Shown: piece by piece, positions 1 to 64,000 of the stretch
Layout of the letters: each line of letters starts with the position of its first letter
Position numbering within the stretch: position 1 is the first letter of the stretch
Assembly (NCBI GenBank): GCA_050952645.1
Contig: JBMNLI010000009.1
Span: 1,800 to 65,799 of the forward strand
Length of the DNA stretch: 64,000 nt
Direction: 5' to 3'
Origin: Bdellovibrionota bacterium
GTDB taxonomy: Bacteria > Bdellovibrionota_C > UBA2361 > CAKMMH01
Translations under genes and position numbers: made by a program
The notes under the pieces: model-generated
What the model was told of the DNA's origin: nothing
Seen by the model: only the letters and a program-made list of their open reading frames with translations
Databases searched by the model: none

Positions 1-241
1 CGATAGAAGCTAAGAATGCGTAGCTTATGATAAATTTCATACGACTACATAATTTTAAAAAATAAGTTAAACTATTTTTAATACATTTATTTCCTAGGTA
101 AGTCTAAATATAAATAAAAACAATTTTAAGTAAATAAATTACTAAAATCGATACTTACCGCATTACAATTAAATACTTATCATATTTAATTATTTAAATG
201 CTGATACCAAACCTAAATGACTTGGTATTTTGACTCCCTTA

Positions 242-1760
<1,519 letters not shown>

Positions 1761-2486
1761 GTTTTTAAAAATCTGCTACTATGTTTATCGCTACACCAAT
1801 TAACGATAAACACTAATAAATCTTTTAGTCTAATGCACTAAAAACTAAAAACTATAAAAGTTCTTATCTCTTTTAAGATTACTTATCGAAATTACTTTCT
1901 ATCATCACTCTTAGCTTCTACCCATAACCCGATTGTTTTGCACTCTAAATCTTAAGGCTTATATTTTATCTTAATGATTTTATCATAGCAAAATAAAAAA
2001 ATCAAAAGCGCATCAAAAGCACCACGACTTAAAGCCTATATGTTTTAACACAATAGGAATCCTTATGCAAGCACTTTCTAAAATTTTTTTTATTTTTTTA
2101 TTTAAAATTTTAGAAATCTCTCAAGAACTAATCAACACAACTAATGCACGCATTATATATATTACCATTATAAAAATGATTATAAAAATGCGATATAAAA
2201 GGCACTAAAGCCTTTTTGCATCACTGCATTCTTTCTAAATTTTCCTATATCAAGTGTTCAGGTAAAATATCACACCTAAAAACAAAGTCAACACTTTTTT
2301 TAAAAAAAACTTAAAAATCTTTAAATAGTTAATATAGCGTTTTATATAAAATTTATAAGGGATTTTCTACCGATAAGAACTTAACTCCTAAAAGGAGCTA
2401 GAGAACATTTAAGACTACCTAAAAGAAAGAAAATACAATAATATATAACAAATAATTTAACCTTATTTTATACGTTTTTAAACTTT

Positions 2487-3653
2487 ATGGATATACAAAA
2501 AATTTTTATTAGTAGCGGAGAAGCTTCAGGAGATAGCTACGCTTCTTTACTAATCAAAGAAATTAAAGATATAAACCAAAATATTCAAATCTTTGGCATG
2601 GGGGGCACTCTTTCTAGAAGCGCTGGGATGAACACCATTGTAGACTCCGAGGATAATGCGTCAGTTATGGGCTTTTTCTTAGCATTAGCTTCTCTAAAAA
2701 AAATTTTAAAAAACTTAAACACTATTAAAACTTGGCTTAAAAAAGAAAAACCTAACGCTATCATCTTAATAGATTTTCCCGATTTTAATTTTCAAATTGC
2801 AAAATACGCAAAGAAATTAAATATCCGAGTATACTACTTTATACCTCCTCAAGTTTGGGCATGGAGAAAGGGTAGAGTAAAATTTTTAAAAAAATACATC
2901 TCACATGCAGTCGTTATATATCCTTTTGAAGAAAAATTTTATAAAGATTGCGGTTTTGATCGTATAAGTTTTTTAGGTCATCCTTTCTTAGATGAATTTG
3001 AAAAATCACTAAAGCTTACAGACAAAGAAAAAAAGGAAAAAATCATATCTTGGGGACTAGACCCAGACTTACCAATCGTGAGCATTTTCCCAGGAAGCAG
3101 AAAACACGAAATAAACGACTATTTAAATCTATGCTTAGACGTCTTTAGCGACTTAAAAGAAAAACACGAAACGCTCCAAGGAATAATTTCGGTTGCTCCT
3201 AATTTCGAAATTGAAGAGATAGAAAATAAAGTTGCTAATATAAAAAACTTAGAAAGCATAAAAATAATAAAGGGCGATGCCGTATCTATTATGCAATGTA
3301 GCAAAGCAGGTCTTCAAAAATCTGGCACTAATAATTTTCAAGCTTGCATAGCTAGGCTTCCTTTTTTAATGTTTTATTCCGCATCTAAACTTACAGAGTT
3401 TATTTTAAAACGTCTTCTACTAATCAGCGAGTTTTCCATCGTAAATATTTTAAGACCTCACACTGTAAAAGAGTTTATACAAGAAAATTTAACTAAAGAA
3501 AATTTAAAAGACGAATTAGAAAGACTCCTTTTTGATACTGAGTACAGAAATATAATGCTTGATAATTTTAGTGAAATCAAAGAAAGTTTTAAATATGATG
3601 ACTCGAAAAACACTGCTAGGAAAGCTGCTCAAATATTCTTAGCAGAAAAATAA
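2487..3653 (+). CDS. lpxB: lipid-A-disaccharide synthase
   Basis: 388 aa. N-terminus IFISSGEASGDSYASLLIKEIK...IFGMGG is typical of LpxB (GT19), as are length and architecture. Confidence 0.85.
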   Translation: MDIQKIFISSGEASGDSYASLLIKEIKDINQNIQIFGMGGTLSRSAGMNTIVDSEDNASVMGFFLALASLKKILKNLNTIKTWLKKEKPNAIILIDFPDFNFQIAKYAKKLNIRVYYFIPPQVWAWRKGRVKFLKKYISHAVVIYPFEEKFYKDCGFDRISFLGHPFLDEFEKSLKLTDKEKKEKIISWGLDPDLPIVSIFPGSRKHEINDYLNLCLDVFSDLKEKHETLQGIISVAPNFEIEEIENKVANIKNLESIKIIKGDAVSIMQCSKAGLQKSGTNNFQACIARLPFLMFYSASKLTEFILKRLLLISEFSIVNILRPHTVKEFIQENLTKENLKDELERLLFDTEYRNIMLDNFSEIKESFKYDDSKNTARKAAQIFLAEK

Positions 3654-3721
3654 AACTTGTAATAATATAAAAAAATATAAACCCAAAAAATAATTATAAA
3701 TTATAGATAATAGAATATAAA

Positions 3722-6103
3722 ATGCGACGAACTAATTTTTCATATATCTTAACAATTATAATCACATCGCTCTTTGCTTTTGCTTTAGGTCTAAAATTAG
3801 AAATTTTTCCTTTTGGCTCTTATTCAATAATCACCGAGCAAGACGGGGTGCTATTTGTAGGATTTTATAAATATCTAATATCAACATTTTTTGCTAATAA
3901 TTTTACTAATAATCTTGCTAATAACGATATATTTTATTCTTGGGGAAACACTCTTGGAGGAAATGCACTAGGACTTTTATCGTATCACAGTTTTAGTATA
4001 TTTAATTTTTTGCTTGCTTTTTTTTCTAATATATTTCACGGCATACACGTAATATTTTTCATAAAACTAAACCTTATAGCACTATCTTTTTGTGCACTGC
4101 TAAACTATATTTATAAAAATCACACCACTGCTAAAGCACTCGCATCGTTTTCATACGCCTTTATGGGCTACAATATGTTTTTCATACAATGGAATTTAAC
4201 GACGTATCAAGATGCGCTAATTTTCTTACCTCTAGTGTATCTTGGAATAAAGAAAATTGTAGATAAAAAACAAGCTTTCTTATATATCTCCTCTCTATCT
4301 CTTTTAATTATTTCAAACTATTACATGGGATACATGGTTTGCGTTGCATCTATATTATTTTTTATGTTTGCTACAAAAGTGCATTATTCAAAATATCACT
4401 TAAATATTTATATAGAAAGATTTTTATTATATACCTTCTCTACCATTTTAAGCTTAGGAATATCTAGCGTTATCCTACTTCCATCGTATTTAAGTATTCC
4501 TATACGTAGAAAAAACTCGATTATCGATATTATAAAGAACGTGCATTTAAACGATATTTCACTAGACCTATTTAAAGGTTTTTTTTCTCTAACACCTAGT
4601 TCATTTTTAATATCTTGCAATGAGCCAATAATTTTTATAGGTATCATTCCTACGATCTTTTTAATAATTTATTTCTTTAATAAAAAAATAAATATAGAAA
4701 TAAGGCACACCGCACTTTTAATTATCTTACTTTTTCTTCTTTCATTTTACATAAGCTCCTTAAATGCCTTTTGGCATGGCATGTCTTATAATAATTGGTT
4801 TAATTATCGATATAGTTTTATTTTTAGTTTTTTTACACTACTTATTTCATTCGATTCATATGTCTATTTAAAAAAGGCAAACTTAAAAGCGCTTAAAAGC
4901 CAAGTAGTAAATACCATGCTCGTTTGCGTTTTGTTTTATAATTTATTTTCTAGCCACTTAGCTTTTTTAAGACCAATAGTAAATGAAAACCATATCGATA
5001 AATATCAAATGAAGATGCATGAGTACGCCGAGGATATAAAAACGATAAACGACAAAAGTTTTTATAGACTAGATAAGACTTACTATTATACATACGTCGA
5101 TGCGATGCTTTTAAATTATAATGGAGCAACAAATTTTGCTTCAACTGAAAATCTAAACTTACAAGATTTTATTAACACTCTAGGTATTCCGCATAAATAC
5201 TTTGCTACATCTTATGATAGCGATGTGCCACTTAGCCTAGATACTCTTTTTGGCTTTAAGTATATTTTAAGTAAGGAAAAGCTAGCTAAAGAGTTAAAAC
5301 TTTTAAATATAAGTGAAAACAAGACTTATATTTATAAAAACGAAAATACGTTTCCGATAATTTTTAGAACTGAGAGCTTGCTACCCTCTGTAAAAGATTG
5401 CGAAGATTCGTTCGAGTGTTTAAACAAGATCTTTCGCTCTATAATTTCAGATATTCAAGATATATATTCAAAAGTTTTAACTAGGAAAATAACTAGGAAA
5501 GATAACGAAATTTTAATCGACTTAAATATTAAAAGTGAGCTTCCTTTATATATTTACTTTCCTTATGAACTTAAAAATATAAAGGTTCTTTCTAATAACC
5601 TACTAATAATAGATAAGCAATATGGCAAAACTCGGTATAAACCCGTATACGCATTAGGCAAATTTAAAAACGGCGATAATATTCAAATTCAAATATCTCC
5701 TAATCAAAATCTTGAAAGTAACGAACTAGACGACGTAGCTCTTTATTATGAAGATAGTAATAATATTTTAAGATATAAAAATAGGATTAAACTTCAAGAT
5801 ACAAATATACAAAAACTTACTAGTTCCTACTTGCAATTTAAAACTAAAAACCAAAGCGATGTTATTTTCGCTTCGAGCATCCCTTACGATAAGGGTTGGC
5901 AAGTTTTTATAAACGGTAGCCCGACTAATATTATAAGAAACTTCGAGCAATTTATCGCTTTTAAAGTCCCTAAAGGGGCGCATCAAATCGACTTAATATA
6001 TAGACCTATCGGGTTTAAATTAGGACTTATAATATCTTTAATAAGTTTAGTTATATATATTATGTTAATAATTAAGGAGTTTAAAAAAACAAAACAAACC
6101 TAA
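3722..6103 (+). CDS. large polytopic membrane protein, YfhO-like (putative GT-C-type glycosyltransferase)
   Basis: 793 aa. About 10 predicted N-terminal TM helices, a large hydrophilic domain and a C-terminal TM helix (LIISLISLVIYIMLII). Architecture matches the YfhO family. Family assignment is from architecture only. Confidence 0.5.
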   Translation: MRRTNFSYILTIIITSLFAFALGLKLEIFPFGSYSIITEQDGVLFVGFYKYLISTFFANNFTNNLANNDIFYSWGNTLGGNALGLLSYHSFSIFNFLLAFFSNIFHGIHVIFFIKLNLIALSFCALLNYIYKNHTTAKALASFSYAFMGYNMFFIQWNLTTYQDALIFLPLVYLGIKKIVDKKQAFLYISSLSLLIISNYYMGYMVCVASILFFMFATKVHYSKYHLNIYIERFLLYTFSTILSLGISSVILLPSYLSIPIRRKNSIIDIIKNVHLNDISLDLFKGFFSLTPSSFLISCNEPIIFIGIIPTIFLIIYFFNKKINIEIRHTALLIILLFLLSFYISSLNAFWHGMSYNNWFNYRYSFIFSFFTLLISFDSYVYLKKANLKALKSQVVNTMLVCVLFYNLFSSHLAFLRPIVNENHIDKYQMKMHEYAEDIKTINDKSFYRLDKTYYYTYVDAMLLNYNGATNFASTENLNLQDFINTLGIPHKYFATSYDSDVPLSLDTLFGFKYILSKEKLAKELKLLNISENKTYIYKNENTFPIIFRTESLLPSVKDCEDSFECLNKIFRSIISDIQDIYSKVLTRKITRKDNEILIDLNIKSELPLYIYFPYELKNIKVLSNNLLIIDKQYGKTRYKPVYALGKFKNGDNIQIQISPNQNLESNELDDVALYYEDSNNILRYKNRIKLQDTNIQKLTSSYLQFKTKNQSDVIFASSIPYDKGWQVFINGSPTNIIRNFEQFIAFKVPKGAHQIDLIYRPIGFKLGLIISLISLVIYIMLIIKEFKKTKQT

Positions 6104-6123
6104 AAAACTTTCTTTTTTAATTC

Positions 6124-7938
6124 CTATACTAAATCCTTACAAACCTGTTCTAGCACTTTTTTTGCGAGGGACTCTGAAAAACCTCCTACTTTTGCTATTT
6201 CTTCTACGTTAGATTTTTTAATGTTTTCTAAACTTTTAAAGTGTTTTAAAAGTTTTGTTTTTCTTAAAATTCCTATGCCCTTTATATCATCTAAAAAAGA
6301 ATGAGATACTTTTTTCTCACGTCTTTCTCTATGGTATTCGATAACATTATTATGTGCAGCATCTCTTACTCTTTGAAGAAACAAACTAACATTATCATTT
6401 ATCGCTAGTTCTATCGGCTCTTTTTTATCCTGTAAAAAAACTCGTTCAGGTTTTAAGTGAGATGTTCTAAACTTTGCTAATGCGAGCATATCTACATTTA
6501 AATTAAGCTTATCTCTTGCCTCTATGGCCTTTGAAAGCTGCCTATCTCCCCCATCTATTACTATTAAATCTGGCAAATTATCTTCTTTAATTCCTCTTTT
6601 TAATCTTCGATAAATCACCTCATAAATCGAAGCGAAATCGTCTTGTTTTTCGTTTTTTATAATATATCTTTTATATAAATTTTTCTTTGCAACTCCATCA
6701 TAAAACACCACTATGCCACCTACTATATCAGATGATTGCAAGTTAGATATATCTACGCATTCAACTACATTAGGATATTTTCTTAAATTAAATCTCTTCT
6801 TTAACTCTTTTGCTATCTCTCTATATTTTTCATCACTTTCAAAAAATTTTGAGTACGCTTTTTTAGCATTTAATAGTGCGATATTAAGAACCCTAAATTT
6901 TTCTCCTTTTTGTGGATACGTAATTGTAGGAGAAGAGCCGTAAATATTTTTTAGAGCTTTTCTTATTAAATCGTAATTTTCTAGTTTAATATTTGTTATT
7001 ATTTCGGATGGCAAGTTTGATATATTTTCATAATAATCTAGAATGATTTGCTCTAAAAGTTCGCTATCATCTACAAAAACATTCTCTAATTTAAAAGTTT
7101 TAGTATTTATAAACTTTACGCCTTGCTCTTCTATAACGCATAAACTAAGCAAGTTGTTATCTCTATAAAACGCAAAATAATCTCTGACCTCACCTCTATG
7201 CTTGCGATGATTTATATTTTTTTGAAAATCTGTAAGTATAGAAATTTTATCTCTTATAGCGAGCGCTTGCTCAAAAAGTAAATCTTTAGAAAAGTTTTCC
7301 ATTTTTTTATTTAACTCTTCTAGCACATCTAAGGATTTTCCCTCTAATATTTTTATAGCTAAATTTATATACTCTCTATACTCTTCTTTGCTTATTAAAT
7401 TCTTGCAAGGTGCTAAGCATCTTTTTATCTGGTATTCTAAACAGGGACGAACTCTATTTTTAAAGCTAGCATCGCTACAAGTTCTAAGCGGTATAAGTTC
7501 TCTTATTAGACTTAAAATTTCTTTAAACTTTGCACCTTGAGAAAAAGGACCAAAGTAAAGGCTTCCATCGTTTTCTATTTTTCTAACACTTTCGATTTTT
7601 GGAAAATCTTGTTTGATATCTATTTTAATACTTAAGTAAGCCTTATCATCTTTTAATAAAACATTATATTTAGGCTTATGTTTTCTGATAAGTTCTCTTT
7701 CTAATAAAAGTGCCTCTTCTTCATTTGAAGTGATAATGTAATCGAGCGAAGCAACTTTACTCATTAAAAAATTAACCGTTATTCGTTTATCTTGTCCTAG
7801 ATAATAATTTTTTATTCTATTTTTTAAATTTTTTGCTTTTCCTATATATATAATTTTAAGTGCATCGTCTCGCATAATATATACGCCAGCGTTTTTAGGA
7901 AAATTTTTTGCTTGTTCTAAAACTTTTTTACTTATCAT
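6124..7938 (-). CDS. uvrC: excinuclease ABC subunit C
   Basis: 604 aa. N-terminal GIY-YIG motif (GVYIMRD...IYIGKAKNLKNRIKNYY), a UvrBC-interaction region and a C-terminal RNase H-like/HhH region. Canonical uvrC-uvrB adjacency. Confidence 0.9.
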   Translation of the reverse strand: MISKKVLEQAKNFPKNAGVYIMRDDALKIIYIGKAKNLKNRIKNYYLGQDKRITVNFLMSKVASLDYIITSNEEEALLLERELIRKHKPKYNVLLKDDKAYLSIKIDIKQDFPKIESVRKIENDGSLYFGPFSQGAKFKEILSLIRELIPLRTCSDASFKNRVRPCLEYQIKRCLAPCKNLISKEEYREYINLAIKILEGKSLDVLEELNKKMENFSKDLLFEQALAIRDKISILTDFQKNINHRKHRGEVRDYFAFYRDNNLLSLCVIEEQGVKFINTKTFKLENVFVDDSELLEQIILDYYENISNLPSEIITNIKLENYDLIRKALKNIYGSSPTITYPQKGEKFRVLNIALLNAKKAYSKFFESDEKYREIAKELKKRFNLRKYPNVVECVDISNLQSSDIVGGIVVFYDGVAKKNLYKRYIIKNEKQDDFASIYEVIYRRLKRGIKEDNLPDLIVIDGGDRQLSKAIEARDKLNLNVDMLALAKFRTSHLKPERVFLQDKKEPIELAINDNVSLFLQRVRDAAHNNVIEYHRERREKKVSHSFLDDIKGIGILRKTKLLKHFKSLENIKKSNVEEIAKVGGFSESLAKKVLEQVCKDLV

Positions 7939-8034
7939 CTTTATTATTATTACTAATTTTATTATTACTGTTTTTATTATTATTATTTTTTAGCTATTTA
8001 TTATATTATAATATTATAGCTAATAACCGTTTTA

Positions 8035-10056
8035 TTAACCATTAAGGAGCAAATTTTCAAGATATGAAATTTTATCTCTTAATTTTATAGCTTCTTCAAA
8101 TTCTTGATTTTGTGCCTTTTGAAACATTTGTTTCTTTAATGTATCAAGTAATTTTTGAGTTTCTTCTTTCGATTTTAAAGTAGCAACATCTAGAGACAAG
8201 CCGTAATCTTCAGGGTATTCTATTTCCTTTTCTATCGCTATTGGTTTAATCATTATGCTTCTAGCCGACTTAGGGATAATGTTATGTTTGTTATTATATG
8301 CTTCTTGAATTTTTCTTCGTCTTTTTACCTCGGCTACTGCGTTTTTTATCGAGCGTGTTTCAGTGTCGGCATACAAAATTACTCTGCCGTTGATATTTCT
8401 AGCGGCACGCCCCATCATTTGGATAAGCGACCTTTCAGACCGAAGAAAACCCTCTTTATCGGCATCTAGAATAGCTACTAAACTTACCTCTACTAAGTCT
8501 AAACCCTCTCTTAATAAGTTTATTCCTATTAGGACATCAAACTCCCCCTCTCTTAAGGCTTTTAAAATTTCTATTCTTTCTAACGTATCGATATCAGAGT
8601 GGAGATACTTGGCTTTAATACCTAACTCTTGTAAGTAGCTAGATAAGTTTTCTGCCATTTTTTTAGTTAAAGTTAAAACTAACACTCTTTCATTATTTTC
8701 TATAGTTTTTTGTATTTCAGAAAGCAGATCGTCTACTTGAGTAGCTACAGGTTTAATCGTAACGCTAGGGTCTAAAAGTCCAGTAGGTCTATTTATTTGC
8801 TCAAATACCGCTTTAGAGCTTAGCTCTAGCTCTTTATCTCCTGGCGTTGCTGAAACGAAAATTACTTGCGATACTCTCTCGAAAAACTCTTCGATGCTTA
8901 GAGGTCTATTATCTAGAGCCGAGGGGAGTCTAAAGCCGTATTCTACTAAATTACTTTTTCTTGCTCTATCTCCTCTATACATAGCGGCAAGCTGAGAAAC
9001 CGTAACGTGGCTTTCATCTATGATTACTAAAAAATCATCTGGAAAGAACGATAGGAGCGTCCCTGGGGGCTCGCCTTGCGCTCTACCGTCTAAGTGTCTA
9101 GAGTAGTTTTCTATTCCTGAACAAAATCCTATCTCTTTTAGCATTTCTACATCGTAAAGAGTTCTTTGTTCTAATCTTTGAGCTTCTAGGAGTTTTCCTT
9201 CGTTTGTTAATTCTTTTAATCTTTCCTTTAATTCTTCTTTTATAGTGATTATTGCTCTATCGATATCTTCTTTAGGCGTTACGAAGTAGCTCGTAGGGTA
9301 TAAAGAGTAGTAATCTATTTTTGCTAATTCGTTTCCAGTTATAGGGTCGATAAGCGCTATTTTTTCAACGCTATCTCCCCAAAAAACCGTTCTTACAGCT
9401 AGTTTTTCTTCATCTGGGGGAAATACATCTACGCATTCTCCTCTTACTCGAAACGTTCCTCTTTTAAATTCGTAATCATTTCTTTTGTATTGCATATTTA
9501 CTAGGGATTTTAAAAAATCATCTCTATCTAGCTCCATGTTAGTTTTTAAAAAGAACATCATTTTTGCATAATCTTTAGGGCTTCCTGCGCCATAAATACA
9601 GCTTACGCTCGCTACTACTATGCAATCTCTAGCTTCTATTAAGGCTTTAGTAGCTTTATGACGAAGCCTATCTATTTCATCGTTTATTGCGGCATCTTTT
9701 TCTATAAAAGTATCTGTTGAGGCTATATATGCTTCGGGTTGGTAGTAGTCGTAGTAGCTTACAAAATAGTGAACTCTATTTTCTGGAAAAAACTCTTTAA
9801 ACTCATTATAGAGCTGACCTGCAAGAGTTTTATTTGGTGCTATTACCAAGGCTGGGCGATTTTGTTTTTCTATAACGTTTGCTATTGTAAAAGTTTTTCC
9901 CGAACCTGTTATTCCTAGTAGAGTTTGGTAAGCGTTTCCATCATTAAGGCTATCGTTAAGTTCTTTTATAGCCTTTGGTTGGTCTCCGCAAGGTTTATAT
10001 GAAGAATATATTTTAAAATCTCTTTGTGTTTTATATTTATCGAAAAATCGTTGCAT
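8035..10056 (-). CDS. uvrB: excinuclease ABC subunit B
   Basis: 673 aa. Walker A GITGSGKTFT, helicase motifs and a C-terminal UvrB/UvrC interaction domain (EFEEAIKLRDKI). Confidence 0.95.
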   Translation of the reverse strand: MQRFFDKYKTQRDFKIYSSYKPCGDQPKAIKELNDSLNDGNAYQTLLGITGSGKTFTIANVIEKQNRPALVIAPNKTLAGQLYNEFKEFFPENRVHYFVSYYDYYQPEAYIASTDTFIEKDAAINDEIDRLRHKATKALIEARDCIVVASVSCIYGAGSPKDYAKMMFFLKTNMELDRDDFLKSLVNMQYKRNDYEFKRGTFRVRGECVDVFPPDEEKLAVRTVFWGDSVEKIALIDPITGNELAKIDYYSLYPTSYFVTPKEDIDRAIITIKEELKERLKELTNEGKLLEAQRLEQRTLYDVEMLKEIGFCSGIENYSRHLDGRAQGEPPGTLLSFFPDDFLVIIDESHVTVSQLAAMYRGDRARKSNLVEYGFRLPSALDNRPLSIEEFFERVSQVIFVSATPGDKELELSSKAVFEQINRPTGLLDPSVTIKPVATQVDDLLSEIQKTIENNERVLVLTLTKKMAENLSSYLQELGIKAKYLHSDIDTLERIEILKALREGEFDVLIGINLLREGLDLVEVSLVAILDADKEGFLRSERSLIQMMGRAARNINGRVILYADTETRSIKNAVAEVKRRRKIQEAYNNKHNIIPKSARSIMIKPIAIEKEIEYPEDYGLSLDVATLKSKEETQKLLDTLKKQMFQKAQNQEFEEAIKLRDKISYLENLLLNG

Positions 10057-10310
10057 AAGGTGTATTATAAATTTATCTTTAGCTTATGTATATGAGTATT
10101 TAATTATTTTATTAGCTCGCTCTTAAAAAAACAAATTAAGATTAAAAATCATTTTAAAAAAAAGACTAAAAGGATATTAAAAGGATTAAATAAAGTCAAG
10201 CAAAGTAAATTAAAACAAAAGTAAAATAAAGTAAAAAATAAAAAAGAAATTATAAAAAATTAAATAGGATTAACTAAAATTAAAAAAGATTAAATAGAAT
10301 AAATAAAAAT

Positions 10311-10355
10311 AAAAAAAGACAGGAAAGAAAGCACATTTTTGCGCTTTTCTTTCCT
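10311..10355 (-). terminator. rho-independent terminator downstream of ORF 10440..10928
   Basis: 12-bp stem AGGAAAGAAAGC...GCTTTTCTTTCCT, followed on the minus strand by a T7 run. Confidence 0.5.
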
Positions 10356-10439
10356 ATCCAATGTATGCGAACGTGTATAACACGCAAAAAAACCCTAAGG
10401 CCAAAAAACCCTAAGGCAAACCTTCTGCTTTGGGCAGTA

Positions 10440-10928
10440 TCACAAAATCGTTAAAGCCATGTGAATACATGCCAAAATGCCAACCAAAAGTAGCCCAACT
10501 TTCCAAAATGCCACAAAAAAGCAAGACACAAATGAGAAAAGTAAAGGCGCTTCATCTTGGTGGCCTTCGTCCTTTTTGCATTTAGGTGCAAACGACGGAC
10601 GGCGAGACCAACGGCAATAAAACCAAGCCAAAGCAAGATGCAGAATGAAAATGGAAGGCCAAATCAAGAAGAGTTGTTGGTAAAACCTCTTCAACCTTTC
10701 TGTATCAATCGGTCTAGCAGGAAGCGAGTCTAGCGAGCAAGTTTCCTGCCCTTCATTAGCCTCTATTTCGGCAACAGCGACGTTCTCTTTTCCGCTAGCC
10801 TCTTTAGAAGCGTATTGCTGAGCTTCTAAAGGTTCCATTGAGGTTAAGCCCCAAGCTCCGTTCGTTGCAAGCGATAGAATCGCTACCAAAAACAGAGCGA
10901 TAGTGGCAATTTTAATACCGTATTTCAT
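10440..10928 (-). CDS. hypothetical exported/membrane protein encoded in a GC-rich island
   Basis: 162 aa. Signal peptide (MKYGIKIATIALFLVAILSLATNGAWG), an acidic segment, then two Trp-rich TM helices. Local GC is about 45-52% against a background of about 27%. No family recognised. Confidence 0.5.
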   Translation of the reverse strand: MKYGIKIATIALFLVAILSLATNGAWGLTSMEPLEAQQYASKEASGKENVAVAEIEANEGQETCSLDSLPARPIDTERLKRFYQQLFLIWPSIFILHLALAWFYCRWSRRPSFAPKCKKDEGHQDEAPLLFSFVSCFFVAFWKVGLLLVGILACIHMALTIL

Positions 10929-11287
10929 TTTATAGTCCTTTCTATATAGAACTACTTAAGTATTTTTGGGTGTAAACTAGTCAGACTTACCGACTAGTCC
11001 CCCATTTGACTAAAATATTTATCTTTACAACTAAGCGACATGCTTCAGAATGTTTAAAAAACATTCATAAAATTTTAGACTTTAAAATTTCTATCTTTGA
11101 AAAAATACTACTGCCTCTATTATTTTTTTATAAATTATAAGTAATAAATTAAGAAAATAGAGAATAAGGAAATAAAGAAACTAAGAAAACTGAAAGAAAC
11201 TATTTTTAGTTAAAATATATGCTAAGGATTATTTCTAAAACTATATCAAAATACCTACTTTTTTTCTCTTACTTTTAAGTTTTTCGA

Positions 11288-12592
11288 CTACTTAGAACTA
11301 TTATAAACTTGCAATTTTTTAGATTGTATATAGCCAAAATTCTTATTATCTTTAGATGCTATCTTATAAAACTTTCCACGTCTTCCTACTACATGCACCC
11401 TATCGCCCTTTTTAAAATAGCCTACCACCTTACTATCCTTACTCGGAGCTATTCTAACGGGAGTTTCCTCTAAAATTTGATACAACCCTAAAGATAAAAT
11501 ATTTGTTTTTTTTCTTCCTCTCTTAAAGCCCTGCTTTTTTAACTTTTGACTCGTTAATTTTCGATTTGTTTTACTACTTAAAGATTTATCTAATATTTCT
11601 ATCTTTTCTAACTTTTCTATCTCTCTAGTTTTATCACTATCAAAATCTATATCATAATCTATCTTCTCTAAACTAATATAATCTTTCTTTTTTATTTTTC
11701 TTAATTCAAACTTTTCATTTACATAAATTATAACTGCACCAAAAATTAAAATTCCGAAAAATATTATCCAATATATTCGTTTCCTAAATTTATTATGCGT
11801 AAATTGCTTTGAAAGTATTACCTCTTCTACATACTCTTTAGCCCTTTTAGAATGGGCTTCAATCGCTAAATTTTCATTTTTATTAACAGCAAAAATATTC
11901 TCATATTTTTTAAAAATTACTAGCAAGCTTTCTTCATTTAATTTAGTTAATAAACTAAAAAATTTATCATAAATAATTTTTCCTAAAATAAGAGTTTCAT
12001 TTATATTACTATTTTCGTTGTTTTCATTTTTTTTGCCATCTGCTAAAAGTTTTTTAAGATTTTCACAAGCCTCGCCAAAAGGAGCAAGAAGAACGAAACT
12101 TGGGAGCTTCTCTTCTTCAAGATTTAATAATATATCTAAGAACTGTAAAAATATTTTAGTAGCACACTCATTATTGTTTTCATTATCGTTTGCATTATTA
12201 TTTTTATTATTACTTTCTTTATTACTTTCTTTATTATTATAATTATCTTTTAACTGAAACTCACTAAGCTTTTGTCTTATAATATTAAACTCTTTTTTGT
12301 TATATAAATCTAAAAGAGCCGAACTCGAAAAATCTTTAGTAGAAAAAGGTAAATTAGCTTCTAAAGTGTCGCTTTTATTCTCATCTTTGCTAAAACTCTC
12401 TTTAGAACTCTCTGAACTCTCTTTATTAAAACTCTCTTTATTAAAACTCTCTTTAAAACTCTCTTTAAAACTCTCTTTATTAAAGCTCTCTTTGCTTTTA
12501 GCCTCAATTTTAGCTTCATTTTTAGCTTCATTTTTAGCTTTAGCCTCGTTTTCTTTTTTTAATAAATCTTCTAAGCCTAGTTCTACGGTCAT
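11288..12592 (-). CDS. repeat-containing membrane-anchored protein with C-terminal bacterial SH3 (SH3b) domain
   Basis: 434 aa. Tandem KESFN/KESFK/AKNEAK peptide repeats near the N-terminus, one TM helix (WIIFFGILIFGAVIIYV) and a C-terminal SH3_3-like segment (VRIAPSKDSKVVGYFKKGDRVHVVGRRGKFYKIASKD). Confidence 0.6.
   Translation of the reverse strand: MTVELGLEDLLKKENEAKAKNEAKNEAKIEAKSKESFNKESFKESFKESFNKESFNKESSESSKESFSKDENKSDTLEANLPFSTKDFSSSALLDLYNKKEFNIIRQKLSEFQLKDNYNNKESNKESNNKNNNANDNENNNECATKIFLQFLDILLNLEEEKLPSFVLLAPFGEACENLKKLLADGKKNENNENSNINETLILGKIIYDKFFSLLTKLNEESLLVIFKKYENIFAVNKNENLAIEAHSKRAKEYVEEVILSKQFTHNKFRKRIYWIIFFGILIFGAVIIYVNEKFELRKIKKKDYISLEKIDYDIDFDSDKTREIEKLEKIEILDKSLSSKTNRKLTSQKLKKQGFKRGRKKTNILSLGLYQILEETPVRIAPSKDSKVVGYFKKGDRVHVVGRRGKFYKIASKDNKNFGYIQSKKLQVYNSSK
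12390..12550. repeat. tandem 15/12-bp coding repeats (AAACTCTCTTTATTA-like) plus TTAGCTTCATTT repeats
   Basis: Direct tandem units are visible on the plus strand at 12392-12545. Unit lengths are multiples of 3 and encode (KESFN)n and (AKNE)n in the minus-strand ORF. Confidence 0.75.
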
Positions 12593-12792
12593 ACTAATTT
12601 TATTACTCTTTTTTAAATTTATAACTAAAAAATTTACAAATTAAATTACACTATAATATATAATATCAATATATATATATCGAAAATATTTGATAAAAAT
12701 TACTTATCTTTAACTACAACTAATAAATTTTACACGCTTTTTACTTCTTATCAAAATTTTAAACCTTATTTTTAAACCTTATTTTCTTAATT

Positions 12793-14499
12793 TTATTTTC
12801 TTAATACTTTATTTTTAATTTTAACTAACAACTTAGCTGCCTCTCTTATCTCTTTTATTCTTAACAAATGCGATAAAACAAAATAAGAAATAAATGCAAA
12901 TACTACCGATAATATAAGCTTTAAAAGAACTGATGTATTTAAACTAAACGCTAAACTAGTAAAGTAATACATTCCAATAGATGCTAAAAACGATTTTATC
13001 GTGCAAGAAAAATACCCATCAAACTCTACAGCCTTATCTTTTAATTTAAAAATAAAAAACAATATTAAAAATCCCATACTAGAGGAAATACTAGCAGAAA
13101 GTGCTAGTCCAATATGTCCTAAATCTATAAAAGGAAAATAATTATATAAAAACTCTTGGTAATAATATAACATTTTTGCACTTATAGAATTACTAAACTC
13201 GAGCTTGCCACACATTAAAAGCGAAATATGAAAATGTAAAATTAACATAACCATACTTAAAACCGTTGGCGTTTTAGTATCCTTTTTAGCTAAAAATGCT
13301 CGAACTAAAATCGTATATGAACTTATTCCCCAAATACCTATCGCATAAGCCTTTAGCGCAGATGCAGTATTAAGCGTTGAAACGCTATCGAACGCTTTTC
13401 TTTGTAAAAAAACTTGAATACAAGGCTCTGCAATTAAAAATATATAAAACGATACGGGAACTATAAAAAAACTAGTGTAAGATAATGCATTTTTTAAACT
13501 ATCGTGAAACTCTTTTTTTTGCCCATTTACTACAAACTTTGAAAGACTAGGAAGAAGCACCGATGCTAGCGAAATAGTAAATATGCCTATTGGAATTTGT
13601 GAAAACCTATCGGCATAAAAAAGCCAAGAAACACTCCCCTCGCTAAGCATTGAAGCTATAACGGTATTTATAAAAATCGTAAGTTGGTAAACACCAGCTC
13701 CTACGATAGCAGGTAGCATAAGTTTTATAAGATTTAAAATTAGCTTATTAAATATGCGAAACGATGGCAAAAGCGTTAATTTAACTCTTCTTAAATACCT
13801 TACTTGTAATAGACACATAAAAACACCAGACACTATGACGGATATCGCCATAAGGTGCGACGCCTTGTATGGCGTAAAGAAGAAACCTAAAAATGCGAAT
13901 ATAATCATTATTATATTCATTAAGATTTGTGAAGTAGCAGAAACTCCAAAAATTTTAAAAACGCTTAAGGCTCCATTTGCAAGCGATACAAAACTGATAA
14001 ATATAATGTAAGGAAACATTATTTTAGTAAGATTGCTTGCAAGGGCTAATTTACCTGAAACATTTTCAAACCCAGGGGCAAAAAATAGCGTTATCTCTTT
14101 TGCAAATATAATTCCAAGCACGCTTAATAGCGACGTTACTAACAATAGAAATCCCCCAACCTCTCTAAAAGCTTTTCTAGTTTCCTTTTCCCCTTTTTTC
14201 ACTTCTTCAGAAAAAAGAGGAACGAACGCAGATGTTAAAGCTCCTTCTGCTACGAAACTTCTTAACATATTAGGTATTTTAAACGCTACGAAAAAAGCGT
14301 CGGCATACATTCCGGAACCAAACAGACTAGCAAAAACTAAATCTCTAAAAAATCCCGCTATCCTACTTACTAAAGTTAGAATACCAACTATGCTAGTGCC
14401 TTTAATTATAGTTTTATTCTCATTTTGCAATGTAGTATTTGCTATATTTGTTTCTTGATTTGTTTCTATTTCTTTTTTTGTTTCACTTTCATTATCCAT
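12793..14499 (-). CDS. murJ: lipid II flippase MurJ/MviN
   Basis: 568 aa, about 14 TM helices. Conserved MurJ N-terminal block SRIAGFFRDLVFASLFGSGMYADAFFVAFKIPNMLRSFVAEGALTSAFVP. Confidence 0.85.
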   Translation of the reverse strand: MDNESETKKEIETNQETNIANTTLQNENKTIIKGTSIVGILTLVSRIAGFFRDLVFASLFGSGMYADAFFVAFKIPNMLRSFVAEGALTSAFVPLFSEEVKKGEKETRKAFREVGGFLLLVTSLLSVLGIIFAKEITLFFAPGFENVSGKLALASNLTKIMFPYIIFISFVSLANGALSVFKIFGVSATSQILMNIIMIIFAFLGFFFTPYKASHLMAISVIVSGVFMCLLQVRYLRRVKLTLLPSFRIFNKLILNLIKLMLPAIVGAGVYQLTIFINTVIASMLSEGSVSWLFYADRFSQIPIGIFTISLASVLLPSLSKFVVNGQKKEFHDSLKNALSYTSFFIVPVSFYIFLIAEPCIQVFLQRKAFDSVSTLNTASALKAYAIGIWGISSYTILVRAFLAKKDTKTPTVLSMVMLILHFHISLLMCGKLEFSNSISAKMLYYYQEFLYNYFPFIDLGHIGLALSASISSSMGFLILFFIFKLKDKAVEFDGYFSCTIKSFLASIGMYYFTSLAFSLNTSVLLKLILSVVFAFISYFVLSHLLRIKEIREAAKLLVKIKNKVLRK

Positions 14500-14620
14500 A
14501 CGAATTTAATTATATCTTTTTTTATAAAATTATATATACTAATCTTTTATACACTAATCTTTTAAAGAAAAAAATAATTTAGATATTTTAAAAGGCAATA
14601 AAAATTTAAGGATAAAAAAA

Positions 14621-15031
14621 ATGGGATTATTTAGAAAGAAAAAGCATAAACTACCATCATTTCCAAAAACCATAAAAAAAACGTTTAAAGAGTATTGCGT
14701 AAATGTTTCCTTAGATAAAATAGATAGATTAAAAGAAAAAGTTTTAGAACAAATAGAAGAGGCAAAGGAAAGAGCAGGACAAGGACGCCTAAGCGATGTT
14801 CAATTAGCAAAAGAAATCTCAGAAAGATGCCTCTATCTCTTAGACCACTATGAAGACTTTTCACCTAGAGAGCAGAAGCTTATAACTGGGGCAGTTTGCT
14901 ATTTTGCAATAAGTGATGACCCGATAAGCGAAGAAATTTTTGCTTGTGGGTATGATGATGATGCGCAAGTTGTAAATTACGTATTAGAAGAATTAAAAAT
15001 CGATAATATGTATATACTAATTGCGGATTAG
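14621..15031 (+). CDS. hypothetical protein
   Basis: 136 aa ORF with a plausible RBS. No confident family. Confidence 0.4.
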   Translation: MGLFRKKKHKLPSFPKTIKKTFKEYCVNVSLDKIDRLKEKVLEQIEEAKERAGQGRLSDVQLAKEISERCLYLLDHYEDFSPREQKLITGAVCYFAISDDPISEEIFACGYDDDAQVVNYVLEELKIDNMYILIAD

Positions 15032-15046
15032 TAAAAAGTTAAGATA

Positions 15047-16282
15047 TCACCTTACTACCGTTAGGCTCGCAATCTCATCTTTGTACGGCCTTCCAGTTTT
15101 TCTTATAATATTCGTATCGGTTACTACTACTCTCATCACATTTTCCTTATTTTTTCGCTTATCAAAAACTGATGCAACGGCATGAATAATGTAATGCTTC
15201 CCACCTCTTTTCCCTAAATAAATCATTATATGTCCAGGAAAAAAAACTAGACTTCCAGCTTTTTTATTATCAAAAACCTCATTTAATTTAGCTCTACTAG
15301 AAATAATAATAGCGCTATTATTTAAATTTTGTTGTTGAAATGAATTCCTTGGGAATTTAAAACCAAAAACACTATAAACATTTAAAACGAAACCGCTACA
15401 ATCTACACCATTATAAAGCCCACCCCAACCGTAAGGAGTGCCTAAATATTTAAACGCTTGTCTTATAAGATTTCTTTTAGTGTAGGCTAGATAGCCAATA
15501 TGAATTTGAGATTTTGGCAATTTTACTTTTTTATATATTAAATCTCCTTTATCAGATTTTTTAGGAAATTTTACTACTACAAAATCTTTCTCCTCTTTTA
15601 TAAGCGCTAGCTTCACTCCCATATCTAAAACTTCTTCTTTAACTTTTATTAGAGGTTCAGACACCACAACGAAATTCTCTTCATCTAAATATTTTAAAAA
15701 CTGTAAATAGCTTTCAAAAAACGCAATGTTTTTTATCTCTACCCAACCTTGCACATTATAAGTGGAAATTAAAGCCCAGCTTCCTAAGGTTCTAAGCAAA
15801 ATTACGGGCTCTCCAAGTTTTAACTCTTTATATTGATGCTTATCAAAATGAGTATCATCTTTATCTTCAAATTTCGGTTCATTAGATGGATATCTTCTTA
15901 AATTACTTTTATGAATTACAGCAGCAAATTTTTTGCTTTTATTTTTTCTAATATATTTAGGTAGATTATAAAAATCGACTAAGCTCTTATTATTTTTAAA
16001 AAGTTTATAATTAAAATCTTTTATCTCATCACTTAGCAAAATAATTTTATTGTTATTATTATAAAATGCTTGCCAGTATTTTTTTTCAAAATCTTGATTT
16101 TTTATACTACTAGAAGAAAAACATGCACTTAAAGCAATTAAAATTATTATTAAAAATCTCTTTAACATACTCTCCTTTAACTTTTTTGTCCTTGCATTAC
16201 ATTTCTCTTTAAGAGCATAGACGAAAATTTTTATAAAAAAAAGATGCAAAATAGAAAGGTATTTAAAAAACGGTCGATACAA
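15047..16282 (-). CDS. NlpC/P60 (C40) family cell-wall peptidase lipoprotein
   Basis: 411 aa. Lipobox LIALSAC. C-terminal C40 catalytic region GTPYGWGGLYNGVDCSGFVLNVYSVFG ... GHIMIYLG ... HYIIHAV (Cys/His). Confidence 0.75.
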   Translation of the reverse strand: MYRPFFKYLSILHLFFIKIFVYALKEKCNARTKKLKESMLKRFLIIILIALSACFSSSSIKNQDFEKKYWQAFYNNNNKIILLSDEIKDFNYKLFKNNKSLVDFYNLPKYIRKNKSKKFAAVIHKSNLRRYPSNEPKFEDKDDTHFDKHQYKELKLGEPVILLRTLGSWALISTYNVQGWVEIKNIAFFESYLQFLKYLDEENFVVVSEPLIKVKEEVLDMGVKLALIKEEKDFVVVKFPKKSDKGDLIYKKVKLPKSQIHIGYLAYTKRNLIRQAFKYLGTPYGWGGLYNGVDCSGFVLNVYSVFGFKFPRNSFQQQNLNNSAIIISSRAKLNEVFDNKKAGSLVFFPGHIMIYLGKRGGKHYIIHAVASVFDKRKNKENVMRVVVTDTNIIRKTGRPYKDEIASLTVVR

Positions 16283-16329
16283 TCACTTGCCTTGGTATAA
16301 ATAGAGTGCCACTTTCATGGAGGAATTTT

Positions 16330-16476
16330 ATGAATTATAAAGAAATACATACTTTAGATTTTATAAAAAACGAAACCATTATTTTAAAACTTTTTTCTTC
16401 TCCACCTAATAAGGAAGAAACGGTATATAAAAAACTATCTGAAACTCTTGATGTGATAATTAAGGGACAAAACTAA
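16330..16476 (+). CDS. small ORF (48 aa) with strong RBS upstream of fliD
   Basis: atGGAGGaattttATG then MNYKEIHTLDFIKNETIILKLFSSPPNKEETVYKKLSETLDVIIKGQN. Too short for the ORF track. Coding status uncertain. Confidence 0.3.
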   Translation: MNYKEIHTLDFIKNETIILKLFSSPPNKEETVYKKLSETLDVIIKGQN

Positions 16477-16524
16477 TAAAAAAAGGTTAACGCTCTAATT
16501 TTATTATAAAACTCCATTTTCTAT

Positions 16525-16551
16525 TAAAGATTATTTATTTTTTACCGATAG
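16525..16551 (+). promoter_or_regulatory. sigma-28 (FliA)-type class III flagellar promoter upstream of fliD
   Basis: TAAAGATT-N11-ACCGATAG against consensus TAAAGTTT-N11-GCCGATAA, about 55 bp upstream of the fliD start. Confidence 0.5.
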
Positions 16552-16604
16552 TATAAATTAGAAAGTAGAATTTTATTTTAATTTAAAATGGAGTTTAAAT
16601 AAAA

Positions 16605-17993
16605 ATGTCGAGCATTACTTTTTCAGGATTAGCTTCAGGGATTGATACATCAACTTTAATAACCTCGCTAGTATCAAGGGAGCGAAGTGCTAAAGTTGCT
16701 CCGCTTGAAAATAAAATTTCAAGATATGAAGACACTAAAGATAGTTTAACTAAGTTAAAATCTTTGCTTAATAATTTAAAAAGTAATGTAGAAAAATTTA
16801 GAACTCTTTCGGGAGGTATTTTATCAAAAACCACTCTCTCATCTGATGAAACTATACTATCTACATCGACCTCAAATATTGCGGGGCAAGGAAATTACGA
16901 TATAACTGTAAAAGAGCTAGCTAAAACTGGGAGTTTCTCTTTTAGTTCTAGATTTTTAACGGCATCGGATAAAATAGCTCCTGAACTTGTAGGCTCCGAT
17001 ACGATAACTATTTCCGTTGGTACGGAAGAAACAGAACTTACCATAACTAGCGAAACTACTATTCAAAACGTTATAGATGGATTTAATGCATTAAATAAAA
17101 ATGGGCAAGCTTCTTTAATAAATGTTGGAACTAGCACATCTCAAAGTCTCGCTTTAATGGTAACTAGCAAAGAAGCAGGGCTTACAAAAGGAGAGATTAG
17201 CATAACGGTAGGTGAGAAGTTAAAAGCTAGTAATCTGAGTTTAGACCCTACGCTTGGGAAATTATCACAGGCACAAAATGCCAAACTTAGCATAGCTGGT
17301 CTTGCAGATGATATAGAAAGAAGCTCGAATACTATTTCAGATTTAATTCCTGGGATTAGTTTTAAATTAAACGCCATAGGCACTGTAAATATTTCTACTA
17401 GCGTGGACACTGAAAACACTTCTTCCGTTGTAAATGATTTTGTAGATACCCTAAATGAGGTCGTTTCATATATAAAAGAAAATGATTTAATTTCTACTAC
17501 ACAAAATGGTAAAGAAACTAAAATAGTGTATGGTTCTTTATCCTCTACGTCGATAGATGAAAATGTTTTATCAGCCCTAAGGGCTTCTCTTTCAAACTCT
17601 AGAACTTCTGGGGGGAGTGTAAACATATTATCTGAGCTTGGAATTACTACTAAAAGAGATGGCACTTTAGCTTTTGATGAAAATAAATTCAAAGAAGCGT
17701 TAGTTAAGGATAGTAATTCGGTAGAAAGAATTTTTACTAATTTAGGAGAAGATTTAGGTGGCGTTAATGGAAAGATTTATCAACTAACGGGGTTTAATGC
17801 CATAATCGACCAAGGTATAAACACGTTATCAAATCAGATTAGTGATACTAATAATAAAATTAGCTCTATTGAAAGTTCTTTAGCAAAGTATGAAGCTAGA
17901 CTTACTAGAAAATACGCAGGACTTGAATCGCTCGTAGGAAAATTAAATGCTCAATCTTCTTCGCTTATCTCTTTATTAGGTAGTATGTGGTAG
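16605..17993 (+). CDS. fliD: flagellar filament capping protein FliD (hook-associated protein 2)
   Basis: 462 aa. N-terminal FliD_N-like block (SGLASGIDTSTLITSLVSRERSAKVAPLENKISRYEDTKDSLTKLKSLL...NYDITVKELAKTGSFSF). C-terminal FliD_C-like coiled coil (YEARLTRKYAGLESLVGKLNAQSSSL). Confidence 0.85.
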   Translation: MSSITFSGLASGIDTSTLITSLVSRERSAKVAPLENKISRYEDTKDSLTKLKSLLNNLKSNVEKFRTLSGGILSKTTLSSDETILSTSTSNIAGQGNYDITVKELAKTGSFSFSSRFLTASDKIAPELVGSDTITISVGTEETELTITSETTIQNVIDGFNALNKNGQASLINVGTSTSQSLALMVTSKEAGLTKGEISITVGEKLKASNLSLDPTLGKLSQAQNAKLSIAGLADDIERSSNTISDLIPGISFKLNAIGTVNISTSVDTENTSSVVNDFVDTLNEVVSYIKENDLISTTQNGKETKIVYGSLSSTSIDENVLSALRASLSNSRTSGGSVNILSELGITTKRDGTLAFDENKFKEALVKDSNSVERIFTNLGEDLGGVNGKIYQLTGFNAIIDQGINTLSNQISDTNNKISSIESSLAKYEARLTRKYAGLESLVGKLNAQSSSLISLLGSMW

Positions 17994-18015
17994 AAGCAAA
18001 AATTTAAACCATACT

Positions 18016-18633
18016 TTAAAATTTAAGTTCCTGGCTAGCTAATAAGATTGCTAAGATTGAGTAAGACTCTTTTATTGTTCCATCATTTATCATTTCTAAT
18101 GCTTTTTTAAATGGCACTTTAATAATGGAGATATATTCAGAGGCATCTAACTTTTGAAGATTTTGAGACGCTATATCTCTAACTAAAAAGATATTTCCTC
18201 TAGACGTTACTAAACTTGAGTTCGTTATAAAATTACTTAGTAAGGGCTTAAAACTATTTGCCACGACTCCTATTTCTTCTCTTACCTCTCTTTTAGCCGC
18301 ATCTAGTGGAGTCTCTCCCTCTTCTATTGCACCTTGAACTACCTCGATAGTATATTCAAAAAGGGGATGGCGATACTGTTTTACTAAGTATATTTCATTA
18401 TTATCATCGATTACTACTGCTGTAATAAAATCTCCTTTTTTAACGTAAGTATAAACGTAATCTTTTTCATCTGGAGTTTTTAGGCTATCTCTTTTTATCT
18501 CTATCCAAGGGGTTTTATGGATACTTTCCGAGGCTATAAGCTTCCAATCGCTCTTTAAATCGATGCGATCTATTTTATCTAGTTTGTTTTTAAAATTACT
18601 TTTATCTGTAATTTTTCTATTATCTCGCTTCAT
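18016..18633 (-). CDS. NUDIX hydrolase (ADP-ribose pyrophosphatase-like)
   Basis: 205 aa. Nudix box GAIEEGETPLDAAKREVREEIG. Confidence 0.8.
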   Translation of the reverse strand: MKRDNRKITDKSNFKNKLDKIDRIDLKSDWKLIASESIHKTPWIEIKRDSLKTPDEKDYVYTYVKKGDFITAVVIDDNNEIYLVKQYRHPLFEYTIEVVQGAIEEGETPLDAAKREVREEIGVVANSFKPLLSNFITNSSLVTSRGNIFLVRDIASQNLQKLDASEYISIIKVPFKKALEMINDGTIKESYSILAILLASQELKF

Positions 18634-18659
18634 AAGTTTTACTATCTTTATTTTTGTTT

Positions 18660-19235
18660 TTATTTTTTTTCTTTATTTAAAGCTTGATTAGCTAGTAGTA
18701 TTCCGACTATTGAGAAAGCATCTTTTATTTCTCCTTGGTATACTAAGGATACTGCTTCCTTGAAAGGAATTTTTTTAACTGCGATTTTCTCGGTAGGGTC
18801 TAAATTTTGTAAGCCTATCTCTTTTATATCTCGGACTAAATATATAACTCCTCTTTCGCTAGTTATGCAATTACTTATATGTAAGTCTTTAATTAAAAGT
18901 TCATAGCTATTAGCTATAATCCCAGCTTCTTCTTTAATCTCTCTCTTGACTGTTTCTAGAGGGTCTTCGTTTTCTTCTATCCCTCCTGCTATAATTTCCC
19001 AAGTATATTCGTCCATTGTGTAGCGATATTGTCCTACTAAGAATATTTCATTTTTTTCGTTAAGGATAACTGCCCCAGCTCCTCCTTTTTTTTCTATAAA
19101 AGAATAAGTGCCATTTTGTCCTTTTGGAGTTTTAACATCATCTTTTCTAAATTTAAACCAAGGGGTTTCAAGGACTACACTAGTTTTAAGCGTTACCCAA
19201 GGATTAGTTGTGTCTACATTATCATTTAATTTCAT
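18660..19235 (-). CDS. NUDIX hydrolase, tandem paralog of the preceding gene
   Basis: 191 aa. Nudix box GGIEENEDPLETVKREIKEEAG. Collinear similarity to 18016..18633 (for example YLVRDI..NL). Confidence 0.8.
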   Translation of the reverse strand: MKLNDNVDTTNPWVTLKTSVVLETPWFKFRKDDVKTPKGQNGTYSFIEKKGGAGAVILNEKNEIFLVGQYRYTMDEYTWEIIAGGIEENEDPLETVKREIKEEAGIIANSYELLIKDLHISNCITSERGVIYLVRDIKEIGLQNLDPTEKIAVKKIPFKEAVSLVYQGEIKDAFSIVGILLANQALNKEKK

Positions 19236-19406
19236 AGGAAAGAATTTTAAAAAAATAAATTATATATTTAACATTTCATTAACATAAAAATCATATAAAC
19301 TATTATAGCGCTTTATAACTAATTGATTTAATATTGTCATTTCTCCTCCACTTTTTTCCCACATATTATAACCACCAATTTCAAAAAAACTACGATAAAA
19401 TTCATT

Positions 19407-20024
19407 TTACCATTCTAACGGAATAAAATCTATTTTAATATATTCAGATTTATAGTCAATCCACACTGTATTTATACCAACCTTTTGTGCTGGTAATATA
19501 TCATTCTCTATTCTATCACCTATATACAATATTGAAGATGCTTCTTCGCCCACTTTTTCGATCATATATTGAAAAAATCTAATATTAGGTTTGCTAATTC
19601 CTAAATGGGAATCAAAAATTATCTGCTTAAAATAATCAACTATTTGATACTTAATAAATAAATTTAAAGTCTCTTTTGGTTGATTAGCAAAAATAAAAAT
19701 ATCATACAAATTAGCCATTTTCGCTACAGTTTCTAATGCGTTGTTAATTGGCACATTAATGTTATGCCAATTTTTCAATACATAATTCCACGCATTAGCT
19801 GTTATTTGTTTAGAATTTAACTGCTCTATTTCATTACAATAATCTGTAAGTCAATCTAAGTTGTTATTTTTATAGCCTTCTAATCTTCTTTCAAAAAAAT
19901 TCTTTCTTTTGTAGCTACTAAGATTTTTATACACTTCATAAGTGTAAACCATTTCTACTGCGCAATCGTGAAAAAGTACATTTCCTACATCTAAAATGAT
20001 ATGTTTATATTTATCTAGGGTCAT
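19407..20024 (-). pseudogene. HAD-superfamily hydrolase gene interrupted by an in-frame TGA
   Basis: Minus-strand ATG at 20024 gives MTLDKYKHIILDVGNVLFHD (HAD motif I, DxG). An in-frame TGA follows at 19852-19854. The same frame then continues into the track ORF 19407..19778, which carries the HAD C-terminal motifs (ILYIGDRIENDILPAQKVGINTVWI). Confidence 0.65.
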
Positions 20025-20689
20025 TCTTTAATCACTTTTACAATTCCTTGGCTAATTAGCTCATTTATTAAATAGCATCCATCATTTTCATTTATACCAA
20101 AAATATTCATAAAATTATTAAATGAAAAATTTTTCTTAATTAACTGTTTTGGAAATTCAAAAATTCTAAAATTATTTTCTTCTGTTAAACCAATGCTATT
20201 TACTTTCTCATTGTTATCTGTATATTCATAAATTCGTTCATCTTTTCCCCATAACTTATTTATTTCATAATTTTTATTATAACATTGCTCAACTTTCAAT
20301 GGATTATAAAATGCTAAACCTAAACTGGTCCACACTATATGGTGGCAATCATATTTCAACAAACGCGTACATTTTTCAAAATTAAACTTTAGATCCCAAG
20401 GAAGAGGATCGCACTCTCTATAATCAAGAGGAATAACATCTAATGATAAGCACTCCTTTAACACATCAATGTTTTCAAAGTTTGAATTACATCTATATGT
20501 ACACAATAGAAGCCCCATTGGTTTTAAATTAACATGTATATTGCTCCAATTCAGCTTTATGTCTTCATATATAATTACACTATACTTTTTTTTATCAGTA
20601 ATCGTTTGAGTAGCTGAATAAAAAACATTTTTTTTGGTAGGATATTCAGACTTAAAGATTTGAAACAATCTCTCAGAGCCAATTATCAA
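20021..20689 (-). CDS. hypothetical Cys-rich protein (possibly an N-terminally truncated remnant)
   Basis: 222 aa, begins at TTG. The same frame extends upstream to an ATG at 20845 through a single in-frame TAA at 20714-20716 (MYSWMSFKSVYSDSFKLFNKRNSICHPNDYYGAIWEYPWLCTL*NFDAYEDIL...). No family recognised. Confidence 0.4.
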   Translation of the reverse strand: MIIGSERLFQIFKSEYPTKKNVFYSATQTITDKKKYSVIIYEDIKLNWSNIHVNLKPMGLLLCTYRCNSNFENIDVLKECLSLDVIPLDYRECDPLPWDLKFNFEKCTRLLKYDCHHIVWTSLGLAFYNPLKVEQCYNKNYEINKLWGKDERIYEYTDNNEKVNSIGLTEENNFRIFEFPKQLIKKNFSFNNFMNIFGINENDGCYLINELISQGIVKVIKE

Positions 20690-20853
20690 AATATCTTCAT
20701 AAGCATCAAAATTTTAAAGCGTGCATAGCCAAGGATATTCCCATATAGCTCCATAATAATCATTCGGATGGCAAATACTATTTCTCTTATTAAAAAGCTT
20801 AAACGAATCTGAATAAACTGATTTAAATGACATCCAGCTATACATTTTTTACT

Positions 20854-21402
20854 CTATAAAATAAATAAAATATTTTTTTTTATATCTTCTTTGCTAATAG
20901 TTTTTACTACAAAGTGCACAATTTTAGAATCATACTTATACCTTTTATAATAATTCTCTGAGTGTATATGTGATAAATATTTTTCAGTAGACATTTTTTT
21001 ACAGTCCTTGACATTTAATATATCTATTAAAAATATAGCATAAATAGCCCACTCACTAAAATGTAATTTCTCTAATAATGTATTAACCTTTTTAGGAACA
21101 ATATCTTTCCAGCCATTTTTATATATCCTTTCTATATATTGGTTAAGTTGACTTAAATAAGATTTATTGAAAACTATAAGCTCCATTATAAAGTCTCCCA
21201 AAAGATATGATTTCTTAGGGACGGTTTTTAGTATTTTCGCCATATTTTTGAGTCTTTTTCTTTCATAATCTAAATGAATAGATGGATATTTATTCCTATT
21301 ATAATAAATAATTGGATTATTATTTTTCACTAAATCATCAAAATAAATTTTTTCAACAAAATAGTATCTGCTCCTATAATACAAATGTTTTGTGTACTGC
21401 AT
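20854..21402 (-). CDS. hypothetical protein
   Basis: 182 aa ORF, Tyr/Lys-rich. No recognisable family. Confidence 0.35.
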   Translation of the reverse strand: MQYTKHLYYRSRYYFVEKIYFDDLVKNNNPIIYYNRNKYPSIHLDYERKRLKNMAKILKTVPKKSYLLGDFIMELIVFNKSYLSQLNQYIERIYKNGWKDIVPKKVNTLLEKLHFSEWAIYAIFLIDILNVKDCKKMSTEKYLSHIHSENYYKRYKYDSKIVHFVVKTISKEDIKKNILFIL

Positions 21403-21741
21403 AAATTATAAGATTTTAATTTTATACTTCTTAAATTCTTCATATCTTCTCTCACATATATTTTCATAAATATAAATACGTATCATACATTTCTACAATT
21501 TTATTACTATCGTTTATTTTATAGCTATATATGCCTCTTTACTATAATGATTTAATTTCATTATATATTTAATAATAAATTTTATTTTTATAATGTTTAA
21601 AATATAAAAAACATTTAATTTGCACAAAATAACGTTATATTTTAATAATATTAATCACTAAAAGTAATATTCCAATAATTTCATAATATTGTATAATAAC
21701 AAAGTTAGAAACTTTCTTTACTTTTATATAGGAAAAAAATT

Positions 21742-22854
21742 ATGCAAAAATCTAAATGGACATTTGTGTTTTTTATGCTTACTTTTTTATTGTCTGCATT
21801 TTTATCATCAGTATTTACTCTAAATGCTTACGCTGATACAGATAAAAAAAATGAGAAACAAACACCCGACTCGCTAAAACTATATAGCCTTAAAGATTTT
21901 TACGGGAAAAATAACGATGCAATCGTATCTTTTAATAATGTAGATAGAGCGCTAAAAATTTACAAATCAAAAAATAATAAACTTGAAGTTGAAGCTTCTC
22001 AAGAAATTCCACAATTTTTATCTAACCTTTGTCTCTATGAAAATAATGGCAAAAAACAAATAGTAGTAGCTCTAGGCTGGGGAAGAGGCGACCTAGATGC
22101 CCCGATAAAAATATTCCTTACAGATGGAAAATTTGATAATGCTACGCTTATATACGAGGTAGAAAGCAAAAGAAGCGAGGTGTCTTTCTTAAAACAAGTA
22201 GGAGAAGATATTTACATTAGCTATTTTAACTCGAAATATAACTCGGTATTTGGAAAACTTATGCAAGTTGCAGAAGATAAATGGGATTTTATAGAAATTG
22301 CAAAGGTAAGGCTTGGCATGGCAGTAGATATCGATAAAGATAGTAAGAGCGTAGTATTTGCTAGACCTTATAAAGACGAAGAGAAAAAACTTTCCGAGGT
22401 TATCTTATTAAATAAAGATAAAAAAATTATAGAACTTCCATCTTTTCGTGGCGCTAGCTCGGTAGCATTTGCAAATATAGATAACGATAAAGAAAAAGAA
22501 ATTTTAATAGGCGACGGTTGGCACCAAAATTATGCAGCAATGGCTGAACCACGCTTTAGTTATATAAAAATAAATCCTAAAACTAAAAAATACGAGTTAA
22601 GTTTAATATCAAATATAAAAGGACAACCATCAATCGATAAGATAATCCCATTTAACGCTAATAATAAAGATTACATTTTAACTGTTGGGGAAAAGTTTAT
22701 AAACCTTTACGAGCCTAAAAATAATTGGAAGCAAAAAACTATCCTTGAAAAAACCGGAGATGCGTTTCAAACTTTAGATGCAGTATTCGTCTTATTAGAT
22801 GGAAAGCCAAGAATCGCCACTTTCGATAAAAAGTTAGAGATAAAAACTTTCTAA
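21742..22854 (+). CDS. secreted hypothetical protein
   Basis: 370 aa. Cleavable signal peptide (FVFFMLTFLLSAFLSSVFTLNAYA). No recognised catalytic motif. Confidence 0.55.
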   Translation: MQKSKWTFVFFMLTFLLSAFLSSVFTLNAYADTDKKNEKQTPDSLKLYSLKDFYGKNNDAIVSFNNVDRALKIYKSKNNKLEVEASQEIPQFLSNLCLYENNGKKQIVVALGWGRGDLDAPIKIFLTDGKFDNATLIYEVESKRSEVSFLKQVGEDIYISYFNSKYNSVFGKLMQVAEDKWDFIEIAKVRLGMAVDIDKDSKSVVFARPYKDEEKKLSEVILLNKDKKIIELPSFRGASSVAFANIDNDKEKEILIGDGWHQNYAAMAEPRFSYIKINPKTKKYELSLISNIKGQPSIDKIIPFNANNKDYILTVGEKFINLYEPKNNWKQKTILEKTGDAFQTLDAVFVLLDGKPRIATFDKKLEIKTF

Positions 22855-23135
22855 ATTAATAAAAAAGTTAATAAATAAGTTAATAAAAAAGATAATACTA
22901 AGTTTCACTAGTATTCGCCCCTTTTTTACCGATTTTACTATATTTTTTTAATATTTATTGGTATAATCAAAAAGTTTTTTGCTAACTTTTTAATTATTAG
23001 AAAACTTTTATAAAATTTTATCATCTAATTAAACGCTTGTAGAATTTTGCTAAAGTTTGTAAAAAGTTAGTAAAAATTTATTTTTATTTTTTAATTTATT
23101 TATTACTTTTATTTTATATTAAAGGAGATTTTTAT

Positions 23136-23858
23136 TTGGCATACCCAAACAATAATAATTACGGACAAAACAAAAGATATAGAAATTACAATAATCAAGA
23201 TAAAGATGATGAGCATAGAATTAATTTAAAGATACGATGCCCCGAAGTGCGCTTAATTGGGGATGACGGCGAGCAATTAGGAATTTTACCAACAAACGAA
23301 GCAAGAAAAATTGCAGATGAAAAAGGACTAGACCTAGTAGAGGTAGCACCGAATGCTAAACCACCAGTTTGCAAAATTATGGATTACGGCAAATTTAAAT
23401 ACCGTGAACAAAAAAAGGAAATGGCTGCTAAGAAAAAAAGAAGCGAAACTGAAACTAAAGAACTAAGAATTCGCTATAGAACTGATAAAGGCGATCTTCA
23501 AACGAAATTAAAACAAGCAAGAGGATTTCTTGAAAATGGTGATAAGGTTAAATTTAGTATGCGTTTTAGAGGACGTGAAGCTATGTATGTAAACCTTGGT
23601 GTTGAAAAGTTTAATGAGATAACGGAATCACTTTCAGATATAGCCATTATAGATGAGCAATCGAAAATGCAAGGAAATAATATCTATATCGTTTATGCGC
23701 TAGATAGAAGTAAAAAAGCCCCGACTACTAATAAAGAAAGCAATAAAGAAAATAATAAAGAAAAAAGCGAAATAAATGAGACAAAAGCTGAGACAAAAGC
23801 TGAAATAAAAGCTGAAACAAGAAACGAAAACAAAAATAATGTTTCACTAGAAAGCTAA
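23136..23858 (+). CDS. infC: translation initiation factor IF-3 (TTG start, Lys/Glu/Asn-rich C-terminal extension)
   Basis: Core HRINLKIRCPEVRLIGDDGEQLGIL...GLDLVEVAPNAKPPVCKIMDYGKFKY...MRFRGREAMY matches IF-3 N- and C-domains. TTG start at 23136 with AAGGAG 8 nt upstream. About 55 aa of low-complexity tail (KESNKENNKEKSEINETKAETKAEIKAETRNENKNN). Confidence 0.85.
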   Translation: MAYPNNNNYGQNKRYRNYNNQDKDDEHRINLKIRCPEVRLIGDDGEQLGILPTNEARKIADEKGLDLVEVAPNAKPPVCKIMDYGKFKYREQKKEMAAKKKRSETETKELRIRYRTDKGDLQTKLKQARGFLENGDKVKFSMRFRGREAMYVNLGVEKFNEITESLSDIAIIDEQSKMQGNNIYIVYALDRSKKAPTTNKESNKENNKEKSEINETKAETKAEIKAETRNENKNNVSLES

Positions 23859-23906
23859 ATTCCTAAAAATAATTAAAGTTTTTAAAAAGTCTTAAAATAA
23901 CTAAAA

Positions 23907-25310
23907 ATGACGAAAGTTAAAGATACCCTAGGTAGTGAAATAGAAAAAAAAGAAAAGGAAACGAGTTTAGTAAACGAGTTTTTACTTATAGACCCAAAGC
24001 ATTTAGCTAAAGCTATTTTTAATGCCGAGCTTCCAGAGCAAGTCGTTAGAGAAATCCCACCATTAAATTTATATATGGCTATCGAGCAAAACGGTCTTAT
24101 CTCATCCGTCGATTTAATCGACATAATGACTGTCAAACAAAGACGCATCGTTTTAGATTTAGACTGTTGGCAAAATGATAAATTTAATGAAGCTAATTTT
24201 TTTTCATGGCTTAGCCTAACTGATGAAGAAAATTCCCTTGAGCTTTTAAAAAAGATTTTTGCATCATCAGATCTAAAACTCGTATCTTTCCTTTTAGGAA
24301 AATATTTAACCGTTCACTATCAAACGGAACCGACAGACTTACCACCTGCAGGGGATTTTTACACTCCAGATAAGGGCTACACTTGGATAAAAGTAGAAAC
24401 GAATAATATAGATTATGATTTTTTATTAAAAAGACTTTTAGCTTTAATTTTCGATATTAGCAGAGAACTTTTTTATCAAATAATATCGGTTCAAACGGTA
24501 TGCACGCCATCGGAACTTGAAGAAACTGCATACAAAGAAAAATCGGACAGATTGGCTAGCGAAGGGATTCCTACCTTTGAAGAAGCTATAGAAATAAATA
24601 GACCTATAACTAAATCGAAAATATTAGAAAAAATTAAAAAGATAAAAAAACCACCTAGAGAACCACTAATAAATATTACGCCTCTATCTATAAAAGATGA
24701 TATGGACGAACCTTTAAAATCTTTTATAGCAAACATAAAAGATATCCATACAGCACTTTCCGAACTTAGTAGAATTTTAAATGCTAGCATAGTTTTCTAT
24801 GAACGATCTTTTAATAATATAGAAAATATATATGCACTAAGTGAAAAAATAAAAGGCATTTTAAATATAGGATTAGAAAAGCTTTTAGAAGATAGTGAAA
24901 TTAAAGAACGCATAGATACCATATATCCTATCGTAAATTTACAAGACATATATAAGTATGGATTAAATTTTGTAAGAGATTTAAGAAATAAAGCATTAAA
25001 AATTTTAAAAGAAAAAGAAGACAGTTTAAGTTTGATAGAATTAGAAATAGTAAAATCACTTTCAGAAGCAATTCCAGCACTTCCTTCATTCGTTAAAAAT
25101 GAAAATGAATTTATAAAAGAAACCTCTTATAGCCAAGTTAGAGGTAGTGGTAATAGAAGCGATAATAGAAACGATAACGAAAGTAATAACGAAAATAATA
25201 ATAAAAGTAATTATGAAAATATTGAAAGACTAATAACGGGTAAAAAGGCTTTAAGAAATTATAACGATATAATTATATCAAATAGACTTTTAGAAAAAAT
25301 TAACTCTTAA
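23907..25310 (+). CDS. hypothetical protein (467 aa)
   Basis: Long ORF with an Asn/Ser-rich low-complexity segment near the C-terminus. No family recognised. It occupies the position where rpmI-rplT usually follow infC. Confidence 0.5.
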   Translation: MTKVKDTLGSEIEKKEKETSLVNEFLLIDPKHLAKAIFNAELPEQVVREIPPLNLYMAIEQNGLISSVDLIDIMTVKQRRIVLDLDCWQNDKFNEANFFSWLSLTDEENSLELLKKIFASSDLKLVSFLLGKYLTVHYQTEPTDLPPAGDFYTPDKGYTWIKVETNNIDYDFLLKRLLALIFDISRELFYQIISVQTVCTPSELEETAYKEKSDRLASEGIPTFEEAIEINRPITKSKILEKIKKIKKPPREPLINITPLSIKDDMDEPLKSFIANIKDIHTALSELSRILNASIVFYERSFNNIENIYALSEKIKGILNIGLEKLLEDSEIKERIDTIYPIVNLQDIYKYGLNFVRDLRNKALKILKEKEDSLSLIELEIVKSLSEAIPALPSFVKNENEFIKETSYSQVRGSGNRSDNRNDNESNNENNNKSNYENIERLITGKKALRNYNDIIISNRLLEKINS

Positions 25311-25448
25311 ATCTCATCTGCACCTCAAACGTGGACTAAAAGAAAATTGAATTTAAAAAATTATTCTTTTACATCTAAAAATGACTTTAAGTTCTCAAAA
25401 TTAGCATTCCCCTTACCTAGAGGAATTCAACAAAACAAAAAATGATAA

Positions 25449-26924
25449 CTATTTAAGCTCCGTTAGCCTTTTAATAACGCTACAAAGCAAAGTGTTAGCT
25501 TGCGTGCTGTCGCTAGCTTCAACGTAGCATCTAAACTCAGGTGCATTTCCAGACGGTCTAAGATGAACGATAGTATCATCTTCAAAATACATTCTAAGTC
25601 CATCGGTTAAGTCGGTTTTAATAATTTTAGAAGTTAAAAAAGGAAACTTAATTTTTACATCATCTAAATTATTTTTCAAATCTTCTATTATTTGTTTACT
25701 CTTTGCAGTTTCAAAATTTTGCACTCTATTGCTTATCGCAACTCTAGCATTTAAGCTCGAAACTATTTTTGAAAGTGATAAGTTTTTATTTAATAGTAAG
25801 AGTAAAGCTAAATGCACTATCGCTGCATCTCTAGTAGGAAGCGCCTCTAGCTCTTTCCCTTCAATATTAACCTTAGTTTCTAATAGAAAGCCTCCATTTG
25901 CTTCGTAGCCAACTACTATATTTTTACCATCATTTAAGCTTTGCATAGCTTCTATAACGAAAGGCGAACCGATCTTGGTTCTTTTTATAATATTAAATTT
26001 TTGACTAGTTTCAAGCACGCTATTTGCAGACACTGGAGCGCAAACCGCATTGGCCTTTAAGTAAGAAGCTACAAGCACTCCTAAAATATCACCTGAAATA
26101 AAGTTTCCATTTTCATCAAAAACTAAAGGTCTGTCGGCGTCTCCGTCCGTGCTTAAGATAATATCGGGGTTATATTCTTTAGCCCATTTTTTAGCTAACT
26201 TTAAATCTTCTTCTCTAACCGCCTCTGTGTCTACTGGAATAAAAGTTTCCGAGCGTCCAACTCTTATAACGTTTGCCCCTAACTTTTCGTATATATAAGG
26301 AAGCATATCACGTCCAACGCCTGAATGTTCATAAAATACTATCTTTTTATTTTTTAGTGCATCTTTGTAAAATGCATTTAAATATCTATCTATGTATGCG
26401 TTTTTTATTTTATCAGAGTTTTCAAAAAGTTCTTCGGTATATTTTAAATTACCATTTTCAAATAAATTTTCATCAATTTCAACTCTAGTAGCTTTAATTC
26501 CTAGTTCGTCTTTTTTTAATATTTCTCCCGTAGGTAAATTATATTTAATACCATTTCTATCATCTGGAATATGACTACCCGTAATCATTATAGCAGGGAT
26601 ACTATTTTTTATACCGTAAAATGCTACTGCTGGAGATGGTGCAAACTCTCCCCCTACTACTTCAAAACCGCTATCTACGCAAGCCTTTGCTACCGCCTTC
26701 ATAATTCTTGGTGTACTTTTGCGTAAATCACCAGCTATTGCGACCTTGTCTTTTTTAAAACCAAGGGAGAGCATATATTGCAAAAAGCCCTTAGTGTAAA
26801 CGTAAGCTACTCTATCCGTGATGCTATCTGCAAGACCTCTAGCGCCACTAGTTCCAAACTTTACTCCCGATGTATCCATTAAATCTGAAATCAATATACT
26901 AGCCATATCAGAACGTATCTCCAT
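25449..26924 (-). CDS. phosphomannomutase/phosphoglucomutase family protein
   Basis: 491 aa. Active-site GTSGARG (phosphoserine loop), metal-binding DGDADR, sugar-binding GYEANGG. Confidence 0.85.
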   Translation of the reverse strand: MEIRSDMASILISDLMDTSGVKFGTSGARGLADSITDRVAYVYTKGFLQYMLSLGFKKDKVAIAGDLRKSTPRIMKAVAKACVDSGFEVVGGEFAPSPAVAFYGIKNSIPAIMITGSHIPDDRNGIKYNLPTGEILKKDELGIKATRVEIDENLFENGNLKYTEELFENSDKIKNAYIDRYLNAFYKDALKNKKIVFYEHSGVGRDMLPYIYEKLGANVIRVGRSETFIPVDTEAVREEDLKLAKKWAKEYNPDIILSTDGDADRPLVFDENGNFISGDILGVLVASYLKANAVCAPVSANSVLETSQKFNIIKRTKIGSPFVIEAMQSLNDGKNIVVGYEANGGFLLETKVNIEGKELEALPTRDAAIVHLALLLLLNKNLSLSKIVSSLNARVAISNRVQNFETAKSKQIIEDLKNNLDDVKIKFPFLTSKIIKTDLTDGLRMYFEDDTIVHLRPSGNAPEFRCYVEASDSTQANTLLCSVIKRLTELK

Positions 26925-27113
26925 AAAAAAACAGGTTCTTTAAAAAAATTAAAAAAATGTAAAGATAAATTTTTTTAAACTAGAAAAATTGTATATTAAA
27001 TAAGGCTTTTTTTCAATTAATGAGTGCCGCTAAGTAAAATATGCAAAAAAATTTTAGTTTCTTTTTTTTACTAGGGTAATTTTATACTAAGATGATTTTA
27101 TGCTAAGATAATT

Positions 27114-28367
27114 TTATGCTACGGATGATACAGAACCGATATCCTCTATAGTTCTTAATATCACATTTATCATATCTTTTACTTGAAATTTTTTGATACC
27201 TTTTTTTATAAAACCTCCAGCTCTTTCTTTGTGTCCTCCTACATTTTCCTCACCTATGGCACTTTCTAAAATAAATTTAGCCATATTTTTATACGAGCTA
27301 CCTTCACTAGTGCGAATAGATATGTCGTAGCCATCTCTTTTTTGAAGAATGTAAATTAAAAAATCGTCCTTTTCATTAGATAAATATTTAGCACGTTTTC
27401 CAGCATCTGCCGTTGCAACTCCTAAAGCTTCAATGTCTTTTTGGTCAATATAAGTGTAAAGTACGCTAATTCCATTTTTTAATTTCTCACTTTTTTTATT
27501 TTCCAAAAACCTTTTTTCTAACTCAGGGCATTTAGCATATTCTCCAAAATCTTCTAAGTAGCGATCGATAGTTTCTTTAGTGCATAACTTTTCTAATCGT
27601 TCTTTTATTTTCATAGTATTTTGACTATTTTTTTTAAAATCGCTCGTATCTACCTTTATTCCATGGTATAAACCACAAAGTGCCTCTTTAGTTAATAAAC
27701 TTATATCGACACCTAACGCCTCTGCTAAATGGTAAACGGCTTCGCAAGTCGATGTTGCCTCTTTACGCATACATACCTTATTGCCTACTATTGATAGGCT
27801 ATCATTACTTTTAAACCTATTATTTTTAAAATGATGATCGATGCTTATTACTTTAGTTTCTGCTTTTGTTAATTTTTTCATCGTTTCTTCACCACCTCTT
27901 TCAGGTCTATCGCAATCTAAGTAGATGGCAAGGTCAAAGCTTGAAGCTCCTTCTAAATCAATCTTTATATCATTTATGATATCCTTTGTGCCATTTAAAA
28001 CTTTAAAACCTCTAGGGACGCCATCTTGCAAAACTACTGAAACTTTTTTCCCAATTTTTTCTAACACTTCTTTAACGAACACTAAAGAGCCTACACAGTC
28101 TTCATCGGGAAGCAAATGTCCTATAAGCACTACATTATTACTGTTTTTTATAGCTTCTATTAAACTAGACTCAAACGAGACTGGTTCTATTTTAGGATTT
28201 GCAATTATTTCAATTTGTGGAAGTAGAGAGTGTGATAAAAAATCTTTTGCTTTCATATTGCCTCCATTAGCGTTATGTGTTTTAACTGTATCTCGGAGGG
28301 GAGCTTTCTTAGCTTCAGCTTGCTTAGCCCCAGCTTTATTAGCATCATTTTGCTCTTGGGCAGGCAT
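27114..28367 (-). CDS. nrnA: DHH-family phosphoesterase (NrnA-type bifunctional oligoribonuclease/pAp phosphatase); alternative start at 28256
   Basis: DHH motifs (GHLLPDEDCVGS; ISIDHHFKNN) and a DHHA1-like C-terminus (GGHKERAGG). The first 37 codons are GC-rich low complexity. An internal Met at 28256 has a GGAGG RBS 5 nt upstream and matches typical NrnA N-termini. Confidence 0.75.
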   Translation of the reverse strand: MPAQEQNDANKAGAKQAEAKKAPLRDTVKTHNANGGNMKAKDFLSHSLLPQIEIIANPKIEPVSFESSLIEAIKNSNNVVLIGHLLPDEDCVGSLVFVKEVLEKIGKKVSVVLQDGVPRGFKVLNGTKDIINDIKIDLEGASSFDLAIYLDCDRPERGGEETMKKLTKAETKVISIDHHFKNNRFKSNDSLSIVGNKVCMRKEATSTCEAVYHLAEALGVDISLLTKEALCGLYHGIKVDTSDFKKNSQNTMKIKERLEKLCTKETIDRYLEDFGEYAKCPELEKRFLENKKSEKLKNGISVLYTYIDQKDIEALGVATADAGKRAKYLSNEKDDFLIYILQKRDGYDISIRTSEGSSYKNMAKFILESAIGEENVGGHKERAGGFIKKGIKKFQVKDMINVILRTIEDIGSVSSVA

Positions 28368-28686
28368 AATTTCTCCATAAGTATAAGAAAAAGATTAATA
28401 GTAAATATATCAAATATTTGAAAATAGTTAAAAGATAAATAATAAAACACGCCTAAAAACTTAGAAAAATATAAAAATTCAAAATTAAAAAAACATGAAA
28501 AAAAATAGGCACTAATATATAACACTAATATATAACTAATATATAATCGTTTAGTAGCGATAATTTGCTTCAATAAAATACTTATTATAAGGTAGTTTTA
28601 TTTTTAAAACAAATATAATATTATTTTGTAGTTTATAAATTTTATAGTTTAAATATTTACTTACTTATTACTTACAAAAGATTTAT

Positions 28687-29550
28687 ATGAAAAAGCCTGT
28701 TTGGTTTAAAAAAGCACCACTTGGAAGAGAAATTGGATCGAAAAATTTTATAGAACTTAAAAATATTATAGAAGATAGAGGTATTTTTACTGTTTGCAGG
28801 GAGGCAAAATGCCCAAATATAGGCGAGTGTTGGACGCATAGGACTGCAACTTTTATGATATTAGGCGATACTTGCACTAGAAATTGTGCATTTTGCTCAA
28901 TCAAAAAAGCTAGTGATGGGCATAAGTTAGCTTTGCCGAGCGATAAAGAGATAGAAAATATATCAAAAACTATTTATGAATTAAACTTAAAACATGCAGT
29001 TATAACGACCGTTACTAGAGACGATTTAAAAGATGGAGGAGCTATGCATTTTTATAAATTATGCATTAACATTCATAAGCTTCTTCCCTCGTGTACAATT
29101 GAGCTTTTAATTTCAGATTTACATGGCAATATAGAATCTTTAAAAACTATTTTATCTGCCCCCATTTCTATTTTAAATCATAATATTGAAACCGTGCCGA
29201 GCCTTTATAAAAAAATTAGACCGATGGCAAGTTATGAGCGTTCTTTAAAAATACTTAGCGAGGCTAAAAAAATATCTCCTAAGATTCGCACGAAGTCTGG
29301 AATGATGCTAGGGCTCGGAGAAACTAAAGATGAGATTTTAAAAACTATGGACGACCTGCTTAATGCAAACGTCGATATTTTAACTTTAGGACAATATTTA
29401 CAGCCGACTAAAAACCAAGTTCCCGTAAAAGAGTTTATCCCCCCAGAGCAATTTAACGAATATAAAAAAATTGGACTACAAAAAGGCTTCGATATCGTTG
29501 AAGCTAGCCCTTTTACTAGAAGCTCTTATAATGCTAGAAATCATGTATAA
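28687..29550 (+). CDS. lipA: lipoyl synthase
   Basis: 287 aa. CREAKCPNIGEC (auxiliary cluster) and CTRNCAFC (radical-SAM cluster). Confidence 0.9.
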   Translation: MKKPVWFKKAPLGREIGSKNFIELKNIIEDRGIFTVCREAKCPNIGECWTHRTATFMILGDTCTRNCAFCSIKKASDGHKLALPSDKEIENISKTIYELNLKHAVITTVTRDDLKDGGAMHFYKLCINIHKLLPSCTIELLISDLHGNIESLKTILSAPISILNHNIETVPSLYKKIRPMASYERSLKILSEAKKISPKIRTKSGMMLGLGETKDEILKTMDDLLNANVDILTLGQYLQPTKNQVPVKEFIPPEQFNEYKKIGLQKGFDIVEASPFTRSSYNARNHV

Positions 29551-29555
29551 AAATT

Positions 29556-29871
29556 GGTTCTTCACATTTTAGGTGGGTTAGAAAAATTGTTTTTGGAGGT
29601 TAGCTTAAAAGAAAATTGGAGCTAGCTAAAGCTAGCGGAGATTTTCTTTTGGGCTTCGTGGGGTTGGTGATACTAATTTTAAGGCCCAAAACCTACCTTA
29701 AAACGTGAAGAGCCTTGTTTTTGGGGTTTGATAATGCTTATAGTAAAGCTTATCCCTGAATGTATTTTTAAAAAGCTTAAAATGTAAAACTAGAAAAAAA
29801 TAAAAGGTTCTTCACGTTTTAAGAGGGCTTAGAAAGATTGTTTTTTGGGTTACCTTAAAACGTGAAGAGCC
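29556..29871 (+). mobile_element. composite MITE-like insertion (full unit 29556..29714 plus short unit 29806..29871) flanked by 8-bp TSD TAAAAATT
   Basis: Termini GGTTCTTCACATTTTAGGTGGG ... CCTTAAAACGTGAAGAGCC. TAAAAATT occurs at 29548-29555 and 29872-29879. The left TSD overlaps the lipA stop codon. Confidence 0.7.
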
Positions 29872-30045
29872 TAAAAATTTAAAGTCTAGTAAAAAACAAT
29901 AAGTTTAAAACTTTTATATTTCTATACGCAAAATTATTTGATATATTTCTATTAAATCATCTAAAAAAAAGAAGAGAGACATTTACAAAATAAACTTTTG
30001 TGTCATCTTTAGATTCATTTAAAAAAATTCTATTTGGAGGAATAA

Positions 30046-30429
30046 ATGCAAACGAAAATTTTAAGAAAAATTTTAATTTTCTCAATACTTTTAAGTTTTA
30101 CAGGTTGTGGCTTTGTTTACAATGAAAAAACTCTTAAAGATTTAAAAGATCCTTACGCATCACAAAATTGTAGCTACGAAGTATTATTAAACGTTAAAAA
30201 CGACCCTAGAGATGCTAACTACATCGCATCACAAAATTTTCAAACTATCGGAGTTTCTACCGTTAATAAGTTCTGGGTTTGGCCTTGGCCACCAACCATC
30301 CCTTATTATAGAAAAGATTTTAAGGCTTTAGTTTGTGAAACTGGTGCAGATGCGATAGAAGTATATCGTGGTGTAGGAACACCTCACTTTAGAAATGCAA
30401 GAATTAGACTATTAAAGCGTGCAAGATAA
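30046..30429 (+). CDS. putative lipoprotein
   Basis: 127 aa. Signal peptide with lipobox LSFTGC. Confidence 0.5.
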   Translation: MQTKILRKILIFSILLSFTGCGFVYNEKTLKDLKDPYASQNCSYEVLLNVKNDPRDANYIASQNFQTIGVSTVNKFWVWPWPPTIPYYRKDFKALVCETGADAIEVYRGVGTPHFRNARIRLLKRAR

Positions 30430-30538
30430 GTAAAAAAATAATTAAAAAAGTAATTAAAGAAAAATAATAAACTAAAGAAATAAAAATTTAAGATTTTAAA
30501 AAGGAAAGCTTATTAAAAAAGGCTTTCCTTTTTTATCT

Positions 30539-30610
30539 TAAACTTTCCCTTGTTTTACGTATAAAATTTAATTTTAACTTTATAACCTACTCAAAATAAT
30601 TTAAAAAATT
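30539..30610. repeat. ~70-bp dispersed repeat (AAACTTTCCCYTGTTTTACGTATA...AATTTTAATTTTAA), solo copy
   Basis: Near-identical to 35771..35845. Its first 25 bp also occur inverted at 35948..35972. Confidence 0.5.
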
Positions 30611-30677
30611 CTTTCTTTTTAAATCTTTCTTTTAAAAAACTCTACAATACTATTTTATACTTACTATTTTATACTTA

Positions 30678-31355
30678 CTACTTTATACTTACTACTTCTT
30701 TGTTTTTTTTAGAAACTAAAATCTCAGTTGCGAAATTAGTAAAGATGCCATTTTCAACCACCCCAGGAATGCTATTTATCTCTTTTTCAAGATCGTCTTC
30801 TATTTTTTCAAATTCTACATCGTAAATTACATTTCCAAACTCCGTGATAACTTCTCCATGTTTTTTTTCAGCCATTCTTAAACTTATATTTTTTATATTA
30901 AAATTTCTTTCTAAAATTTTTTCTACACTCCTTATCGCTAAAGGATTTACCTCGATAGGAACTAGCGATTTTTTGGCAATGTTTTTAGCAAGCTTCGTCT
31001 CATCTACGATAATCACGTAATTTTTAGAAACGCTAGCTAAAATTTTTTCTCTTAACATTGCTCCCCCTTTGCCTTTTATAACTCTTTTCCTATCATCTAC
31101 GGCATCTGCGCCATCAAAAGAAAAATCGATGCTATAAGGCACAATATCGGAAAGCACACGAATGCCTAACGCTTCGCAAAATCTCGTCGTAGAAATAGAT
31201 GTTGAAATAGCGCTAACTTTAAAATTATTTTCTAGTGATTTTTTCGCAATTTCTCTTATCGCATAATCGACGGTCGACCCTGTGCCTATACCAATTAAGC
31301 AATCTTTATTTATTCTTTTTGCTATCTCTAGCCCTAAATTTAATTTTAAATCCAT
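30678..31355 (-). CDS. rpiA: ribose-5-phosphate isomerase A
   Basis: 225 aa. GIGTGSTV phosphate-binding motif, GADAVD and KGKGGAM blocks. Confidence 0.85.
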   Translation of the reverse strand: MDLKLNLGLEIAKRINKDCLIGIGTGSTVDYAIREIAKKSLENNFKVSAISTSISTTRFCEALGIRVLSDIVPYSIDFSFDGADAVDDRKRVIKGKGGAMLREKILASVSKNYVIIVDETKLAKNIAKKSLVPIEVNPLAIRSVEKILERNFNIKNISLRMAEKKHGEVITEFGNVIYDVEFEKIEDDLEKEINSIPGVVENGIFTNFATEILVSKKNKEVVSIK

Positions 31356-31405
31356 AATAAAAATTTATACCTTAATTTTTTTAAAATCTTTTTTTTTAGC
31401 TTTTT

Positions 31406-32707
31406 TTAATTTTCATAAGAGAGAATATAATTAAATATTTCCTCCATGATAACTTCCCCTCTATTTTTAAGTAGCTTTCCATTTATAAAAACAAAGGGCG
31501 TCCCAGGGATATTTAAAGCCTTTGCTTCTTCAATATCCGATGCGAGTTTATCACTATATCTTTTAGCCTCTAAACATTCTTTAAAAGCTACCTCATCTAA
31601 TCCCAACTCGAGCGCTATCTGTTTAAATTCCTCTTTAACTAAAGCATCACTTTCATTTTTAATAAGCGTAGGCATCGAGTATACGCTATCCATCGCCTCC
31701 CAGTATTTGCCTTGCTCTCCTGCACATAAACTAAAAAGTGAAGCAAAGCATGCGTATTTATGGTAATCGCCTTTTATCATCGAATTACATTTACTATCTA
31801 GTGGAAAATGTTTATAGACAAATAACACTTTACCTTCGTATTTTTTTAAGAAATTTTTAGATAAATTATAATACACTCTGCAGGCTGGGCATTGGAGGTC
31901 TGCGTATTCTACTATTTTTATTGGGGCATCTTTATTCCCCTCATAATATACGCCATCTAAATTTTTAGTCGCATTTAGTGCGATATCCTGAACTGGCTCA
32001 TCTATCCAATTATAAAATCCTTTATGATGGCTTTGATAATTTTCTTTTAAAAGCTGTGATTTATTGTAATTGCTTTTTATCTTAGGAAGTAAAATATTAT
32101 CAGGTAAAAATAGCAAGAAAGCCCCTAAAAGAACGCCCGAAACGCTCGATATTATAGCATCTTTTCTTAAAATATGTTTACTTTTTCCGCTAATTCCTAA
32201 AACTATAAGTGGAAAATTTATTAAAGCGATTACACCATCTATAAATCTCTTTGTCATACTAGTTTTTCTATCAAACATAAGAGCTACGAACCATTGCAAA
32301 AAGTTTGCGGCATACATCGCCATACAATTTAAGCATAACGTCTTAATTATAAATTGCGAAACACAAAAAAGAGCTATTGAATACAAAACTGCACAAGTAG
32401 AAAGGACTAAACAAGTATTAAAATATACATTATCTTTTAATTTTTTAGATTTATAAAAATATATGGTCCAAAAAAACATTACTAAATAATATAAAATACC
32501 AAAAGATGCGATAGGCACGCCTAGAAATTCAGCAAACTTACTCTCGTTGACTTTATCGCAATTAAACGCATCGCTTATATTGCAAAAAGATGGCGATATT
32601 TTTAAATCGTTTACTAGCTCAACGTGTTCATAAAGTGAAATAAACGCAAAGATTGCTCCTAAAACAGAACCTATTATCATTAGACTTAATAATTTTTTAT
32701 TTTTCAT
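31406..32707 (-). CDS. vitamin K epoxide reductase (VKOR)-DsbA-like thioredoxin fusion protein
   Basis: 433 aa. N-terminal polytopic VKOR-like domain with CLNC. C-terminal thioredoxin fold with CPAC. Confidence 0.7.
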   Translation of the reverse strand: MKNKKLLSLMIIGSVLGAIFAFISLYEHVELVNDLKISPSFCNISDAFNCDKVNESKFAEFLGVPIASFGILYYLVMFFWTIYFYKSKKLKDNVYFNTCLVLSTCAVLYSIALFCVSQFIIKTLCLNCMAMYAANFLQWFVALMFDRKTSMTKRFIDGVIALINFPLIVLGISGKSKHILRKDAIISSVSGVLLGAFLLFLPDNILLPKIKSNYNKSQLLKENYQSHHKGFYNWIDEPVQDIALNATKNLDGVYYEGNKDAPIKIVEYADLQCPACRVYYNLSKNFLKKYEGKVLFVYKHFPLDSKCNSMIKGDYHKYACFASLFSLCAGEQGKYWEAMDSVYSMPTLIKNESDALVKEEFKQIALELGLDEVAFKECLEAKRYSDKLASDIEEAKALNIPGTPFVFINGKLLKNRGEVIMEEIFNYILSYEN

Positions 32708-32729
32708 AATTTTTACATAACCTTTAATA

Positions 32730-33107
32730 TTAATTTTTCATTTCATATAGTGCATGTTTATTATCTCTAAATAGTAATAAAAAATCATTACTTTTGAATA
32801 ATTTTTTATCGATACTACTTTTACCATCTACTAAAGTGTATTTAGCTTTTTCTTTTATACTGTACTGTTTCATATTATCTGATGATTTAAGAGATAAAAA
32901 GTAATTTTTATAACTTTCTTCCCCTAGTAGTGTATTTCTATCATCGATAACGGGCTTAACGCCATCTCTTAGGTGCCATAAAAAACCTGGGTCGTTAAAA
33001 AAATTTTGCGATTTTAACATTAGTAGCAGGCAAAATAATATTGTAGCTACTAATATGGTAGCAAGACTTATTTTAAATAACTTTTTTTTATCTTTCTTTA
33101 ATATCAT
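32730..33107 (-). CDS. small membrane-anchored hypothetical protein
   Basis: 125 aa, one N-terminal TM helix. Confidence 0.4.
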   Translation of the reverse strand: MILKKDKKKLFKISLATILVATILFCLLLMLKSQNFFNDPGFLWHLRDGVKPVIDDRNTLLGEESYKNYFLSLKSSDNMKQYSIKEKAKYTLVDGKSSIDKKLFKSNDFLLLFRDNKHALYEMKN

Positions 33108-33188
33108 TTAGAGTTATTTTTATTATTTTGTAAAAATATAAAATTTTAGTTCTTTACATTTAAAGATATTTTTTAATTATGCACACGT

Positions 33189-33272
33189 ATGCTTAATATT
33201 ATATGCTTAATATTATATGCTTAATATTATATGCTTAACATTGCACGCTTAATATTGCACGCTTAATATAAA
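33189..33272. repeat. six tandem 14-bp units (ATGCTTAATATTAT x3, then degenerate ACGCTTAATATTGC-like x3) in an intergenic/promoter region
   Basis: Direct reading. Lies about 80 bp upstream of the minus-strand ORF start at 33107. Confidence 0.8.
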
Positions 33273-33354
33273 TGTGGAGTGTCAATATTTTGATGATAAA
33301 AAGCAAAGAACGTTTCTAGGAAAAGACTTTAATTCTTCACGTTAAAAGATGGTT

Positions 33355-33394
33355 AAAAAAAAACCCCAAAATAAGAAAACTTATTAAGGGGTTT
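33355..33394 (-). terminator. rho-independent terminator of the HU-like gene
   Basis: Minus strand reads AAACCCCTTAATAAG-TTTTC-TTATTTTGGGG followed by T9. Confidence 0.6.
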
Positions 33395-33452
33395 AGAAGA
33401 AATAATTAAACTAATACGTTATTTAAAATTGCATTAGTTTAGATATGTAAAA

Positions 33453-33842
33453 TTATAATGCCATATCTTTTAATCCTTTAAGAGCCGTTACTTTAATACG
33501 AGTAGAAGCTGGCTTAGCAGGGATGTCCATTAATTCCCCTGGTTTAAAAGGATTAGGAACTCCTTTTTGAGCTTTTCTAGCAGCTACTTTCTTAGTTGAA
33601 ATCTTTAAAAGACCTGGTAATGTAAAAGTGCCAACAGCATTTTTCTTAACGTGGCGTTCTATTTGAACTCCAAGCTCATCTAATACTGATGATACTTGTT
33701 TCTTATTTAAACCAGTGTTAGCAGCGATTTCAGTTAACAACTCATTTTTAGTCATGCTTTTTGATACAGCAGATACTTTTTGTTTTTTTGCACTAGGACA
33801 TGCGCTTGCGCATGATTTTGAACTTTTATTTGATGTTGCCAT
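33453..33842 (-). CDS. HU-family DNA-binding protein with Lys/Ser-rich N-terminal extension
   Basis: Core MTKNELLTEIAANTGLNKKQVSSVLDELGVQIERHV...GTFTLPGLLKISTKKVAARKAQKGVPNPFKPGE (HU/IHF fold with beta-arm). The first ~29 codons are low-complexity; a start at internal M30 is possible. Confidence 0.75.
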   Translation of the reverse strand: MATSNKSSKSCASACPSAKKQKVSAVSKSMTKNELLTEIAANTGLNKKQVSSVLDELGVQIERHVKKNAVGTFTLPGLLKISTKKVAARKAQKGVPNPFKPGELMDIPAKPASTRIKVTALKGLKDMAL

Positions 33843-34126
33843 ATTATCTCCAATAAAAAAAACGTAACCAATAAAAACACTATTTTTTACGGCTACAAAT
33901 AAAGTTTCAAGAAAGTAATTTCTTTGAAACTTTTAAAATGTTATATATATTTTAAACTTTGCGCAATACTATATTTACAAAGTATTTCACTTTTTTTATT
34001 TTTTTACTCCTGTTTTAATGGGGTAAAACTACTTAAGCCTAGCAAGAAAAGGGTATTGACAAAAAGAAAAATTAGTTGTTCATTTTTTTTAATTCTTTGC
34101 ATAATTTTAATATACGCACAAACAGC

Positions 34127-35292
34127 CTATTTTAACACTTTCCACTCTAGGTCTTGTTTAGTGCCTACTTGCTCAATATAAGATTTTTTTCTAAGCGATG
34201 CTAGTGTTCGTTGAACGGTTCTTGCAGTTTTAGAAATCTTATCTGCCAACTCCTGTGTCGATAGGGTAGGGTTTTGTTTTAATAGAGCATACACCGCTTT
34301 TTCAGTGCCATTTAAAGTCGCATCTAAAGTAATTTTTGAAATATCGCCTTGAATTAAAGGGCGATAGATTATAAATTTAAATCCGTTTTCTTTATTTTCA
34401 TAAGCATACTTGATTTTTGAATCTTTACACAAACTATCTATTCTCTTAAAACCACTACCAAACTGCTCTATGTATTTACTTAAATATAAAATTTTTGAGA
34501 TTGTCGCATTTCTTATTTCAGACTCAACATTTCCTTTTATATAATCTTCAGGTTTATGCTTACTAGCATAATTCCCAGGGCTATATATAGTTATCATACT
34601 CGGGTGAATACATATCTCATGGATAGTCTTACTTCCATATAATGCATGAGCAAACCCATTTGCTAAAATCTGGTTCTTCACGTTTTAGGTGGGTTAGAAA
34701 AATTGTTTTTGGGGGTTAGCTTAAAAGAAAATTGGCTTTTATAGAAAACTATCTATAGTTTAAAGAAAAATTACAACTATATTTAAAGTAATTTATTTTA
34801 TGCAAATTTCTTTAAAGTCAATTTTCTTTTGGGCTTCGTGAGGTGAGTGATACTAATTTTAAGGTCTTTAGCCCACTTAAAACGTGAAGAGCCTAAAATC
34901 TCTCTAATTACCACAGTCGGAACTTCTGGAATTTCAATTCTTTCAGAGCCTATAATTTCACTTTTCCATCTAATGTTTTTAAATATATAATCTTCCGCCT
35001 TACTTAATAAATTATAAATATTATCTTCATATAATTTCATATCTAGTATGGTTAGTTTTTCATCCGTTGCAAATATACCAACTTTTAACTGCACGGGATT
35101 AGTGCTACTAAAAAGAACCTCCCCGGCATTAATTAAATACTCATCTTTAACTAGACCAAATTTATTTAAAATCATTGGGACGGTATACTTACCATCGGGC
35201 AATCTCCCTGCCTTAATCGCTTTTTGCCAAAAAGATTTCACAGCCTTTTTATCAACTTGGTTCGATAAAGAGGTAGATTTTCCAAGGTTCAT
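34127..35292 (-). pseudogene. AlbA_2 (Schlafen-like) / HATPase_c_4-type putative transcriptional regulator split by a MITE insertion
   Basis: Upstream part 35292..34798 and downstream part 34681..34127 are separated by element 34672..34893. Removing the element and one TSD copy restores ...VVIREIL|ANGFAHALYGS..., matching the AlbA_2 hallmark RExxxNAxxHRDY. The C-terminal part carries a winged-helix (LSTQELADKISKTARTVQRTLASLRKKSYIEQVG). Confidence 0.7.
34672..34893 (+). mobile_element. MITE-like element (222 bp), 16-bp TIRs GGTTCTTCACGTTTTA / TAAAACGTGAAGAGCC, perfect 8-bp TSD TAAAATCT
   Basis: TSD at 34664-34671 and 34894-34901. The internal sequence is shared with copies at 29556, 41164 and 51243. 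Confidence 0.85.
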
Positions 35293-35299
35293 TTTATAT

Positions 35300-36140
35300 C
35301 TCTCCTTTTTTTTCTAAGCGACACTTTTGTCGCCAGTGACGACATTTTTGTCGTCACCTTTTTTAAACAAAATAAAACTTTGTCTAGTTTAATTTAGCAA
35401 TTATACATTCTCCTTTAATAACAATATGTTATGCCATTTCTAAGGCGTTTTAAACTAAAATTTTTTATAGATTATAGCCATAAACTAAACACTTTTTTTA
35501 AGCTATATGCGACACTTTTGTCGCCAGTGACGACATTATTGTCGCCTATAGCGACATTTTTGTCCATCTCCTTTTTTAAAGAAAAGAAAGCTTGTCTAGT
35601 TTAATTTGGCAAATATATATTCTCTTTTAATAACAATATGTTATACCATTTCTAAGGCGTTTTAAACTAAAATTTTTTATAGATTATAGCCATAAACTAA
35701 ACACTTTTGTCGCTATATGCGACACTTTTGTCGCTAGAGGCGACACTTTTGTCGCCCTCCTTTTTTAGTTTAAACTTTCCCCTGTTTTACGTATACAATT
35801 TTAATTTTAATTGCATAACTCACTGAAATCATTTAAAAAAATTTTTAAAAGTGCTTGCACAAAATGCTAAAATAGCATACGTATTATACGTATACCCTTA
35901 AGAAACGACAGATACCAGCCTTAGGCTAAATTTTAGGCTCTTAAAAAACTATAGTATACGTAAAACAAGGGAAAGTTTGGGATAGATTACAGCCATAAAC
36001 TAAACACTTTTTTTAAGCTATATGCGACACTTTTGCCAACTAGTGACGACATTATTGTCGCCTATAGCGACACTTTTGTCGCCACTTTTTTTTAAAAGAG
36101 AATAAAACTTTGTCTAGTTTAATTTGGCAATTATAGTATT
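35300..36140. repeat. three direct copies of a ~210-220-bp promoter/leader-like module rich in perfect hairpin palindromes
   Basis: Marker GTCTAGTTTAATTT(A/G)GCAA recurs at 35382, 35594 and 36112. Each module carries GCGACACTTTTGTCGC and GTGACGACATTTTTGTCGTCAC palindromes followed by a T-run. It also carries a minus-strand TGTATAAT -10 box oriented toward the AlbA_2 gene start. Confidence 0.6.
35771..35972. repeat. 202-bp segment bounded by perfect 25-bp inverted repeats AAACTTTCCCCTGTTTTACGTATAC ... GTATACGTAAAACAAGGGAAAGTTT
   Basis: Inserted between modules 2 and 3 of the array above. Interior has a TTGCAC ... TGCTAAAAT promoter-like pair. The left 70 bp equal the solo repeat at 30539. Confidence 0.5.
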
Positions 36141-36782
36141 TTGTTTATTTTTAATATCTTTTTAATTATACTACTTAATATGGAATTTAAAATTATAGAA
36201 ACAACTTTTATAGGTGGCTACAATGTGCTTTCTAAAATGCCTACAAACTTACCACAAATAGCACTTCTTGGGCGCTCAAATGTGGGAAAATCAACGCTAG
36301 TAAATAAATTATGCAAAAGAAACTCGCTAGCTAAAACTAGCAAAACCCCAGGACGCACTAAAGAGTTTAACTTCTTTGAAATCACTTATAAAATTGATGA
36401 AACTAAAAATAAATTCCACTTAGTAGATCTCCCAGGGTTTGGATTTGCTAAATTTTCAAAAACAAAACAAATATCGCTTAACAAAAATATCGTCAAATAC
36501 CTAGCCTCAGATTTACCACTTCTTGGCGTGTTTCTCCTAAACGATTCTAGAAGAACACCTAAAGAAGATGAACTAGCCATTCAAAAATTATGCTTTGAAA
36601 ATAATAGATTCCTACAAATTATTTTAACTAAAATCGATAAACTTAAAAAAAATGATATAAAAAAGCAATTATCCATTATCGCTGCTAGCTACAACTTAGA
36701 GCCACAAGATTTACTACTAAGCGGAAACGATATAGACACTAATAATATTTGGAAAAGAATTTTTGAAAGTGGTTTCTTATAA
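36141..36782 (+). CDS. engB: ribosome-biogenesis GTPase EngB/YsxC (YihA)
   Basis: G1 GRSNVGKST, G3 DLPGFG, G4 TKIDK. Likely true start at the internal MEFKI (36181). Confidence 0.8.
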   Translation: MFIFNIFLIILLNMEFKIIETTFIGGYNVLSKMPTNLPQIALLGRSNVGKSTLVNKLCKRNSLAKTSKTPGRTKEFNFFEITYKIDETKNKFHLVDLPGFGFAKFSKTKQISLNKNIVKYLASDLPLLGVFLLNDSRRTPKEDELAIQKLCFENNRFLQIILTKIDKLKKNDIKKQLSIIAASYNLEPQDLLLSGNDIDTNNIWKRIFESGFL

Positions 36783-36824
36783 AACTTTCATAAACTAATG
36801 GTTGATATTAAATTTTAAAAAGCC

Positions 36825-38252
36825 TTAAAAATCAAACTCTGGAGTGATTAGTCCTAAATCTTCTTTAGCCATATTTATTTTACTTACTATATGCTCACTA
36901 CACCAAAAATTATCAAAAAACTCTTGCGGATTCACGGCGTAGCCATTAACTCTAATCTCAAGCAAATATTCCCTATCGACCGTAGAAATACCACTTTGCC
37001 CTAAATTTAAAAGCGCCTGCCCCACTGAAACTTTATCTCCAGTTTTAACTAACGGACTTCCTGCCATAGCGTAAAGCACTACTACATTTCCACCGTGTGC
37101 TACCCCTACAACATTACCGTAGTAATCCATTTTTTTTACAAAAATTACTACACCATCTGAAATGGAGTTTACCGTGCTTTCATCTTTCGTTAATAAAAAT
37201 GTAGTTCCACTCTCTTTCTTTTCTAACACTACCTTATCAGAGTAAACGTAATGCACTCGTGAACCAAAATTTCTTAGAATCGTAGCCTTTTGTATCGCAA
37301 AAGGAAGCTTTAAACTTCTCTTAAAAACTACATTATGAACAATATCAAAAATTTCTTTCGATTCCTTTTTATGTTGCGTCTTTAAAACTCTAATTAAAAA
37401 ATCATTTAAACTTTCATCTTGCTTTTTTTCTAATCTCTTTGAGATAGTATTTACAAAATACGAAGTAAGTTTTAATGTATGCTCCCCTACTCGTCTTTTT
37501 ATCTTCTTATTATAAAATTTTCTAGTAGTAGTATTTCCAACATTATCTTTTGCAACGACTAAAGGTGTGATTTTTTTATTACCACTAGACGTTTTTTCGC
37601 TATCTAACACAGAATAAAAAGCACAGTAAACGCTCTCATCTTTTATACTATCGTCTAAAAGAATTAAAGGAAAACCTTGAAAAACTTTATTCCCAACCTT
37701 TACTCCATGTTCCTTTAAATTATCGTCTTTAGCCTGATAAATTACTAGTTGCACACCATTTAACAAAAGATTATGTTGAGTGCTAATTACTTTTAATTTT
37801 GGATATCTAGCATCTACATCTACATTAAACCTTACTTCCTTATGATTATTCCAAAAACTTTTATCAAATGCTTTAATAGTTATACTAGCAACACCTTCAG
37901 TAAGTTTTAACTCATTAAAGCCTAAAGGAATTTTAATAATCTTTTCTTTTTCACCATTTAATTTACCATTATCTAATTGTATATGACGATTTTTTTGAGT
38001 AAGGCGAACGGTATATCCATCTAACCCAGCGCCAGTGTCTGAGATTTTTATTTCTAGCGTTTGAGGCTCGCTTCCGATGCCTTTTATACTACCTTTTTTT
38101 ACCGTAATAACAGGAGGAGTTTTTTCAAATATTTGATCGTATAGTTTGCCGTCTTTGTAATGTTTTAGAAATAAAAAAAGCAAAACACAAAATATAGATA
38201 TCAACACGAAAAATAAACATAAATACTTTATCGATTTTCTTATTATTTTCAT
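36825..38252 (-). CDS. M23 (LytM-type) family metallopeptidase, membrane-anchored
   Basis: 475 aa. N-terminal TM helix. C-terminal M23 domain (HGGNVVVLYAMAGSPLVKTGDKVSVGQALLNLGQSG...GYAVNPQEF). Confidence 0.75.
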   Translation of the reverse strand: MKIIRKSIKYLCLFFVLISIFCVLLFLFLKHYKDGKLYDQIFEKTPPVITVKKGSIKGIGSEPQTLEIKISDTGAGLDGYTVRLTQKNRHIQLDNGKLNGEKEKIIKIPLGFNELKLTEGVASITIKAFDKSFWNNHKEVRFNVDVDARYPKLKVISTQHNLLLNGVQLVIYQAKDDNLKEHGVKVGNKVFQGFPLILLDDSIKDESVYCAFYSVLDSEKTSSGNKKITPLVVAKDNVGNTTTRKFYNKKIKRRVGEHTLKLTSYFVNTISKRLEKKQDESLNDFLIRVLKTQHKKESKEIFDIVHNVVFKRSLKLPFAIQKATILRNFGSRVHYVYSDKVVLEKKESGTTFLLTKDESTVNSISDGVVIFVKKMDYYGNVVGVAHGGNVVVLYAMAGSPLVKTGDKVSVGQALLNLGQSGISTVDREYLLEIRVNGYAVNPQEFFDNFWCSEHIVSKINMAKEDLGLITPEFDF

Positions 38253-38290
38253 ACTTTAATTTCCACTTTAATTTTAATTTATATTTTAAT

Positions 38291-39292
38291 TTAAATAGCC
38301 CCATTATAATAATCTGCTACCTCTTTAAAATTCTCGTTTAAAAATTTCCTTAATTTTACTTTTATCTCATTTTCAATCTGCCTAACTCTCTCTTTGCTAA
38401 TATTTAACATTTGAGAAAGATCTTCTAAAATTACTTTTTCAGAATTTAGTAAACGTTTTTCAAAAATTACTTTTTCCCTTTCAGTCAATGTTTCTTTAAA
38501 TTTATTAAATCCAAGAACAATTAAATCATTTATTTGCTTTTGCGCAAGGAGTTCTTCAGCGGTCTTTCCTTTTGCAGGTATTACATTTGCTGGGGTAGCT
38601 AAAGTGTCGCTACTTAGTGGAGCATCTAAACTTAAGTCTCCAAGGTGTAGCCTTTTATCCATTTCTATAACTTCATGTTCTTTAACATTTAGCCTTTCTG
38701 CTAAAAGTTTTGTAGTAGGATAAATTCCTTCTTTCTCTAATTTTTCTTTTTCTTTTCTTAAATTAAAAAATAATTTTCTTTGTGCTTGCGTCGTTCCAAT
38801 TTTCACTAGACGAATATTTGCCATAATATATCTAATAATGTAAGCCTTTATCCAAAGCACTGCATAAGCTGGAAAATTAGCCCCCTTGTCGGGATCAAAA
38901 TTTTTTACAGCTTCCATAAGCCCTATATTGCCCTCTTGGATAACATCTAATAAATTTCTTGCTATACTCTCATAATTTCTTGCAATGCGAACGACTAACC
39001 ATAAATTACTAGAAATCAGTTTATACGCCGCTTCTAAATCATTTTCTTCTCTATACGCCTTTAAAAGCTTAATCTCCTCTTCACGAGTTAGTCTAGAATA
39101 CTGTTTTATCTTAATAAGGTATGCTCTAAGTGCATCAAAACTTGCTAACTCTCGCCCTCTAGCGGCAGGTAAAAGGCTAGTAGTTTGCTTTTTAGGTAGC
39201 AGTTCATCCCTATTTTCACTAGGTGGAAGCACTTCCATGTTTTTATTATCAAAATCTATATATTTATAGTATTTATCATCTTTTAAAGCCAT
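38291..39292 (-). CDS. sigma-70 family RNA polymerase sigma factor (group 1/2-like, 333 aa; no region 1.1)
   Basis: Region 1.2 (DALRAYLIKIKQYSRLTREEEIKLLKAY), region 2 (LIQEGNIGLMEAVKNFDPDKGANFPAYAVLWIKAYIIRYI), region 3, region 4 HTH (LSQMLNISKERVRQIENEIKVKLR). Subfamily not resolved. Confidence 0.8.
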   Translation of the reverse strand: MALKDDKYYKYIDFDNKNMEVLPPSENRDELLPKKQTTSLLPAARGRELASFDALRAYLIKIKQYSRLTREEEIKLLKAYREENDLEAAYKLISSNLWLVVRIARNYESIARNLLDVIQEGNIGLMEAVKNFDPDKGANFPAYAVLWIKAYIIRYIMANIRLVKIGTTQAQRKLFFNLRKEKEKLEKEGIYPTTKLLAERLNVKEHEVIEMDKRLHLGDLSLDAPLSSDTLATPANVIPAKGKTAEELLAQKQINDLIVLGFNKFKETLTEREKVIFEKRLLNSEKVILEDLSQMLNISKERVRQIENEIKVKLRKFLNENFKEVADYYNGAI

Positions 39293-39451
39293 ATCTGCTT
39301 ATTTTACCAAGTTTTAAATTATATTGCTATATCATTAACTTTTCTATTAAGAAAAATTTTATAATATACCGATTATATTAAGGTAAGTTAAATAAAATTT
39401 AAAAAAGTTTATAAAAAATTTTTATATACTATAAAAAGGCTAGGAGTATAG

Positions 39452-41146
39452 GTGCATACAAAAATTGGCGACTTGCTACTACATAGCGGTTTAATTACCG
39501 AAAAACAGCTTGAAGATGAGATGAGCAACAACTCGTCTTCTATTAGCTTAGGTCTGAATTTTATAAAATCAGGGATTATCTCTGAAGAAAAATATCTAAA
39601 TACTTTAAGCTCGCAATTTGAAACTGAAATTATAAACTTAGACAATATTACTTTCGATGATGAAGTATTAAATCTTATTCCATATAATATTTATAAAAAA
39701 TATGGAGTTCTTCCAATTTCAAAAACTAACGACAGAATAACAGTAGCGATGGTAGACCCATCAAACATTGCAGCCCTAAACGATATTAAATTTATTACAG
39801 GACTAGAGGTTAATATAAAACTTGCATCTCCTGTAAAAATGAAAGCTACTCAAGAAAAATTATTCGATAAAAAAGTTTCTTATGAAAGCATTATAGACGA
39901 CCTAGAAGAAGAAAGCGTCGAGTATATAAAAGACGATGAAAATATAAATCTTTCTGAATTAGAAAAACAAACCGAGGATGCACCAGTAGTAAAGCTTGTA
40001 AATGCAGTGCTAACCGACGCCATAAAAAAAGGCGCATCAGATATCCACATAGAACCTTATGAGAAAGCGTTTAGAGTTCGATTTAGAATAGATGGAGTGC
40101 TTTATGAAATTATGAAGCTTCCTATAAATTTAAAAAATGCTATCACTTCGAGAATAAAAATTATGGCTAGTCTCGATATAGCGGAAAGACGACTTCCACA
40201 AGATGGAAGAATAAAACTAAAACTTCAAGAAAATAATAAAGAGATGGATTTTAGGGTAAACGTAGTGCCTACACTTTTTGGAGAAAAGGTTTGTTTAAGA
40301 TTATTAGACCCCGATAGCTTACAACTAGATATGACTAAACTAGGATTTACTGAAAATCAAATTTTAGATTTTAAAGATGCCATAAATAAACCTTTTGGAA
40401 TGGTTTTAGTAACTGGGCCTACTGGTTCAGGAAAAACTACCACTCTCTACTCTGCTCTTTCTGAGCTTAATCAAATAGGCTCTAACATTAGCACTGCGGA
40501 AGACCCCGTAGAGTTTAACCTTATGGGAATAAATCAATGTCAAATAAATGAAGATATAGGATTTGATTTTGCTAGCGCTCTAAGAGCTTTCTTAAGGCAA
40601 GACCCCGATATTATAATGGTAGGTGAAATAAGAGATTACGAAACTGCGCAAATAGCAATTAAGGCCTCTCTTACTGGGCACTTAGTGCTTTCTACACTTC
40701 ACACGAACGATGCCCCATCAACCATAAACAGGCTTATCGACATGGGAGTTGAACCTTTTTTAGTAGCCTCTTCGACTAATTTAATATTAGCACAAAGACT
40801 TGCAAGAAAAATTTGTTCTAACTGCAAAGTAGATGATAGTGAAATTACGAAAGATTTATTGCTCCGTGCGGGAGTTCCTAAGGAAGATATCGAAAACTTT
40901 TCTTGCAAGCGAGGTGTCGGTTGTGATGAATGCTCGGGAACGGGCTATAAAGGAAGAATAGCGCTCTATGAAGTAATGCCGATAAAAGAAGAAATTTCAG
41001 AACTTATTTTAAAAGGTGCAAATTCGGCAGAAATAAAAAAACTAGCAAAATCTTTAGGGATGTTAACGCTAAGAGATAGCGCTCTTTTAAGATTAAAGGA
41101 AGGGTTAACCTCATTTGAAGAGGTTGTCAGAGTTACTAGTTTATAG
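39452..41146 (+). CDS. GspE/PilB-family secretion ATPase (type IV pilus assembly or T2SS ATPase); GTG start
   Basis: 564 aa. N-terminal T2SSE_N-like domain, Walker A GPTGSGKTTTLYSAL, Asp/His boxes, tetracysteine motif CSNCK...CDECSGTGYKGR. Confidence 0.85.
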   Translation: MHTKIGDLLLHSGLITEKQLEDEMSNNSSSISLGLNFIKSGIISEEKYLNTLSSQFETEIINLDNITFDDEVLNLIPYNIYKKYGVLPISKTNDRITVAMVDPSNIAALNDIKFITGLEVNIKLASPVKMKATQEKLFDKKVSYESIIDDLEEESVEYIKDDENINLSELEKQTEDAPVVKLVNAVLTDAIKKGASDIHIEPYEKAFRVRFRIDGVLYEIMKLPINLKNAITSRIKIMASLDIAERRLPQDGRIKLKLQENNKEMDFRVNVVPTLFGEKVCLRLLDPDSLQLDMTKLGFTENQILDFKDAINKPFGMVLVTGPTGSGKTTTLYSALSELNQIGSNISTAEDPVEFNLMGINQCQINEDIGFDFASALRAFLRQDPDIIMVGEIRDYETAQIAIKASLTGHLVLSTLHTNDAPSTINRLIDMGVEPFLVASSTNLILAQRLARKICSNCKVDDSEITKDLLLRAGVPKEDIENFSCKRGVGCDECSGTGYKGRIALYEVMPIKEEISELILKGANSAEIKKLAKSLGMLTLRDSALLRLKEGLTSFEEVVRVTSL

Positions 41147-41163
41147 AAAGTTTAAAAAAATAT

Positions 41164-41973
41164 GGTTCTCACGTTTTGGGTGGGTTAGAAAAGTTGTTTT
41201 TGGGGGTTAGCTTAAAAGAAAATTGGCTTTTATAGAAAACTATCTATAGTTTAAAGAAAAATTACAACTATATTTAAAGTAATTTATTTTATGCAAATTT
41301 CTTTAAAGTCAATTTTCTTTTGGGCTTCGTCGAGGTGAGTGATACTAATTTTAAGGTATAAAATCACCTTTAAAAGTGAAGAACAAAAGTTGTTTTTGGG
41401 GGTTAGCTTAAAAGAAAATTGGCTTTTATAGAAAACTATCTATAGTTTAAAGAAAAATTACAACTATATTTAAAGTAATTTATTTTATGCAAATTTCTTT
41501 AAAGTCAATTTTCTTTTGGGCTTCGTCGTGGTGAGTGATACTAATTTTAAGGTATAAAATCACCTTTAAAAGTGAAGAACAAAAGTTGTTTTTGGGGGTT
41601 AGCTTAAAAGAAAATTGGCTTTTATAGAAAACTATCTATAGTTTAAAGAAAAATTACAACTATACTTAAAGTAATTTATTTTATGCAAATTTCTTTAAAG
41701 TCAATTTTCTTTTGGGCTTCGTCGAGGTGAGTGATACTAATTTTAAGGTATAAAATCACCTTTAAAAGTGAAGAACAAAAGTTGTTTTGGGGGGTTAGCT
41801 TAAAAGAAAATTGGCTTTTATAGAAAACTATCTATAGTTTAAAGAAAAATTACAACTATATTTAAAGTAATTTATTTTATGCAAATTTCTTTAAAGTCAA
41901 TTTTCTTTTGGGCTTCGTCGAGGTGAGTGATACTAATTTTAAGGTCTTTAACCCACTTAAAACATGAAGAGCC
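41164..41973 (+). mobile_element. MITE-like element (810 bp) whose 196-bp internal unit is tandemly amplified about 4 times
   Basis: Left end GGTTCTCACGTTTTGGGTGGG, right end CCACTTAAAACATGAAGAGCC. Flanks AAAAATAT / AAAAACAT (7/8). Unit copies start at 41193, 41389, 41585 and 41781. Confidence 0.75.
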
Positions 41974-42010
41974 AAAAACATTTTAAGAGTTTAAATTAAA
42001 GGAAAAAATT

Positions 42011-43231
42011 ATGCCTGTTTTTTTGTGGGAAGGAAGAGATGCAAAAGGAAATATAGTTTCTGGCGAACTTGAAGCTTTAGATAAAATTGCCGTTTTTAAT
42101 TTATTAAAAGCTAGAAATATAAACGTCAATACTTCTAAAATACAAGAAAAAGGAAAAGGAATGAATAAGGAAATAAAAATTCCTCTTCTAGCTCCTAAAA
42201 TCAAAGAAAAAGATATTTCAGTTTTTACTAGGCAACTTTCTACGATGATCGATGCTGGGCTTCCATTAGTTCAAGGGCTAGGTATCTTAGCAAAACAATC
42301 CTCAAATCCTGCATTTACGAGTATGATTGAAACCGTAAAAAATGAGGTCGAGTCTGGAAAAACATTTACAGAAAGTTTAAAGCTATTTCCTAAGCATTTC
42401 GATGCGCTTTATGTAAATATGATAGACGCTGGTGAGAACGGCGGTATTCTAGATGTAATCTTAGATCGTCTTTCAGTTCATATGGAAAAATCTATAAAAT
42501 TAAAACGTGAGGTAAAGACGGCTTTAATCTACCCTACCGTTGTAATAAGCGTAGCAGTGATAGTTACTGCCGTTTTACTAATTTTTGTTATTCCAACATT
42601 TGCTGAACTTTTCGAGGATTTTGGTGCAGAACTTCCAGCCCCTACGCAAATAGTAATAAATATATCAAATTTTTTCGTTGCCAACTTAGCGTTTATCGTA
42701 TTTGGATTTCTAGGCTTGATTATAGGATTTTTTAAATTTTCAAAAACGGAACGTGGGCAAAATGTTTTACACCCTATTTATTTAAAACTTCCTGTGTTTG
42801 GAGATTTAATAAAAAAAGTAGCGGTAGCTAGATTTACAAGAACGCTCGGAACGATGCTTTCATCTGGCGTGCCTATTTTAACCGCATTAAATATTTGTTC
42901 AAGAACTGCTGGAAATAAAGTAGTAGAGCATGAAGTGCAAAAAGCTCGTTTCGCAATCTCGGAAGGAAAGCAGATGGAGGCTACACTTAGCGAGTCGAGC
43001 GTTTTTCCACCGATGGTAACTCAAATGATAGGTGTAGGTGAAACTAGTGGAGCGCTAGATCAAATGCTAAATAAAGTTGCCGATTTTTATGAAGAAGAAG
43101 TTGAAAATGCCGTAGGAGCTTTAAAGCAACTAATCGAACCTATAATGATTTTATTTCTAGGAGTCGTTATAGGGGGACTAGTTATTGCTATGTATCTACC
43201 TATATTTAAACTTGGGGCTATTACAGGGTAA
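42011..43231 (+). CDS. GspF/PilC-family inner-membrane platform protein
   Basis: 406 aa, two T2SSF domains and three TM segments. Downstream of the GspE/PilB-like gene. Confidence 0.85.
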   Translation: MPVFLWEGRDAKGNIVSGELEALDKIAVFNLLKARNINVNTSKIQEKGKGMNKEIKIPLLAPKIKEKDISVFTRQLSTMIDAGLPLVQGLGILAKQSSNPAFTSMIETVKNEVESGKTFTESLKLFPKHFDALYVNMIDAGENGGILDVILDRLSVHMEKSIKLKREVKTALIYPTVVISVAVIVTAVLLIFVIPTFAELFEDFGAELPAPTQIVINISNFFVANLAFIVFGFLGLIIGFFKFSKTERGQNVLHPIYLKLPVFGDLIKKVAVARFTRTLGTMLSSGVPILTALNICSRTAGNKVVEHEVQKARFAISEGKQMEATLSESSVFPPMVTQMIGVGETSGALDQMLNKVADFYEEEVENAVGALKQLIEPIMILFLGVVIGGLVIAMYLPIFKLGAITG

Positions 43232-43291
43232 AATCACAAGGTTAAAGTTATAAGGTTAAATCATAAGGACAAATTGACTTTTTGTTTTTTC

Positions 43292-45214
43292 TTAACTTTC
43301 CAAAATCTCTTTTATATCTAAAGGTATATCTAAAGGTTTTGTAATTATTTTTTTTACTCCATATTTTTTATATTCATCGATATCTATATTAGTTTTTCCA
43401 GTAAGGATAAATACATCTACACTTATCTTCTTTTCTTTTAAAAACTCTAGTAAAGTATCTACCCTTTCTTTTCCTATATAATAATCGCTTATAATTAAAT
43501 CCACACTATTTGATAACAAAAACTTTTTAGCATCTTTTATATTAAAAAAACTTTGAACTAAAAAATCGTAAGCCTCTAATAACCTTTTAGTGCTTTCTAA
43601 CAACTCTTTATCATCATCTATAAGCACTATCTTTTTTGCTTTTTTATCTTCTATAGCAAGTTTATTTATACCACTTACCTTTTCTTTAATAAAAGGCATT
43701 TTAAGTGTAAACTCACTTCCTTTATTTTCAGTAGAAACCACGGATACCGTTATATCGTTTAAATCTGAAAAAGCTTTAACCATAAAAAGCCCGAGACCGT
43801 AGCCATCTAAATGTTCAGCGTTCTCTCCTCTTTTAAACGAAGAGAATATTTCTTGCAAATTTTCTTTCTTTATTCCTATTCCAGTATCTGAAATTTTTAT
43901 AACTATATTATTTTTTGCGTTCGTGCACTCTATATCGATATGTCCTTTTTCAGTATACTTAATAGCATTAGAGATTATATTATTTATAATCTTTTTAAAC
44001 TGCCTTTTATCTGCGTATATAATTTTATTTTTAAGGTTATCTTTAAAATTTATTTTCAAATTCTTTTCACTAGCTCTTAAATAAAAATTATTAACGGCAT
44101 ACTTAAGTTCATCACTAACATTTACGTTTTCTTTAAAAACTTTTAAATCCGAATTTTTATACTTTGAAAAATCTAGCAAGTCTTCTAATAAAAGCGAAAT
44201 AGAATCGCAATTATTTAGCGCTATCTCTATAAATTCTTTTTTATTTTCTTCATCAGAATTTATCTCTAATAATTTTAACACTGCTACTAGGTTTGCAAGA
44301 GGTGAGCGTAAATCGTGAGATACAAACTCTAAGTATTCACTCTTTTTTATCGCTTCTTTAGTCTTTTTTTCAATTTCATTCTTAGCACTTTTTAATTTTA
44401 GATACGTTTCATACTGGTTTCCTATTTCATAAGATAAATTATTAAATAAATTTTCCTCTTTTAAAAAACTTATATCATCTCCAGAAATACCAAACCATAA
44501 ATATATTATAGTATTACTATCATTTGAAAATTTTATTTTTTTTATAATCGCTCTTTGGTATCCAAAAAGTGATAAATCTTCTAAAACGTTAGAAACGTTA
44601 TAATAACTTACAACGCCTTCTTTTATCTCCTTTTCGTTTGCTATACAATTTAAAAACATTTGTTTTAAAAACATTGAAACGTGTTTATTAGATGAAAGCG
44701 AACTTAGAGAAAAACAATTACCACTTTCTTTATCGTAATAAAATAAAACTATCGCATTTTTTTGGTAAAACCCAGAAAGTATATTTAGTATATTTTGAAA
44801 AAAACTTTGTTCATCTATTTCAGGATTGATATCCATTTTTTTAAGAAAATTTATAGGATTGTTTAAATCTTCATTCTTATAATCTTCACTATCTTTTTTT
44901 AACAAAAAAACTTTTCTCTCTAAAAACAAAAGATACTCATTTAATGTTTTTCCAATTGGAGTGCTATATTTAACGTCTTCTTTTTTTCTTGTAAAAGTAT
45001 TTATAGTTTTTATAAAGTTAGCAAATTGTTTTTTAAACTTACCTATATCATCAAAGCAAAGTAAAATTACTACTAAAAGCGTATATAATACAAAGGCTAT
45101 TAAAAATAAGATTTCACTCTTACTAGCTAAATGTATATTTACTAAATATAAAAGATACGTAATTAAAATGCCTATTAGCACGGTAAATAATTTTATTTTT
45201 GTTATAAATTTCAT
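43292..45214 (-). CDS. hybrid sensor histidine kinase / response regulator
   Basis: 640 aa. Two N-terminal TM helices, HisKA H-box FVSHDLRSPL, HATPase_c (DTGIGIKKENL...GYGLGLFMVKAF), C-terminal receiver (KIVLIDDD...DLIISDYYIG...ILTGK). Confidence 0.8.
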   Translation of the reverse strand: MKFITKIKLFTVLIGILITYLLYLVNIHLASKSEILFLIAFVLYTLLVVILLCFDDIGKFKKQFANFIKTINTFTRKKEDVKYSTPIGKTLNEYLLFLERKVFLLKKDSEDYKNEDLNNPINFLKKMDINPEIDEQSFFQNILNILSGFYQKNAIVLFYYDKESGNCFSLSSLSSNKHVSMFLKQMFLNCIANEKEIKEGVVSYYNVSNVLEDLSLFGYQRAIIKKIKFSNDSNTIIYLWFGISGDDISFLKEENLFNNLSYEIGNQYETYLKLKSAKNEIEKKTKEAIKKSEYLEFVSHDLRSPLANLVAVLKLLEINSDEENKKEFIEIALNNCDSISLLLEDLLDFSKYKNSDLKVFKENVNVSDELKYAVNNFYLRASEKNLKINFKDNLKNKIIYADKRQFKKIINNIISNAIKYTEKGHIDIECTNAKNNIVIKISDTGIGIKKENLQEIFSSFKRGENAEHLDGYGLGLFMVKAFSDLNDITVSVVSTENKGSEFTLKMPFIKEKVSGINKLAIEDKKAKKIVLIDDDKELLESTKRLLEAYDFLVQSFFNIKDAKKFLLSNSVDLIISDYYIGKERVDTLLEFLKEKKISVDVFILTGKTNIDIDEYKKYGVKKIITKPLDIPLDIKEILES

Positions 45215-45226
45215 ATAAAATATTTC

Positions 45227-46330
45227 CTAACTTAAAAAGTTTTTTACTATATCTTGTAAATATTCTAAAGAAAAATCGTTTTCTATATAATAGTCAACCC
45301 CGTAAAGATATGCTTCTATTTCATTTATATTTTCATTTGCAATTAAAATACTACGCATTTTTTTATTATTTGATTTAAAAACTTTCTCTTCGTTTTTTAA
45401 TGTTTCTTTATCTAAAGATATGATTAGCACTTTAAATTTATAATTTTTATAATCATTAAATAAATCGAAAAAACTTTCATAGTTTCTCACGAATATATTA
45501 CTATTCTTAAACGCATTAAAAACTTTTTCTCTTAACTTTTCATCTTTTGAAACTAACGCAATATTATTAGTGCTAGCTAAAACTTTTTTAGGAATTGCCC
45601 AGCTCAGCATTATAACGTTTCCTAAATTATTTAATTTTATCTTCCGAACTTTAAAAAAGTTATCTTTTTTTATTTTATAAAAAAAATTACTCTCTAAATT
45701 TAGCCAAAACTCGCTTAAATCTTGATTGATAATATTTCCTTTCTTCCACTCTTTAGCTTTATCTTGGTAACTATAAAAAACCTTATTTTGAGCATACTCG
45801 AAAACTAGCCTAGAAATATGTTTTTCTTCACACTCTATAATTAAAGCTTTTAATGTCTTTAAAAAAACATCACTTGCGCCATCTTTTTTATTTTCACCGC
45901 TTTCAAGTAGTGATAAAAATTCTGTTATATCATTTCCTAGCGTTAAATAAATTTTAACATTTTCATCTATATTAAATTTTTCAAATATCAAAAAAGGGTT
46001 TGATGATATTATTGCTATCAACTTAAACTCATTTATTATTGGACAAAAACCGTATTTTTTTAACACATCAAAGTTTTTAATATTTTTTTTTATCTCTTTA
46101 ATATTTAAATCGTTAAGTCCTATTTTATAATCGATATTAGTAAGAGTTTTAATATTTTCAAAAAACTCTATCTTATTTAGATTAAAAGAGTTTATAAAAA
46201 AATCTAAATAATATCTTTTATCTATCTTATAATTAAATAGACTATCTTTATAATACACTCGGTATAAATTTTTTATTAAACCTTTTAAAGATGTAATTCC
46301 ACATTTTTTTAGTTTTACAAAGTTTTTCAT
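45227..46330 (-). CDS. hypothetical cytoplasmic protein inside the tad cluster, possibly with a degenerate receiver-like C-terminal domain
   Basis: 367 aa, no signal peptide or TM helix. C-terminal KVLIISLD...ILIANENINEIEAYLYGVDYYI loosely resembles a REC fold without the canonical acidic pocket. Weak call. Confidence 0.4.
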   Translation of the reverse strand: MKNFVKLKKCGITSLKGLIKNLYRVYYKDSLFNYKIDKRYYLDFFINSFNLNKIEFFENIKTLTNIDYKIGLNDLNIKEIKKNIKNFDVLKKYGFCPIINEFKLIAIISSNPFLIFEKFNIDENVKIYLTLGNDITEFLSLLESGENKKDGASDVFLKTLKALIIECEEKHISRLVFEYAQNKVFYSYQDKAKEWKKGNIINQDLSEFWLNLESNFFYKIKKDNFFKVRKIKLNNLGNVIMLSWAIPKKVLASTNNIALVSKDEKLREKVFNAFKNSNIFVRNYESFFDLFNDYKNYKFKVLIISLDKETLKNEEKVFKSNNKKMRSILIANENINEIEAYLYGVDYYIENDFSLEYLQDIVKNFLS

Positions 46331-46333
46331 TTT

Positions 46334-46840
46334 CTAAAATTCATAAGTTACTAATATTTGCTTAGTTTTAATAATATCATTTGGCATTAGATTTAAAAAA
46401 TCACCGCCCATTCTTGCGCATTCTTTGAAATTCATTTCACTTTTTAAAGTTATAAAATACTGCGGAATGTTTCTTTTAACTAAAGTGTCTTCATAATTTT
46501 TAGTGCTTTTAATTAACTTAAAATCGTACTTAATTTCGCAGTGATTATTTTCTCTAAGCTTCCTTAGCTTATCATTTATTAAATTTTTAATATTATCTTT
46601 ACTTTCTTTTATTACTGTAAAATTCTCATCAAGTTTTAAAACGAACTCTTTTCTATTACCGAACGCATTATCTACCTTTTCTTCTAATAAATAGCTAAGC
46701 CTATAATACTCCATAATACCTAACACGTTATAAATAAAAGGAAGTAAAACTGCCATTGCAACGCAAAACTCTAGCAAAGATAAGCCTTTGTTAAATCTAC
46801 AAAAAGATAAGAGAAAACGTTTATTTTTCTTTATCGCCAT
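46334..46840 (-). CDS. TadE/TadF-like minor pseudopilin
   Basis: 168 aa. N-terminal GLSLLEFCVAMAVLLPFIYNVLGIMEY matches the Flp/TadE-type prepilin G/xxxxE(F/Y) motif plus one TM helix. Overlaps the upstream gene by 10 nt. Confidence 0.55.
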   Translation of the reverse strand: MAIKKNKRFLLSFCRFNKGLSLLEFCVAMAVLLPFIYNVLGIMEYYRLSYLLEEKVDNAFGNRKEFVLKLDENFTVIKESKDNIKNLINDKLRKLRENNHCEIKYDFKLIKSTKNYEDTLVKRNIPQYFITLKSEMNFKECARMGGDFLNLMPNDIIKTKQILVTYEF

Positions 46841-48222
46841 ATAGAACCTTCCTTTTTATTTAACCAAATAAAATCTCTAATATCATCGGATAATTTTTCA
46901 CTAGAGTTTTGATGTAATAAAAAAAGCTTTATCGTTTTATCTTTTTTATTATATCTTTTAATAAAGGTTTTATGTTTAGAAATAGAGGCACTACTTAAGC
47001 CTGGCACTTTATTAGTTTGAAATAAAACGTAAATAATATTTAATTTAAAGTTTACTCCTTTTAAGATCTCATCTAAACCATCTAGCGAGGTTTCTATGGC
47101 GGTTAAATCAAAAGTATGAAGATTAGAAGAAAAAATAAATAAGTTTTTATTTAAATCTTCTGAAAGAGTATTCCTATCTGCTCTCCCCTTAGCACTAATT
47201 AAAGTTCTTCCTGCACTTTCTAATACATTTATAAAATTAGCTTTATATCCTTTATGAACTGGTGTTGACCAAATGGAGGTTAGCACGCTTGCTTTACCAT
47301 CTTCAACACTATTATTTTCTAAATTATTTATAATTTTATAATCATCTCTTACTAAAGGAAACCGATATCTTATCTCTTGCAACTCATTTAGAGCAGCATT
47401 AAAACAGTCTAAACTTTTAAAGCCATCGTCTGACGTATAATATAAAAACTTTGCCTCATTATTTAAAAAAGAAGCTGCACTGATATTTTTTATATACTCT
47501 ATATCTCTCTTATAACTTCCTCCTGGAAAAACTCCTACACCTACCGAGTTTAAGTGAGTGCTACCGTAAAAATTATAAGTATCTATTAGTATATTTTTTA
47601 ATGGGGAAAATACTTCATTAAAACATTGCTGTGTATAATATCTAGGGCTACTAGTAAACTTATCATCGTTTTGTTCAAAATACATAGCGCTTGGTGCCTC
47701 TCCTACGCTTCCCCATAATTTTTTTTTATCATTTGGTGAGTTATATAAGTTTCTATCTAGTAAAAGTAGCACATCACTTACACTAGGGGTTGCATAAGAA
47801 AAAGCATTTAGTGGGTACGATATAATAGTTTTTTTATTACTACCTTTTTCATTACTACCTATAAAAAACTTAGTAAGGTTTGAAAACAACAGCTCGTAGT
47901 TTCTTTTATAAGATATTCTTATTCCAGTATCATCGGCGATAATTTCTAAACTATCATCTTCTAATCCTTGATTTAAAAGATAGCTTCTCGTTATATTTAA
48001 TGCATAATCTTTATATGGATAAAATTTAACGCCTTGCAAACTAGCTTCATCTAAAATTTTTTGCACGCTTCTTTTTGCAGTATACAAAGAAGCAACATCG
48101 AATGTAATCATAAGTAAGAATGATAAGGTAGGAATAACAAATAAAACAAAGAAAATTAGAGTGCTTCCATTTTGATTATAAGTTTGATTATATCTTTGAT
48201 TATTAAATAATTTATTTATCAT
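46831..48222 (-). CDS. TadG-like pilus assembly protein (TadE-like N-terminal TM plus large periplasmic domain)
   Basis: 463 aa. N-terminal GSTLIFFVLFVIPTLSFLLMITFDVASLY resembles the TadE/TadG signature. Confidence 0.5.
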   Translation of the reverse strand: MINKLFNNQRYNQTYNQNGSTLIFFVLFVIPTLSFLLMITFDVASLYTAKRSVQKILDEASLQGVKFYPYKDYALNITRSYLLNQGLEDDSLEIIADDTGIRISYKRNYELLFSNLTKFFIGSNEKGSNKKTIISYPLNAFSYATPSVSDVLLLLDRNLYNSPNDKKKLWGSVGEAPSAMYFEQNDDKFTSSPRYYTQQCFNEVFSPLKNILIDTYNFYGSTHLNSVGVGVFPGGSYKRDIEYIKNISAASFLNNEAKFLYYTSDDGFKSLDCFNAALNELQEIRYRFPLVRDDYKIINNLENNSVEDGKASVLTSIWSTPVHKGYKANFINVLESAGRTLISAKGRADRNTLSEDLNKNLFIFSSNLHTFDLTAIETSLDGLDEILKGVNFKLNIIYVLFQTNKVPGLSSASISKHKTFIKRYNKKDKTIKLFLLHQNSSEKLSDDIRDFIWLNKKEGSIWR

Positions 48223-48235
48223 ATTTTTACATTTC

Positions 48236-49033
48236 CTATTTTGGCATACTTTCCATAGTCATTATTTGAGTTAAAGGAACCGATAAGAAAAATATAATAA
48301 GTCCAATAAATGCGCAAAGAAGCGGTAAGGTTGCTTTTACAGGCAAAACGGCGATTTCTTTTTCAACTAATTGTTGGTAGTACTCCTGCGTAGAATCGCT
48401 TAGCTCTTCCATAGGAGCTACTATTTCTCCCCCCTCTTTTTGAGCTATTCCAAGATGCAAAAAACCGTGTCTTATAGAAGTTAAATTTATAGAGTTAGCG
48501 ACTAACGCTAAACTATCTTCAAAGCTAATTCCAGACCTATTTTTTTTTAATACCATATCTAAAAGTTTAGTTACGGGGTCTAGGGAGCCATTTTTTTTAC
48601 TTAACTCTACTACTATATTTACTGCTGAATACACATCGTTTCCGCCTTGCACAGCCATTACTAAACGCTCCATTACTATAGGTAAATAAAAATCGTATTT
48701 TTTATATACGTTTTTTACTTCTCTATTAGCTAGTATTCTAATAAAAATATAAGAAAGCGAAATTGAAAAAACTAAAGCTATAATAAAATTAGTTAATGTT
48801 AAAGAAAAAAAGATCATTAAGATAGCAAAAATTATCAATGATAAAATTAAAAAAGTTATTTTTTGTTCTAATGTAAGTTTTATATTTTTTTCTTTTTCTT
48901 CTTTATCTTCTTGTTCTTTAGAAATTTCATCACTACTAATCGAATAGTATTTTTCAAGCTGGTCATAAGAAAAGGTATTATATAAATAACATACAATAAG
49001 AAATATTAGTAATGCTATCAATGTGTAAATCAT
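48236..49033 (-). CDS. tadC: Tad pilus inner-membrane platform protein TadC
   Basis: 265 aa, T2SSF-like single domain, three TM segments. 4-nt overlap (ATGA) with tadB. Confidence 0.65.
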   Translation of the reverse strand: MIYTLIALLIFLIVCYLYNTFSYDQLEKYYSISSDEISKEQEDKEEKEKNIKLTLEQKITFLILSLIIFAILMIFFSLTLTNFIIALVFSISLSYIFIRILANREVKNVYKKYDFYLPIVMERLVMAVQGGNDVYSAVNIVVELSKKNGSLDPVTKLLDMVLKKNRSGISFEDSLALVANSINLTSIRHGFLHLGIAQKEGGEIVAPMEELSDSTQEYYQQLVEKEIAVLPVKATLPLLCAFIGLIIFFLSVPLTQIMTMESMPK

Positions 49034-49863
49034 ATTTTACCCCTTGCAAGATAAAGCATCCACGCTATACCAATAAATACTAAGACTGTGCCTAAAGCCA
49101 TAAGCCTTATTCCTAAAGGCGTAGAAATAGCATTAAAAAAATGCTCTCTATTCATTATCATTTGAATAAACGCTATAAAAACGCCACTACCTAAAATACC
49201 GAATGCTGAAACTTTTTGCATAGCGATAGCAGATTGAGTTTTTCTTCTAAATGATTGCCTTTGCCGAGTAACTTTAGTTAAACGTCTTAGAGGTTTATAT
49301 AGCCCACTTCCCTCTTTTCTAGAAAGGATAAATGCTACTTTAAATAAATCTATATCGGGGTGTTTTATATCTTTTGCAAAATTATTTATCGCTTCCTCTT
49401 CAGACATTCCCTCTTGAATATCTAGTAAAACATCTAGTAATTTTTCTTTTAATATACTCGTTTCTAAAAAAAGATCTTTTACTATTAAAAGCGCCTGCAA
49501 TGGGTCTTTTCCGCTTTTAACGCAAGATGCTAAGGAAATTAAAAATGCTGGGTAATCTTCTTCAAAATTTTTAGCACGTAAGATAACTTTTTTATTTAAC
49601 AAAAAATATTCTATTATTAAATATGCAATTACTAGAAATAATGAAATGTAAAATTTAAAAAAGAAGATAGAAATAAAAAAAATACATACAGATAAAATAA
49701 TACATCTTAAAATTAATTTTTGTTTTTCCTTTTCGTTAATTCCAGCGTAATAAAAAATATCATCTAGACTATTTTTAGTATCTCTAGAAGATTTTCTATT
49801 GATACCAAAAAATCCAGTGCTTAATAATTTTAATCTTTTTATATCACTTTTAAATCTCTTCAT
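49030..49863 (-). CDS. tadB: Tad pilus inner-membrane platform protein TadB
   Basis: 277 aa, T2SSF-like single domain. Lies between tadA and tadC. Confidence 0.65.
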   Translation of the reverse strand: MKRFKSDIKRLKLLSTGFFGINRKSSRDTKNSLDDIFYYAGINEKEKQKLILRCIILSVCIFFISIFFFKFYISLFLVIAYLIIEYFLLNKKVILRAKNFEEDYPAFLISLASCVKSGKDPLQALLIVKDLFLETSILKEKLLDVLLDIQEGMSEEEAINNFAKDIKHPDIDLFKVAFILSRKEGSGLYKPLRRLTKVTRQRQSFRRKTQSAIAMQKVSAFGILGSGVFIAFIQMIMNREHFFNAISTPLGIRLMALGTVLVFIGIAWMLYLARGKI

Positions 49864-49886
49864 ATATTTTTTTTATATTTTTTTAT

Positions 49887-51212
49887 TTAATCGATAACTA
49901 ACTCATCTTTTAAATTTCTTAAATTTACATCTATTTTTTTCTTTTTAAAATCTTCTTCAAAACTACTAGTCTTACTTACTACTTTCCAAGTCGCTTTTTG
50001 GTTTTGATAAGAGTATTTAAATATCTCTCGTTGACGCACGACATTATCTGCCATCGATGTTATCTCCCTAACGTCCATAATTCTTCTAAATCCAGAGTTA
50101 TGACAAATATCGAGATGCACTATTATTTGAACTGCGCTAGCGATTTGTTCTTTTAAAATATTATTAGCTACCATTTTTTGAGCTCTTCCTAAAAAAAGCT
50201 CTAGTCTCGATATAGCATCAGCCGAGGATTTAGCATGAATAGTCGACATTCCAGAGTGCCCAGAGGCGCAAACATCTATAAAAGCCTCAGCAGCTCTAGC
50301 ATCTCTAATCTCTCCAAAAATTATTCTATTCATAGCCATACGCATTCCAGCCCTAATACATTCTGCAGGAGAGATAAGCCCAGCATTATCCGTGTTTGCC
50401 TCTCTTATTCTTAAATATCTTACGTGCGGATGCTCTAAGATAATTTCGGGAGTATCTTCTATAACTAAAATAGATTCTTCTTTAAATATACTAGATGCGA
50501 GTGCTCGAACGAGAGTAGTTTTTCCAGTGCCAACCTCGCCTGCTATAAAAATAGTAAGCCCAGATTTAACGGCAGCATTTAAATAATCGAAAACTTCTTT
50601 TGGGGCTAGGGAGTATTTTATTAAATCTTCTACCTTAACTTTTGAAAATCTGTTTATTCTTAAAGTCAGGTAGGGACCTTTTTCGCATATCGATTGATGC
50701 ACGGCATGCACACGGACAAATCCTCCTATAGTGCCGTCTGTAATCGGGTGGGCGGTAGAGTAAGTAGTGCCGGCTTTTTGAAGCAACCTTTCTACGTAAT
50801 TTATATAACTTTCTTTATTTGGAAAGGTGATATCTGTTTTATAGTTCTTTCTTTTTTGTTGAACGGAGACATCATCAAAATCTGTAATAATAATATCGCT
50901 AATTTCAGGCGAGTCTACAAGAGATTGTAAAACCCCAAAAGGTTTTTGCTCTTTTTCTAATTGTTCTAAAATCTCATCTCTTTCAAACGATGAAAGTTCA
51001 AATCCGTGGCGAACTGAAATAATATCTATTAAATCGCAGAAATCTTTTTGAGTATACTCGCCCTCATCTTTTGAAAAATCTTTTCCAAGCTCTATTCTAA
51101 TTTCTCTTATTATATACGATAGTGCAGGAGGAAGCCCAGTTTTTACCACGGTAGGTTCTTTTATAATCTCTTCACCAAATTCTTGTTTTATACTTCTCCA
51201 ATCTCTTTGCAA
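49887..51212 (-). CDS. tadA: Tad/Flp pilus assembly ATPase TadA/CpaF
   Basis: 441 aa. Walker A IFIAGEVGTGKTTLVRAL, VirB11/CpaF-type Asp and His boxes (ILVIEDTPEI; IFGEIRDA...HSGMSTIHA). Confidence 0.9.
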   Translation of the reverse strand: MQRDWRSIKQEFGEEIIKEPTVVKTGLPPALSYIIREIRIELGKDFSKDEGEYTQKDFCDLIDIISVRHGFELSSFERDEILEQLEKEQKPFGVLQSLVDSPEISDIIITDFDDVSVQQKRKNYKTDITFPNKESYINYVERLLQKAGTTYSTAHPITDGTIGGFVRVHAVHQSICEKGPYLTLRINRFSKVKVEDLIKYSLAPKEVFDYLNAAVKSGLTIFIAGEVGTGKTTLVRALASSIFKEESILVIEDTPEIILEHPHVRYLRIREANTDNAGLISPAECIRAGMRMAMNRIIFGEIRDARAAEAFIDVCASGHSGMSTIHAKSSADAISRLELFLGRAQKMVANNILKEQIASAVQIIVHLDICHNSGFRRIMDVREITSMADNVVRQREIFKYSYQNQKATWKVVSKTSSFEEDFKKKKIDVNLRNLKDELVID

Positions 51213-51242
51213 AATTTTCTCCTAAACTTATCTTATATTTTT

Positions 51243-51347
51243 GGCTCTTCACGTTTTAAGGTAGGTTTTAGACCTTAAAATTAGTATCACTCACCTCGAC
51301 GAAGCCAAAAAAACAATTTTTCTAACCCACCTAAAACGTGAAGAACC
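51243..51347 (-). mobile_element. short (105 bp) deletion derivative of the MITE family, inverted orientation, perfect 8-bp TSD ATATTTTT
   Basis: GGCTCTTCACGTTTTAAGGTAGG ... CCACCTAAAACGTGAAGAACC. TSD at 51235-51242 and 51348-51355. Sits in the cpaB-tadA intergenic region. Confidence 0.8.
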
Positions 51348-51452
51348 ATATTTTTTAATTTTACTTTTAAAATTCTAAGTTTCTCGTTTCACGTTTTTTT
51401 ATTTTACAATTTTATTTTATATTTTTATTTATCATTAATTATTTATCATTAA

Positions 51453-52343
51453 TTATTTATCATCAATTATAAAGCCTTTAGGAATAGAGTTAGACTTTAC
51501 CCATTTATCTCCTGAAAGAGCAAATATCTTATCTGCATTTCCCCCTTCTCCTTTAACTGAAACCACAGCTTTTATAGTATCTTTTTTACTCCCTCCGATA
51601 GGTCTTCCCTTTAAATTATCTGGACTAAAGATATTTTCTTCCCAGTTTGCCTCATCGTTTGCACTTCTTAACGCAAAAGCTATGCGTCCTAATGGAATCG
51701 CAGTGTTGATCGCTAAGCATTGTTTTTGAGTTACTAAAAGAGTAACGGTGCTTGGGATATTTGGTGATTTTTCACTAGCAACTGGAGCCGTGGAGCGTTC
51801 CTGAGAAAGGATTTTTACTTTCTCTGCTATAACAGATGTTTTATGTTTTTGAACGAGCAAAACGTCTACTAAGCTTCCCGAACCTGCCCAACCCTCCACA
51901 GAGGATGTAGCATCTACTCTTATAGTCATAGCACGCATACCTTTAGGAATTTTATCTACTACTGGGTTTTGAGGGTAGGCTGTAAAACTAAAATTAACAT
52001 CGAACACTGGCAAGTTTGCAGGAAGTTTAGTTAGTGCTATAGCTTCTTGCATTCCACTTAAATCTAAAAGAGCACCTTGTGGCACTTGGTGTTTAGGAAA
52101 TGATACTTGTTTAAATTTTATATCTCTTACTTTAGTTCCCATAGGAACTAGCGTAGCTGGAACGGGAACTTTTACGGTATTAAACTCTGCTACTACCGCT
52201 ACATTTTCTTTGGCTTTCTTATTAACGCTATTAGAAATAATAATGGAAGATATTATTAAAGATAAACAAATTATTAGCACTATTAATAATTGGTTTTTTC
52301 TTTTATTTCTTTGATTGATATAAGAATTTTTTCTTTGAACCAT
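51453..52343 (-). CDS. cpaB: Flp pilus assembly protein CpaB/RcpC
   Basis: 296 aa. N-terminal TM anchor, SAF-like and RcpC beta-clip-like regions. Confidence 0.65.
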   Translation of the reverse strand: MVQRKNSYINQRNKRKNQLLIVLIICLSLIISSIIISNSVNKKAKENVAVVAEFNTVKVPVPATLVPMGTKVRDIKFKQVSFPKHQVPQGALLDLSGMQEAIALTKLPANLPVFDVNFSFTAYPQNPVVDKIPKGMRAMTIRVDATSSVEGWAGSGSLVDVLLVQKHKTSVIAEKVKILSQERSTAPVASEKSPNIPSTVTLLVTQKQCLAINTAIPLGRIAFALRSANDEANWEENIFSPDNLKGRPIGGSKKDTIKAVVSVKGEGGNADKIFALSGDKWVKSNSIPKGFIIDDK

Positions 52344-52573
52344 AAAATTACTGCCTCTTTATAGAATTCAATTACCATCTTTTTTTAAAAAAAAAATTTT
52401 ATATAGAAAGCCAAAGCTATTTTTAAAAAATTACTTTTAAAATAATACTTATAAATAATACTTATAAACAATATAAGTAAGATTTAAGAGAAGATGTTTA
52501 AAAAGATTATAAACATCTTCTCTTTACTACTTACATTATTACTTACATTTATTTATTAAAACACACGCTACTT

Positions 52574-52798
52574 CTAATTACCGCCACCAGAACCGCCGCC
52601 AGTAGTGCCTGCATCTAAAGTAATCCCTGTAGGTAAATCACCAGAACGGTCTACAGCCCAATCCCCAATATTAGTAGCTGCTGTTTGAAGTTTTCCGCCC
52701 ATTGCTTGCAAAACTGCAAATACGATAACTGCAACTACAGCAGCACCTGCACAATATTCAAGTAGTGTTAATCCTTTTTGGTTTCGTTTTCTTAACAT
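52574..52798 (-). CDS. flp: Flp-family type IVb pilin with Gly/Thr-rich C-terminal tail
   Basis: 74 aa. Prepilin motif ...QKG/LTLLEYCAGAAVVAVIVFAVL (G/xxxxEY), hydrophobic helix, tail DAGTTGGGSGGGN. RBS AAAGGAGAATAT before the ATG. Confidence 0.7.
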   Translation of the reverse strand: MLRKRNQKGLTLLEYCAGAAVVAVIVFAVLQAMGGKLQTAATNIGDWAVDRSGDLPTGITLDAGTTGGGSGGGN

Positions 52799-52847
52799 AT
52801 ATTCTCCTTTTATAAGAAAAAATAAAAAATTAAATTTAAAACTAAAT

Positions 52848-54281
52848 TTAAACTGCTTTAGTAAAAAACTTTTTTTCTTCCTTTTCTTCTCTTTTTTCTC
52901 TTTTTTCCTCGTCTTCTTTTATATCATATTTTTGAGCTTTATAGTCTATAGTTTTTTTAGGCTCTGCTATTTTTTCTAAATTTTTATCTTCTAACATCTT
53001 GCTACGTTTATCTTCTTTACTATTTTTATAAGTATCTATAAAGCTACTAAATATTGTAGCAATCTTTTTAATATATCCAAGTATTATTTCTTTTATTCCA
53101 ATTTTTGAAATCTCATATTTACGATTATCTATTTTTTCACTTAATGCAAAGAGTATATCTTTAAGCCTTTTATCCGCTTGTGAATAGAATGTAGCGCCAG
53201 ACCCTGGCCATCTTCCGTGGGATGGAACATAGTTTATTGCGTAAGGAAAAAAAGCATCTTCTAATAATAAAGAAGAAGTTAAAACCTCATTTTTTAATAT
53301 ATCAGATGAAATAAGCGTTCTTTCATGTCTATTTTCTACGATATATAACTTTGCATCTGATGATAAATAATTTTTTGCATTTTTTATAAGTTCTAAGTTT
53401 GCAAAAATAGATGCAGGATCATTATTTATAATAACTAAAAGCACATCACAAACTCTATATAGACTAGTTTTTAACACTCCTTTAAAACAAGCTAAATCGA
53501 TTATTATATAATCAAAATAAGTATCTAAATTTTCTAATACCGATAAGAAATTTTTATAGTATGAAGATTTAATAGAGTATATATTTTCAACCTCAACGGT
53601 TGGGGTCATACAATATAAATTTTCCTCATCATCCCATACATTAAAATAACACTCCTTTAGTGAGTCTTGAGTTATAGGTTTTAAACCGTCTAGAATCAAA
53701 CCTAAACTTTCATTTATAAAAGGACGCACTTGTAAGAATCTGCTTAAATCTTGGCTTTCTATATCGCAATCTACTAGTAAAACTTTCTTTCCTTTATCTA
53801 GATAAATCTCTCCTAATGCAGAAACGATGGAAGTTACGCCCGAACCTCCCTTTCCACTATCTACTACTATTATTTTTGAATTTTGTTTTTTATTTGTTTT
53901 CCTTACTAATATAATTAGTTTTCTAAAAAAATCGTTTGAGGTAATGTTATCTAGAAAAATATCAGTAACTCCAAGCCTAGCTAGTTCTTCGATAATAAAA
54001 AGTTTATTTAAACTCTCATCTATCCAAGCGATTATAATAATATTAGGAAATAGTGTTTTGATATCACTAATAATACCTCTATCCTCAGAGAGGATCTCGC
54101 TTCCTAAGAGAATTAGTTTTGGGGATTTTTGAAAGCTAAGCTCTTCAATAGAAATAGATTTAACACTTATCCTTGGGATAATATCGGCACTTTGTGAGCC
54201 TGCATATATAAAATCACACAGTCTATTTCTTATTTTATTTCTAGACTCAGCACTCTTATCTAAGATTAATAATTCTAACAT
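52848..54281 (-). CDS. tadZ: TadZ/CpaE-like pilus localisation ATPase (N-terminal receiver-like domain plus MinD/ParA-like domain with atypical Walker A)
   Basis: 477 aa. IIVVDSGKGGSGVTSIVSALG is a deviant Walker A lacking the second Lys, as is usual for TadZ. Acidic/basic C-terminal tail. Confidence 0.65.
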   Translation of the reverse strand: MLELLILDKSAESRNKIRNRLCDFIYAGSQSADIIPRISVKSISIEELSFQKSPKLILLGSEILSEDRGIISDIKTLFPNIIIIAWIDESLNKLFIIEELARLGVTDIFLDNITSNDFFRKLIILVRKTNKKQNSKIIVVDSGKGGSGVTSIVSALGEIYLDKGKKVLLVDCDIESQDLSRFLQVRPFINESLGLILDGLKPITQDSLKECYFNVWDDEENLYCMTPTVEVENIYSIKSSYYKNFLSVLENLDTYFDYIIIDLACFKGVLKTSLYRVCDVLLVIINNDPASIFANLELIKNAKNYLSSDAKLYIVENRHERTLISSDILKNEVLTSSLLLEDAFFPYAINYVPSHGRWPGSGATFYSQADKRLKDILFALSEKIDNRKYEISKIGIKEIILGYIKKIATIFSSFIDTYKNSKEDKRSKMLEDKNLEKIAEPKKTIDYKAQKYDIKEDEEKREKREEKEEKKFFTKAV

Positions 54282-54556
54282 ACAAGCCCTAAAATTAGTT
54301 TTATATTAAATTTTATTAGAAAGTTTTCGCCTTAAAAAAAGCGTTAAAAGATAAATTGAAAAAGCACACGTATACTTTAATTATATAATTTTTCAAAATC
54401 TATAGCAAATAAAACAATGTTTTATATAACCTTATAATAGACTACTTCTTCCTTTTATCAAAATAAATTTACGTGCAATTCTTAAATACGTATTATTTTA
54501 GCTTCTTTTTTTAATATTTTTCATATATATAATAGATAAGTGAGTTTATTAAAGTT

Positions 54557-56554
54557 ATGAAAAAGAGACAATTTTTATTTATTTTTATAATATTTATAGC
54601 CTTTTTAGTTAGGTATCCTTTCGTTGGTGCAGGGCTACCCTACTTTCAAAATGAAGATGAAATGCATCACTTTAATAGAACTGTAAGAATGGTGCAATCA
54701 GGTTCCTTTAACCCGAATTATTTTTTAAAGCCAAGCCTCCATTTTTATATGCGTATTCCCGTAGTGGCTCTATCTTTTATTTGGAACGTTAGAAAGGGAC
54801 ACGTTAAAACGCTATCAGATATAAAAATTACTAATCCATACGGCATCGCATCGCACTCTAGCACCGCTTCTCATATAGGTATAGTAAAGTGGAATAGAAT
54901 GTTTAGCTTAACGCTTAGCATTTTAACTTTAGTTTTAATATTTTTTATAATAAAAGAGCTTACTAATAATTATTATACATCCGTTTTAGGTTCTTTACTC
55001 TTTGCTTTATCACCTCCACAAATAGAATTATCTACGCAAATAAATGTCGATGTCCCCGTGATGTTTCTATGTTGTTTTGCAGTTTTTATCGCTATAAAAA
55101 CTTATAACAAATTTTCAGTTTCAAATTTAATCTTCCTTTCTATAATTTCAGGTTTTGCGATTTCGACTAAATATAATGCAATGCCAATCTATTTTTTACC
55201 TTTTTTTACTCTTATCGCTAGCAATAAAATAAATTTAAAAAATTGCTGTATCGCTTTTATAACTCCTATAGTAGCATTTTTTATTGCATCTCCTTATGCA
55301 TTTATAAATTATAACTTATTTCTAGACCATTTAGCTTTTGAGGTAAAACATTATGGAGTAGATGGACACGTTGGGCACTTAGCAGACCCAGGGCTTCAGC
55401 AACTTTTGTTTTATTCAAAATGGTTTTGTGTAAATGCTATAGGGTGGATACCTTTTATATGTTTCTTATATGGAGTTATTGTAGTTTGCGCTAAAAGTTT
55501 TTCTAAATCTATAAATAAATTTTCTATACAAAAACATTTGTTAGTTTTATCATTTCCACTTCTTTTCTTAACTCTTATGATATTTCAAAGAGCAAACTTT
55601 ACTAGAAATATGTTAATGGCACTACCTTTTGTGTGTATTTTTGCGAGCATTGGTTTTTCAAAAATTTTAAAAATTTTTTTACAAAAAAACTTAGAGAAAA
55701 AAAATAAGATAATTACTATTTGTATTCTAGTTTTTTTCGTGCAAGTAGCCGTTCAAACATTTTTTGTAGAAAAAAAAGTTTTAAATATAAAAGACACTAG
55801 AACCGATGTTAGTGCTTGGGTTAGAGATAATCATAGCGGTGATTATAGTATATTTGTTAGCGGCAAATTAGACTTAGAGCATAATATTTTTGCTTATCCT
55901 AATATTATTAGAATAGATGAAACGACTTCACCTCTAAAGTTATATAATAAACATGGTAAATATTTAATTTTACCTAAGTATATAAAAAATCCTTACGAAA
56001 ATTTTTATAAGGAGTATAAGGTATTTAATGGGCAAGAAAAGGATCCTAAAAATAGATTATATGTAAATCCAAATATAGTTATATATGAAAAAGTTCCACT
56101 AGAAAATCTATCTATCGATGATATAAAGACGTCTGCGTTAGATGTATCAGATATGTTTAATATTTACTCAAATAAGTATTCAGTTTCTATAAAGTGTGAT
56201 AATAATAAAAAACTAAATGAAAAAGATGTGGACAAAAAAATAGATAAAGATTGTTGGCTCACATCTAATATAAATAAGGTAAGTCTTAAAAAATTTAATA
56301 TTTCTAATAAAACATTACATTTTTCTTATATGAATCCTTGGCAAAATCAAAATGTAAAAATACTAGTAGGAGATAAGGTTATAGATGCTACTTGTAAAGA
56401 TATTAAGCCTTGGGAGGTTTGTAAAAAGGAAATTAGTATTCCTAAAATAGATGGTAATGCTGAGAATATTTATATATTAGTGCAAAAACTTATATCCCCA
56501 TATTACGCTAAATATAGCCAAGATGAGCGTTTCTTAGGAATTTCAGTTAAATAA
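54557..56554 (+). CDS. GT-C superfamily glycosyltransferase (ArnT/PMT-like, GT39/GT83-type)
   Basis: 665 aa. About 11-12 N-terminal TM helices with the DE motif in the first extracytoplasmic loop (YFQNEDEMHH), then a ~250-aa soluble C-terminal domain. Confidence 0.6.
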   Translation: MKKRQFLFIFIIFIAFLVRYPFVGAGLPYFQNEDEMHHFNRTVRMVQSGSFNPNYFLKPSLHFYMRIPVVALSFIWNVRKGHVKTLSDIKITNPYGIASHSSTASHIGIVKWNRMFSLTLSILTLVLIFFIIKELTNNYYTSVLGSLLFALSPPQIELSTQINVDVPVMFLCCFAVFIAIKTYNKFSVSNLIFLSIISGFAISTKYNAMPIYFLPFFTLIASNKINLKNCCIAFITPIVAFFIASPYAFINYNLFLDHLAFEVKHYGVDGHVGHLADPGLQQLLFYSKWFCVNAIGWIPFICFLYGVIVVCAKSFSKSINKFSIQKHLLVLSFPLLFLTLMIFQRANFTRNMLMALPFVCIFASIGFSKILKIFLQKNLEKKNKIITICILVFFVQVAVQTFFVEKKVLNIKDTRTDVSAWVRDNHSGDYSIFVSGKLDLEHNIFAYPNIIRIDETTSPLKLYNKHGKYLILPKYIKNPYENFYKEYKVFNGQEKDPKNRLYVNPNIVIYEKVPLENLSIDDIKTSALDVSDMFNIYSNKYSVSIKCDNNKKLNEKDVDKKIDKDCWLTSNINKVSLKKFNISNKTLHFSYMNPWQNQNVKILVGDKVIDATCKDIKPWEVCKKEISIPKIDGNAENIYILVQKLISPYYAKYSQDERFLGISVK

Positions 56555-56689
56555 TTAAAAAATATACTTGTTAAATAAATATAACGATGTATTATTGAAA
56601 AACGTTTCGTTTAAGGAGGTTTTAAGAAATACTTAAACCAAAACTAAAAGAGAAACCCCCAAAAAAAGACAAATAGAAAGGGTTTTATT

Positions 56690-57118
56690 GTGGGCGACAC
56701 TAAATGGAAAGATGGTCCTTTACAATTAAATGGGGCTGATGTAAAAGAAACTGTTGCAAATAGGTCAGAGGTTGGTGGATATCTGGTTTTTTGCATTCGC
56801 TTTACAAAGCTTCCTAGTAAAGTAGAGGGTAATTTGCCACAAACGATCGCAAGACTTTTAGACGACATGCTCGAAAGAGGAACGACGAAAAAGGGAAATG
56901 ACAAAGAAAACGAGTCGTTTAAAAAACCGATCGTCGTTGTATACCTTAGTGAGTATTACAAAGAGCAAGCGCAAGAAATTGTAGACGCCCTTAAAAATTA
57001 CTTAAAAGGGCGAACGGCTGGCTTTGCATACGTTACTAATGGCGCTATCGGCTCTAATAGTTTTGCGTATAGCAATATAAATGATGTGGCAGGGGTTTTT
57101 AGTAAGCTTGGCTTTTAA
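56690..57118 (+). CDS. hypothetical protein in a locally GC-enriched segment (GTG start)
   Basis: 142 aa. Local GC about 40% against a background of about 27%. No family recognised. Confidence 0.4.
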   Translation: MGDTKWKDGPLQLNGADVKETVANRSEVGGYLVFCIRFTKLPSKVEGNLPQTIARLLDDMLERGTTKKGNDKENESFKKPIVVVYLSEYYKEQAQEIVDALKNYLKGRTAGFAYVTNGAIGSNSFAYSNINDVAGVFSKLGF

Positions 57119-57130
57119 CCCTAAAAAAAA

Positions 57131-57172
57131 TTTAACGATTAGGCTAAATTTTTAACTAGCCTAATCGTTAAA
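57131..57172. terminator. perfect 16-bp-arm hairpin (TTTAACGATTAGGCTA ... TAGCCTAATCGTTAAA), probably a bidirectional terminator
   Basis: The minus-strand reading is followed by T8; the plus-strand reading by a weaker T-run. Confidence 0.5.
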
Positions 57173-57263
57173 GTGTGTCCCTTTTAGTTTTACTTATGTA
57201 TTACCAAAGGTTTTACTAAAAAAATACTCTAACGCTACAATGTAGCAGGAGGAAAAAATAAAG

Positions 57264-57716
57264 ATGCCTGACGATGGGAATGAAAGTACATTAAGTCTTG
57301 ATCGAGAACGAGGAATCGATGTATTTCGGTTAAAACTTAGTGGTGATAAAAAAGCGAATATTCTTTTAGTATTTTTAAAATTACTTGAAGAAAATTTTCC
57401 ATCTATCAAACCAGAAAAGAAAAAATCTCCTAGGATTCTCGTGATTGAGTTTAATGAAGCTTATAACTATGATAAGCAAAATAAAACTCAAAATGAGCAA
57501 GATAAAACTCAAGATGAGCTTCTAGAAGAACTTATTAAAGGCGACTTAAAAGGTTTAGTCGATGCTATTGTTTTTTGTTATCTTGATAAAAAATACGATA
57601 CGTATTTTATACTAGATGGCAATAACCCTAACTGTGAAGAAATCGAAAAACTTATAAAGAAAAAAACTCGGCTCATATCTCGTATCATCTCGAGGATAAG
57701 GAAATTTTTTCTTTAA
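57264..57716 (+). CDS. hypothetical protein
   Basis: 150 aa ORF. No family recognised. Confidence 0.35.
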   Translation: MPDDGNESTLSLDRERGIDVFRLKLSGDKKANILLVFLKLLEENFPSIKPEKKKSPRILVIEFNEAYNYDKQNKTQNEQDKTQDELLEELIKGDLKGLVDAIVFCYLDKKYDTYFILDGNNPNCEEIEKLIKKKTRLISRIISRIRKFFL

Positions 57717-57882
57717 AACGAAACTATAATACAAGGCCTTATAAGCTAGAATACGTGTTGCGCGTGATAAAACACACATGCGTGGCGTAACCTCTCGCTA
57801 TAAGGCTATTTTTTTTAACTTTAGTCTTAATAAAAAAATAAAGAAAAATTTTTCAACTCTTTAAACTTAAAATTTTATTTTA

Positions 57883-60576
57883 CTAGTTTTTATTTACCTT
57901 ACTAGTTTTAGAATTACTAGTTTTAGAAGTATTAGCCTTAGTCTTGCTAGTTTCTTTTTTAGCTTTTTCTTTTTTATTTTTTTCTTTATTGTTTTTTTCT
58001 TTTATTTCACCTTTCTCTTCACTCTCATTTTCTAAACTAGCAAGTTTTATAGCTCTAGCTTGTAAAAGTGAAATAGCATCATCTAAACTTATCTCATCTA
58101 TATTATACCCAACTGGCACTGATGCATTTATTTTTCCATTAGTCACGTATGGACCATAGACACCAGATTTTAAATATATAGTTTCCTCAGATACTAAATC
58201 TTTTCCTAACTCCTTATTTAACGTGTTTTTTCTTCCCCTACCACGCCTTTTAGGCTCATGTAAAATAGAAATAGCCTCGTTTAACGTAATCTCAATAGGA
58301 GAAATATCCCCTAAACTTCTAGTCTCCTTTCCAGCTTGAATATAAGGACCAAATTTGCCATTAGCAACTATTATATCTTCATTATTATCGGGAAAAACAC
58401 CGAGAATTTTAGGAAGCTCTAAAAGTTTTAGCGCTACATCTAGAGAAACATCTTCAAGTTTCATATTTGAAAGAAGTGAAACCATCTTAGGTTCTTCATC
58501 GTTCTCACCAAGTTGAACGTAAGGACCAAAACGCCCAGTTTTAACGTAAATGTTTTTCCCATCTTTTCCCTTTCCTAAAGACACTGGGCCTTTTCTCGCT
58601 ATCTCTAAAAGCTCCTTTGCTTTTTCGAGCGTAAGCTCATCTGGGCACATCATATTAGGAAGAGCAGACGTTACCTCACCATCGGTTAAAAAAGGACCAA
58701 ATTTTCCTATCCTTACCTCTATAGTTTTTTCGCCATCTTTCCCTATAAATATTCCACAAGCAACCTTAGGGTCTATAACCTCTTCACCTCTTTTAACTAA
58801 AGCTTCTAAACCTAAAGTAGAATTGCCAAAATAAAAATCACTTAAATAATTTATATTATTTTTTTCTCCCCTAGCTATAGCATCTAAATCATCTTCTAAA
58901 TTAGCAGTAAATTTATAATCCACTAACTCACTAAAATCTTTCTCCATTAAACTAGTAACCGCCATTCCTAAAAATGTAGGAACTAAAGCGTGTTGCTTTT
59001 TAAAAGCGTAAGTCCTTGAAAGAACCACATCGACTATAGTCGCCCAAGTGCTAGGTCTTCCAATTCCCCTACTTTCAAGCTCTTTAATTAAACTTCCTTC
59101 AGTATATCTATAAGGTGGCTCGGTGTCGTGTGAAAGCGATGTAAGAGAATTTATATTTAACTCTTCACCTAACTCTAGCTTAGGAAGCATGCCTTCTGCT
59201 TCCTCTCCCTTAGCTTTATCTCCCTTACTTTCATCTTCACTATAAGCCCTTAAATGCCCTAAAAATTTCACCACCTTTCCTGAAGCTTTAAATATAGCAT
59301 CTCTGCAATTTAACTCTACATTTACACGCTCTCCTAGGGCATCTTTCATTTGGGAAGCAAGTGTTCTTTTATAAATCATCTCATAAAGTTTAGAAGCCTC
59401 AATTCCAAGTTTAGCCTTAACTTCACTTATAGGGGTAAATGATGAGCCAGCAGGTCTTATAGCCTCATGAGCTTCTTGAGCATTTCTTACTTGCGTCTTA
59501 TACACACGGGCATTAGGCGATAAATATTCCTCTCCATACTCTTTTTTAATAAGCGTTTTACAAGCACTTAAAGCCTCAGTGGAAAGATTAGTCGAGTCGG
59601 TTCTCATATACGTAATAAAACCGTTTTCATATAGAGATTGGGCTACTTGCATAGTCATTTTTGCTGTAAACTTTAATCTTTTATTTGCTTCTTGTTGTAA
59701 ACTAGACGTTACGAACGGTGCTTGCGGTTTAGTTATAAAATCTTTTTTTACTATCGAAGATACTACTACTTTTTCTTTTTTTAATTTAGCTTCTAACTCT
59801 TTTGCGCTTTTCTCATTTAATAAAATTACATTATCACTATTTAATAATTTACCAGTTGTAGGTTCAAAATCTTTAGAAAGCGCTACTTTTTTACCGCCAA
59901 CGCTAGAAAGCATAGCCTCAAAACTTTCGCCCTTTTCTTTTTTAGAAAAAACTCCCTTTATATCCCAGTAATTTGCAGATTTAAAATTTATGCGTTCCCT
60001 TTCTCTTTCAACTAATAGTCTTATCGCAACGCTTTGCACTCGCCCAGCACTTAAGCGTGGCACCATTTTTTTCCAAAGTAGCGGAGAGACAGTATAACCA
60101 AAAAGTCTATCTATAAAACGCCTAGTTTCTTGAGCTTTAACTAAATTATCATCTATTTCTATAGTATTATTTAACGCTTCATCGATAGCTTTTTTAGTAA
60201 TCTCATTAAATAGCAATCTTTTTACAGGAACTTTTGGTTTTAACACTTTTAGTAAATGCCAACTTATAGACTCTCCCTCCCTATCACCATCAGTTGCTAA
60301 CAATAAATAATCTGCTTCTTTTAATAATTTTTTAAGCTCTGCTACCTTCTTTTTTTTACTAGCTGGAATTACGTATAATGGCTCAAAATTATTCTCAACA
60401 TTTATACCTAATCTAGTCCATTTTTCCTTTTTAACCTCTTCTGGGATTTCACTAGCATTATTAGGTAAATCTCGAACATGCCCGAAAGAGGCTTCTACTA
60501 TATAATTATCTCCTAGAAACTTTCTTATAGTTTTTGCCTTAGTAGGCGACTCAACTATTACTAACGATTTTGACAT
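57883..60576 (-). CDS. topA: DNA topoisomerase I with Lys-rich C-terminal tail
   Basis: 897 aa. TOPRIM N-terminus (SLVIVESPTKAKTI), catalytic-Tyr region, repeated C-terminal Zn-ribbon-like/GRF-like repeats, basic tail. Confidence 0.95.
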   Translation of the reverse strand: MSKSLVIVESPTKAKTIRKFLGDNYIVEASFGHVRDLPNNASEIPEEVKKEKWTRLGINVENNFEPLYVIPASKKKKVAELKKLLKEADYLLLATDGDREGESISWHLLKVLKPKVPVKRLLFNEITKKAIDEALNNTIEIDDNLVKAQETRRFIDRLFGYTVSPLLWKKMVPRLSAGRVQSVAIRLLVERERERINFKSANYWDIKGVFSKKEKGESFEAMLSSVGGKKVALSKDFEPTTGKLLNSDNVILLNEKSAKELEAKLKKEKVVVSSIVKKDFITKPQAPFVTSSLQQEANKRLKFTAKMTMQVAQSLYENGFITYMRTDSTNLSTEALSACKTLIKKEYGEEYLSPNARVYKTQVRNAQEAHEAIRPAGSSFTPISEVKAKLGIEASKLYEMIYKRTLASQMKDALGERVNVELNCRDAIFKASGKVVKFLGHLRAYSEDESKGDKAKGEEAEGMLPKLELGEELNINSLTSLSHDTEPPYRYTEGSLIKELESRGIGRPSTWATIVDVVLSRTYAFKKQHALVPTFLGMAVTSLMEKDFSELVDYKFTANLEDDLDAIARGEKNNINYLSDFYFGNSTLGLEALVKRGEEVIDPKVACGIFIGKDGEKTIEVRIGKFGPFLTDGEVTSALPNMMCPDELTLEKAKELLEIARKGPVSLGKGKDGKNIYVKTGRFGPYVQLGENDEEPKMVSLLSNMKLEDVSLDVALKLLELPKILGVFPDNNEDIIVANGKFGPYIQAGKETRSLGDISPIEITLNEAISILHEPKRRGRGRKNTLNKELGKDLVSEETIYLKSGVYGPYVTNGKINASVPVGYNIDEISLDDAISLLQARAIKLASLENESEEKGEIKEKNNKEKNKKEKAKKETSKTKANTSKTSNSKTSKVNKN

Positions 60577-60810
60577 ACTTAACTTTAAATCCTAATATTT
60601 AATAACAATTTTAATAATCTAATAAAAATTACAACTTTTTTAAAAAAAAACAAAAGTGGATTTTAACAAATAAAAATTACTTAGTATACTATATAAATAA
60701 CTTTAAGAAAAAAATGTCAACCATTTATATTTAATATTTACATTACTAAATAATAAATTTAAAAATTAAACTTAGCTATAAAAATAAAGTTATCAATAAA
60801 AAAAATTAAC

Positions 60811-60819
60811 TGTGGATAA
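60811..60819. promoter_or_regulatory. perfect consensus DnaA box TGTGGATAA in the recF-topA intergenic region
   Basis: Exact 9-mer match. Rare in this AT-rich genome. Confidence 0.4.
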
Positions 60820-60905
60820 TACACATAACATACTATTATTAAATAGTTTTTTACTTTTTTTTACTATTATATTAAGGTAAAAATTTAAGGCTTTTTATAA
60901 ACTTA

Positions 60906-62000
60906 TCAACAAGCTTCGGTAAGTTTTCCACAGGAGATGTGGAAAACTTTTGATATATCTTTCTGCTCTAGAAAATCTAATATATTCTTATTAACACCAC
61001 TTATAAACACTTGTTCAGTCTGGTTAAATATAGTAGCTACTAACATTTCTCGCCTTTTATCGTCTAGCTCCGAGTCTACATCATCTAAAAGCACTATTGG
61101 GGATTCTTTTAAAACCTCTTCTAATAGCTTTAAAACGCCTAGTTTTAGCGATAACACTATACTTCTTACTTGCCCCTGAGAAGAATACTTTTTAGACTCT
61201 CTATCACCTAAAAACATTAGTAAATCATCCCTATGAACGCCTACTAAAACTCTTTTAAACATAAGCTCTTGTCTTAAGTAGGAATTATATCTATTAAAAA
61301 GCCCCTCTTTAGATACTTCATTTTTAAAATTATTCTTTAAAACTAAATTTAGCTTCCCATCGTGTGGGGCTATAGTTGAATATATATCCTTAGCCTTATC
61401 CTCTAAATTCCTTAAAAATTCCACTCTTTTTTGCTGTATAAAAAATCCACACTCGGCTAAAATCTTATTCCAAGGAATCACCTCTTTTTGAGATGCTCCT
61501 TGCTTAATAAGTATAATTTTATTTCTTAAAGCTTTTTTATACTGCAAAAGATAGTTTAAATATAGTGGCTCATAATCACTAATATGCTTATCTAAAAATC
61601 TTCTTCTAAGTTCAGATGCCCCCCTTACCATCAAAAGGTCATTAGGAGAAAAGGAGATGCAAATTAAATTTCTTATAAAATTATTTAAAGACTTTTCTTC
61701 CTGATGCTCTATAAAAAGTTTTCTGCCTTGGTTTCTAAAAAAAGATACACCAATATTTTTAGTAATATCACCATCTTTAATATCGGCAAACACTGAGGCT
61801 TCATTGTTTGGAAATGAGATAAAATCCTCAGTTTTTGCCGGTCTAAATGATTTAGTAATAGAGAGTATGTAAAGTGCTTCTAGTAAATTAGTTTTTCCCT
61901 CTCCATTATTTCCATAAATTAAATTTATCTTATTAGAAAAGTTTATATTTTGATCTTTTAAATTTCTAAATTGATATAAATATAATTTATCTACTATCAT
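60906..62000 (-). CDS. recF: DNA replication and repair protein RecF
   Basis: 364 aa. Walker A GNNGEGKTNLLEAL, SMC-like signature and Walker B (LLDDVDSELD). Immediately downstream of dnaN. Confidence 0.9.
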   Translation of the reverse strand: MIVDKLYLYQFRNLKDQNINFSNKINLIYGNNGEGKTNLLEALYILSITKSFRPAKTEDFISFPNNEASVFADIKDGDITKNIGVSFFRNQGRKLFIEHQEEKSLNNFIRNLICISFSPNDLLMVRGASELRRRFLDKHISDYEPLYLNYLLQYKKALRNKIILIKQGASQKEVIPWNKILAECGFFIQQKRVEFLRNLEDKAKDIYSTIAPHDGKLNLVLKNNFKNEVSKEGLFNRYNSYLRQELMFKRVLVGVHRDDLLMFLGDRESKKYSSQGQVRSIVLSLKLGVLKLLEEVLKESPIVLLDDVDSELDDKRREMLVATIFNQTEQVFISGVNKNILDFLEQKDISKVFHISCGKLTEAC

Positions 62001-62020
62001 TTAATATTATCTAAAATTAT

Positions 62021-63160
62021 CTAATTTACATTAATACGTATAGGCATTAAGTAAGCAACGCTCGATTTATCCTCAGGAGAGAAAATCTTTATAGGTTTTA
62101 ATTGACCGAAAAGCTCAAAAACTACCGTTTCACCGCCTAAGTATGAAACTAAATCGAGTAAGTATTTTGGGTTAAAACCTAAGTCTACAGGGTCTTTATT
62201 ATATTTAATTTCTATTTCATCTTTTGCCTCTCCAATCCCAGGGTTTGTGCTAGTCATAGTTAAGCAATTGTCTTCAAAGTGAAATAGCATTTTTTTATCT
62301 TTCTCAGAGTTCATTATAGTCATTCTTTTTAATGAGTTCATTATTACATTAGTATCAAACTCTACTTTAATAGATTTTCCCTTAGGCACAGCGTAATTAT
62401 AATCAGGGAATTTCGCATCTATTAGGCGCATTCCCATTTTTTGCGTTTCAGTTTCTACTACTAACAAAGAGTCCGTTATCTCTATAAGTATTTCTTCGTC
62501 GCCTAACTCTTCTAAAATCTTCTTTAACTCAAAAACTCCCTTTTTAGGAATTATTATTCCATCTTTTAAACAAGGTATTTTTACCTCTCTAGTCGCTATG
62601 GCCAATCTATGCCCATCTGTTGCAACGGCCCTTACGACCTCTTTTTTATCGTCTTCTTCTAATGTTCCTTTTTCTAAAAACACACCATTTAAACTCCATC
62701 TAGCCTCATCATTAGAAACTGCAAACGAGGTGCTATCAAACATACTTAACAAAACCGATGCAGGTATTTTATGCTTTGCTTTTATATCGTTAGTTGGGAA
62801 ACTAGGAAAAGCCTCAGAACTAATACATAAGATTTTAAGTTTAGCTTTAGCCGACGTTATAGATAAAATCTCCCCCTCTTCTAACTCTAATAAAATATCT
62901 TCTTCGGGAAGTTCTTTTATTATATCGGAAAACATTTTTGCATTAACTGTCGTGCTTCCATTTTCTATAACGTTTGCTTTAATCTTTGAAATTATAGTTA
63001 TCTCCATATCAGAAGAAGAAACCGTTAAAATACCATCTTTAGCATCTAACATGGCATTTTGTAGAATTGGCATGGTAGAGCGTTTTTCTACAATATTTTG
63101 ACTTACTTGCATTACTTTATTGATATCTTGTTTTTGAATAACTAATTTCATACTTTTCAC
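62021..63160 (-). CDS. dnaN: DNA polymerase III beta subunit (sliding clamp)
   Basis: 379 aa, three-domain beta-clamp pattern. Canonical dnaN-recF linkage. Confidence 0.9.
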   Translation of the reverse strand: MKSMKLVIQKQDINKVMQVSQNIVEKRSTMPILQNAMLDAKDGILTVSSSDMEITIISKIKANVIENGSTTVNAKMFSDIIKELPEEDILLELEEGEILSITSAKAKLKILCISSEAFPSFPTNDIKAKHKIPASVLLSMFDSTSFAVSNDEARWSLNGVFLEKGTLEEDDKKEVVRAVATDGHRLAIATREVKIPCLKDGIIIPKKGVFELKKILEELGDEEILIEITDSLLVVETETQKMGMRLIDAKFPDYNYAVPKGKSIKVEFDTNVIMNSLKRMTIMNSEKDKKMLFHFEDNCLTMTSTNPGIGEAKDEIEIKYNKDPVDLGFNPKYLLDLVSYLGGETVVFELFGQLKPIKIFSPEDKSSVAYLMPIRINVN

Positions 63161-64000
63161 CCATTTAAGAAAACATAAAAGAAAAATATATAATATTTTA
63201 GGAGAATACTAACACAGGATAATATATCAAAAAATAAACTAATTTTAAAGCAAAAAAAGAAAGATAATTAACAAAGTTATTAACAATTGTGAATAACTTT
63301 GTTAATATATTGAAAATATTACCATCTTTTTAATAAATAATTTTTAAAATTACCAAACAAATCATATTTTCTACATATTATATACAGAATTTTTCACTTT
63401 TTCTTAACATACAAAATATAAAGATTTCAATATATTATACCACTTATAAACAGATATAGTGTCCTATATAAAGAAACTATTAACAAATAATAAACGCTTT
63501 TCACAAGTTTTTATATAAATTGTTTTAAAAAGTTATACACATCGTTATCAACAATGTTGATAACTTTTATAACTTATTAAATTATTTAATTTTTAGATGT
63601 TATTTTTGGTGTGTAAAATATGATGATAAACCATACTACCTTATCTTATCAACATTTAATAACAAAAAACTAACAAAGTAGTAAACACTTTATAAACAAA
63701 AAATATATAATATTTTCAATGTTATATACTACTTATAAACAATAAAGGAAAATATCATTTAATTTTATAAACACTTAAAAAAAACACTTATTCACAATAA
63801 CTATTTGTTTTTATTAAATAATTTTCTATTTTCTATTACTATTATTATTAATATTTATATATATAGTAGTAATAGTAGTAGGGGGAGCGATTTTCTGTTG
63901 AAAAGTTAGTTAATTATTTAATTCTATTAGATAAAGTTTGTAAGTAAACTGTTTGTTGTAATTAGAATAATTTTAGAAGTTTTTCACAATTTTAAAGGTT
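63161..64000. other. candidate chromosomal replication origin (oriC) upstream of dnaN
   Basis: 840 bp with no ORF. Near-consensus DnaA boxes: TGTGAATAA at 63288, TTATCAACA at 63648, TTATTCACA at 63791. A 21-bp perfect palindrome GTTATCAACAATGTTGATAAC sits near 63545. A 14-bp inverted repeat TTAACAAAGTTATT...AATAACTTTGTTAA lies at 63269-63306. CTTATAAACA recurs four times. An AT-only tract at 63830-63880 could be a DNA-unwinding element. Confidence 0.5.

What the first reader, a model, noticed from the sequence alone, without database searches (positions are those of the whole stretch)
34672..34893. Candidate undescribed MITE family (GG(T/C)TCTTCACGTTTTA termini, 8-bp AT-rich TSD) at four loci within 22 kb
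Four insertions share termini and internal sequence: 29556-29871, 34672-34893, 41164-41973 and 51243-51347. Three of the four (34672, 51243 and the composite at 29556) have perfect 8-bp target duplications (TAAAATCT, ATATTTTT, TAAAAATT); the 41164 copy has a 7/8 imperfect one. The two halves are partly self-complementary (…AAAAGAAAATTGG / CCAATTTTCTTTT…), so each copy can fold into a long hairpin. No transposase lies in the window, so the elements are non-autonomous. GG-start termini with 8-bp AT-rich TSDs are, as far as I recall, reminiscent of ISL3-family ends, but that needs checking. The density (four copies in 22 kb, all in or at the edge of one pilus/regulator neighbourhood) suggests recent activity. 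A degenerate solo terminus (AATTCTTCACGTTAAAAG) may also sit at 33320-33337.
Basis: seen in the sequence. Interest (0 to 1): 0.75.

Follow-up and report, generated by a model that had tools for sequence, protein, structure and literature searches.

The report
ISL3-type MITE family, recently active
Small non-coding "jumping" DNA elements with ends typical of ISL3 insertion sequences sit at four places in this uncultured Bdellovibrionota genome, and two of them are missing from a 99.4%-identical sister strain, so they moved recently; this is a well-documented but ordinary kind of mobile element.

Summary
Five elements at four loci share termini GG(T/C)TCTTCACGTTTTA and a roughly 24-bp imperfect inverted repeat. 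The units are modular, at 66, 105, 159 and 222 bp, and one 810-bp copy holds four 196-bp tandem units. All four loci carry 8-bp AT-rich target duplications.

Insertion is shown directly. A sister strain (Logan ERR10905742, 99.4% identical) has exact empty sites, each with a single copy of the 8-mer, at the pilB/pilC and rcpC/cpaF loci. Removing the 222-bp copy plus one duplication restores one ORF, which aligns gap-free to intact homologues. The lipA-site copy is shared by both strains and is therefore older.

The elements encode nothing, fold into long hairpins (z = -4.9 to -8.7), and no ISL3 transposase lies nearby.

The termini and the 8-bp duplication match ISL3-family insertion sequences tested here: ISAeme19, ISKox3, ISCfr12, and a 1,315-bp ISL3 element that carries the identical 16-mer at its tip. 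They also match a published ISL3-linked Microcystis MITE. The partner transposase and the genome-wide copy number could not be determined, because the source is a MAG. No family-specific match was found in the other collections searched.

Verdict: a new member of a known kind. The odd details are a strand-biased G·T wobble and the tandem array.

The parts
34672..34893 (+). 222-bp full-length MITE copy, running from the GGTTC left end to the GAGCC right end. It is inserted inside a gene on the minus strand.
   Evidence: Sequence; both termini match the 16-mer with 0 mismatches. Hairpin of -75 kcal/mol, z = -8.7. Removing it plus one duplication restores the ORF.
34664..34671 (.). Left copy of the target duplication TAAAATCT. 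The right copy is at 34894-34901.
   Evidence: Read directly.
34127..35292 (-). Host gene split by the 222-bp copy. It encodes a HATPase_c_4 plus winged-HTH protein, and the restored product is 311 aa.
   Evidence: The restored ORF is and its Pfam domains. It aligns with 0 gaps over 308 aa at 79% identity to the 444-aa homologue P0014, straight across the excision junction.
29556..29714 (+). 159-bp copy with the same arms as the 222-bp copy and a short, different centre (AGCTAGCTAAAGCTAGCGGA). It forms the left half of a composite.
   Evidence: hairpin z = -7.4. The same junction is present in the sister strain ERR10905742 (L114).
29715..29805 (.). 91-bp spacer carried between the two elements of the composite. 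It begins TTGTTTTTGGGG, like the inner part of a left arm, and has no other copy in the window.
29806..29871 (+). 66-bp minimal copy, little more than the two inverted repeats. It forms the right half of the composite.
   Evidence: hairpin z = -8.5.
29548..29555 (.). Left copy of the duplication TAAAAATT, which flanks the whole composite. The right copy is at 29872-29879. It includes the lipA stop codon TAA (29548-29550).
   Evidence: Read directly.
41164..41973 (+). 810-bp copy between pilB and pilC. It consists of a 25-nt left arm followed by four 196-bp tandem units (41189-41384, 41385-41580, 41581-41776, 41777-41972).
   Evidence: The whole copy is absent from sister strain L110, which keeps a single AAAAATAT.
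41156..41163 (.). Left copy of the duplication AAAAATAT. The right copy, AAAAACAT at 41974-41981, matches 7 of 8.
   Evidence: The two blastn pieces of L110 overlap by exactly 8 nt here.
51243..51347 (-). 105-bp copy lacking the central module, in inverted orientation. It lies between rcpC/cpaB and cpaF of the Tad pilus locus.
   Evidence: hairpin z = -7.5. Absent from sister strain L110, which keeps a single ATATTTTT.
51235..51242 (.). Left copy of the duplication ATATTTTT. The right copy is at 51348-51355.
   Evidence: The two blastn pieces of L110 overlap by exactly 8 nt here.

Best explanation
These are copies of one family of non-autonomous DNA transposons (MITEs). They keep only the ends of an ISL3-family insertion sequence, plus a hairpin-forming interior.

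Proposed mechanism: an ISL3-type DDE transposase encoded elsewhere in the genome binds the roughly 24-bp terminal inverted repeats (GGTTCTTCACGTTTTA-GGTGGGTT on one end, GGCTCTTCACGTTTTAAGGTAGGTT on the other). It moves the element, probably through a circular copy-out-paste-in intermediate as reported for ISL3 elements. It inserts the element into AT-rich 8-bp targets, which are duplicated.

Size variants of 66, 105, 159 and 222 bp arise by internal deletion or replacement of the centre. Two neighbouring copies plus their spacer can move as one composite (29556-29871). One copy (41164-41973) contains a four-unit tandem array of 196 bp.

Shown: the repeat family, its inverted repeats, the 8-bp duplications, precise empty sites in a sister strain, the gene disruption, the lack of coding capacity, and the match of the ends and duplication length to ISL3 elements.

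Inferred: that the mobilising enzyme is an ISL3 transposase, that it is present in this organism, and the transposition pathway.
For: - **Family and termini:**
- **Duplications:** four 8-bp AT-rich duplications.
- **Empty sites:** sister strain ERR10905742 (L110, 99.4% identical over 9.3 kb) lacks both the 810-bp and the 105-bp copies. The blastn pieces overlap by exactly the 8-bp target at each site.
- **Older copy:** the lipA-site copy is present in both strains.
- **Excision test:** removing 34672-34893 plus one duplication gives a 311-aa ORF that aligns gap-free to intact homologues.
- **No coding capacity:** the longest open frame in a unit is 31 aa. There is no ISL3 transposase in the window or in the 8 related Logan contigs.
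- **ISL3 link, L098:** this is a 1,315-bp element with the identical 16-mer at one tip, a 3-mismatch copy at the other, a 400-aa DDE_Tnp_ISL3 transposase (E = 2.7e-68) and a 7/8 8-bp duplication. The same MAG has two more copies.
- **ISL3 link, annotated elements:** ISAeme19 has GGTTCTTCGCGG / GGTTCATCGCGG ends with the duplication TTATTTTT. ISCfr12 and ISKox3 have GGGTCTTCCC ends with perfect 8-bp duplications.
- **Literature:** a 187-nt Microcystis MITE with GGCTCTTCG ends and 8-nt repeats was matched to ISL3 transposases (PMC11448079). Circular intermediates are listed for ISL3 (bioRxiv 10.1101/2023.06.07.543989; PMC7986276).
- **Junctions confirmed independently:** Logan contigs of the same strain read into the elements at the same positions (L109, L111, L113).
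Against: - No cognate transposase was found, and the rest of the genome could not be searched. The one genome-collection scan was saturated by chance 16-mer hits.
- No further family members were found in JGI metagenomes, viral contigs, plasmids or phages. Copy number beyond this 64-kb window and the sister strain is therefore unknown.
- L098 was found by searching for the 16-mer, so that match is selected. Its location exactly at an IS tip is the informative part.
- The Acidaminococcus multi-copy element with the same end could not be assigned to a family.
- The repeat number in the 810-bp array depends on the MAG assembly being right.
Confidence: 0.8

Rival explanations
1. It is a MITE, but it is mobilised by a transposase of another family that also makes 8-bp duplications and has GG tips (IS6/IS26, or IS256 or ISAs1). 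The resemblance of the ends to ISL3 would then be coincidental.
For: IS6-family elements make 8-bp duplications, have GG at their tips, and a few IS6 MITEs exist (PMC7986276). No ISL3 transposase was found near the elements.
Against: The IS6 inverted repeats carry conserved cTGTt and caaa motifs, which are absent from GGYTCTTCACGTTTTA. The first 8 nt, GG(Y)TCTTC, fit the GG(N)TC(T/A)TC start of every tip I located on the ISL3 elements examined (three annotated elements with both tips, two with one). The full 16-mer is the tip of a real ISL3 element.
Confidence: 0.1
2. The elements spread by transposition but are retained because the hairpin works in RNA. In the sense transcript of operons (lipA to the downstream ORF, pilB-pilC, rcpC-cpaF) it would act as a cis-acting stabiliser, processing site or attenuator. 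This adds to the best explanation rather than replacing it.
For: Mismatches between the arms are overwhelmingly G·T on one strand: G·T versus A·C counts of 8:0, 7:3, 7:1 and 4:0. The GGUUC strand folds 14-23 kcal/mol better than its complement in every copy. All three intergenic loci place that strand in the sense transcript.
Against: The copies share ancestry, so the wobble bias may be a single inherited property of one master copy. Three loci give no statistical power on orientation. The intragenic copy is antisense. No promoter-like or terminator-like signal rises above shuffled background. No expression data are available.
Confidence: 0.15
3. The repeats are not mobile. They would be remnants of segmental duplication or recombination, or independent structured RNA genes or terminators.
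For: None beyond the shared sequence and hairpin potential.
Against: The flanks are unrelated and every locus has an 8-bp duplication. There are two precise empty sites in a 99.4%-identical strain, and one gene is split and restored by excision. There is no Rfam match in the window apart from 16S rRNA.
Confidence: 0.01

Closest known systems
187-nt MITE of Microcystis aeruginosa PCC 7806, assigned to ISL3-family transposases (PMC11448079)
   Same: Non-coding, with a stem-loop. The inverted repeats begin GGCTCTTC, there are 8-nt direct repeats, and insertion differs between closely related strains.
   Different: The sequence is unrelated beyond the first ~8 nt and the host phylum differs (Cyanobacteria). 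In Microcystis the matching ISL3 elements were seen in the same genome. Here the partner is unknown, and the family shows 66-222-bp size variants, a composite and a tandem array.
ISL3-family insertion sequences: ISAeme19, ISKox3, ISCfr12 (annotated plasmid copies) and the 1,315-bp element in Gammaproteobacteria MAG bin17 (L098)
   Same: Tips of GG(N)TC(T/A)TC..., inverted repeats of about 24 bp, and 8-bp duplications that are often AT-rich. L098 shares the exact 16-mer GGTTCTTCACGTTTTA.
   Different: Those are 1.3-kb autonomous elements encoding a DDE_Tnp_ISL3 transposase. The window elements are 66-810 bp and encode nothing.
BrickBuilt MITE of Porphyromonas gingivalis, which contains a minisatellite (PMC4596501)
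   Same: A MITE whose body contains a tandem array between leader and tail parts with inverted-repeat ends.
   Different: BrickBuilt repeats a 23-nt unit and belongs to another family. Here the repeated unit is 196 bp, almost the whole element, and only one copy is expanded.
Correia (Neisseria), ERIC/IRU (enterobacteria) and RUP (pneumococcus) elements (comparison from my own knowledge)
   Same: Short hairpin-forming MITE-like repeats in or between operons. Some act at the RNA level.
   Different: Those have TA or other short duplications and different parent families (for example IS630-type for RUP). There is no sequence similarity.
IS6/IS26-family elements and their rare MITEs (PMC7986276)
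   Same: 8-bp duplications and GG at the tips.
   Different: The IS6 inverted repeats carry conserved cTGTt and caaa motifs that are absent here.

Membership tests
Bacterial MITE (non-autonomous TIR transposon) | Terminal inverted repeats at both ends | tested here: met
   The 16-nt tips are identical apart from the T/C difference at position 3 and one point change each in the 29556 and 41164 copies. They extend to about 24 bp with one indel, in all five elements.
Bacterial MITE (non-autonomous TIR transposon) | Target-site duplication of fixed length flanking each insertion | tested here: met
   There are four 8-bp duplications, three perfect and one 7 of 8. Each 8-mer is single in the empty sites.
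Bacterial MITE (non-autonomous TIR transposon) | Small size and no transposase coding capacity | tested here: met
   Units are 66-222 bp. The longest open frame in a 222-bp unit is 31 aa. There are no ISL3 profile hits.
Bacterial MITE (non-autonomous TIR transposon) | Independent insertions, shown by presence/absence polymorphism or empty sites | tested here: met
   Two exact empty sites in ERR10905742. One copy is shared by both strains. One gene is restored by excision.
Bacterial MITE (non-autonomous TIR transposon) | Multiple copies genome-wide | tested here: inconclusive
   Five elements lie in 22 kb of the window.
ISL3-derived element | Ends of the ISL3 type, GG(N)TC(T/A)TC... | tested here: met
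   GG(T/C)TCTTCACG was compared with ISAeme19 GGTTCTTCGCGG, ISKox3 and ISCfr12 GGGTCTTCCC, a Paenibacillus element GGCTCTTCGC, and L098 GGTTCTTCACGTTTTA. Microcystis has GGCTCTTCG.
ISL3-derived element | 8-bp target duplication | tested here: met
   It is 8 bp at all four loci. It is also 8 bp in ISAeme19, ISKox3 and ISCfr12 as read here.
ISL3-derived element | Cognate ISL3 transposase with matching ends in the same genome | not testable with these tools
   None lies in the window or the 8 related contigs. The source MAG is not searchable here.
ISL3-derived element | Sequence continuity between the MITE subterminal regions and a parent IS | not tested
   No parent is known. The only hint is that the left arm read backwards ends in AAA ACG TGA, like the transposase stop codon inside the inverted repeat of L098.
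IS6/IS26-derived element | Inverted repeat with GG tips plus conserved cTGTt and caaa motifs | tested here: not met
   The motifs described in PMC7986276 are absent from GGYTCTTCACGTTTTA.
Tn3-derived TIME | About 38-bp Tn3-type inverted repeats and 5-6-bp duplications | tested here: not met
   PMC4133298 gives 38-bp repeats and 5- or 6-bp duplications. Here the repeats are about 24 bp and the duplications 8 bp.
REP/BIME (RAYT-mobilised) | Short palindromes without target duplications | tested here: not met
   All loci have 8-bp duplications and terminal inverted repeats. The REP features are from my own knowledge.

The most novel reading that the evidence does not exclude
The hairpin is under strand-specific constraint as RNA, or as single-stranded DNA. 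Nearly all arm mismatches are G·T on the GGTTC strand, and that strand is the sense strand at all three intergenic insertions. The family would then double as a mobile cis-regulatory RNA hairpin. By landing between pilB and pilC and between rcpC and cpaF, and by expanding into a 196-bp tandem array, it would retune type IV and Tad pilus operon expression between otherwise identical strains of a predatory-phylum bacterium.
Probability: 0.12. Interest if true: 0.5.

Novelty: new member of a known kind. Interest (0 to 1): 0.3.

Why it matters
This is a clean, sequence-level example of recent transposition in an uncultured, AT-rich Bdellovibrionota lineage. Two strains that are 99.4% identical differ by MITE insertions inside two pilus operons. 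One gene is split, and a composite of two MITEs has moved as a unit.

It is useful in three practical ways:
- **Annotation.** The 184-aa and 164-aa 'proteins' in the NCBI record are two halves of one disrupted gene.
- **Assembly.** Short-read contigs of both strains break at these repeats.
- **Strain typing.** The insertions serve as markers for strain typing.

It adds a family to the short list of ISL3-linked MITEs. It does not change how such elements are understood.

Tried and rejected
1. **Genome-collection scan.** I scanned with the 16-mer GGYTCTTCACGTTTTA. Its useful by-products were L098, L019 and L106 (an ISL3 element with the same tip) and an unclassifiable multi-copy end in Acidaminococcus hominis.
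2. **Metagenome and viral scans.** Two metagenome scans and two viral scans with family-specific 18-23-mers gave 0 hits.
3. **Plasmids and phages.** blastn of the 222-bp copy gave only AT-rich noise.
4. **Literature.** A full-text search for the terminal 16-mer gave 0 papers. No paper on MITEs in Bdellovibrionota turned up.
5. **Finding other insertion sites through proteins.** I searched the protein collection with concatenated MITE-encoded peptides, hoping to catch proteins whose ends run into a MITE. Nothing scored.
6. **Clostridia MAG220 loci (L017, L104).** I looked there for an ISL3 end, but no transposase was present.
7. **Acidaminococcus element.** Translating its end gave no ISL3 C-terminus.
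8. **Nested-MITE idea.** I asked whether the central module (AAAAGAAAATTGG...CCAATTTTCTTTT) is a second MITE nested in the first. It has no clean ends or duplication of its own. One sister-strain contig end (L110) carries it in another context but is cut off, so this is unresolved.
9. **Promoter and terminator scans.** Nothing rose above background.
10. **The 'solo terminus' near 33331-33348.** Rejected as unsupported.

Full report
**What is there**

The window has about 29% G+C. It is part of a 73-kb contig of an NCBI metagenome-assembled genome labelled 'Bdellovibrionota bacterium' (proteins MGI66802xx). A 16S rRNA gene lies at 242-1764 on the minus strand.

The terminal 16-mer GGYTCTTCACGTTTTA, allowing up to 3 mismatches, occurs 15 times against 1.63 expected. 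None of 100 shuffles reached that number.

Every element starts GGTTC and ends GAGCC in its own orientation. The inverted repeat runs for about 24 bp with one indel.

**Anatomy**

Alignment of the copies shows a modular element with these parts:
- a left arm (GGTTCTTCACGTTTTAGGTGGGTTAGAAAAATTGTTTTTGG);
- an inner palindromic module (…AAAAGAAAATTGG … CCAATTTTCTTTT…) with a variable centre;
- a right arm (…GGCTTCGTCGAGGTGAGTGATACTAATTTTAAGGTC…TTAAAACGTGAAGAGCC).

| Copy | Size | Notes |
|---|---|---|
| 34672-34893 | 222 bp | complete |
| 29556-29714 | 159 bp | short, different centre |
| 51243-51347 | 105 bp | lacks the inner module; inverted orientation |
| 29806-29871 | 66 bp | little more than the two ends |
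| 41164-41973 | 810 bp | 25-nt left arm plus four 196-bp tandem units |

For the 810-bp copy:
- Units 1-3 are 99.5% identical to each other.
- Unit 4 is 94% identical to them, with the differences in the last ~30 nt.
- The left arm plus unit 4 makes a 222-bp element that is 97% identical to the 34672 copy.

No unit has an open frame longer than 31 aa. All copies fold into long hairpins that are far more stable than shuffled controls, with z from -4.9 to -8.7.

**Proof of insertion**

All four loci have 8-bp AT-rich duplications: TAAAATCT, ATATTTTT and TAAAAATT are perfect, and AAAAATAT/AAAAACAT is 7 of 8.

Protein-cluster look-ups led to a second strain, in the Logan assembly of ERR10905742.
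- Its 15.8-kb contig L110 is 99.4% identical to window 41974-51242 and 99.5% identical to 39070-41163.
- It lacks both the 810-bp and the 105-bp copies.
- The blastn pieces overlap by exactly 8 nt at each site, and the sequence there carries a single AAAAATAT and a single ATATTTTT.

These are exact empty sites. They also show that the imperfect duplication at 41164 is a later point change.

The third test is excision. Removing 34672-34893 plus one duplication joins the two annotated fragments (184 and 164 aa) into one 311-aa ORF with HATPase_c_4 and winged-HTH domains. That ORF aligns with 0 gaps over 308 residues, at 79% identity, to intact 444-aa homologues, straight across the junction.

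The lipA-site copy is present in both strains. Contig L114 of ERR10905742 ends in …TAAAAATT|GGTTCTTCACGTTTTAGGTGGGTTA. That insertion is therefore older, and the two pilus-locus insertions are younger.

Logan contigs of SRR31061295 are 100% identical to the window and stop a few tens of bases inside the elements. This confirms the junctions independently. It also shows that these repeats break short-read assemblies.

**The composite**

At 29556-29871, two elements sit side by side with a 91-bp spacer that has no other copy in the window. Neither element has its own duplication, but the outermost ends are flanked by TAAAAATT. The simplest reading is that the outer ends were used together and the pair moved as one unit, carrying the spacer. 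The duplication contains the lipA stop codon.

**Which transposase?**

The window and eight related contigs contain no ISL3-family transposase, by tblastn and by a profile of eight ISL3 transposases against all six-frame ORFs. The elements are therefore non-autonomous.

- **L098.** The otherwise unhelpful genome scan turned up a 1,315-bp element in a gammaproteobacterial MAG. One tip is exactly GGTTCTTCACGTTTTA, and it encodes a 400-aa DDE_Tnp_ISL3 protein (E = 2.7e-68). It is flanked by a 7/8 8-bp duplication, and two more copies occur in that MAG.
- **Annotated ISL3 elements from plasmids.**
  - ISAeme19 has GGTTCTTCGCGG… / GGTTCATCGCGG… ends with the duplication TTATTTTT.
  - ISCfr12 and ISKox3 have GGGTCTTCCC… ends with perfect 8-bp duplications.
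  - A Paenibacillus element has a GGCTCTTCGC… end.
- **Published precedent.** A 187-nt Microcystis MITE has GGCTCTTCG ends and 8-nt direct repeats, and its authors matched it to ISL3 transposases (PMC11448079).

The main alternative with 8-bp duplications and GG tips is the IS6/IS26 family. It has conserved cTGTt and caaa motifs in its inverted repeats (PMC7986276), which are absent here. Tn3-derived TIMEs (38-bp repeats, 5-6-bp duplications) and REP-type repeats do not fit either.

ISL3 elements are listed among families with circular intermediates and presumed copy-out-paste-in transposition. That pathway is inferred for these elements, not shown.

**What could not be settled**

Family-specific 18-23-mers found nothing in JGI metagenomes or viral contigs. 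The 222-bp copy has no real match in plasmids or phages. No paper holds the terminal 16-mer, and none on MITEs in Bdellovibrionota turned up. 'Undescribed' therefore rests on negative searches only.

The origin of the 196-bp array is also unexplained.
- The internal junctions are a diverged right end (…AAGTGAAGAAC) followed directly by the left arm minus its first 25 nt.
- A similar junction follows 29714 (GAGCC|TTGTTTTTGGGG).
- Unequal recombination between two adjacent copies is the simplest idea but is untested.
- The unit number depends on the MAG assembly being correct.

**A feature worth noting**

Mismatches between the two arms are almost all G·T on the GGTTC strand. The G·T versus A·C counts are 8:0, 7:3, 7:1 and 4:0 in the four unit types. 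As RNA, that strand folds 14-23 kcal/mol better than its complement in every copy.

At all three intergenic loci that strand is the sense strand of the flanking genes. The intragenic copy is antisense.

Because the copies share ancestry and there are only three loci, this may be no more than an inherited property of one master copy. It is still the kind of bias expected if the hairpin is constrained in a single-stranded form. Promoter-like and terminator-like scans were at background.

**Verdict**

This is a recently active MITE family with ISL3-type ends and 8-bp duplications, in an uncultured Bdellovibrionota lineage. It is a new member of a known kind. Interest is modest at 0.3. It would rise only if the strand-biased hairpin or the tandem expansion proved to have a regulatory role in the pilus operons.

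Noticed in passing
window 34672-34893, 29556-29714, 29806-29871, 51243-51347, 41164-41973: Arm mismatches are strand-biased. G·T wobble on the GGTTC strand versus A·C gives 8:0, 7:3, 7:1 and 4:0. The GGUUC-strand RNA folds 14-23 kcal/mol better than its complement. All three intergenic loci put that strand in the sense transcript.
   Followed up: partly
window 41189-41972 and 29714/29715: There is a recurrent junction type, in which a right end is followed directly by a left arm lacking its first 25-31 nt (…GTGAAGAAC|AAAAGTTGTTTTTGG and …GAAGAGCC|TTGTTTTTGGGG). Units 1-3 of the array differ from unit 4 only in the last ~30 nt. How the array formed is unexplained.
   Followed up: partly
window 29548-29555: The lipA stop codon TAA lies inside the duplicated 8-mer TAAAAATT, so the insertion landed exactly at the end of the coding sequence without changing the protein.
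   Followed up: yes
window 34199-36020: This 1.8-kb segment is missing from sister strain ERR10905742 (L112 joins 36021 directly to 34198). It holds the MITE-split gene and a 212-bp tandem repeat (35319-35756, with a further partial copy near 35972-36160). That repeat carries 21-bp palindromic sub-repeats of the form CGACAnTTTTGTCGCC, which look like iterons or operators.
   Followed up: partly
window 34127-35292 (minus strand): The split gene's closest intact homologues (79% identity, 444 aa) are from Clostridia-type MAGs (Christensenellaceae and others). The window copy also lacks residues ~8-136 (the AlbA_2 domain). It is probably a horizontally acquired gene that had already decayed.
   Followed up: partly
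window 30526-30580, 35758-35812, and inverted at 35941-35984: A different dispersed repeat of about 55 bp (TCCTTTTTTA..TTAAACTTTCCC.TGTTTTACGTATA.AATTT) at 82-85% identity. The sister-strain contig L112 ends at 30562, within the first copy.
   Followed up: no
window 32730-33107 versus L112 1088-2644: The 125-aa ORF in the window is the remnant of a 518-aa gene that is intact in the sister strain. About 1.16 kb is deleted in the window strain, with a 17-nt overlap at 32962-32978.
   Followed up: partly
window 33188-33269: A 14-bp tandem repeat, TATGCTTAATATTA, present 5.9 times at 92% identity. It lies between the HU-like gene and the truncated gene.
   Followed up: no
L110 (reverse complement) 12554-12778, next to window ~52550-52800: The sister strain diverges from the window around the flp pilin gene. 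Its contig ends in a copy of the MITE's inner module (82% identical) that has a different left neighbour and none of the usual right arm. Contig L123 of the same strain breaks inside flp at window position 52752.
   Followed up: partly
L098 890-2204; L117 388-1691: In the ISL3 clade of L098 and ISAeme19, the transposase stop codon lies inside the inverted repeat (…AAFPGKT* is encoded by AAA ACG TGA AGA ACC). The MITE's left arm read backwards gives …NNFSNPPKT* with the same AAAACGTGA. This hints that the left arm derives from the 3' end of a transposase gene.
   Followed up: partly
L015, L027, L050, L052, L064, L102 (Acidaminococcus hominis NSJ-142): Six contigs carry the same end of a multi-copy element, reading GGCTCTTCACGTTTTATTGTGGGATGGCAGATTTCTGCCATCC…, each with a different flank. 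Five of them start 108 nt inside the element, and in the sixth it lies at the other end of the contig. Its family could not be determined.
   Followed up: partly

What the first reader, a model, noticed from the sequence alone, without database searches (positions are those of the whole stretch)
34127..35292. AlbA_2/HATPase_c_4-type regulator gene cleanly split by a MITE; the intact protein can be reconstructed in silico
The 222-bp element sits inside one minus-strand gene. Deleting the element plus one copy of the TAAAATCT duplication joins ...EIPEVPTVVIREIL to ANGFAHALYGSKTIHEICIHPSMITIYSPGNY.... This recreates the conserved AlbA_2 motif (RExxxNAxxHRDY-like) in frame. This is direct evidence of a recent transposition that inactivated, or split into two polypeptides, a putative DNA-binding regulator. 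Unusually, the element termini now supply both the new stop for the upstream half and a GTG start for the downstream half.
Basis: partly seen in the sequence, partly recalled or inferred. Interest (0 to 1): 0.6.

Follow-up and report, generated by a model that had tools for sequence, protein, structure and literature searches.

The report
Small transposon splits an acquired regulator gene
A 222-bp non-autonomous transposon (MITE) of the ISL3 type has recently landed inside a horizontally acquired regulator gene that had already lost one domain, in a low-GC Bdellovibrionota genome; this is a clear but ordinary case of gene disruption by a mobile element.

Summary
Window 34672-34893 is a 222-bp element with 25-nt terminal inverted repeats and a perfect 8-bp target duplication (TAAAATCT). 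It has four other copies in the window. Removing it plus one duplication joins the two minus-strand ORFs in frame. The joined protein is 311 aa, not 340. It aligns without a gap at the junction to 444-aa AlbA_2 + HATPase_c_4 + winged-helix proteins (79% identity). Twenty homologous genes are collinear at DNA level, apart from the missing first domain.

- The window gene has no AlbA_2 domain. A 399-bp in-frame internal deletion removed it while keeping the original start (MNLGK) and the upstream operator-like palindromes.
- The junction motif (REIL|ANGFAH) lies in the first helix of the GHKL-like HATPase_c_4 region, not in AlbA_2.
- The new stop lies 31 codons inside the element, not at its terminus.
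- The GTG in the terminal repeat has no ribosome-binding site or promoter.

New context:
- The gene and a ~0.8-kb block of repeats of its 5' region form a ~2-kb lineage-specific insert. A related species has HU directly next to EngB.
- The repeat sequence (GGCTCTTCACGTTT) and the 8-bp duplication match ISL3-family elements.
- Another copy is absent from a ~99%-identical strain, so the family was recently active.

Verdict: real, well explained, a new member of a known kind, low to moderate interest.

The parts
34672..34893 (.). 222-bp MITE (non-autonomous, ISL3-like ends) inserted in the gene
   Evidence: Inverted repeats and target duplication. 94-97% identical to the copies at 41164-41973. 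Folds as one long hairpin, dG -39.7 kcal/mol, z = -7.7. No ORF of 30 aa or more lies wholly inside it.
34672..34696 (+). Terminal inverted repeat, GGTTCTTCACGTTTTAGGTGGGTTA
34869..34893 (-). Terminal inverted repeat, GGCTCTTCACGTTTTAAGTGGGCTA as read on the minus strand
   Evidence: The first 14 nt match the ISL3-family ISArsp7 right repeat (GGCTCTTCGCGTTT) at 13 of 14 positions (PMC6305408).
34664..34671 (.). Target-site duplication copy 1 (TAAAATCT)
34894..34901 (.). Target-site duplication copy 2 (TAAAATCT); it encodes part of E-I-L
34894..35292 (-). Native 5' part of the gene (codons 1-133: MNLGK...VVIREIL)
   Evidence: Matches P0001 residues 1-5 and 139-266.
34798..34893 (-). Element-encoded tail of 31 codons (GSSRFKWAKDLKISITHLTKPKRKLTLKKFA) plus the stop at 34798-34800
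34127..34663 (-). Native 3' part of the gene (ANGFAH... to the stop): HATPase_c_4 and winged helix-turn-helix
   Evidence: Pfam HATPase_c_4 E = 2e-10 and HTH_24 E = 1e-6. Collinear with P0001 residues 267-444.
34679..34681 (-). GTG inside the terminal repeat, the mechanical start of the 184-aa ORF. It is preceded by ACCCACCTAAAAC, which has no Shine-Dalgarno sequence.
   Evidence: The gene caller on Logan contig L022 used the ATG at 34597 instead.
35318..35357 (.). Two operator-like palindromes, GCGACACTTTTGTCGC and GTGACGACATTTTTGTCGTCAC. The nearer one ends 23 nt upstream of the ATG.
   Evidence: A GYGACAnnnnTGTCRC box is found in 17 fetched loci. In at least nine of the 444-aa homolog loci it lies 44-59 nt upstream of the start.
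35305..36140 (.). Three to four direct repeats of about 212 bp derived from the gene's 5' region, each carrying 21-nt-spaced palindromes
34070..36140 (.). Lineage-specific block of about 2 kb (split gene plus repeats) between HU and EngB; boundaries approximate
   Evidence: The related species L027/L028 has HU directly next to EngB with a 457-bp spacer. Homology to the window stops at about 34016-34070 and resumes at about 36148.

Best explanation
The host is a Bdellovibrionota bacterium with about 30% G+C.

Step 1 (shown by synteny): its lineage acquired about 2 kb of foreign DNA between the HU and EngB genes. This DNA carries one gene of the AlbA_2 / HATPase_c_4 / winged-helix family of putative regulators.

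Step 2 (shown by alignment; the mechanism is inferred): a 399-bp in-frame deletion removed codons 6-138, the whole AlbA_2 domain. It lies between two GG(A/C)AAA microhomologies. The original start codon, ribosome-binding site and operator-like palindromes were kept. The 5' regulatory region was also amplified into ~212-bp repeats.

Step 3 (shown): a 222-bp MITE transposed into codon 131-133, duplicating 8 bp of target. Its ends (GGCTCTTCACGTTT...) and 8-bp duplication are those of ISL3-family elements. It must therefore have been moved in trans by an ISL3-type DDE transposase encoded elsewhere (inferred; no partner was found).

Consequence: the insertion breaks the first helix of the GHKL-like HATPase_c_4 region between the E and the N of the ExxxN motif. 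It adds 230 nt, which is not a multiple of three, and puts stops in all three frames. The gene is therefore a pseudogene. The upstream product would be 133 native residues plus 31 junk residues. The downstream half has no evident translation signal.

Timing: the insertion is recent. The duplication is perfect, and neither half shows relaxed selection.
For: - Element anatomy and copy number.
- In-frame reconstruction.
- Gap-free protein alignment across the junction to 444-aa homologs.
- DNA collinearity with 20 loci, where the element plus duplication is the only insertion and the two matches overlap on the subject by 4-7 nt in the nine closest loci.
- AlbA_2 absent here but present in homologs.
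- The start region ATGAACCTTGGAAAA matches the homologs' start ATGAATCTCGGAAAA at 13 of 15 nt, and both differences are synonymous. It then joins at homolog codon 139.
- The same arrangement of two palindromes about 22 nt before the ATG occurs in homologs from several phyla.
- The gene is absent from the syntenic HU-EngB spacer of a related species.
- dN/dS of the window gene against intact homologs is 0.06-0.08, the same as among intact homologs (0.065-0.07). pN is equal in both halves.
- Strain L026, about 99% identical, has the empty site (a single AAAAATAT) for the copy at 41164-41973.
- ISL3 ends and 8-bp duplications in the literature: PMC11448079 and PMC6305408.
- Stops in all three frames through the element.
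- Independent Logan contig L022 runs from inside the terminal repeat through the duplication into the 3' half at 100% identity.
- The junction lies in helix 259-272 of the model, and the region matches GHKL ATPase folds and 3LMM.
- The host is a Bdellovibrionota MAG.
Against: - No empty-site allele of this particular insertion was found. Contigs of the two related strains stop at the edges of the block. No intact ortholog above 80% identity exists among 5.8 billion clustered proteins.
- No autonomous ISL3 partner with matching ends was found in the window, the fetched loci or JGI metagenome contigs.
- Synonymous sites are near saturation (pS about 0.7). The dN/dS argument is therefore coarse and cannot date the AlbA_2 deletion relative to the MITE insertion.
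- Only one of the two junctions is confirmed by a second assembly, and that assembly may derive from the same sample.
- Whether the 311-aa AlbA_2-less protein was still functional before the insertion is unknown.
Confidence: 0.85

Rival explanations
1. Functional split: the insertion converted one regulator into two working polypeptides. The downstream HATPase_c_4 + winged-helix half would be translated from the GTG in the terminal repeat and perhaps transcribed from the element.
For: A 184-aa ORF starts at a GTG inside the repeat and keeps an intact winged helix. Neither half shows an excess of non-synonymous change.
Against: There is no Shine-Dalgarno sequence in the 13 nt before the GTG. 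No promoter-like site lies on the minus strand inside the element, and promoter-like counts in the region are at chance level (14 against 10.1 +/- 3.9). The break falls inside a predicted helix of the GHKL-like fold, between the E and the N of the ExxxN motif. The lack of decay is equally well explained by a recent insertion.
Confidence: 0.08
2. The gene was already dead before the MITE arrived. On this view the AlbA_2 deletion had inactivated it, and the MITE merely landed in a neutral remnant of a decaying foreign island.
For: The AlbA_2 domain is nearly invariant and present in nearly all full-length homologs. The only 311-aa 'short form' in the database (P0072) is itself the 3' ORF of a pseudogene. 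All four other MITE copies in the window are intergenic, so this is the only intragenic one. The genome shows other deletions relative to its relative.
Against: The deletion is exactly in frame and retains start, ribosome-binding site and operators. dN/dS is as low as in intact homologs. Saturation of synonymous sites weakens this last point.
Confidence: 0.3
3. Assembly artefact: a repeat-induced misjoin placed a MITE copy inside the gene in the metagenome-assembled genome.
For: Short-read contigs from the same organism break at or near MITEs and repeats.
Against: A misjoin would not create a perfect 8-bp duplication of the gene's own sequence on both sides while leaving the frame restorable. 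Logan contig L022 independently reads from the repeat through the duplication into the gene.
Confidence: 0.02
4. Two naturally separate genes, or an in-frame 'palindromic element' of the Rickettsia RPE type that is tolerated within the protein.
For: None beyond the existence of two ORFs.
Against: Homologs in every locus examined are single contiguous genes across this point. The insertion of 230 nt shifts the frame and carries stops in all three frames.
Confidence: 0.01

Closest known systems
ISL3-family-derived MITEs, for example the Microcystis aeruginosa PCC 7806 MITE described in PMC11448079
   Same: Short non-coding element. Terminal repeats begin GGCTCTTC. 8-bp target duplication. Multiple copies. 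Insertion polymorphism between near-identical genomes. Able to disrupt genes.
   Different: The internal sequence is unrelated, and there are no hits in plasmid records or JGI contigs. The host phylum is Bdellovibrionota. No autonomous partner was identified here. One copy carries its ~196-bp body as a 4-unit tandem array.
ISArsp7 (ISL3 family, Arthrobacter plasmids; PMC6305408)
   Same: The repeat start GGCTCTTCGCGTTT matches the MITE's GGCTCTTCACGTTT at 13 of 14 positions. It also makes an 8-bp direct repeat.
   Different: ISArsp7 is a 1,451-bp autonomous element with a transposase. The window element is 222 bp and non-coding.
AlbA_2 (SLFN_AlbA_2, PF04326) + HATPase_c_4 (PF13749) + winged-helix proteins, often mis-annotated 'ATP-dependent DNA helicase RecG'; solved example 3LMM (DIP2311, Corynebacterium diphtheriae)
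   Same: 79% identity over residues 139-444 of the 444-aa members. HATPase_c_4 and winged-helix hits pass Pfam thresholds. A model of the family matches 3LMM at E = 4e-17, and matches GHKL ATPase domains more weakly.
   Different: The window copy lacks the AlbA_2 domain entirely and is split by the MITE. The function of the family is not established experimentally, as far as I could find.
Rickettsia palindromic elements (RPE) and Neisseria Correia elements
   Same: Small palindromic repeats that can sit inside or next to genes.
   Different: RPEs insert in frame and remain translated. This element shifts the frame and carries stops. Correia elements duplicate TA (from my own knowledge), not 8 bp.

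Membership tests
Bacterial MITE (non-autonomous DNA transposon) | Terminal inverted repeats | tested here: met
   25-nt arms, 88% complementary.
Bacterial MITE (non-autonomous DNA transposon) | Target-site duplication flanking the element | tested here: met
   Perfect 8-bp TAAAATCT here. Perfect ATATTTTT at copy 51243-51347. 7 of 8 at the array 41164-41973.
Bacterial MITE (non-autonomous DNA transposon) | Small size and no transposase coding capacity | tested here: met
   222 bp, no internal ORF of 30 aa or more, stops in all frames on the gene strand.
Bacterial MITE (non-autonomous DNA transposon) | Multiple dispersed copies in the genome | tested here: met
   Five loci in 64 kb: 8 terminal-repeat matches against 0 expected, plus blastn copies.
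Bacterial MITE (non-autonomous DNA transposon) | Presence/absence polymorphism (empty site) | tested here: inconclusive
   For this copy, the only evidence is homologous genes in other phyla that lack it. For a sister copy, a true empty site exists in strain L026. No same-species empty site was found for this insertion.
ISL3-family derivative | Terminal repeats beginning GGCTCTTC(G) | tested here: met
   GGCTCTTCACGTTT compared with the published GGCTCTTCG... and GGCTCTTCGCGTTT.
ISL3-family derivative | 8-bp target duplication | tested here: met
   for the family rule.
ISL3-family derivative | Autonomous partner encoding a DDE_Tnp_ISL3 transposase with matching ends | not testable with these tools
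   None in the ORFs scanned with Pfam, none in the fetched loci, and 0 hits in JGI contigs. The rest of the genome is not available.
AlbA_2 / HATPase_c_4 / winged-helix regulator family | N-terminal SLFN_AlbA_2 domain (PF04326) | tested here: not met
   No hit in the reconstructed protein even at E <= 1. It is present at residues 6-116 of P0001. tblastn finds no remnant in the window.
AlbA_2 / HATPase_c_4 / winged-helix regulator family | HATPase_c_4 domain (PF13749) | tested here: met
   39.1 bits against a cutoff of 26, residues 152-229.
AlbA_2 / HATPase_c_4 / winged-helix regulator family | C-terminal winged helix-turn-helix | tested here: met
   HTH_24, 28 bits against a cutoff of 21.9, residues 250-297.
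AlbA_2 / HATPase_c_4 / winged-helix regulator family | Contiguity of the reconstructed junction with intact members | tested here: met
   VVIREIL|ANGFAHALYG aligns to AVIREVL|ANSFAHAMYG with no gap.
In-frame palindromic insertion (Rickettsia RPE type) | Insertion length a multiple of three with an open frame through the element | tested here: not met
   230 nt added, with stops in all three frames.

The most novel reading that the evidence does not exclude
The locus may not be plain debris. On this reading, the wHTH-bearing downstream half is still made, from the GTG in the terminal repeat or from the ATG at 34597. It would bind the array of at least eight GYGACAnnnnTGTCRC-type palindromes that were amplified just upstream. 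The result would be a domesticated mini-regulator or decoy system created by successive deletion, amplification and MITE insertion. Separately, the MITE family itself, with ISL3-like ends and a body that can expand into a 4-unit tandem array, would be a previously undescribed active family in Bdellovibrionota.
Probability: 0.07. Interest if true: 0.45.

Novelty: new member of a known kind. Interest (0 to 1): 0.27.

Why it matters
The finding documents, base by base, three successive steps in the decay of a horizontally acquired gene: domain deletion, amplification of the regulatory region, and MITE disruption. The host is an uncultured, low-GC Bdellovibrionota lineage that shows other signs of gene loss. 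It also identifies a recently active MITE family with ISL3-type ends, whose copies differ between strains that are about 99% identical. Such copies can serve as strain markers, and they cause breaks in metagenome assemblies. It corrects an annotation pitfall: two 'hypothetical' ORFs here are one pseudogene. A side observation is that this regulator family travels between phyla with a conserved palindromic operator, which gives a testable binding site for an uncharacterised family. None of this changes current understanding of transposition.

Tried and rejected
- Exact-protein look-ups of the 184-aa, 164-aa and 213-aa ORFs found nothing on record. The reconstructed protein could not be looked up.
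- The 156-aa version exists only on Logan contig L022.
- A JGI metagenome scan for the terminal repeat GGYTCTTCACGTTTTARGTGGG gave 0 hits. A scan for a degenerate back-translation of ANGFAHALYG, meant to find orthologs with or without the element, also gave 0 hits.
- blastn of the MITE against 72,556 plasmids gave only short AT-rich chance matches.
- Rfam on 33900-36200 gave only sub-threshold chance hits, E = 0.56 and 0.93.
- PADLOC gave only weak winged-helix and PNTD-like matches, with no defence-system assignment.
- phmmer against PDB sequences gave nothing. A fold search was needed to reach 3LMM.
- I considered that a natural 311-aa short isoform exists (P0072, 311 aa, many contigs). I rejected this because its locus carries the AlbA_2 coding region upstream with a TGA at codon 4 and a frame change.
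- I considered a 5' truncation with a new start instead of an internal deletion. The bases upstream of the ATG match the homologs' internal sequence at only 10 of 24 positions. The start itself matches the homologs' start at 13 of 15, and the operator spacing is conserved. I therefore prefer the internal deletion.
- I considered the palindromes to be terminators, since the scan flags them on the + strand. I rejected this because the homolog loci keep the palindrome but not the T-run.

Full report

Yes. On the minus strand the sequence reads ...GTGGTAATTAGAGAGATTTTA|GGCTCTTCACGTTTTAAGTGGGCTA...(element)...TAACCCACCTAAAACGTGAAGAACC|AGATTTTAGCAAATGGG....
- The repeat finder reports inverted arms at 34672-34696 and 34869-34893 (25 nt, 88% complementary). 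It also reports the direct repeat CTAAAATCT at 34663-34671 and 34893-34901. After allowing for the last base of the terminal repeat, this is an 8-bp target duplication, TAAAATCT, at 34664-34671 and 34894-34901.
- An 8/8 match has a probability of about 5e-5 at this base composition.
- The terminal-repeat pattern occurs 8 times in the window against 0.00 expected.
- blastn with the element finds four further copies or derivatives:
  - 29556-29714 (159 bp);
  - 29806-29871 (66 bp, little more than the two ends);
  - 51243-51347 (105 bp, perfect 8-bp duplication ATATTTTT);
  - 41164-41973.
- The element folds as one long hairpin (dG -39.7 kcal/mol, z = -7.7) and has no coding capacity.

**2. Does removing it restore a gene?**

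Yes.
- Deleting 34672-34901 gives one minus-strand ORF of 311 aa.
- The junction reads VVIREIL|ANGFAHALYG, after residue 133.
- A search of 5.8 billion clustered proteins returns 645 relatives. The best are 444 aa, 79% identical over 99% of the query, and carry PF04326 + PF13749 + winged helix.
- In the MAFFT alignment the junction faces AVIREVL|ANSFAHAMYG with no gap.
- At DNA level, blastn against 18 of 19 related loci from the genome collection gives two collinear matches. They abut on the subject with a 4-7 nt overlap in the nine closest loci (the duplicated target) and a gap of up to ~50 nt in the more distant ones. On the window they are separated by about 223 nt.
- These homologs act as empty sites from other species, and they exclude 'two naturally separate genes'.
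- The element adds 230 nt and has stops in all three frames, so read-through of the Rickettsia RPE kind is impossible.

**3.

- Pfam finds only HATPase_c_4 (residues 152-229) and a winged helix (250-297) in the reconstruction, and nothing in the upstream half alone.
- The homolog P0001 has SLFN_AlbA_2 at 6-116, HATPase_c_4 at 283-363 and the winged helix at 382-430.
- The window protein begins MNLGK, identical to residues 1-5 of the homologs. It then continues at homolog residue 139 (STSLSNQVDK against SDTLSKQVDK).
- At DNA level the start ATGAACCTTGGAAAA matches the homologs' ATGAATCTCGGAAAA at 13 of 15 positions, and both differences are synonymous. The homologs have GGAAAA at codons 4-5 and GGCAAA at codons 136-137.
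- The upstream architecture is conserved as well. Homologs from Christensenellales, Clostridiaceae, Izemoplasmatales and Anaerolineaceae all carry aGTGACAtaagTGTCACttcGTGGTACAataaTGTCAC, then about 22 nt, then the ATG. The window has GGTGACGACAaaaaTGTCGTCACtGGCGACAaaagTGTCGC, then 23 nt, then the ATG.
- I conclude that the window ATG is the ancestral one. A 399-bp in-frame deletion between the two microhomologies removed the AlbA_2 domain. The deletion mechanism is an inference.
- The alternative, a 5' truncation with a fortuitous new start, fits worse: only 10 of 24 upstream bases match the internal sequence.
- tblastn finds no AlbA_2 remnant anywhere in the window.

**4. Where exactly the protein is broken.**

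- The junction corresponds to P0001 residues 266|267. This is 150 residues past the AlbA_2 domain and 11 residues before the start of the Pfam HATPase_c_4 match. The motif is therefore not an AlbA_2 motif.
- In an AlphaFold2 model of the family (mean pLDDT 68.7; 80-90 over residues 140-370) the junction falls in the middle of helix 259-272, which is followed by two strands.
- Foldseek matches the model to 3LMM (DIP2311, unknown function) at E = 4e-17. It matches GHKL-type ATPase domains of histidine kinases and pyruvate dehydrogenase kinases at about 1e-3 to 1e-4, and the SAMD9 and SLFN12 AlbA_2-type domains for the N-terminus.
- REIL|AN fits the ExxxN 'N-box' helix of the GHKL fold. That reading comes from general knowledge of the fold, not from a test here.

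**5. Fate of the two halves.**

- The upstream ORF (34798-35292) encodes 133 native residues plus 31 element-encoded residues. Its stop at 34798-34800 lies 94-96 nt inside the element, far beyond the 25-nt terminal repeat.
- The downstream ORF starts mechanically at a GTG within the terminal repeat (34679-34681). The 13 nt before it are ACCCACCTAAAAC, with no Shine-Dalgarno sequence. The native start has AAGGAGAG.
- No promoter-like site lies on the minus strand within the element, and promoter-like matches in the region are at chance level.
- A gene caller on an independent assembly called only 156 aa, from the ATG at 34597.
- Neither the 164-aa nor the 184-aa product is on record, although other proteins of this MAG are. 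This is consistent with the locus being treated as a pseudogene, but that is an inference.

**6. Host and genomic context.**

- The window's UvrB is 100% identical to a protein named 'MAG: Bdellovibrionota bacterium'. The window has 30% G+C and carries a 16S rRNA gene.
- Contigs identical to the window occur in Logan SRR31061295 and JGI 3300060679. A 98.7% strain is in GCA_046128275.1 and a ~99% strain in ERR10905742.
- In a related species (EngB 77% identical; L027 and L028) gene order is conserved over more than 15 kb, but HU lies directly next to EngB with a 457-bp spacer.
- Homology to the window stops at about 34016-34070 and resumes at about 36148. So about 2 kb, comprising the split gene plus the region 35305-36140, is specific to the window's lineage.
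- That region consists of three to four ~212-bp direct repeats of the gene's own 5' region. They contain five exact copies of GCGACACTTTTGTCGC plus variants spaced 21 nt apart.
- The nearest relatives of the gene are in unrelated phyla at 75-80% identity, and even their 5' untranslated regions are conserved. The gene has a lower G+C than its hosts (37% against 39-48%). A pseudogenised copy sits on a TnpV/MobA element. All of this points to a gene that moves horizontally.

**7. Age of the events.**

- Nei-Gojobori estimates give dN/dS of 0.06-0.08 for the window gene against intact homologs, and 0.065-0.07 among intact homologs. pN is the same in the two halves (0.11 and 0.11 against L001).
- There is thus no trace of relaxed selection. 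Together with the perfect duplication, this makes the MITE insertion recent. Synonymous sites are near saturation (pS about 0.7), so the test is coarse.
- Recent activity of the family is shown directly. The ~99% strain L026 has PilB/GspE followed by PilC/GspF after 47 bp, with a single AAAAATAT. The window has the 810-bp copy there, flanked by AAAAATAT and AAAAACAT.

**8. Which transposon family?**

- The ends GGCTCTTCACGTTT... and the 8-bp duplication match what is published for ISL3.
- A Microcystis MITE and its ISL3 partners have ends starting GGCTCTTCG and 8-nt direct repeats (PMC11448079).
- ISArsp7 (ISL3) has the right repeat GGCTCTTCGCGTTTCGTGGTGAAT and an 8-bp direct repeat (PMC6305408). 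It matches the window element at 13 of 14 positions.
- No autonomous partner was found. Family membership therefore rests on ends and duplication only.

**9. Verdict.**

The domain assignment of the motif, the length, the source of the stop and the implied usable GTG start are wrong or unsupported. The most informative context was missed: the AlbA_2 domain had already been deleted, and the gene is a foreign island remnant.

MITE insertions into genes are well known, and this is a new member of a known kind. Interest is low to moderate. It is lifted slightly by the clean three-step decay history, the strain-level polymorphism, and the conserved operator, which offers a handle on an uncharacterised regulator family.

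Noticed in passing
window 41164-41973: A copy of the same MITE whose ~196-bp body (element positions 27-219) is repeated four times head to tail, between one left end and one right end. It sits between the PilB/GspE-like and PilC/GspF-like genes. The ~99%-identical strain L026 has the empty site with a single AAAAATAT. Tandem expansion inside a MITE is unusual.
   Followed up: partly
window 29556-29714, 29806-29871, 51243-51347: Internally deleted derivatives of the MITE (159, 66 and 105 bp). All are intergenic. The 105-bp copy has a perfect 8-bp duplication, ATATTTTT.
   Followed up: partly
window 35772-35978, and 30540-30564: A second, unrelated element bounded by inverted repeats (207 bp; 28-nt arms, 93% complementary; AAACTTTCCCYTGTTTTACGTATAC) interrupts one of the 212-bp repeats. 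A third copy of its terminal repeat lies at 30540. It is probably a second MITE family. No clear target duplication was seen.
   Followed up: partly
window 35305-36140: Three to four ~212-bp direct repeats carry iterated palindromes (GCGACACTTTTGTCGC, five exact copies, 21-nt spacing) derived from the gene's own operator region. The terminator scan also flags them as hairpins followed by T-runs. Why the regulatory region was amplified is unexplained.
   Followed up: partly
L001-L011, L019, L029-L032, about 44-59 nt upstream of the homologs' start codons: A 16-nt palindrome GYGACAnnnnTGTCRC, and the whole 5' untranslated region, are conserved upstream of this gene family in MAGs of different phyla. 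It is a candidate autoregulatory operator for an uncharacterised regulator family.
   Followed up: partly
window 32730-33107, and 29556-30678: Compared with related species L027, a 508-aa gene is reduced here to a 125-aa ORF that keeps only its N- and C-terminal ends. The DHH-family gene between the radical-SAM and RpiA genes is missing, and MITE copies occupy that space. This suggests a deletion bias or reductive evolution in this lineage.
   Followed up: partly
L029-L032 (P0072 loci): The 311-aa 'protein' P0072, listed in 112 blocks of the collection, is the 3' ORF of a pseudogene with a TGA at codon 4 and a frame change. It lies on an element with TnpV and MobA/MobL genes, next to an HTH/TPR gene and an MFS transporter.
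   Followed up: partly
L021 end (window 34013) and L026 start (window about 36051): Contigs of the two related strains end at the two edges of the ~2-kb lineage-specific block. This could reflect repeat-induced assembly breaks, or presence/absence heterogeneity of the block in those populations.
   Followed up: no
window 242-1764 (-): A complete bacterial 16S rRNA gene (1568 bits). No tRNA genes were found anywhere in the 64 kb.
   Followed up: no

What the first reader, a model, noticed from the sequence alone, without database searches (positions are those of the whole stretch)
43292..54281. Non-canonical Tad (Flp pilus) locus: no secretin and no prepilin peptidase, tadZ placed before flp, a MITE exactly where rcpA would be expected
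Gene order on the minus strand is tadZ - flp - cpaB - [MITE] - tadA - tadB - tadC - tadG-like - tadE-like - 367-aa unknown - hybrid HK. Canonical diderm tad loci carry a secretin (rcpA/cpaC) directly after rcpC/cpaB and a TadV/CpaA prepilin peptidase next to flp. Both are absent here, although the genome otherwise looks diderm (lpxB, VKOR-DsbA, lipoproteins). The 105-bp MITE derivative occupies the cpaB-tadA junction, so a deletion linked to element activity is conceivable. Alternatively the secretin and peptidase are elsewhere, or this is a secretin-less architecture as in monoderms. The Flp prepilin (G/LTLLEY) still needs a peptidase.
Basis: partly seen in the sequence, partly recalled or inferred. 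Interest (0 to 1): 0.6.

Follow-up and report, generated by a model that had tools for sequence, protein, structure and literature searches.

The report
Secretin-less Tad pilus cassette, incidental MITE
This is an intact Tad (Flp) pilus gene cassette from an uncultured Bdellovibrionota bacterium that has no outer-membrane secretin or prepilin-peptidase gene beside it; the same layout occurs in about 75 related genomes, and the small mobile element inside it is a recent, harmless insertion that deleted nothing.

Summary
On the minus strand lie tadZ, flp, cpaB, a 105-bp MITE, tadA, tadB, tadC, a tadG-like gene, a tadE/F-like gene, a 367-aa gene and a hybrid histidine kinase. No secretin or A24 peptidase is encoded anywhere in the 64-kb window.

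The MITE-linked deletion idea is refuted.
- The MITE (51243-51347) has terminal inverted repeats and an intact 8-bp target-site duplication (AAAAATAT).
- A roughly 99%-identical strain carries the precise empty site.
- In 77 related Bdellovibrionota loci the cpaB stop abuts the tadA start, leaving no room for a gene.

The secretin-less, peptidase-less cassette with its own two-component pair is therefore ancestral and conserved. cpaB and tadA are under strong purifying selection (dN/dS 0.01-0.04). The 367-aa "unknown" is a cytoplasmic regulator with a GspE/PilB-N-like region and a degenerate receiver domain. It is not an outer-membrane part.

Most likely the cassette builds the inner-membrane and periplasmic half of a Tad pilus. 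It would borrow a PilD-type peptidase, as shown for Bdellovibrio bacteriovorus, and a secretin encoded elsewhere. Whether any secretin serves it could not be tested here. I rate it a new variant of a known kind, of moderate interest.

The parts
52848..54281 (-). tadZ/cpaE-like ParA/MinD-type ATPase (477 aa), first gene of the cassette
   Evidence: Pfam AAA_31 44 bits, CbiA and BcsQ. Present in the same position in 65 related loci.
52574..52798 (-). flp major prepilin (74 aa), leader MLRKRNQKG|LTLLEY, with a Gly/Ser/Thr-rich C-terminal tail
   Evidence: Flp_Fap 32.0 bits against a cutoff of 32.2. The G|xxLLEY motif is conserved in 66 related loci. NCBI names it 'Flp family type IVb pilin', MGI6680285.1.
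52486..52524 (-). strong stem-loop just after the flp stop codon (attenuator or terminator-like)
   Evidence: RNA fold of 52470-52580: -29.2 kcal/mol, z = -6.25. A role in setting the pilin-to-machinery expression ratio is inferred.
51453..52343 (-). cpaB/rcpC periplasmic alignment protein (296 aa, N-terminal TM helix)
   Evidence: Pfam RcpC 53.8 bits. NCBIfam TIGR03177 106 bits, above the cutoff of 71. dN/dS 0.01 against strain L092.
51243..51347 (.). 105-bp MITE (internally deleted copy). Terminal inverted repeats GGTTCTTCACGTTTTAGG and CTTAAAACGTGAAGAGCC. 8-bp target-site duplication AAAAATAT at 51235-51242 and 51348-51355.
   Evidence: Repeat family. Alignment of the copies. Precise empty site in conspecific contig L092. 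Folds as a long hairpin: -50.6 kcal/mol for 201 nt, z = -5.
49887..51212 (-). tadA/cpaF ATPase (441 aa, TTG start with an AGGAG ribosome-binding site)
   Evidence: T2SSE 108 bits. PDB CpaF E 7e-39. The TTG start is shared with the 86%-identical relative. dN/dS 0.04.
49030..49863 (-). tadB inner-membrane platform protein (277 aa)
   Evidence: T2SSF 36 bits, single domain.
48236..49033 (-). tadC inner-membrane platform protein (265 aa)
   Evidence: T2SSF 29.6 bits, single domain.
46831..48222 (-). tadG-like pilin-like protein (463 aa). The globular part is uncharacterised. It evolves quickly between strains.
   Evidence: PF13400 Tad 23.3 bits, above the cutoff of 22.3. 18 aa differences against strain L092, clustered, dN/dS 0.39. 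AF2 model pLDDT 46.8, not usable.
46334..46840 (-). tadE/F-like minor prepilin (168 aa), leader ...FNKG|LSLLEF
   Evidence: Motif read from the sequence; no Pfam hit. Proteins at the same position in relatives carry the same leader plus hydrophobic segment (clusters 9 and 11).
45227..46330 (-). 367-aa cytoplasmic regulator: GspE/PilB-N-terminal-like region plus a degenerate C-terminal receiver domain
   Evidence: AF2 pLDDT 71. Foldseek PDB hits: GspE E 1e-4, PilB, receiver domains including the TadZ CheY-like domain 4lda. Proteins at the same position in relatives have a bona fide Response_reg domain, 69 bits. NCBI MGI6680278.1.
43292..45214 (-). hybrid sensor histidine kinase with receiver domain (640 aa), last gene of the cassette
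   Evidence: HisKA, HATPase_c and Response_reg. Conserved at the 3' end of the cassette in about 62 related loci.
54557..56554 (+). PMT_2-family membrane glycosyltransferase, divergent from tadZ (neighbour; a link to the cassette is unproven)
   Evidence: PMT_2 and PMT. Adjacent in relatives L002, L004 and L007.
39452..43231 (+). type IVa pilus pilB (39452-41146) and pilC (42011-43231), convergent with the cassette, separated by an 810-bp composite MITE array (41164-41973). No pilD is linked.
   Evidence: T2SSE with MshEN, and two T2SSF domains. Array. Empty site, 47-bp spacer, in strain L092.

Best explanation
The locus is a functional, clade-specific Tad (type IVc) pilus cassette of uncultured Bdellovibrionota. 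It encodes only the cytoplasmic, inner-membrane and periplasmic parts, the pilins, and a dedicated signalling pair.
- Motor and platform: TadA, TadB/TadC, positioning ATPase TadZ, alignment protein CpaB.
- Pilins: Flp, a TadE/F-like minor pilin, a TadG-like protein.
- Signalling: a hybrid histidine kinase and a receiver-type regulator with a GspE-N-like region.

Shown: the parts list, its conservation, and purifying selection on the core genes.

Inferred: the three prepilin-like leaders (G|LTLLEY and G|LSLLEF, plus a looser G|STLIFF in the TadG-like protein) are cleaved in trans by a PilD-type peptidase belonging to the type IVa pilus system, whose pilB/pilC sit next door. The fibre then leaves the cell through a secretin encoded elsewhere, either a dedicated RcpA or the type IVa PilQ.

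The 105-bp MITE between cpaB and tadA is an unrelated, recent, strain-polymorphic insertion. It adds a hairpin to the operon transcript and removed nothing.
For: Identity of the parts.

Conservation: 77 related loci, all from Bdellovibrionota-type MAGs with TadA 50-86% identical, share the order tadZ-flp-cpaB-tadA-tadB-tadC-...-HK. The cpaB-to-tadA gaps run from -242 to +179 bp, with a median of about -4.

No secretin within +/-10 kb of any of them (1.28 Mb; HMM controls E 4e-24 to 3e-69). No A24 peptidase among the polytopic membrane ORFs there or in the precomputed Pfam tables.

Functionality: all ORFs are intact. Between two strains dN/dS is 0.01 for CpaB, 0.04 for TadA and 0.03 for PilB.

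MITE as a simple insertion: inverted repeats plus an intact 8-bp duplication. Exact empty sites at both the cpaB-tadA and pilB-pilC spacers in strain L092. Relatives have spacers of 0-22 bp.

Peptidase in trans: B. bacteriovorus has no TadV in its tad loci, and its type IVa PilD cleaves Flp1; its tad genes are scattered, including an rcpA-tadA module elsewhere (bioRxiv 10.64898/2026.07.08.737194). Prepilin peptidases are sometimes shared between systems (PMC6668835).

Diderm status and a type IVa pilus in this genome: lpxB and pilB/pilC.
Against: No secretin or peptidase of this organism was seen, because only 64 kb of the genome and +/-10 kb of the relatives could be read. The trans-supply step is therefore inference.

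None of the secretin-associated accessory genes (rcpB, tadD, cpaD or cpaI-like) was recognised in the cassette. The Tad secretin is regarded as the founding acquisition of Tad systems and is usually encoded with them (PMC6668835). I found no documented case of secretin sharing between Tad and type IVa pili in the papers read.
Confidence: 0.6

Rival explanations
1. The machine is truly secretin-independent in a diderm. The cassette is complete as it stands, and the Flp filament either stays in the periplasm (an endopilus or piston, as in type II secretion) or crosses the outer membrane through an unrecognised conduit.
For: The cassette is conserved as a unit in about 75 species-level genomes with no secretin, pilotin or RcpB/TadD/CpaD-like gene within 10 kb. 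It carries its own regulators, so it looks self-contained. Type IV filaments can polymerise without a secretin and are then trapped in the periplasm (PMC10191384).
Against: All components match a surface pilus: a Flp pilin, and a TadG-like protein of the kind that forms the pilus tip in other systems. The fast-evolving patches on the TadG-like protein (dN/dS 0.39 against 0.01-0.04 for the core genes) suit an exposed protein. Scattered tad genes and a trans-acting peptidase are already documented in this phylum. No candidate outer-membrane protein is found in the cassette; the 367-aa protein is cytoplasmic.
Confidence: 0.2
2. MITE activity deleted rcpA (and tadV) from a formerly canonical locus.
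For: Only the position: the MITE sits in the cpaB-tadA spacer, where canonical loci such as Ralstonia and Salipiger carry the secretin gene directly after cpaB.
Against: Both copies of the 8-bp target-site duplication are intact. A conspecific strain has the exact empty site. Relatives without the MITE, at 86%, 73% and 50-61% TadA identity, have cpaB abutting tadA. The same MITE family also sits in other intergenic spacers, including pilB-pilC.
Confidence: 0.01
3. The locus is a decaying remnant that has lost essential parts and no longer works.
For: Two components regarded as core are missing in cis. A MITE hairpin now sits inside the operon. The receiver domain of the 367-aa protein is degenerate, with no Pfam hit.
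Against: All ten ORFs are full-length. Synteny holds across 50-86% TadA identity. CpaB and TadA are under strong purifying selection between strains. The processing motif is conserved in 66 Flp sequences.
Confidence: 0.04

Closest known systems
Canonical diderm Tad/Flp (type IVc) pilus loci: Aggregatibacter tad, Caulobacter cpa, and the Ralstonia and Salipiger plasmid loci read here
   Same: TadA/CpaF ATPase, split TadB/TadC platform, TadZ/CpaE, CpaB/RcpC, Flp pilin with G|xxxxEY, and TadE/F and TadG-like pilins.
   Different: No secretin after cpaB, no prepilin peptidase next to flp, and no RcpB/TadD/CpaD. tadZ is the first gene. A hybrid histidine kinase and a receiver protein lie inside the cassette. 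TadA is only about 29% identical to the best plasmid-borne CpaF, from an alphaproteobacterium.
Bdellovibrio bacteriovorus Tad machinery (Tesseur et al., bioRxiv 10.64898/2026.07.08.737194)
   Same: Same phylum. No TadV in the tad loci, and PilD of the type IVa pilus processes Flp1. tad genes are scattered and lie next to signalling genes, including histidine kinases.
   Different: B. bacteriovorus keeps rcpA in its main tad locus, has a TadZ-TadA fusion, and encodes tadC separately. Here tadZ and tadA are separate genes, tadB and tadC are adjacent, and no rcpA is linked.
Monoderm Tad loci (Actinobacteria, Firmicutes)
   Same: A secretin-less gene set. According to Denise et al. 2019, adaptation of Tad to monoderms involved loss of the secretin (PMC6668835).
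   Different: This organism is a diderm with lipid A synthesis (lpxB), so the reason for secretin loss in monoderms does not apply.
Myxococcus xanthus Kil system (Tad-like apparatus for killing prey)
   Same: A Tad-derived system from the predatory 'delta-proteobacteria' group, with genes split over more than one locus (PMC8460266).
   Different: Per my recollection Kil includes a secretin.
Neisseria Correia-type MITEs (from my own knowledge, not tested)
   Same: An element of about 100-150 bp with terminal inverted repeats, inserted in intergenic spacers inside operons, that folds as a long hairpin in the transcript.
   Different: No sequence relationship was tested. This family has an 8-bp target-site duplication and forms a tandem array with a 196-bp period at one site.

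Membership tests
Tad / Flp (type IVc) pilus system | TadA/CpaF-family ATPase | tested here: met
   T2SSE 108 bits. Best solved relative is CpaF, E 7e-39.
Tad / Flp (type IVc) pilus system | Platform split into two single-domain proteins, TadB and TadC | tested here: met
   Two adjacent genes, each with one T2SSF domain, 36 and 29.6 bits against a cutoff of 25.2.
Tad / Flp (type IVc) pilus system | Short Flp-type prepilin with a G|xxxxEY processing motif | tested here: met
   KG|LTLLEY read from the sequence. Flp_Fap scores 32.0 bits, just under the 32.2 cutoff. The motif is conserved in 66 relatives.
Tad / Flp (type IVc) pilus system | TadZ/CpaE ParA/MinD-like ATPase | tested here: met
   AAA_31 44 bits, CbiA and MinD-type matches. 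The N-terminal receiver-like region was not tested.
Tad / Flp (type IVc) pilus system | CpaB/RcpC alignment protein | tested here: met
   TIGR03177 106 bits, above the cutoff of 71. RcpC 53.8 bits.
Tad / Flp (type IVc) pilus system | RcpA/CpaC secretin (in diderms) | tested here: not met
   Absent from the window and from +/-10 kb of 77 related loci (with controls). Presence elsewhere in the genome cannot be tested with these tools.
Tad / Flp (type IVc) pilus system | TadV/CpaA prepilin peptidase | tested here: not met
   No Peptidase_A24 hit in any window ORF of at least 100 aa, nor in the polytopic membrane ORFs near relatives. The rest of the genome was not testable. It is also absent from the tad loci of B. 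bacteriovorus.
Tad / Flp (type IVc) pilus system | Minor pilins TadE/TadF and TadG | tested here: inconclusive
   The TadG-like protein passes PF13400 (23.3 against 22.3). The 168-aa protein is assigned only by its leader motif. The AF2 model of the TadG-like protein is of low confidence.
MITE (miniature inverted-repeat transposable element) | Short, non-coding, with terminal inverted repeats | tested here: met
   105 bp, with matching ends GGTTCTTCACGTTTTAGG and CTTAAAACGTGAAGAGCC.
MITE (miniature inverted-repeat transposable element) | Target-site duplication and an empty site in a related genome | tested here: met
   AAAAATAT on both flanks. Strain L092 has a single copy of it and no element. 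The pilB-pilC site behaves the same way.
MITE (miniature inverted-repeat transposable element) | Multiple dispersed copies | tested here: met
   Five sites in 64 kb. Short-read contigs of the same strain break inside the copies.
MITE (miniature inverted-repeat transposable element) | A parent transposase-encoding element with the same ends | not tested
   None was seen in the window.

The most novel reading that the evidence does not exclude
A large clade of diderm Bdellovibrionota runs a Tad-type filament machine with no dedicated secretin. Either it shares the type IVa PilQ pore, or it works as a periplasmic filament under the control of its own two-component pair. That would contradict the view that acquiring a secretin was the founding and obligatory step for Tad systems in diderms.
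Probability: 0.2. Interest if true: 0.75.

Novelty: new variant of a known kind. Interest (0 to 1): 0.35.

Why it matters
Tad pili are central to adhesion and, in predatory bacteria, to attachment to and invasion of prey. Denise et al. 2019 propose that recruiting a secretin founded the Tad lineage and that the secretin was lost only when Tad moved into monoderms.

A cassette that lacks the secretin, the peptidase and every secretin accessory gene, yet is conserved under purifying selection across many diderm Bdellovibrionota species, offers a natural test. It can show whether Tad inner-membrane modules operate with borrowed outer-membrane and processing parts, or without an outer-membrane pore at all. 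It also provides a defined regulatory module (a hybrid kinase and a GspE-N-like receiver protein) wired to a Tad motor.

The practical lesson for the scan is that a mobile element at the expected position of a missing gene is not evidence of a deletion. The target-site duplication and the empty site settled the question.

Tried and rejected
1. My own A24-peptidase HMM, built from three reference sequences, failed its leave-one-out control. I discarded its negative result. I replaced it with Pfam scans of all window ORFs and of polytopic membrane ORFs near relatives, after the membrane-segment screen passed a control on the three reference peptidases.
2. The AF2 model of the TadG-like protein had pLDDT 46.8. 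It was too poor for a fold search, so its globular domain remains unassigned.
3. The promoter scan found 48 sites against 59 expected from shuffles, which is uninformative in 29% GC DNA. I make no promoter claim for the MITE.
4. Rfam found only the 16S rRNA gene, and ARAGORN found no tRNA.
5. I considered the two small ORFs between the PMT gene and topA (56690-57118, 57264-57716) as possible pilotins or RcpB. Neither has a signal peptide or lipobox.
6. A rhomboid-like membrane protein lies upstream of the cassette in about 11 relatives. I considered it as an alternative pilin protease. It is absent from the window and from most loci, and the Pfam match is weak (23.3 bits), so I rejected it.
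7. The orphan TadA paralogues in relatives (L081-L085) are not part of tad loci and have no secretin nearby.
8. A whole-genome search for a secretin or peptidase was not possible.
9. The NCBI 73-kb contig of this MAG is not in the contig index, which holds only Logan short-read contigs.

Full report
**What is in the sequence**

The window is about 29% GC and carries a bacterial 16S rRNA gene, lpxB, murJ, fliD and VKOR-DsbA. It therefore comes from a flagellated diderm that makes lipid A. Exact-match look-ups tie it to an NCBI MAG labelled 'Bdellovibrionota bacterium'. CpaB is MGI6680284.1, Flp is MGI6680285.1 and the 367-aa protein is MGI6680278.1, on a 73-kb contig. The accession numbers leave exactly five genes between the 367-aa protein and CpaB. 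NCBI's own annotation therefore also sees nothing between cpaB and tadA.

- TadZ-like ParA/MinD ATPase (52848-54281).
- Flp (52574-52798). It has the motif KG|LTLLEY, and Flp_Fap scores 32.0 bits against a cutoff of 32.2.
- CpaB/RcpC (51453-52343). TIGR03177 scores 106, above the cutoff of 71.
- TadA (49887-51212). It matches T2SSE, and the closest solved structure is Caulobacter CpaF, E 7e-39.
- TadB and TadC (49030-49863 and 48236-49033), each with one T2SSF domain.
- A TadG-like protein (46831-48222, PF13400).
- A 168-aa protein with a prepilin leader, KG|LSLLEF (46334-46840).
- A 367-aa protein with no family hit (45227-46330).
- A hybrid histidine kinase (43292-45214).

The operon is bounded inside the window. 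A PMT_2 glycosyltransferase gene diverges upstream, and pilC-pilB converge downstream.

**Absence of a secretin and a peptidase**

Every ORF of at least 100 aa in the window was scanned against Pfam. There was no Secretin or Peptidase_A24 hit.

I built a secretin HMM from three annotated Tad secretins and the type II secretin EtpD, taken from plasmids. In leave-one-out controls it recovered each held-out secretin at E 4e-24 to 3e-69. It found nothing at E ≤ 10 among 7,974 stop-to-stop ORFs from the window plus 86 fetched loci.

My peptidase HMM failed its control, so I discarded it.

**The MITE**

The cpaB-tadA spacer is 240 bp. It is flanked on both sides by AAAAATAT.

The family has four other sites in the window, and all five sites are intergenic: 29546-29714, 29797-29871, 34664-34893 and an 810-bp composite with a 196-bp tandem period between pilB and pilC (41164-41973).

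A Logan contig from another sample (L092, ERR10905742) is about 99% identical over the cassette. It has the exact empty site: one AAAAATAT, no element, and a 127-bp spacer. The pilB-pilC array is also absent there, leaving a 47-bp spacer. Contigs from SRR31061295 are 100% identical to the window and break inside the MITE copies.

The insertion is therefore recent, polymorphic and simple. An adjacent deletion would have removed one copy of the target-site duplication and would not leave a clean empty site. In the sense transcript the element forms a long hairpin (-50.6 kcal/mol over 201 nt, z = -5) that is followed by A-rich rather than U-rich sequence. I infer that it is tolerated as a stem-loop within the operon.

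**Synteny**

The closest TadA relatives are 86%, 73% and 70% identical. After them come more than 100 proteins at 50-61% from MAGs labelled Bdellovibrionota, Oligoflexia, Bdellovibrionales or 'Deltaproteobacteria'. Contigs for three of them show the same ten-gene order, with cpaB 0-22 bp from tadA.

A scan of one genome per species returned 80 loci, all from such MAGs and including one complete genome, CP129486.1. ORF calling and BLAST against the window proteins gave tadZ-flp-cpaB-tadA-tadB-tadC, then usually the tadG-like and tadE/F-like genes, a receiver protein and the hybrid kinase, in 77 loci, a few of them duplicate copies of the same contig. The cpaB-to-tadA gap ran from -242 to +179 bp, with a median of about -4.

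Clustering of all flanking ORFs found no recurrent secretin-sized or outer-membrane family. The polytopic membrane ORFs in the flanks are a weak rhomboid-like match, TMEM43, TerC, an ABC membrane domain, a desaturase, a Na/H exchanger and a few with no family hit. None is an A24 peptidase.

The architecture is therefore ancestral to a broad uncultured clade. It is not a lesion in this genome.

**The unknown proteins**

The 367-aa protein has only three homologue clusters beyond its own exact sequence. An AF2 model (pLDDT 71) matches the N-terminal regions of GspE and PilB (E 1e-4, probability 0.98) and receiver domains, including the CheY-like domain of TadZ. TM-scores are low because the match is domain by domain. 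In more distant relatives the protein at this position has a clear Response_reg domain of 69 bits. It is a cytoplasmic regulator, presumably the partner of the adjacent hybrid kinase, and not a hidden outer-membrane component.

The TadG-like protein could not be modelled (pLDDT 46.8).

**Is the cassette alive?**

Between the two strains, dN/dS is 0.01 for CpaB, 0.04 for TadA and 0.15 for TadB. The TadG-like protein has 18 clustered amino-acid changes and a dN/dS of 0.39. The Flp processing motif G|(Y/F/L)(T/S)LLEY is conserved in 66 loci. A strong hairpin follows flp, as is common after pilin genes; that comparison rests on my own knowledge.

**How it most likely works**

Shown: the cassette encodes the motor, the platform, the positioning ATPase, the periplasmic alignment protein, the pilins and a two-component pair.

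Inferred: the prepilins are cleaved by a PilD-type peptidase encoded elsewhere. This is now documented in B. bacteriovorus. Its tad loci lack TadV, its PilD cleaves Flp1, and its tad genes are scattered, including an rcpA-tadA module at a second locus. Peptidase sharing between systems is also noted by Denise et al..

The intact pilB/pilC next to the cassette (PilB dN/dS 0.03) imply a working type IVa pilus. In a diderm that needs both PilD and a PilQ secretin, so at least one peptidase and one secretin are probably available in the cell. Which secretin serves this cassette, if any, is unknown.

Filament assembly itself does not need a secretin; without one, type IV pili are trapped in the periplasm (PMC10191384). 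A secretin-independent or periplasmic mode therefore cannot be excluded. I give it about 0.2.

**Comparison and novelty**

The system works like a Tad pilus and meets five of the eight defining features tested. It fails the two that concern cis-encoded outer-membrane and processing parts, and the minor-pilin test was inconclusive.
- Canonical loci: it differs in gene order, in lacking rcpA, tadV, rcpB and tadD, and in its built-in kinase and receiver pair. TadA is only about 29% identical to the best plasmid-borne CpaF match.
- B. bacteriovorus: that organism keeps rcpA in its main locus and has a TadZ-TadA fusion.
- Monoderm loci: these also lack a secretin, but this organism is a diderm.

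Two full-text searches found no description of this cassette, though the library is limited.

**Verdict**

The locus is a conserved new variant of a known system. Its one interesting open question, the source or absence of the secretin, could be settled by a whole-genome HMM search that these tools could not run.

Noticed in passing
window 46831-48222 compared with L092 4443-5834: Between two roughly 99%-identical strains, the TadG-like protein carries 18 amino-acid differences clustered at residues 85-128 and 369-376 (dN/dS 0.39). CpaB has 21 nucleotide differences but only 1 amino-acid change. dS varies from 0 to 0.107 between neighbouring genes, which suggests a recombination mosaic.
   Followed up: partly
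window 41164-41973: An 810-bp composite of the same MITE family, with an internal 196-bp unit repeated about four times, fills the pilB-pilC spacer. It is flanked by AAAAATAT and AAAAACAT and is absent from strain L092, which has a 47-bp spacer.
   Followed up: yes
window 54557-56554 (+): A PMT_2-family membrane glycosyltransferase diverges from tadZ and stays next to the cassette in the closest relatives (L002, L004, L007). Flp ends in a Gly/Ser/Thr-rich tail (TTGGGSGGGN). Pilin glycosylation is a possible link, but it is untested.
   Followed up: no
window 52486-52524 (-): A 15-bp perfect stem-loop lies just after the flp stop codon, nested in a longer stem (-29.2 kcal/mol, z = -6.25). It is a likely attenuator between the pilin gene and the machinery genes.
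   Followed up: partly
window 51440-51480: A 14-bp unit, TGATAAATAATTAA, is repeated about three times across the cpaB stop codon. The repeat region differs in strain L092.
   Followed up: no
window 35300-36100: A dense block of direct and inverted repeats lies in a gene-free stretch upstream of a GTPase gene (178-nt, 72-nt and 67-nt families built on TTGTCGC...GCGACA motifs). Its nature is unknown.
   Followed up: no
L081 9461-11059; L082 8984-10738; L083 995-2602; L084 4187-5977: Relatives encode an orphan TadA/CpaF paralogue (532-596 aa) with an N-terminal hydrophobic extension. It lies among housekeeping genes, with no other tad gene or secretin nearby.
   Followed up: partly
L021 4829-5545 (-) and 44 other loci: A conserved protein of about 238 aa with no Pfam match and no signal peptide diverges immediately upstream of tadZ in 45 related loci. 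It is absent from the window, where the PMT gene occupies that position.
   Followed up: partly
window 19407-19778 (-): A 123-aa ORF matches only the C-terminal half of HAD hydrolase profiles (HAD_2 positions 80-178 of 178). It may be a truncated gene or have a mis-called start.
   Followed up: no
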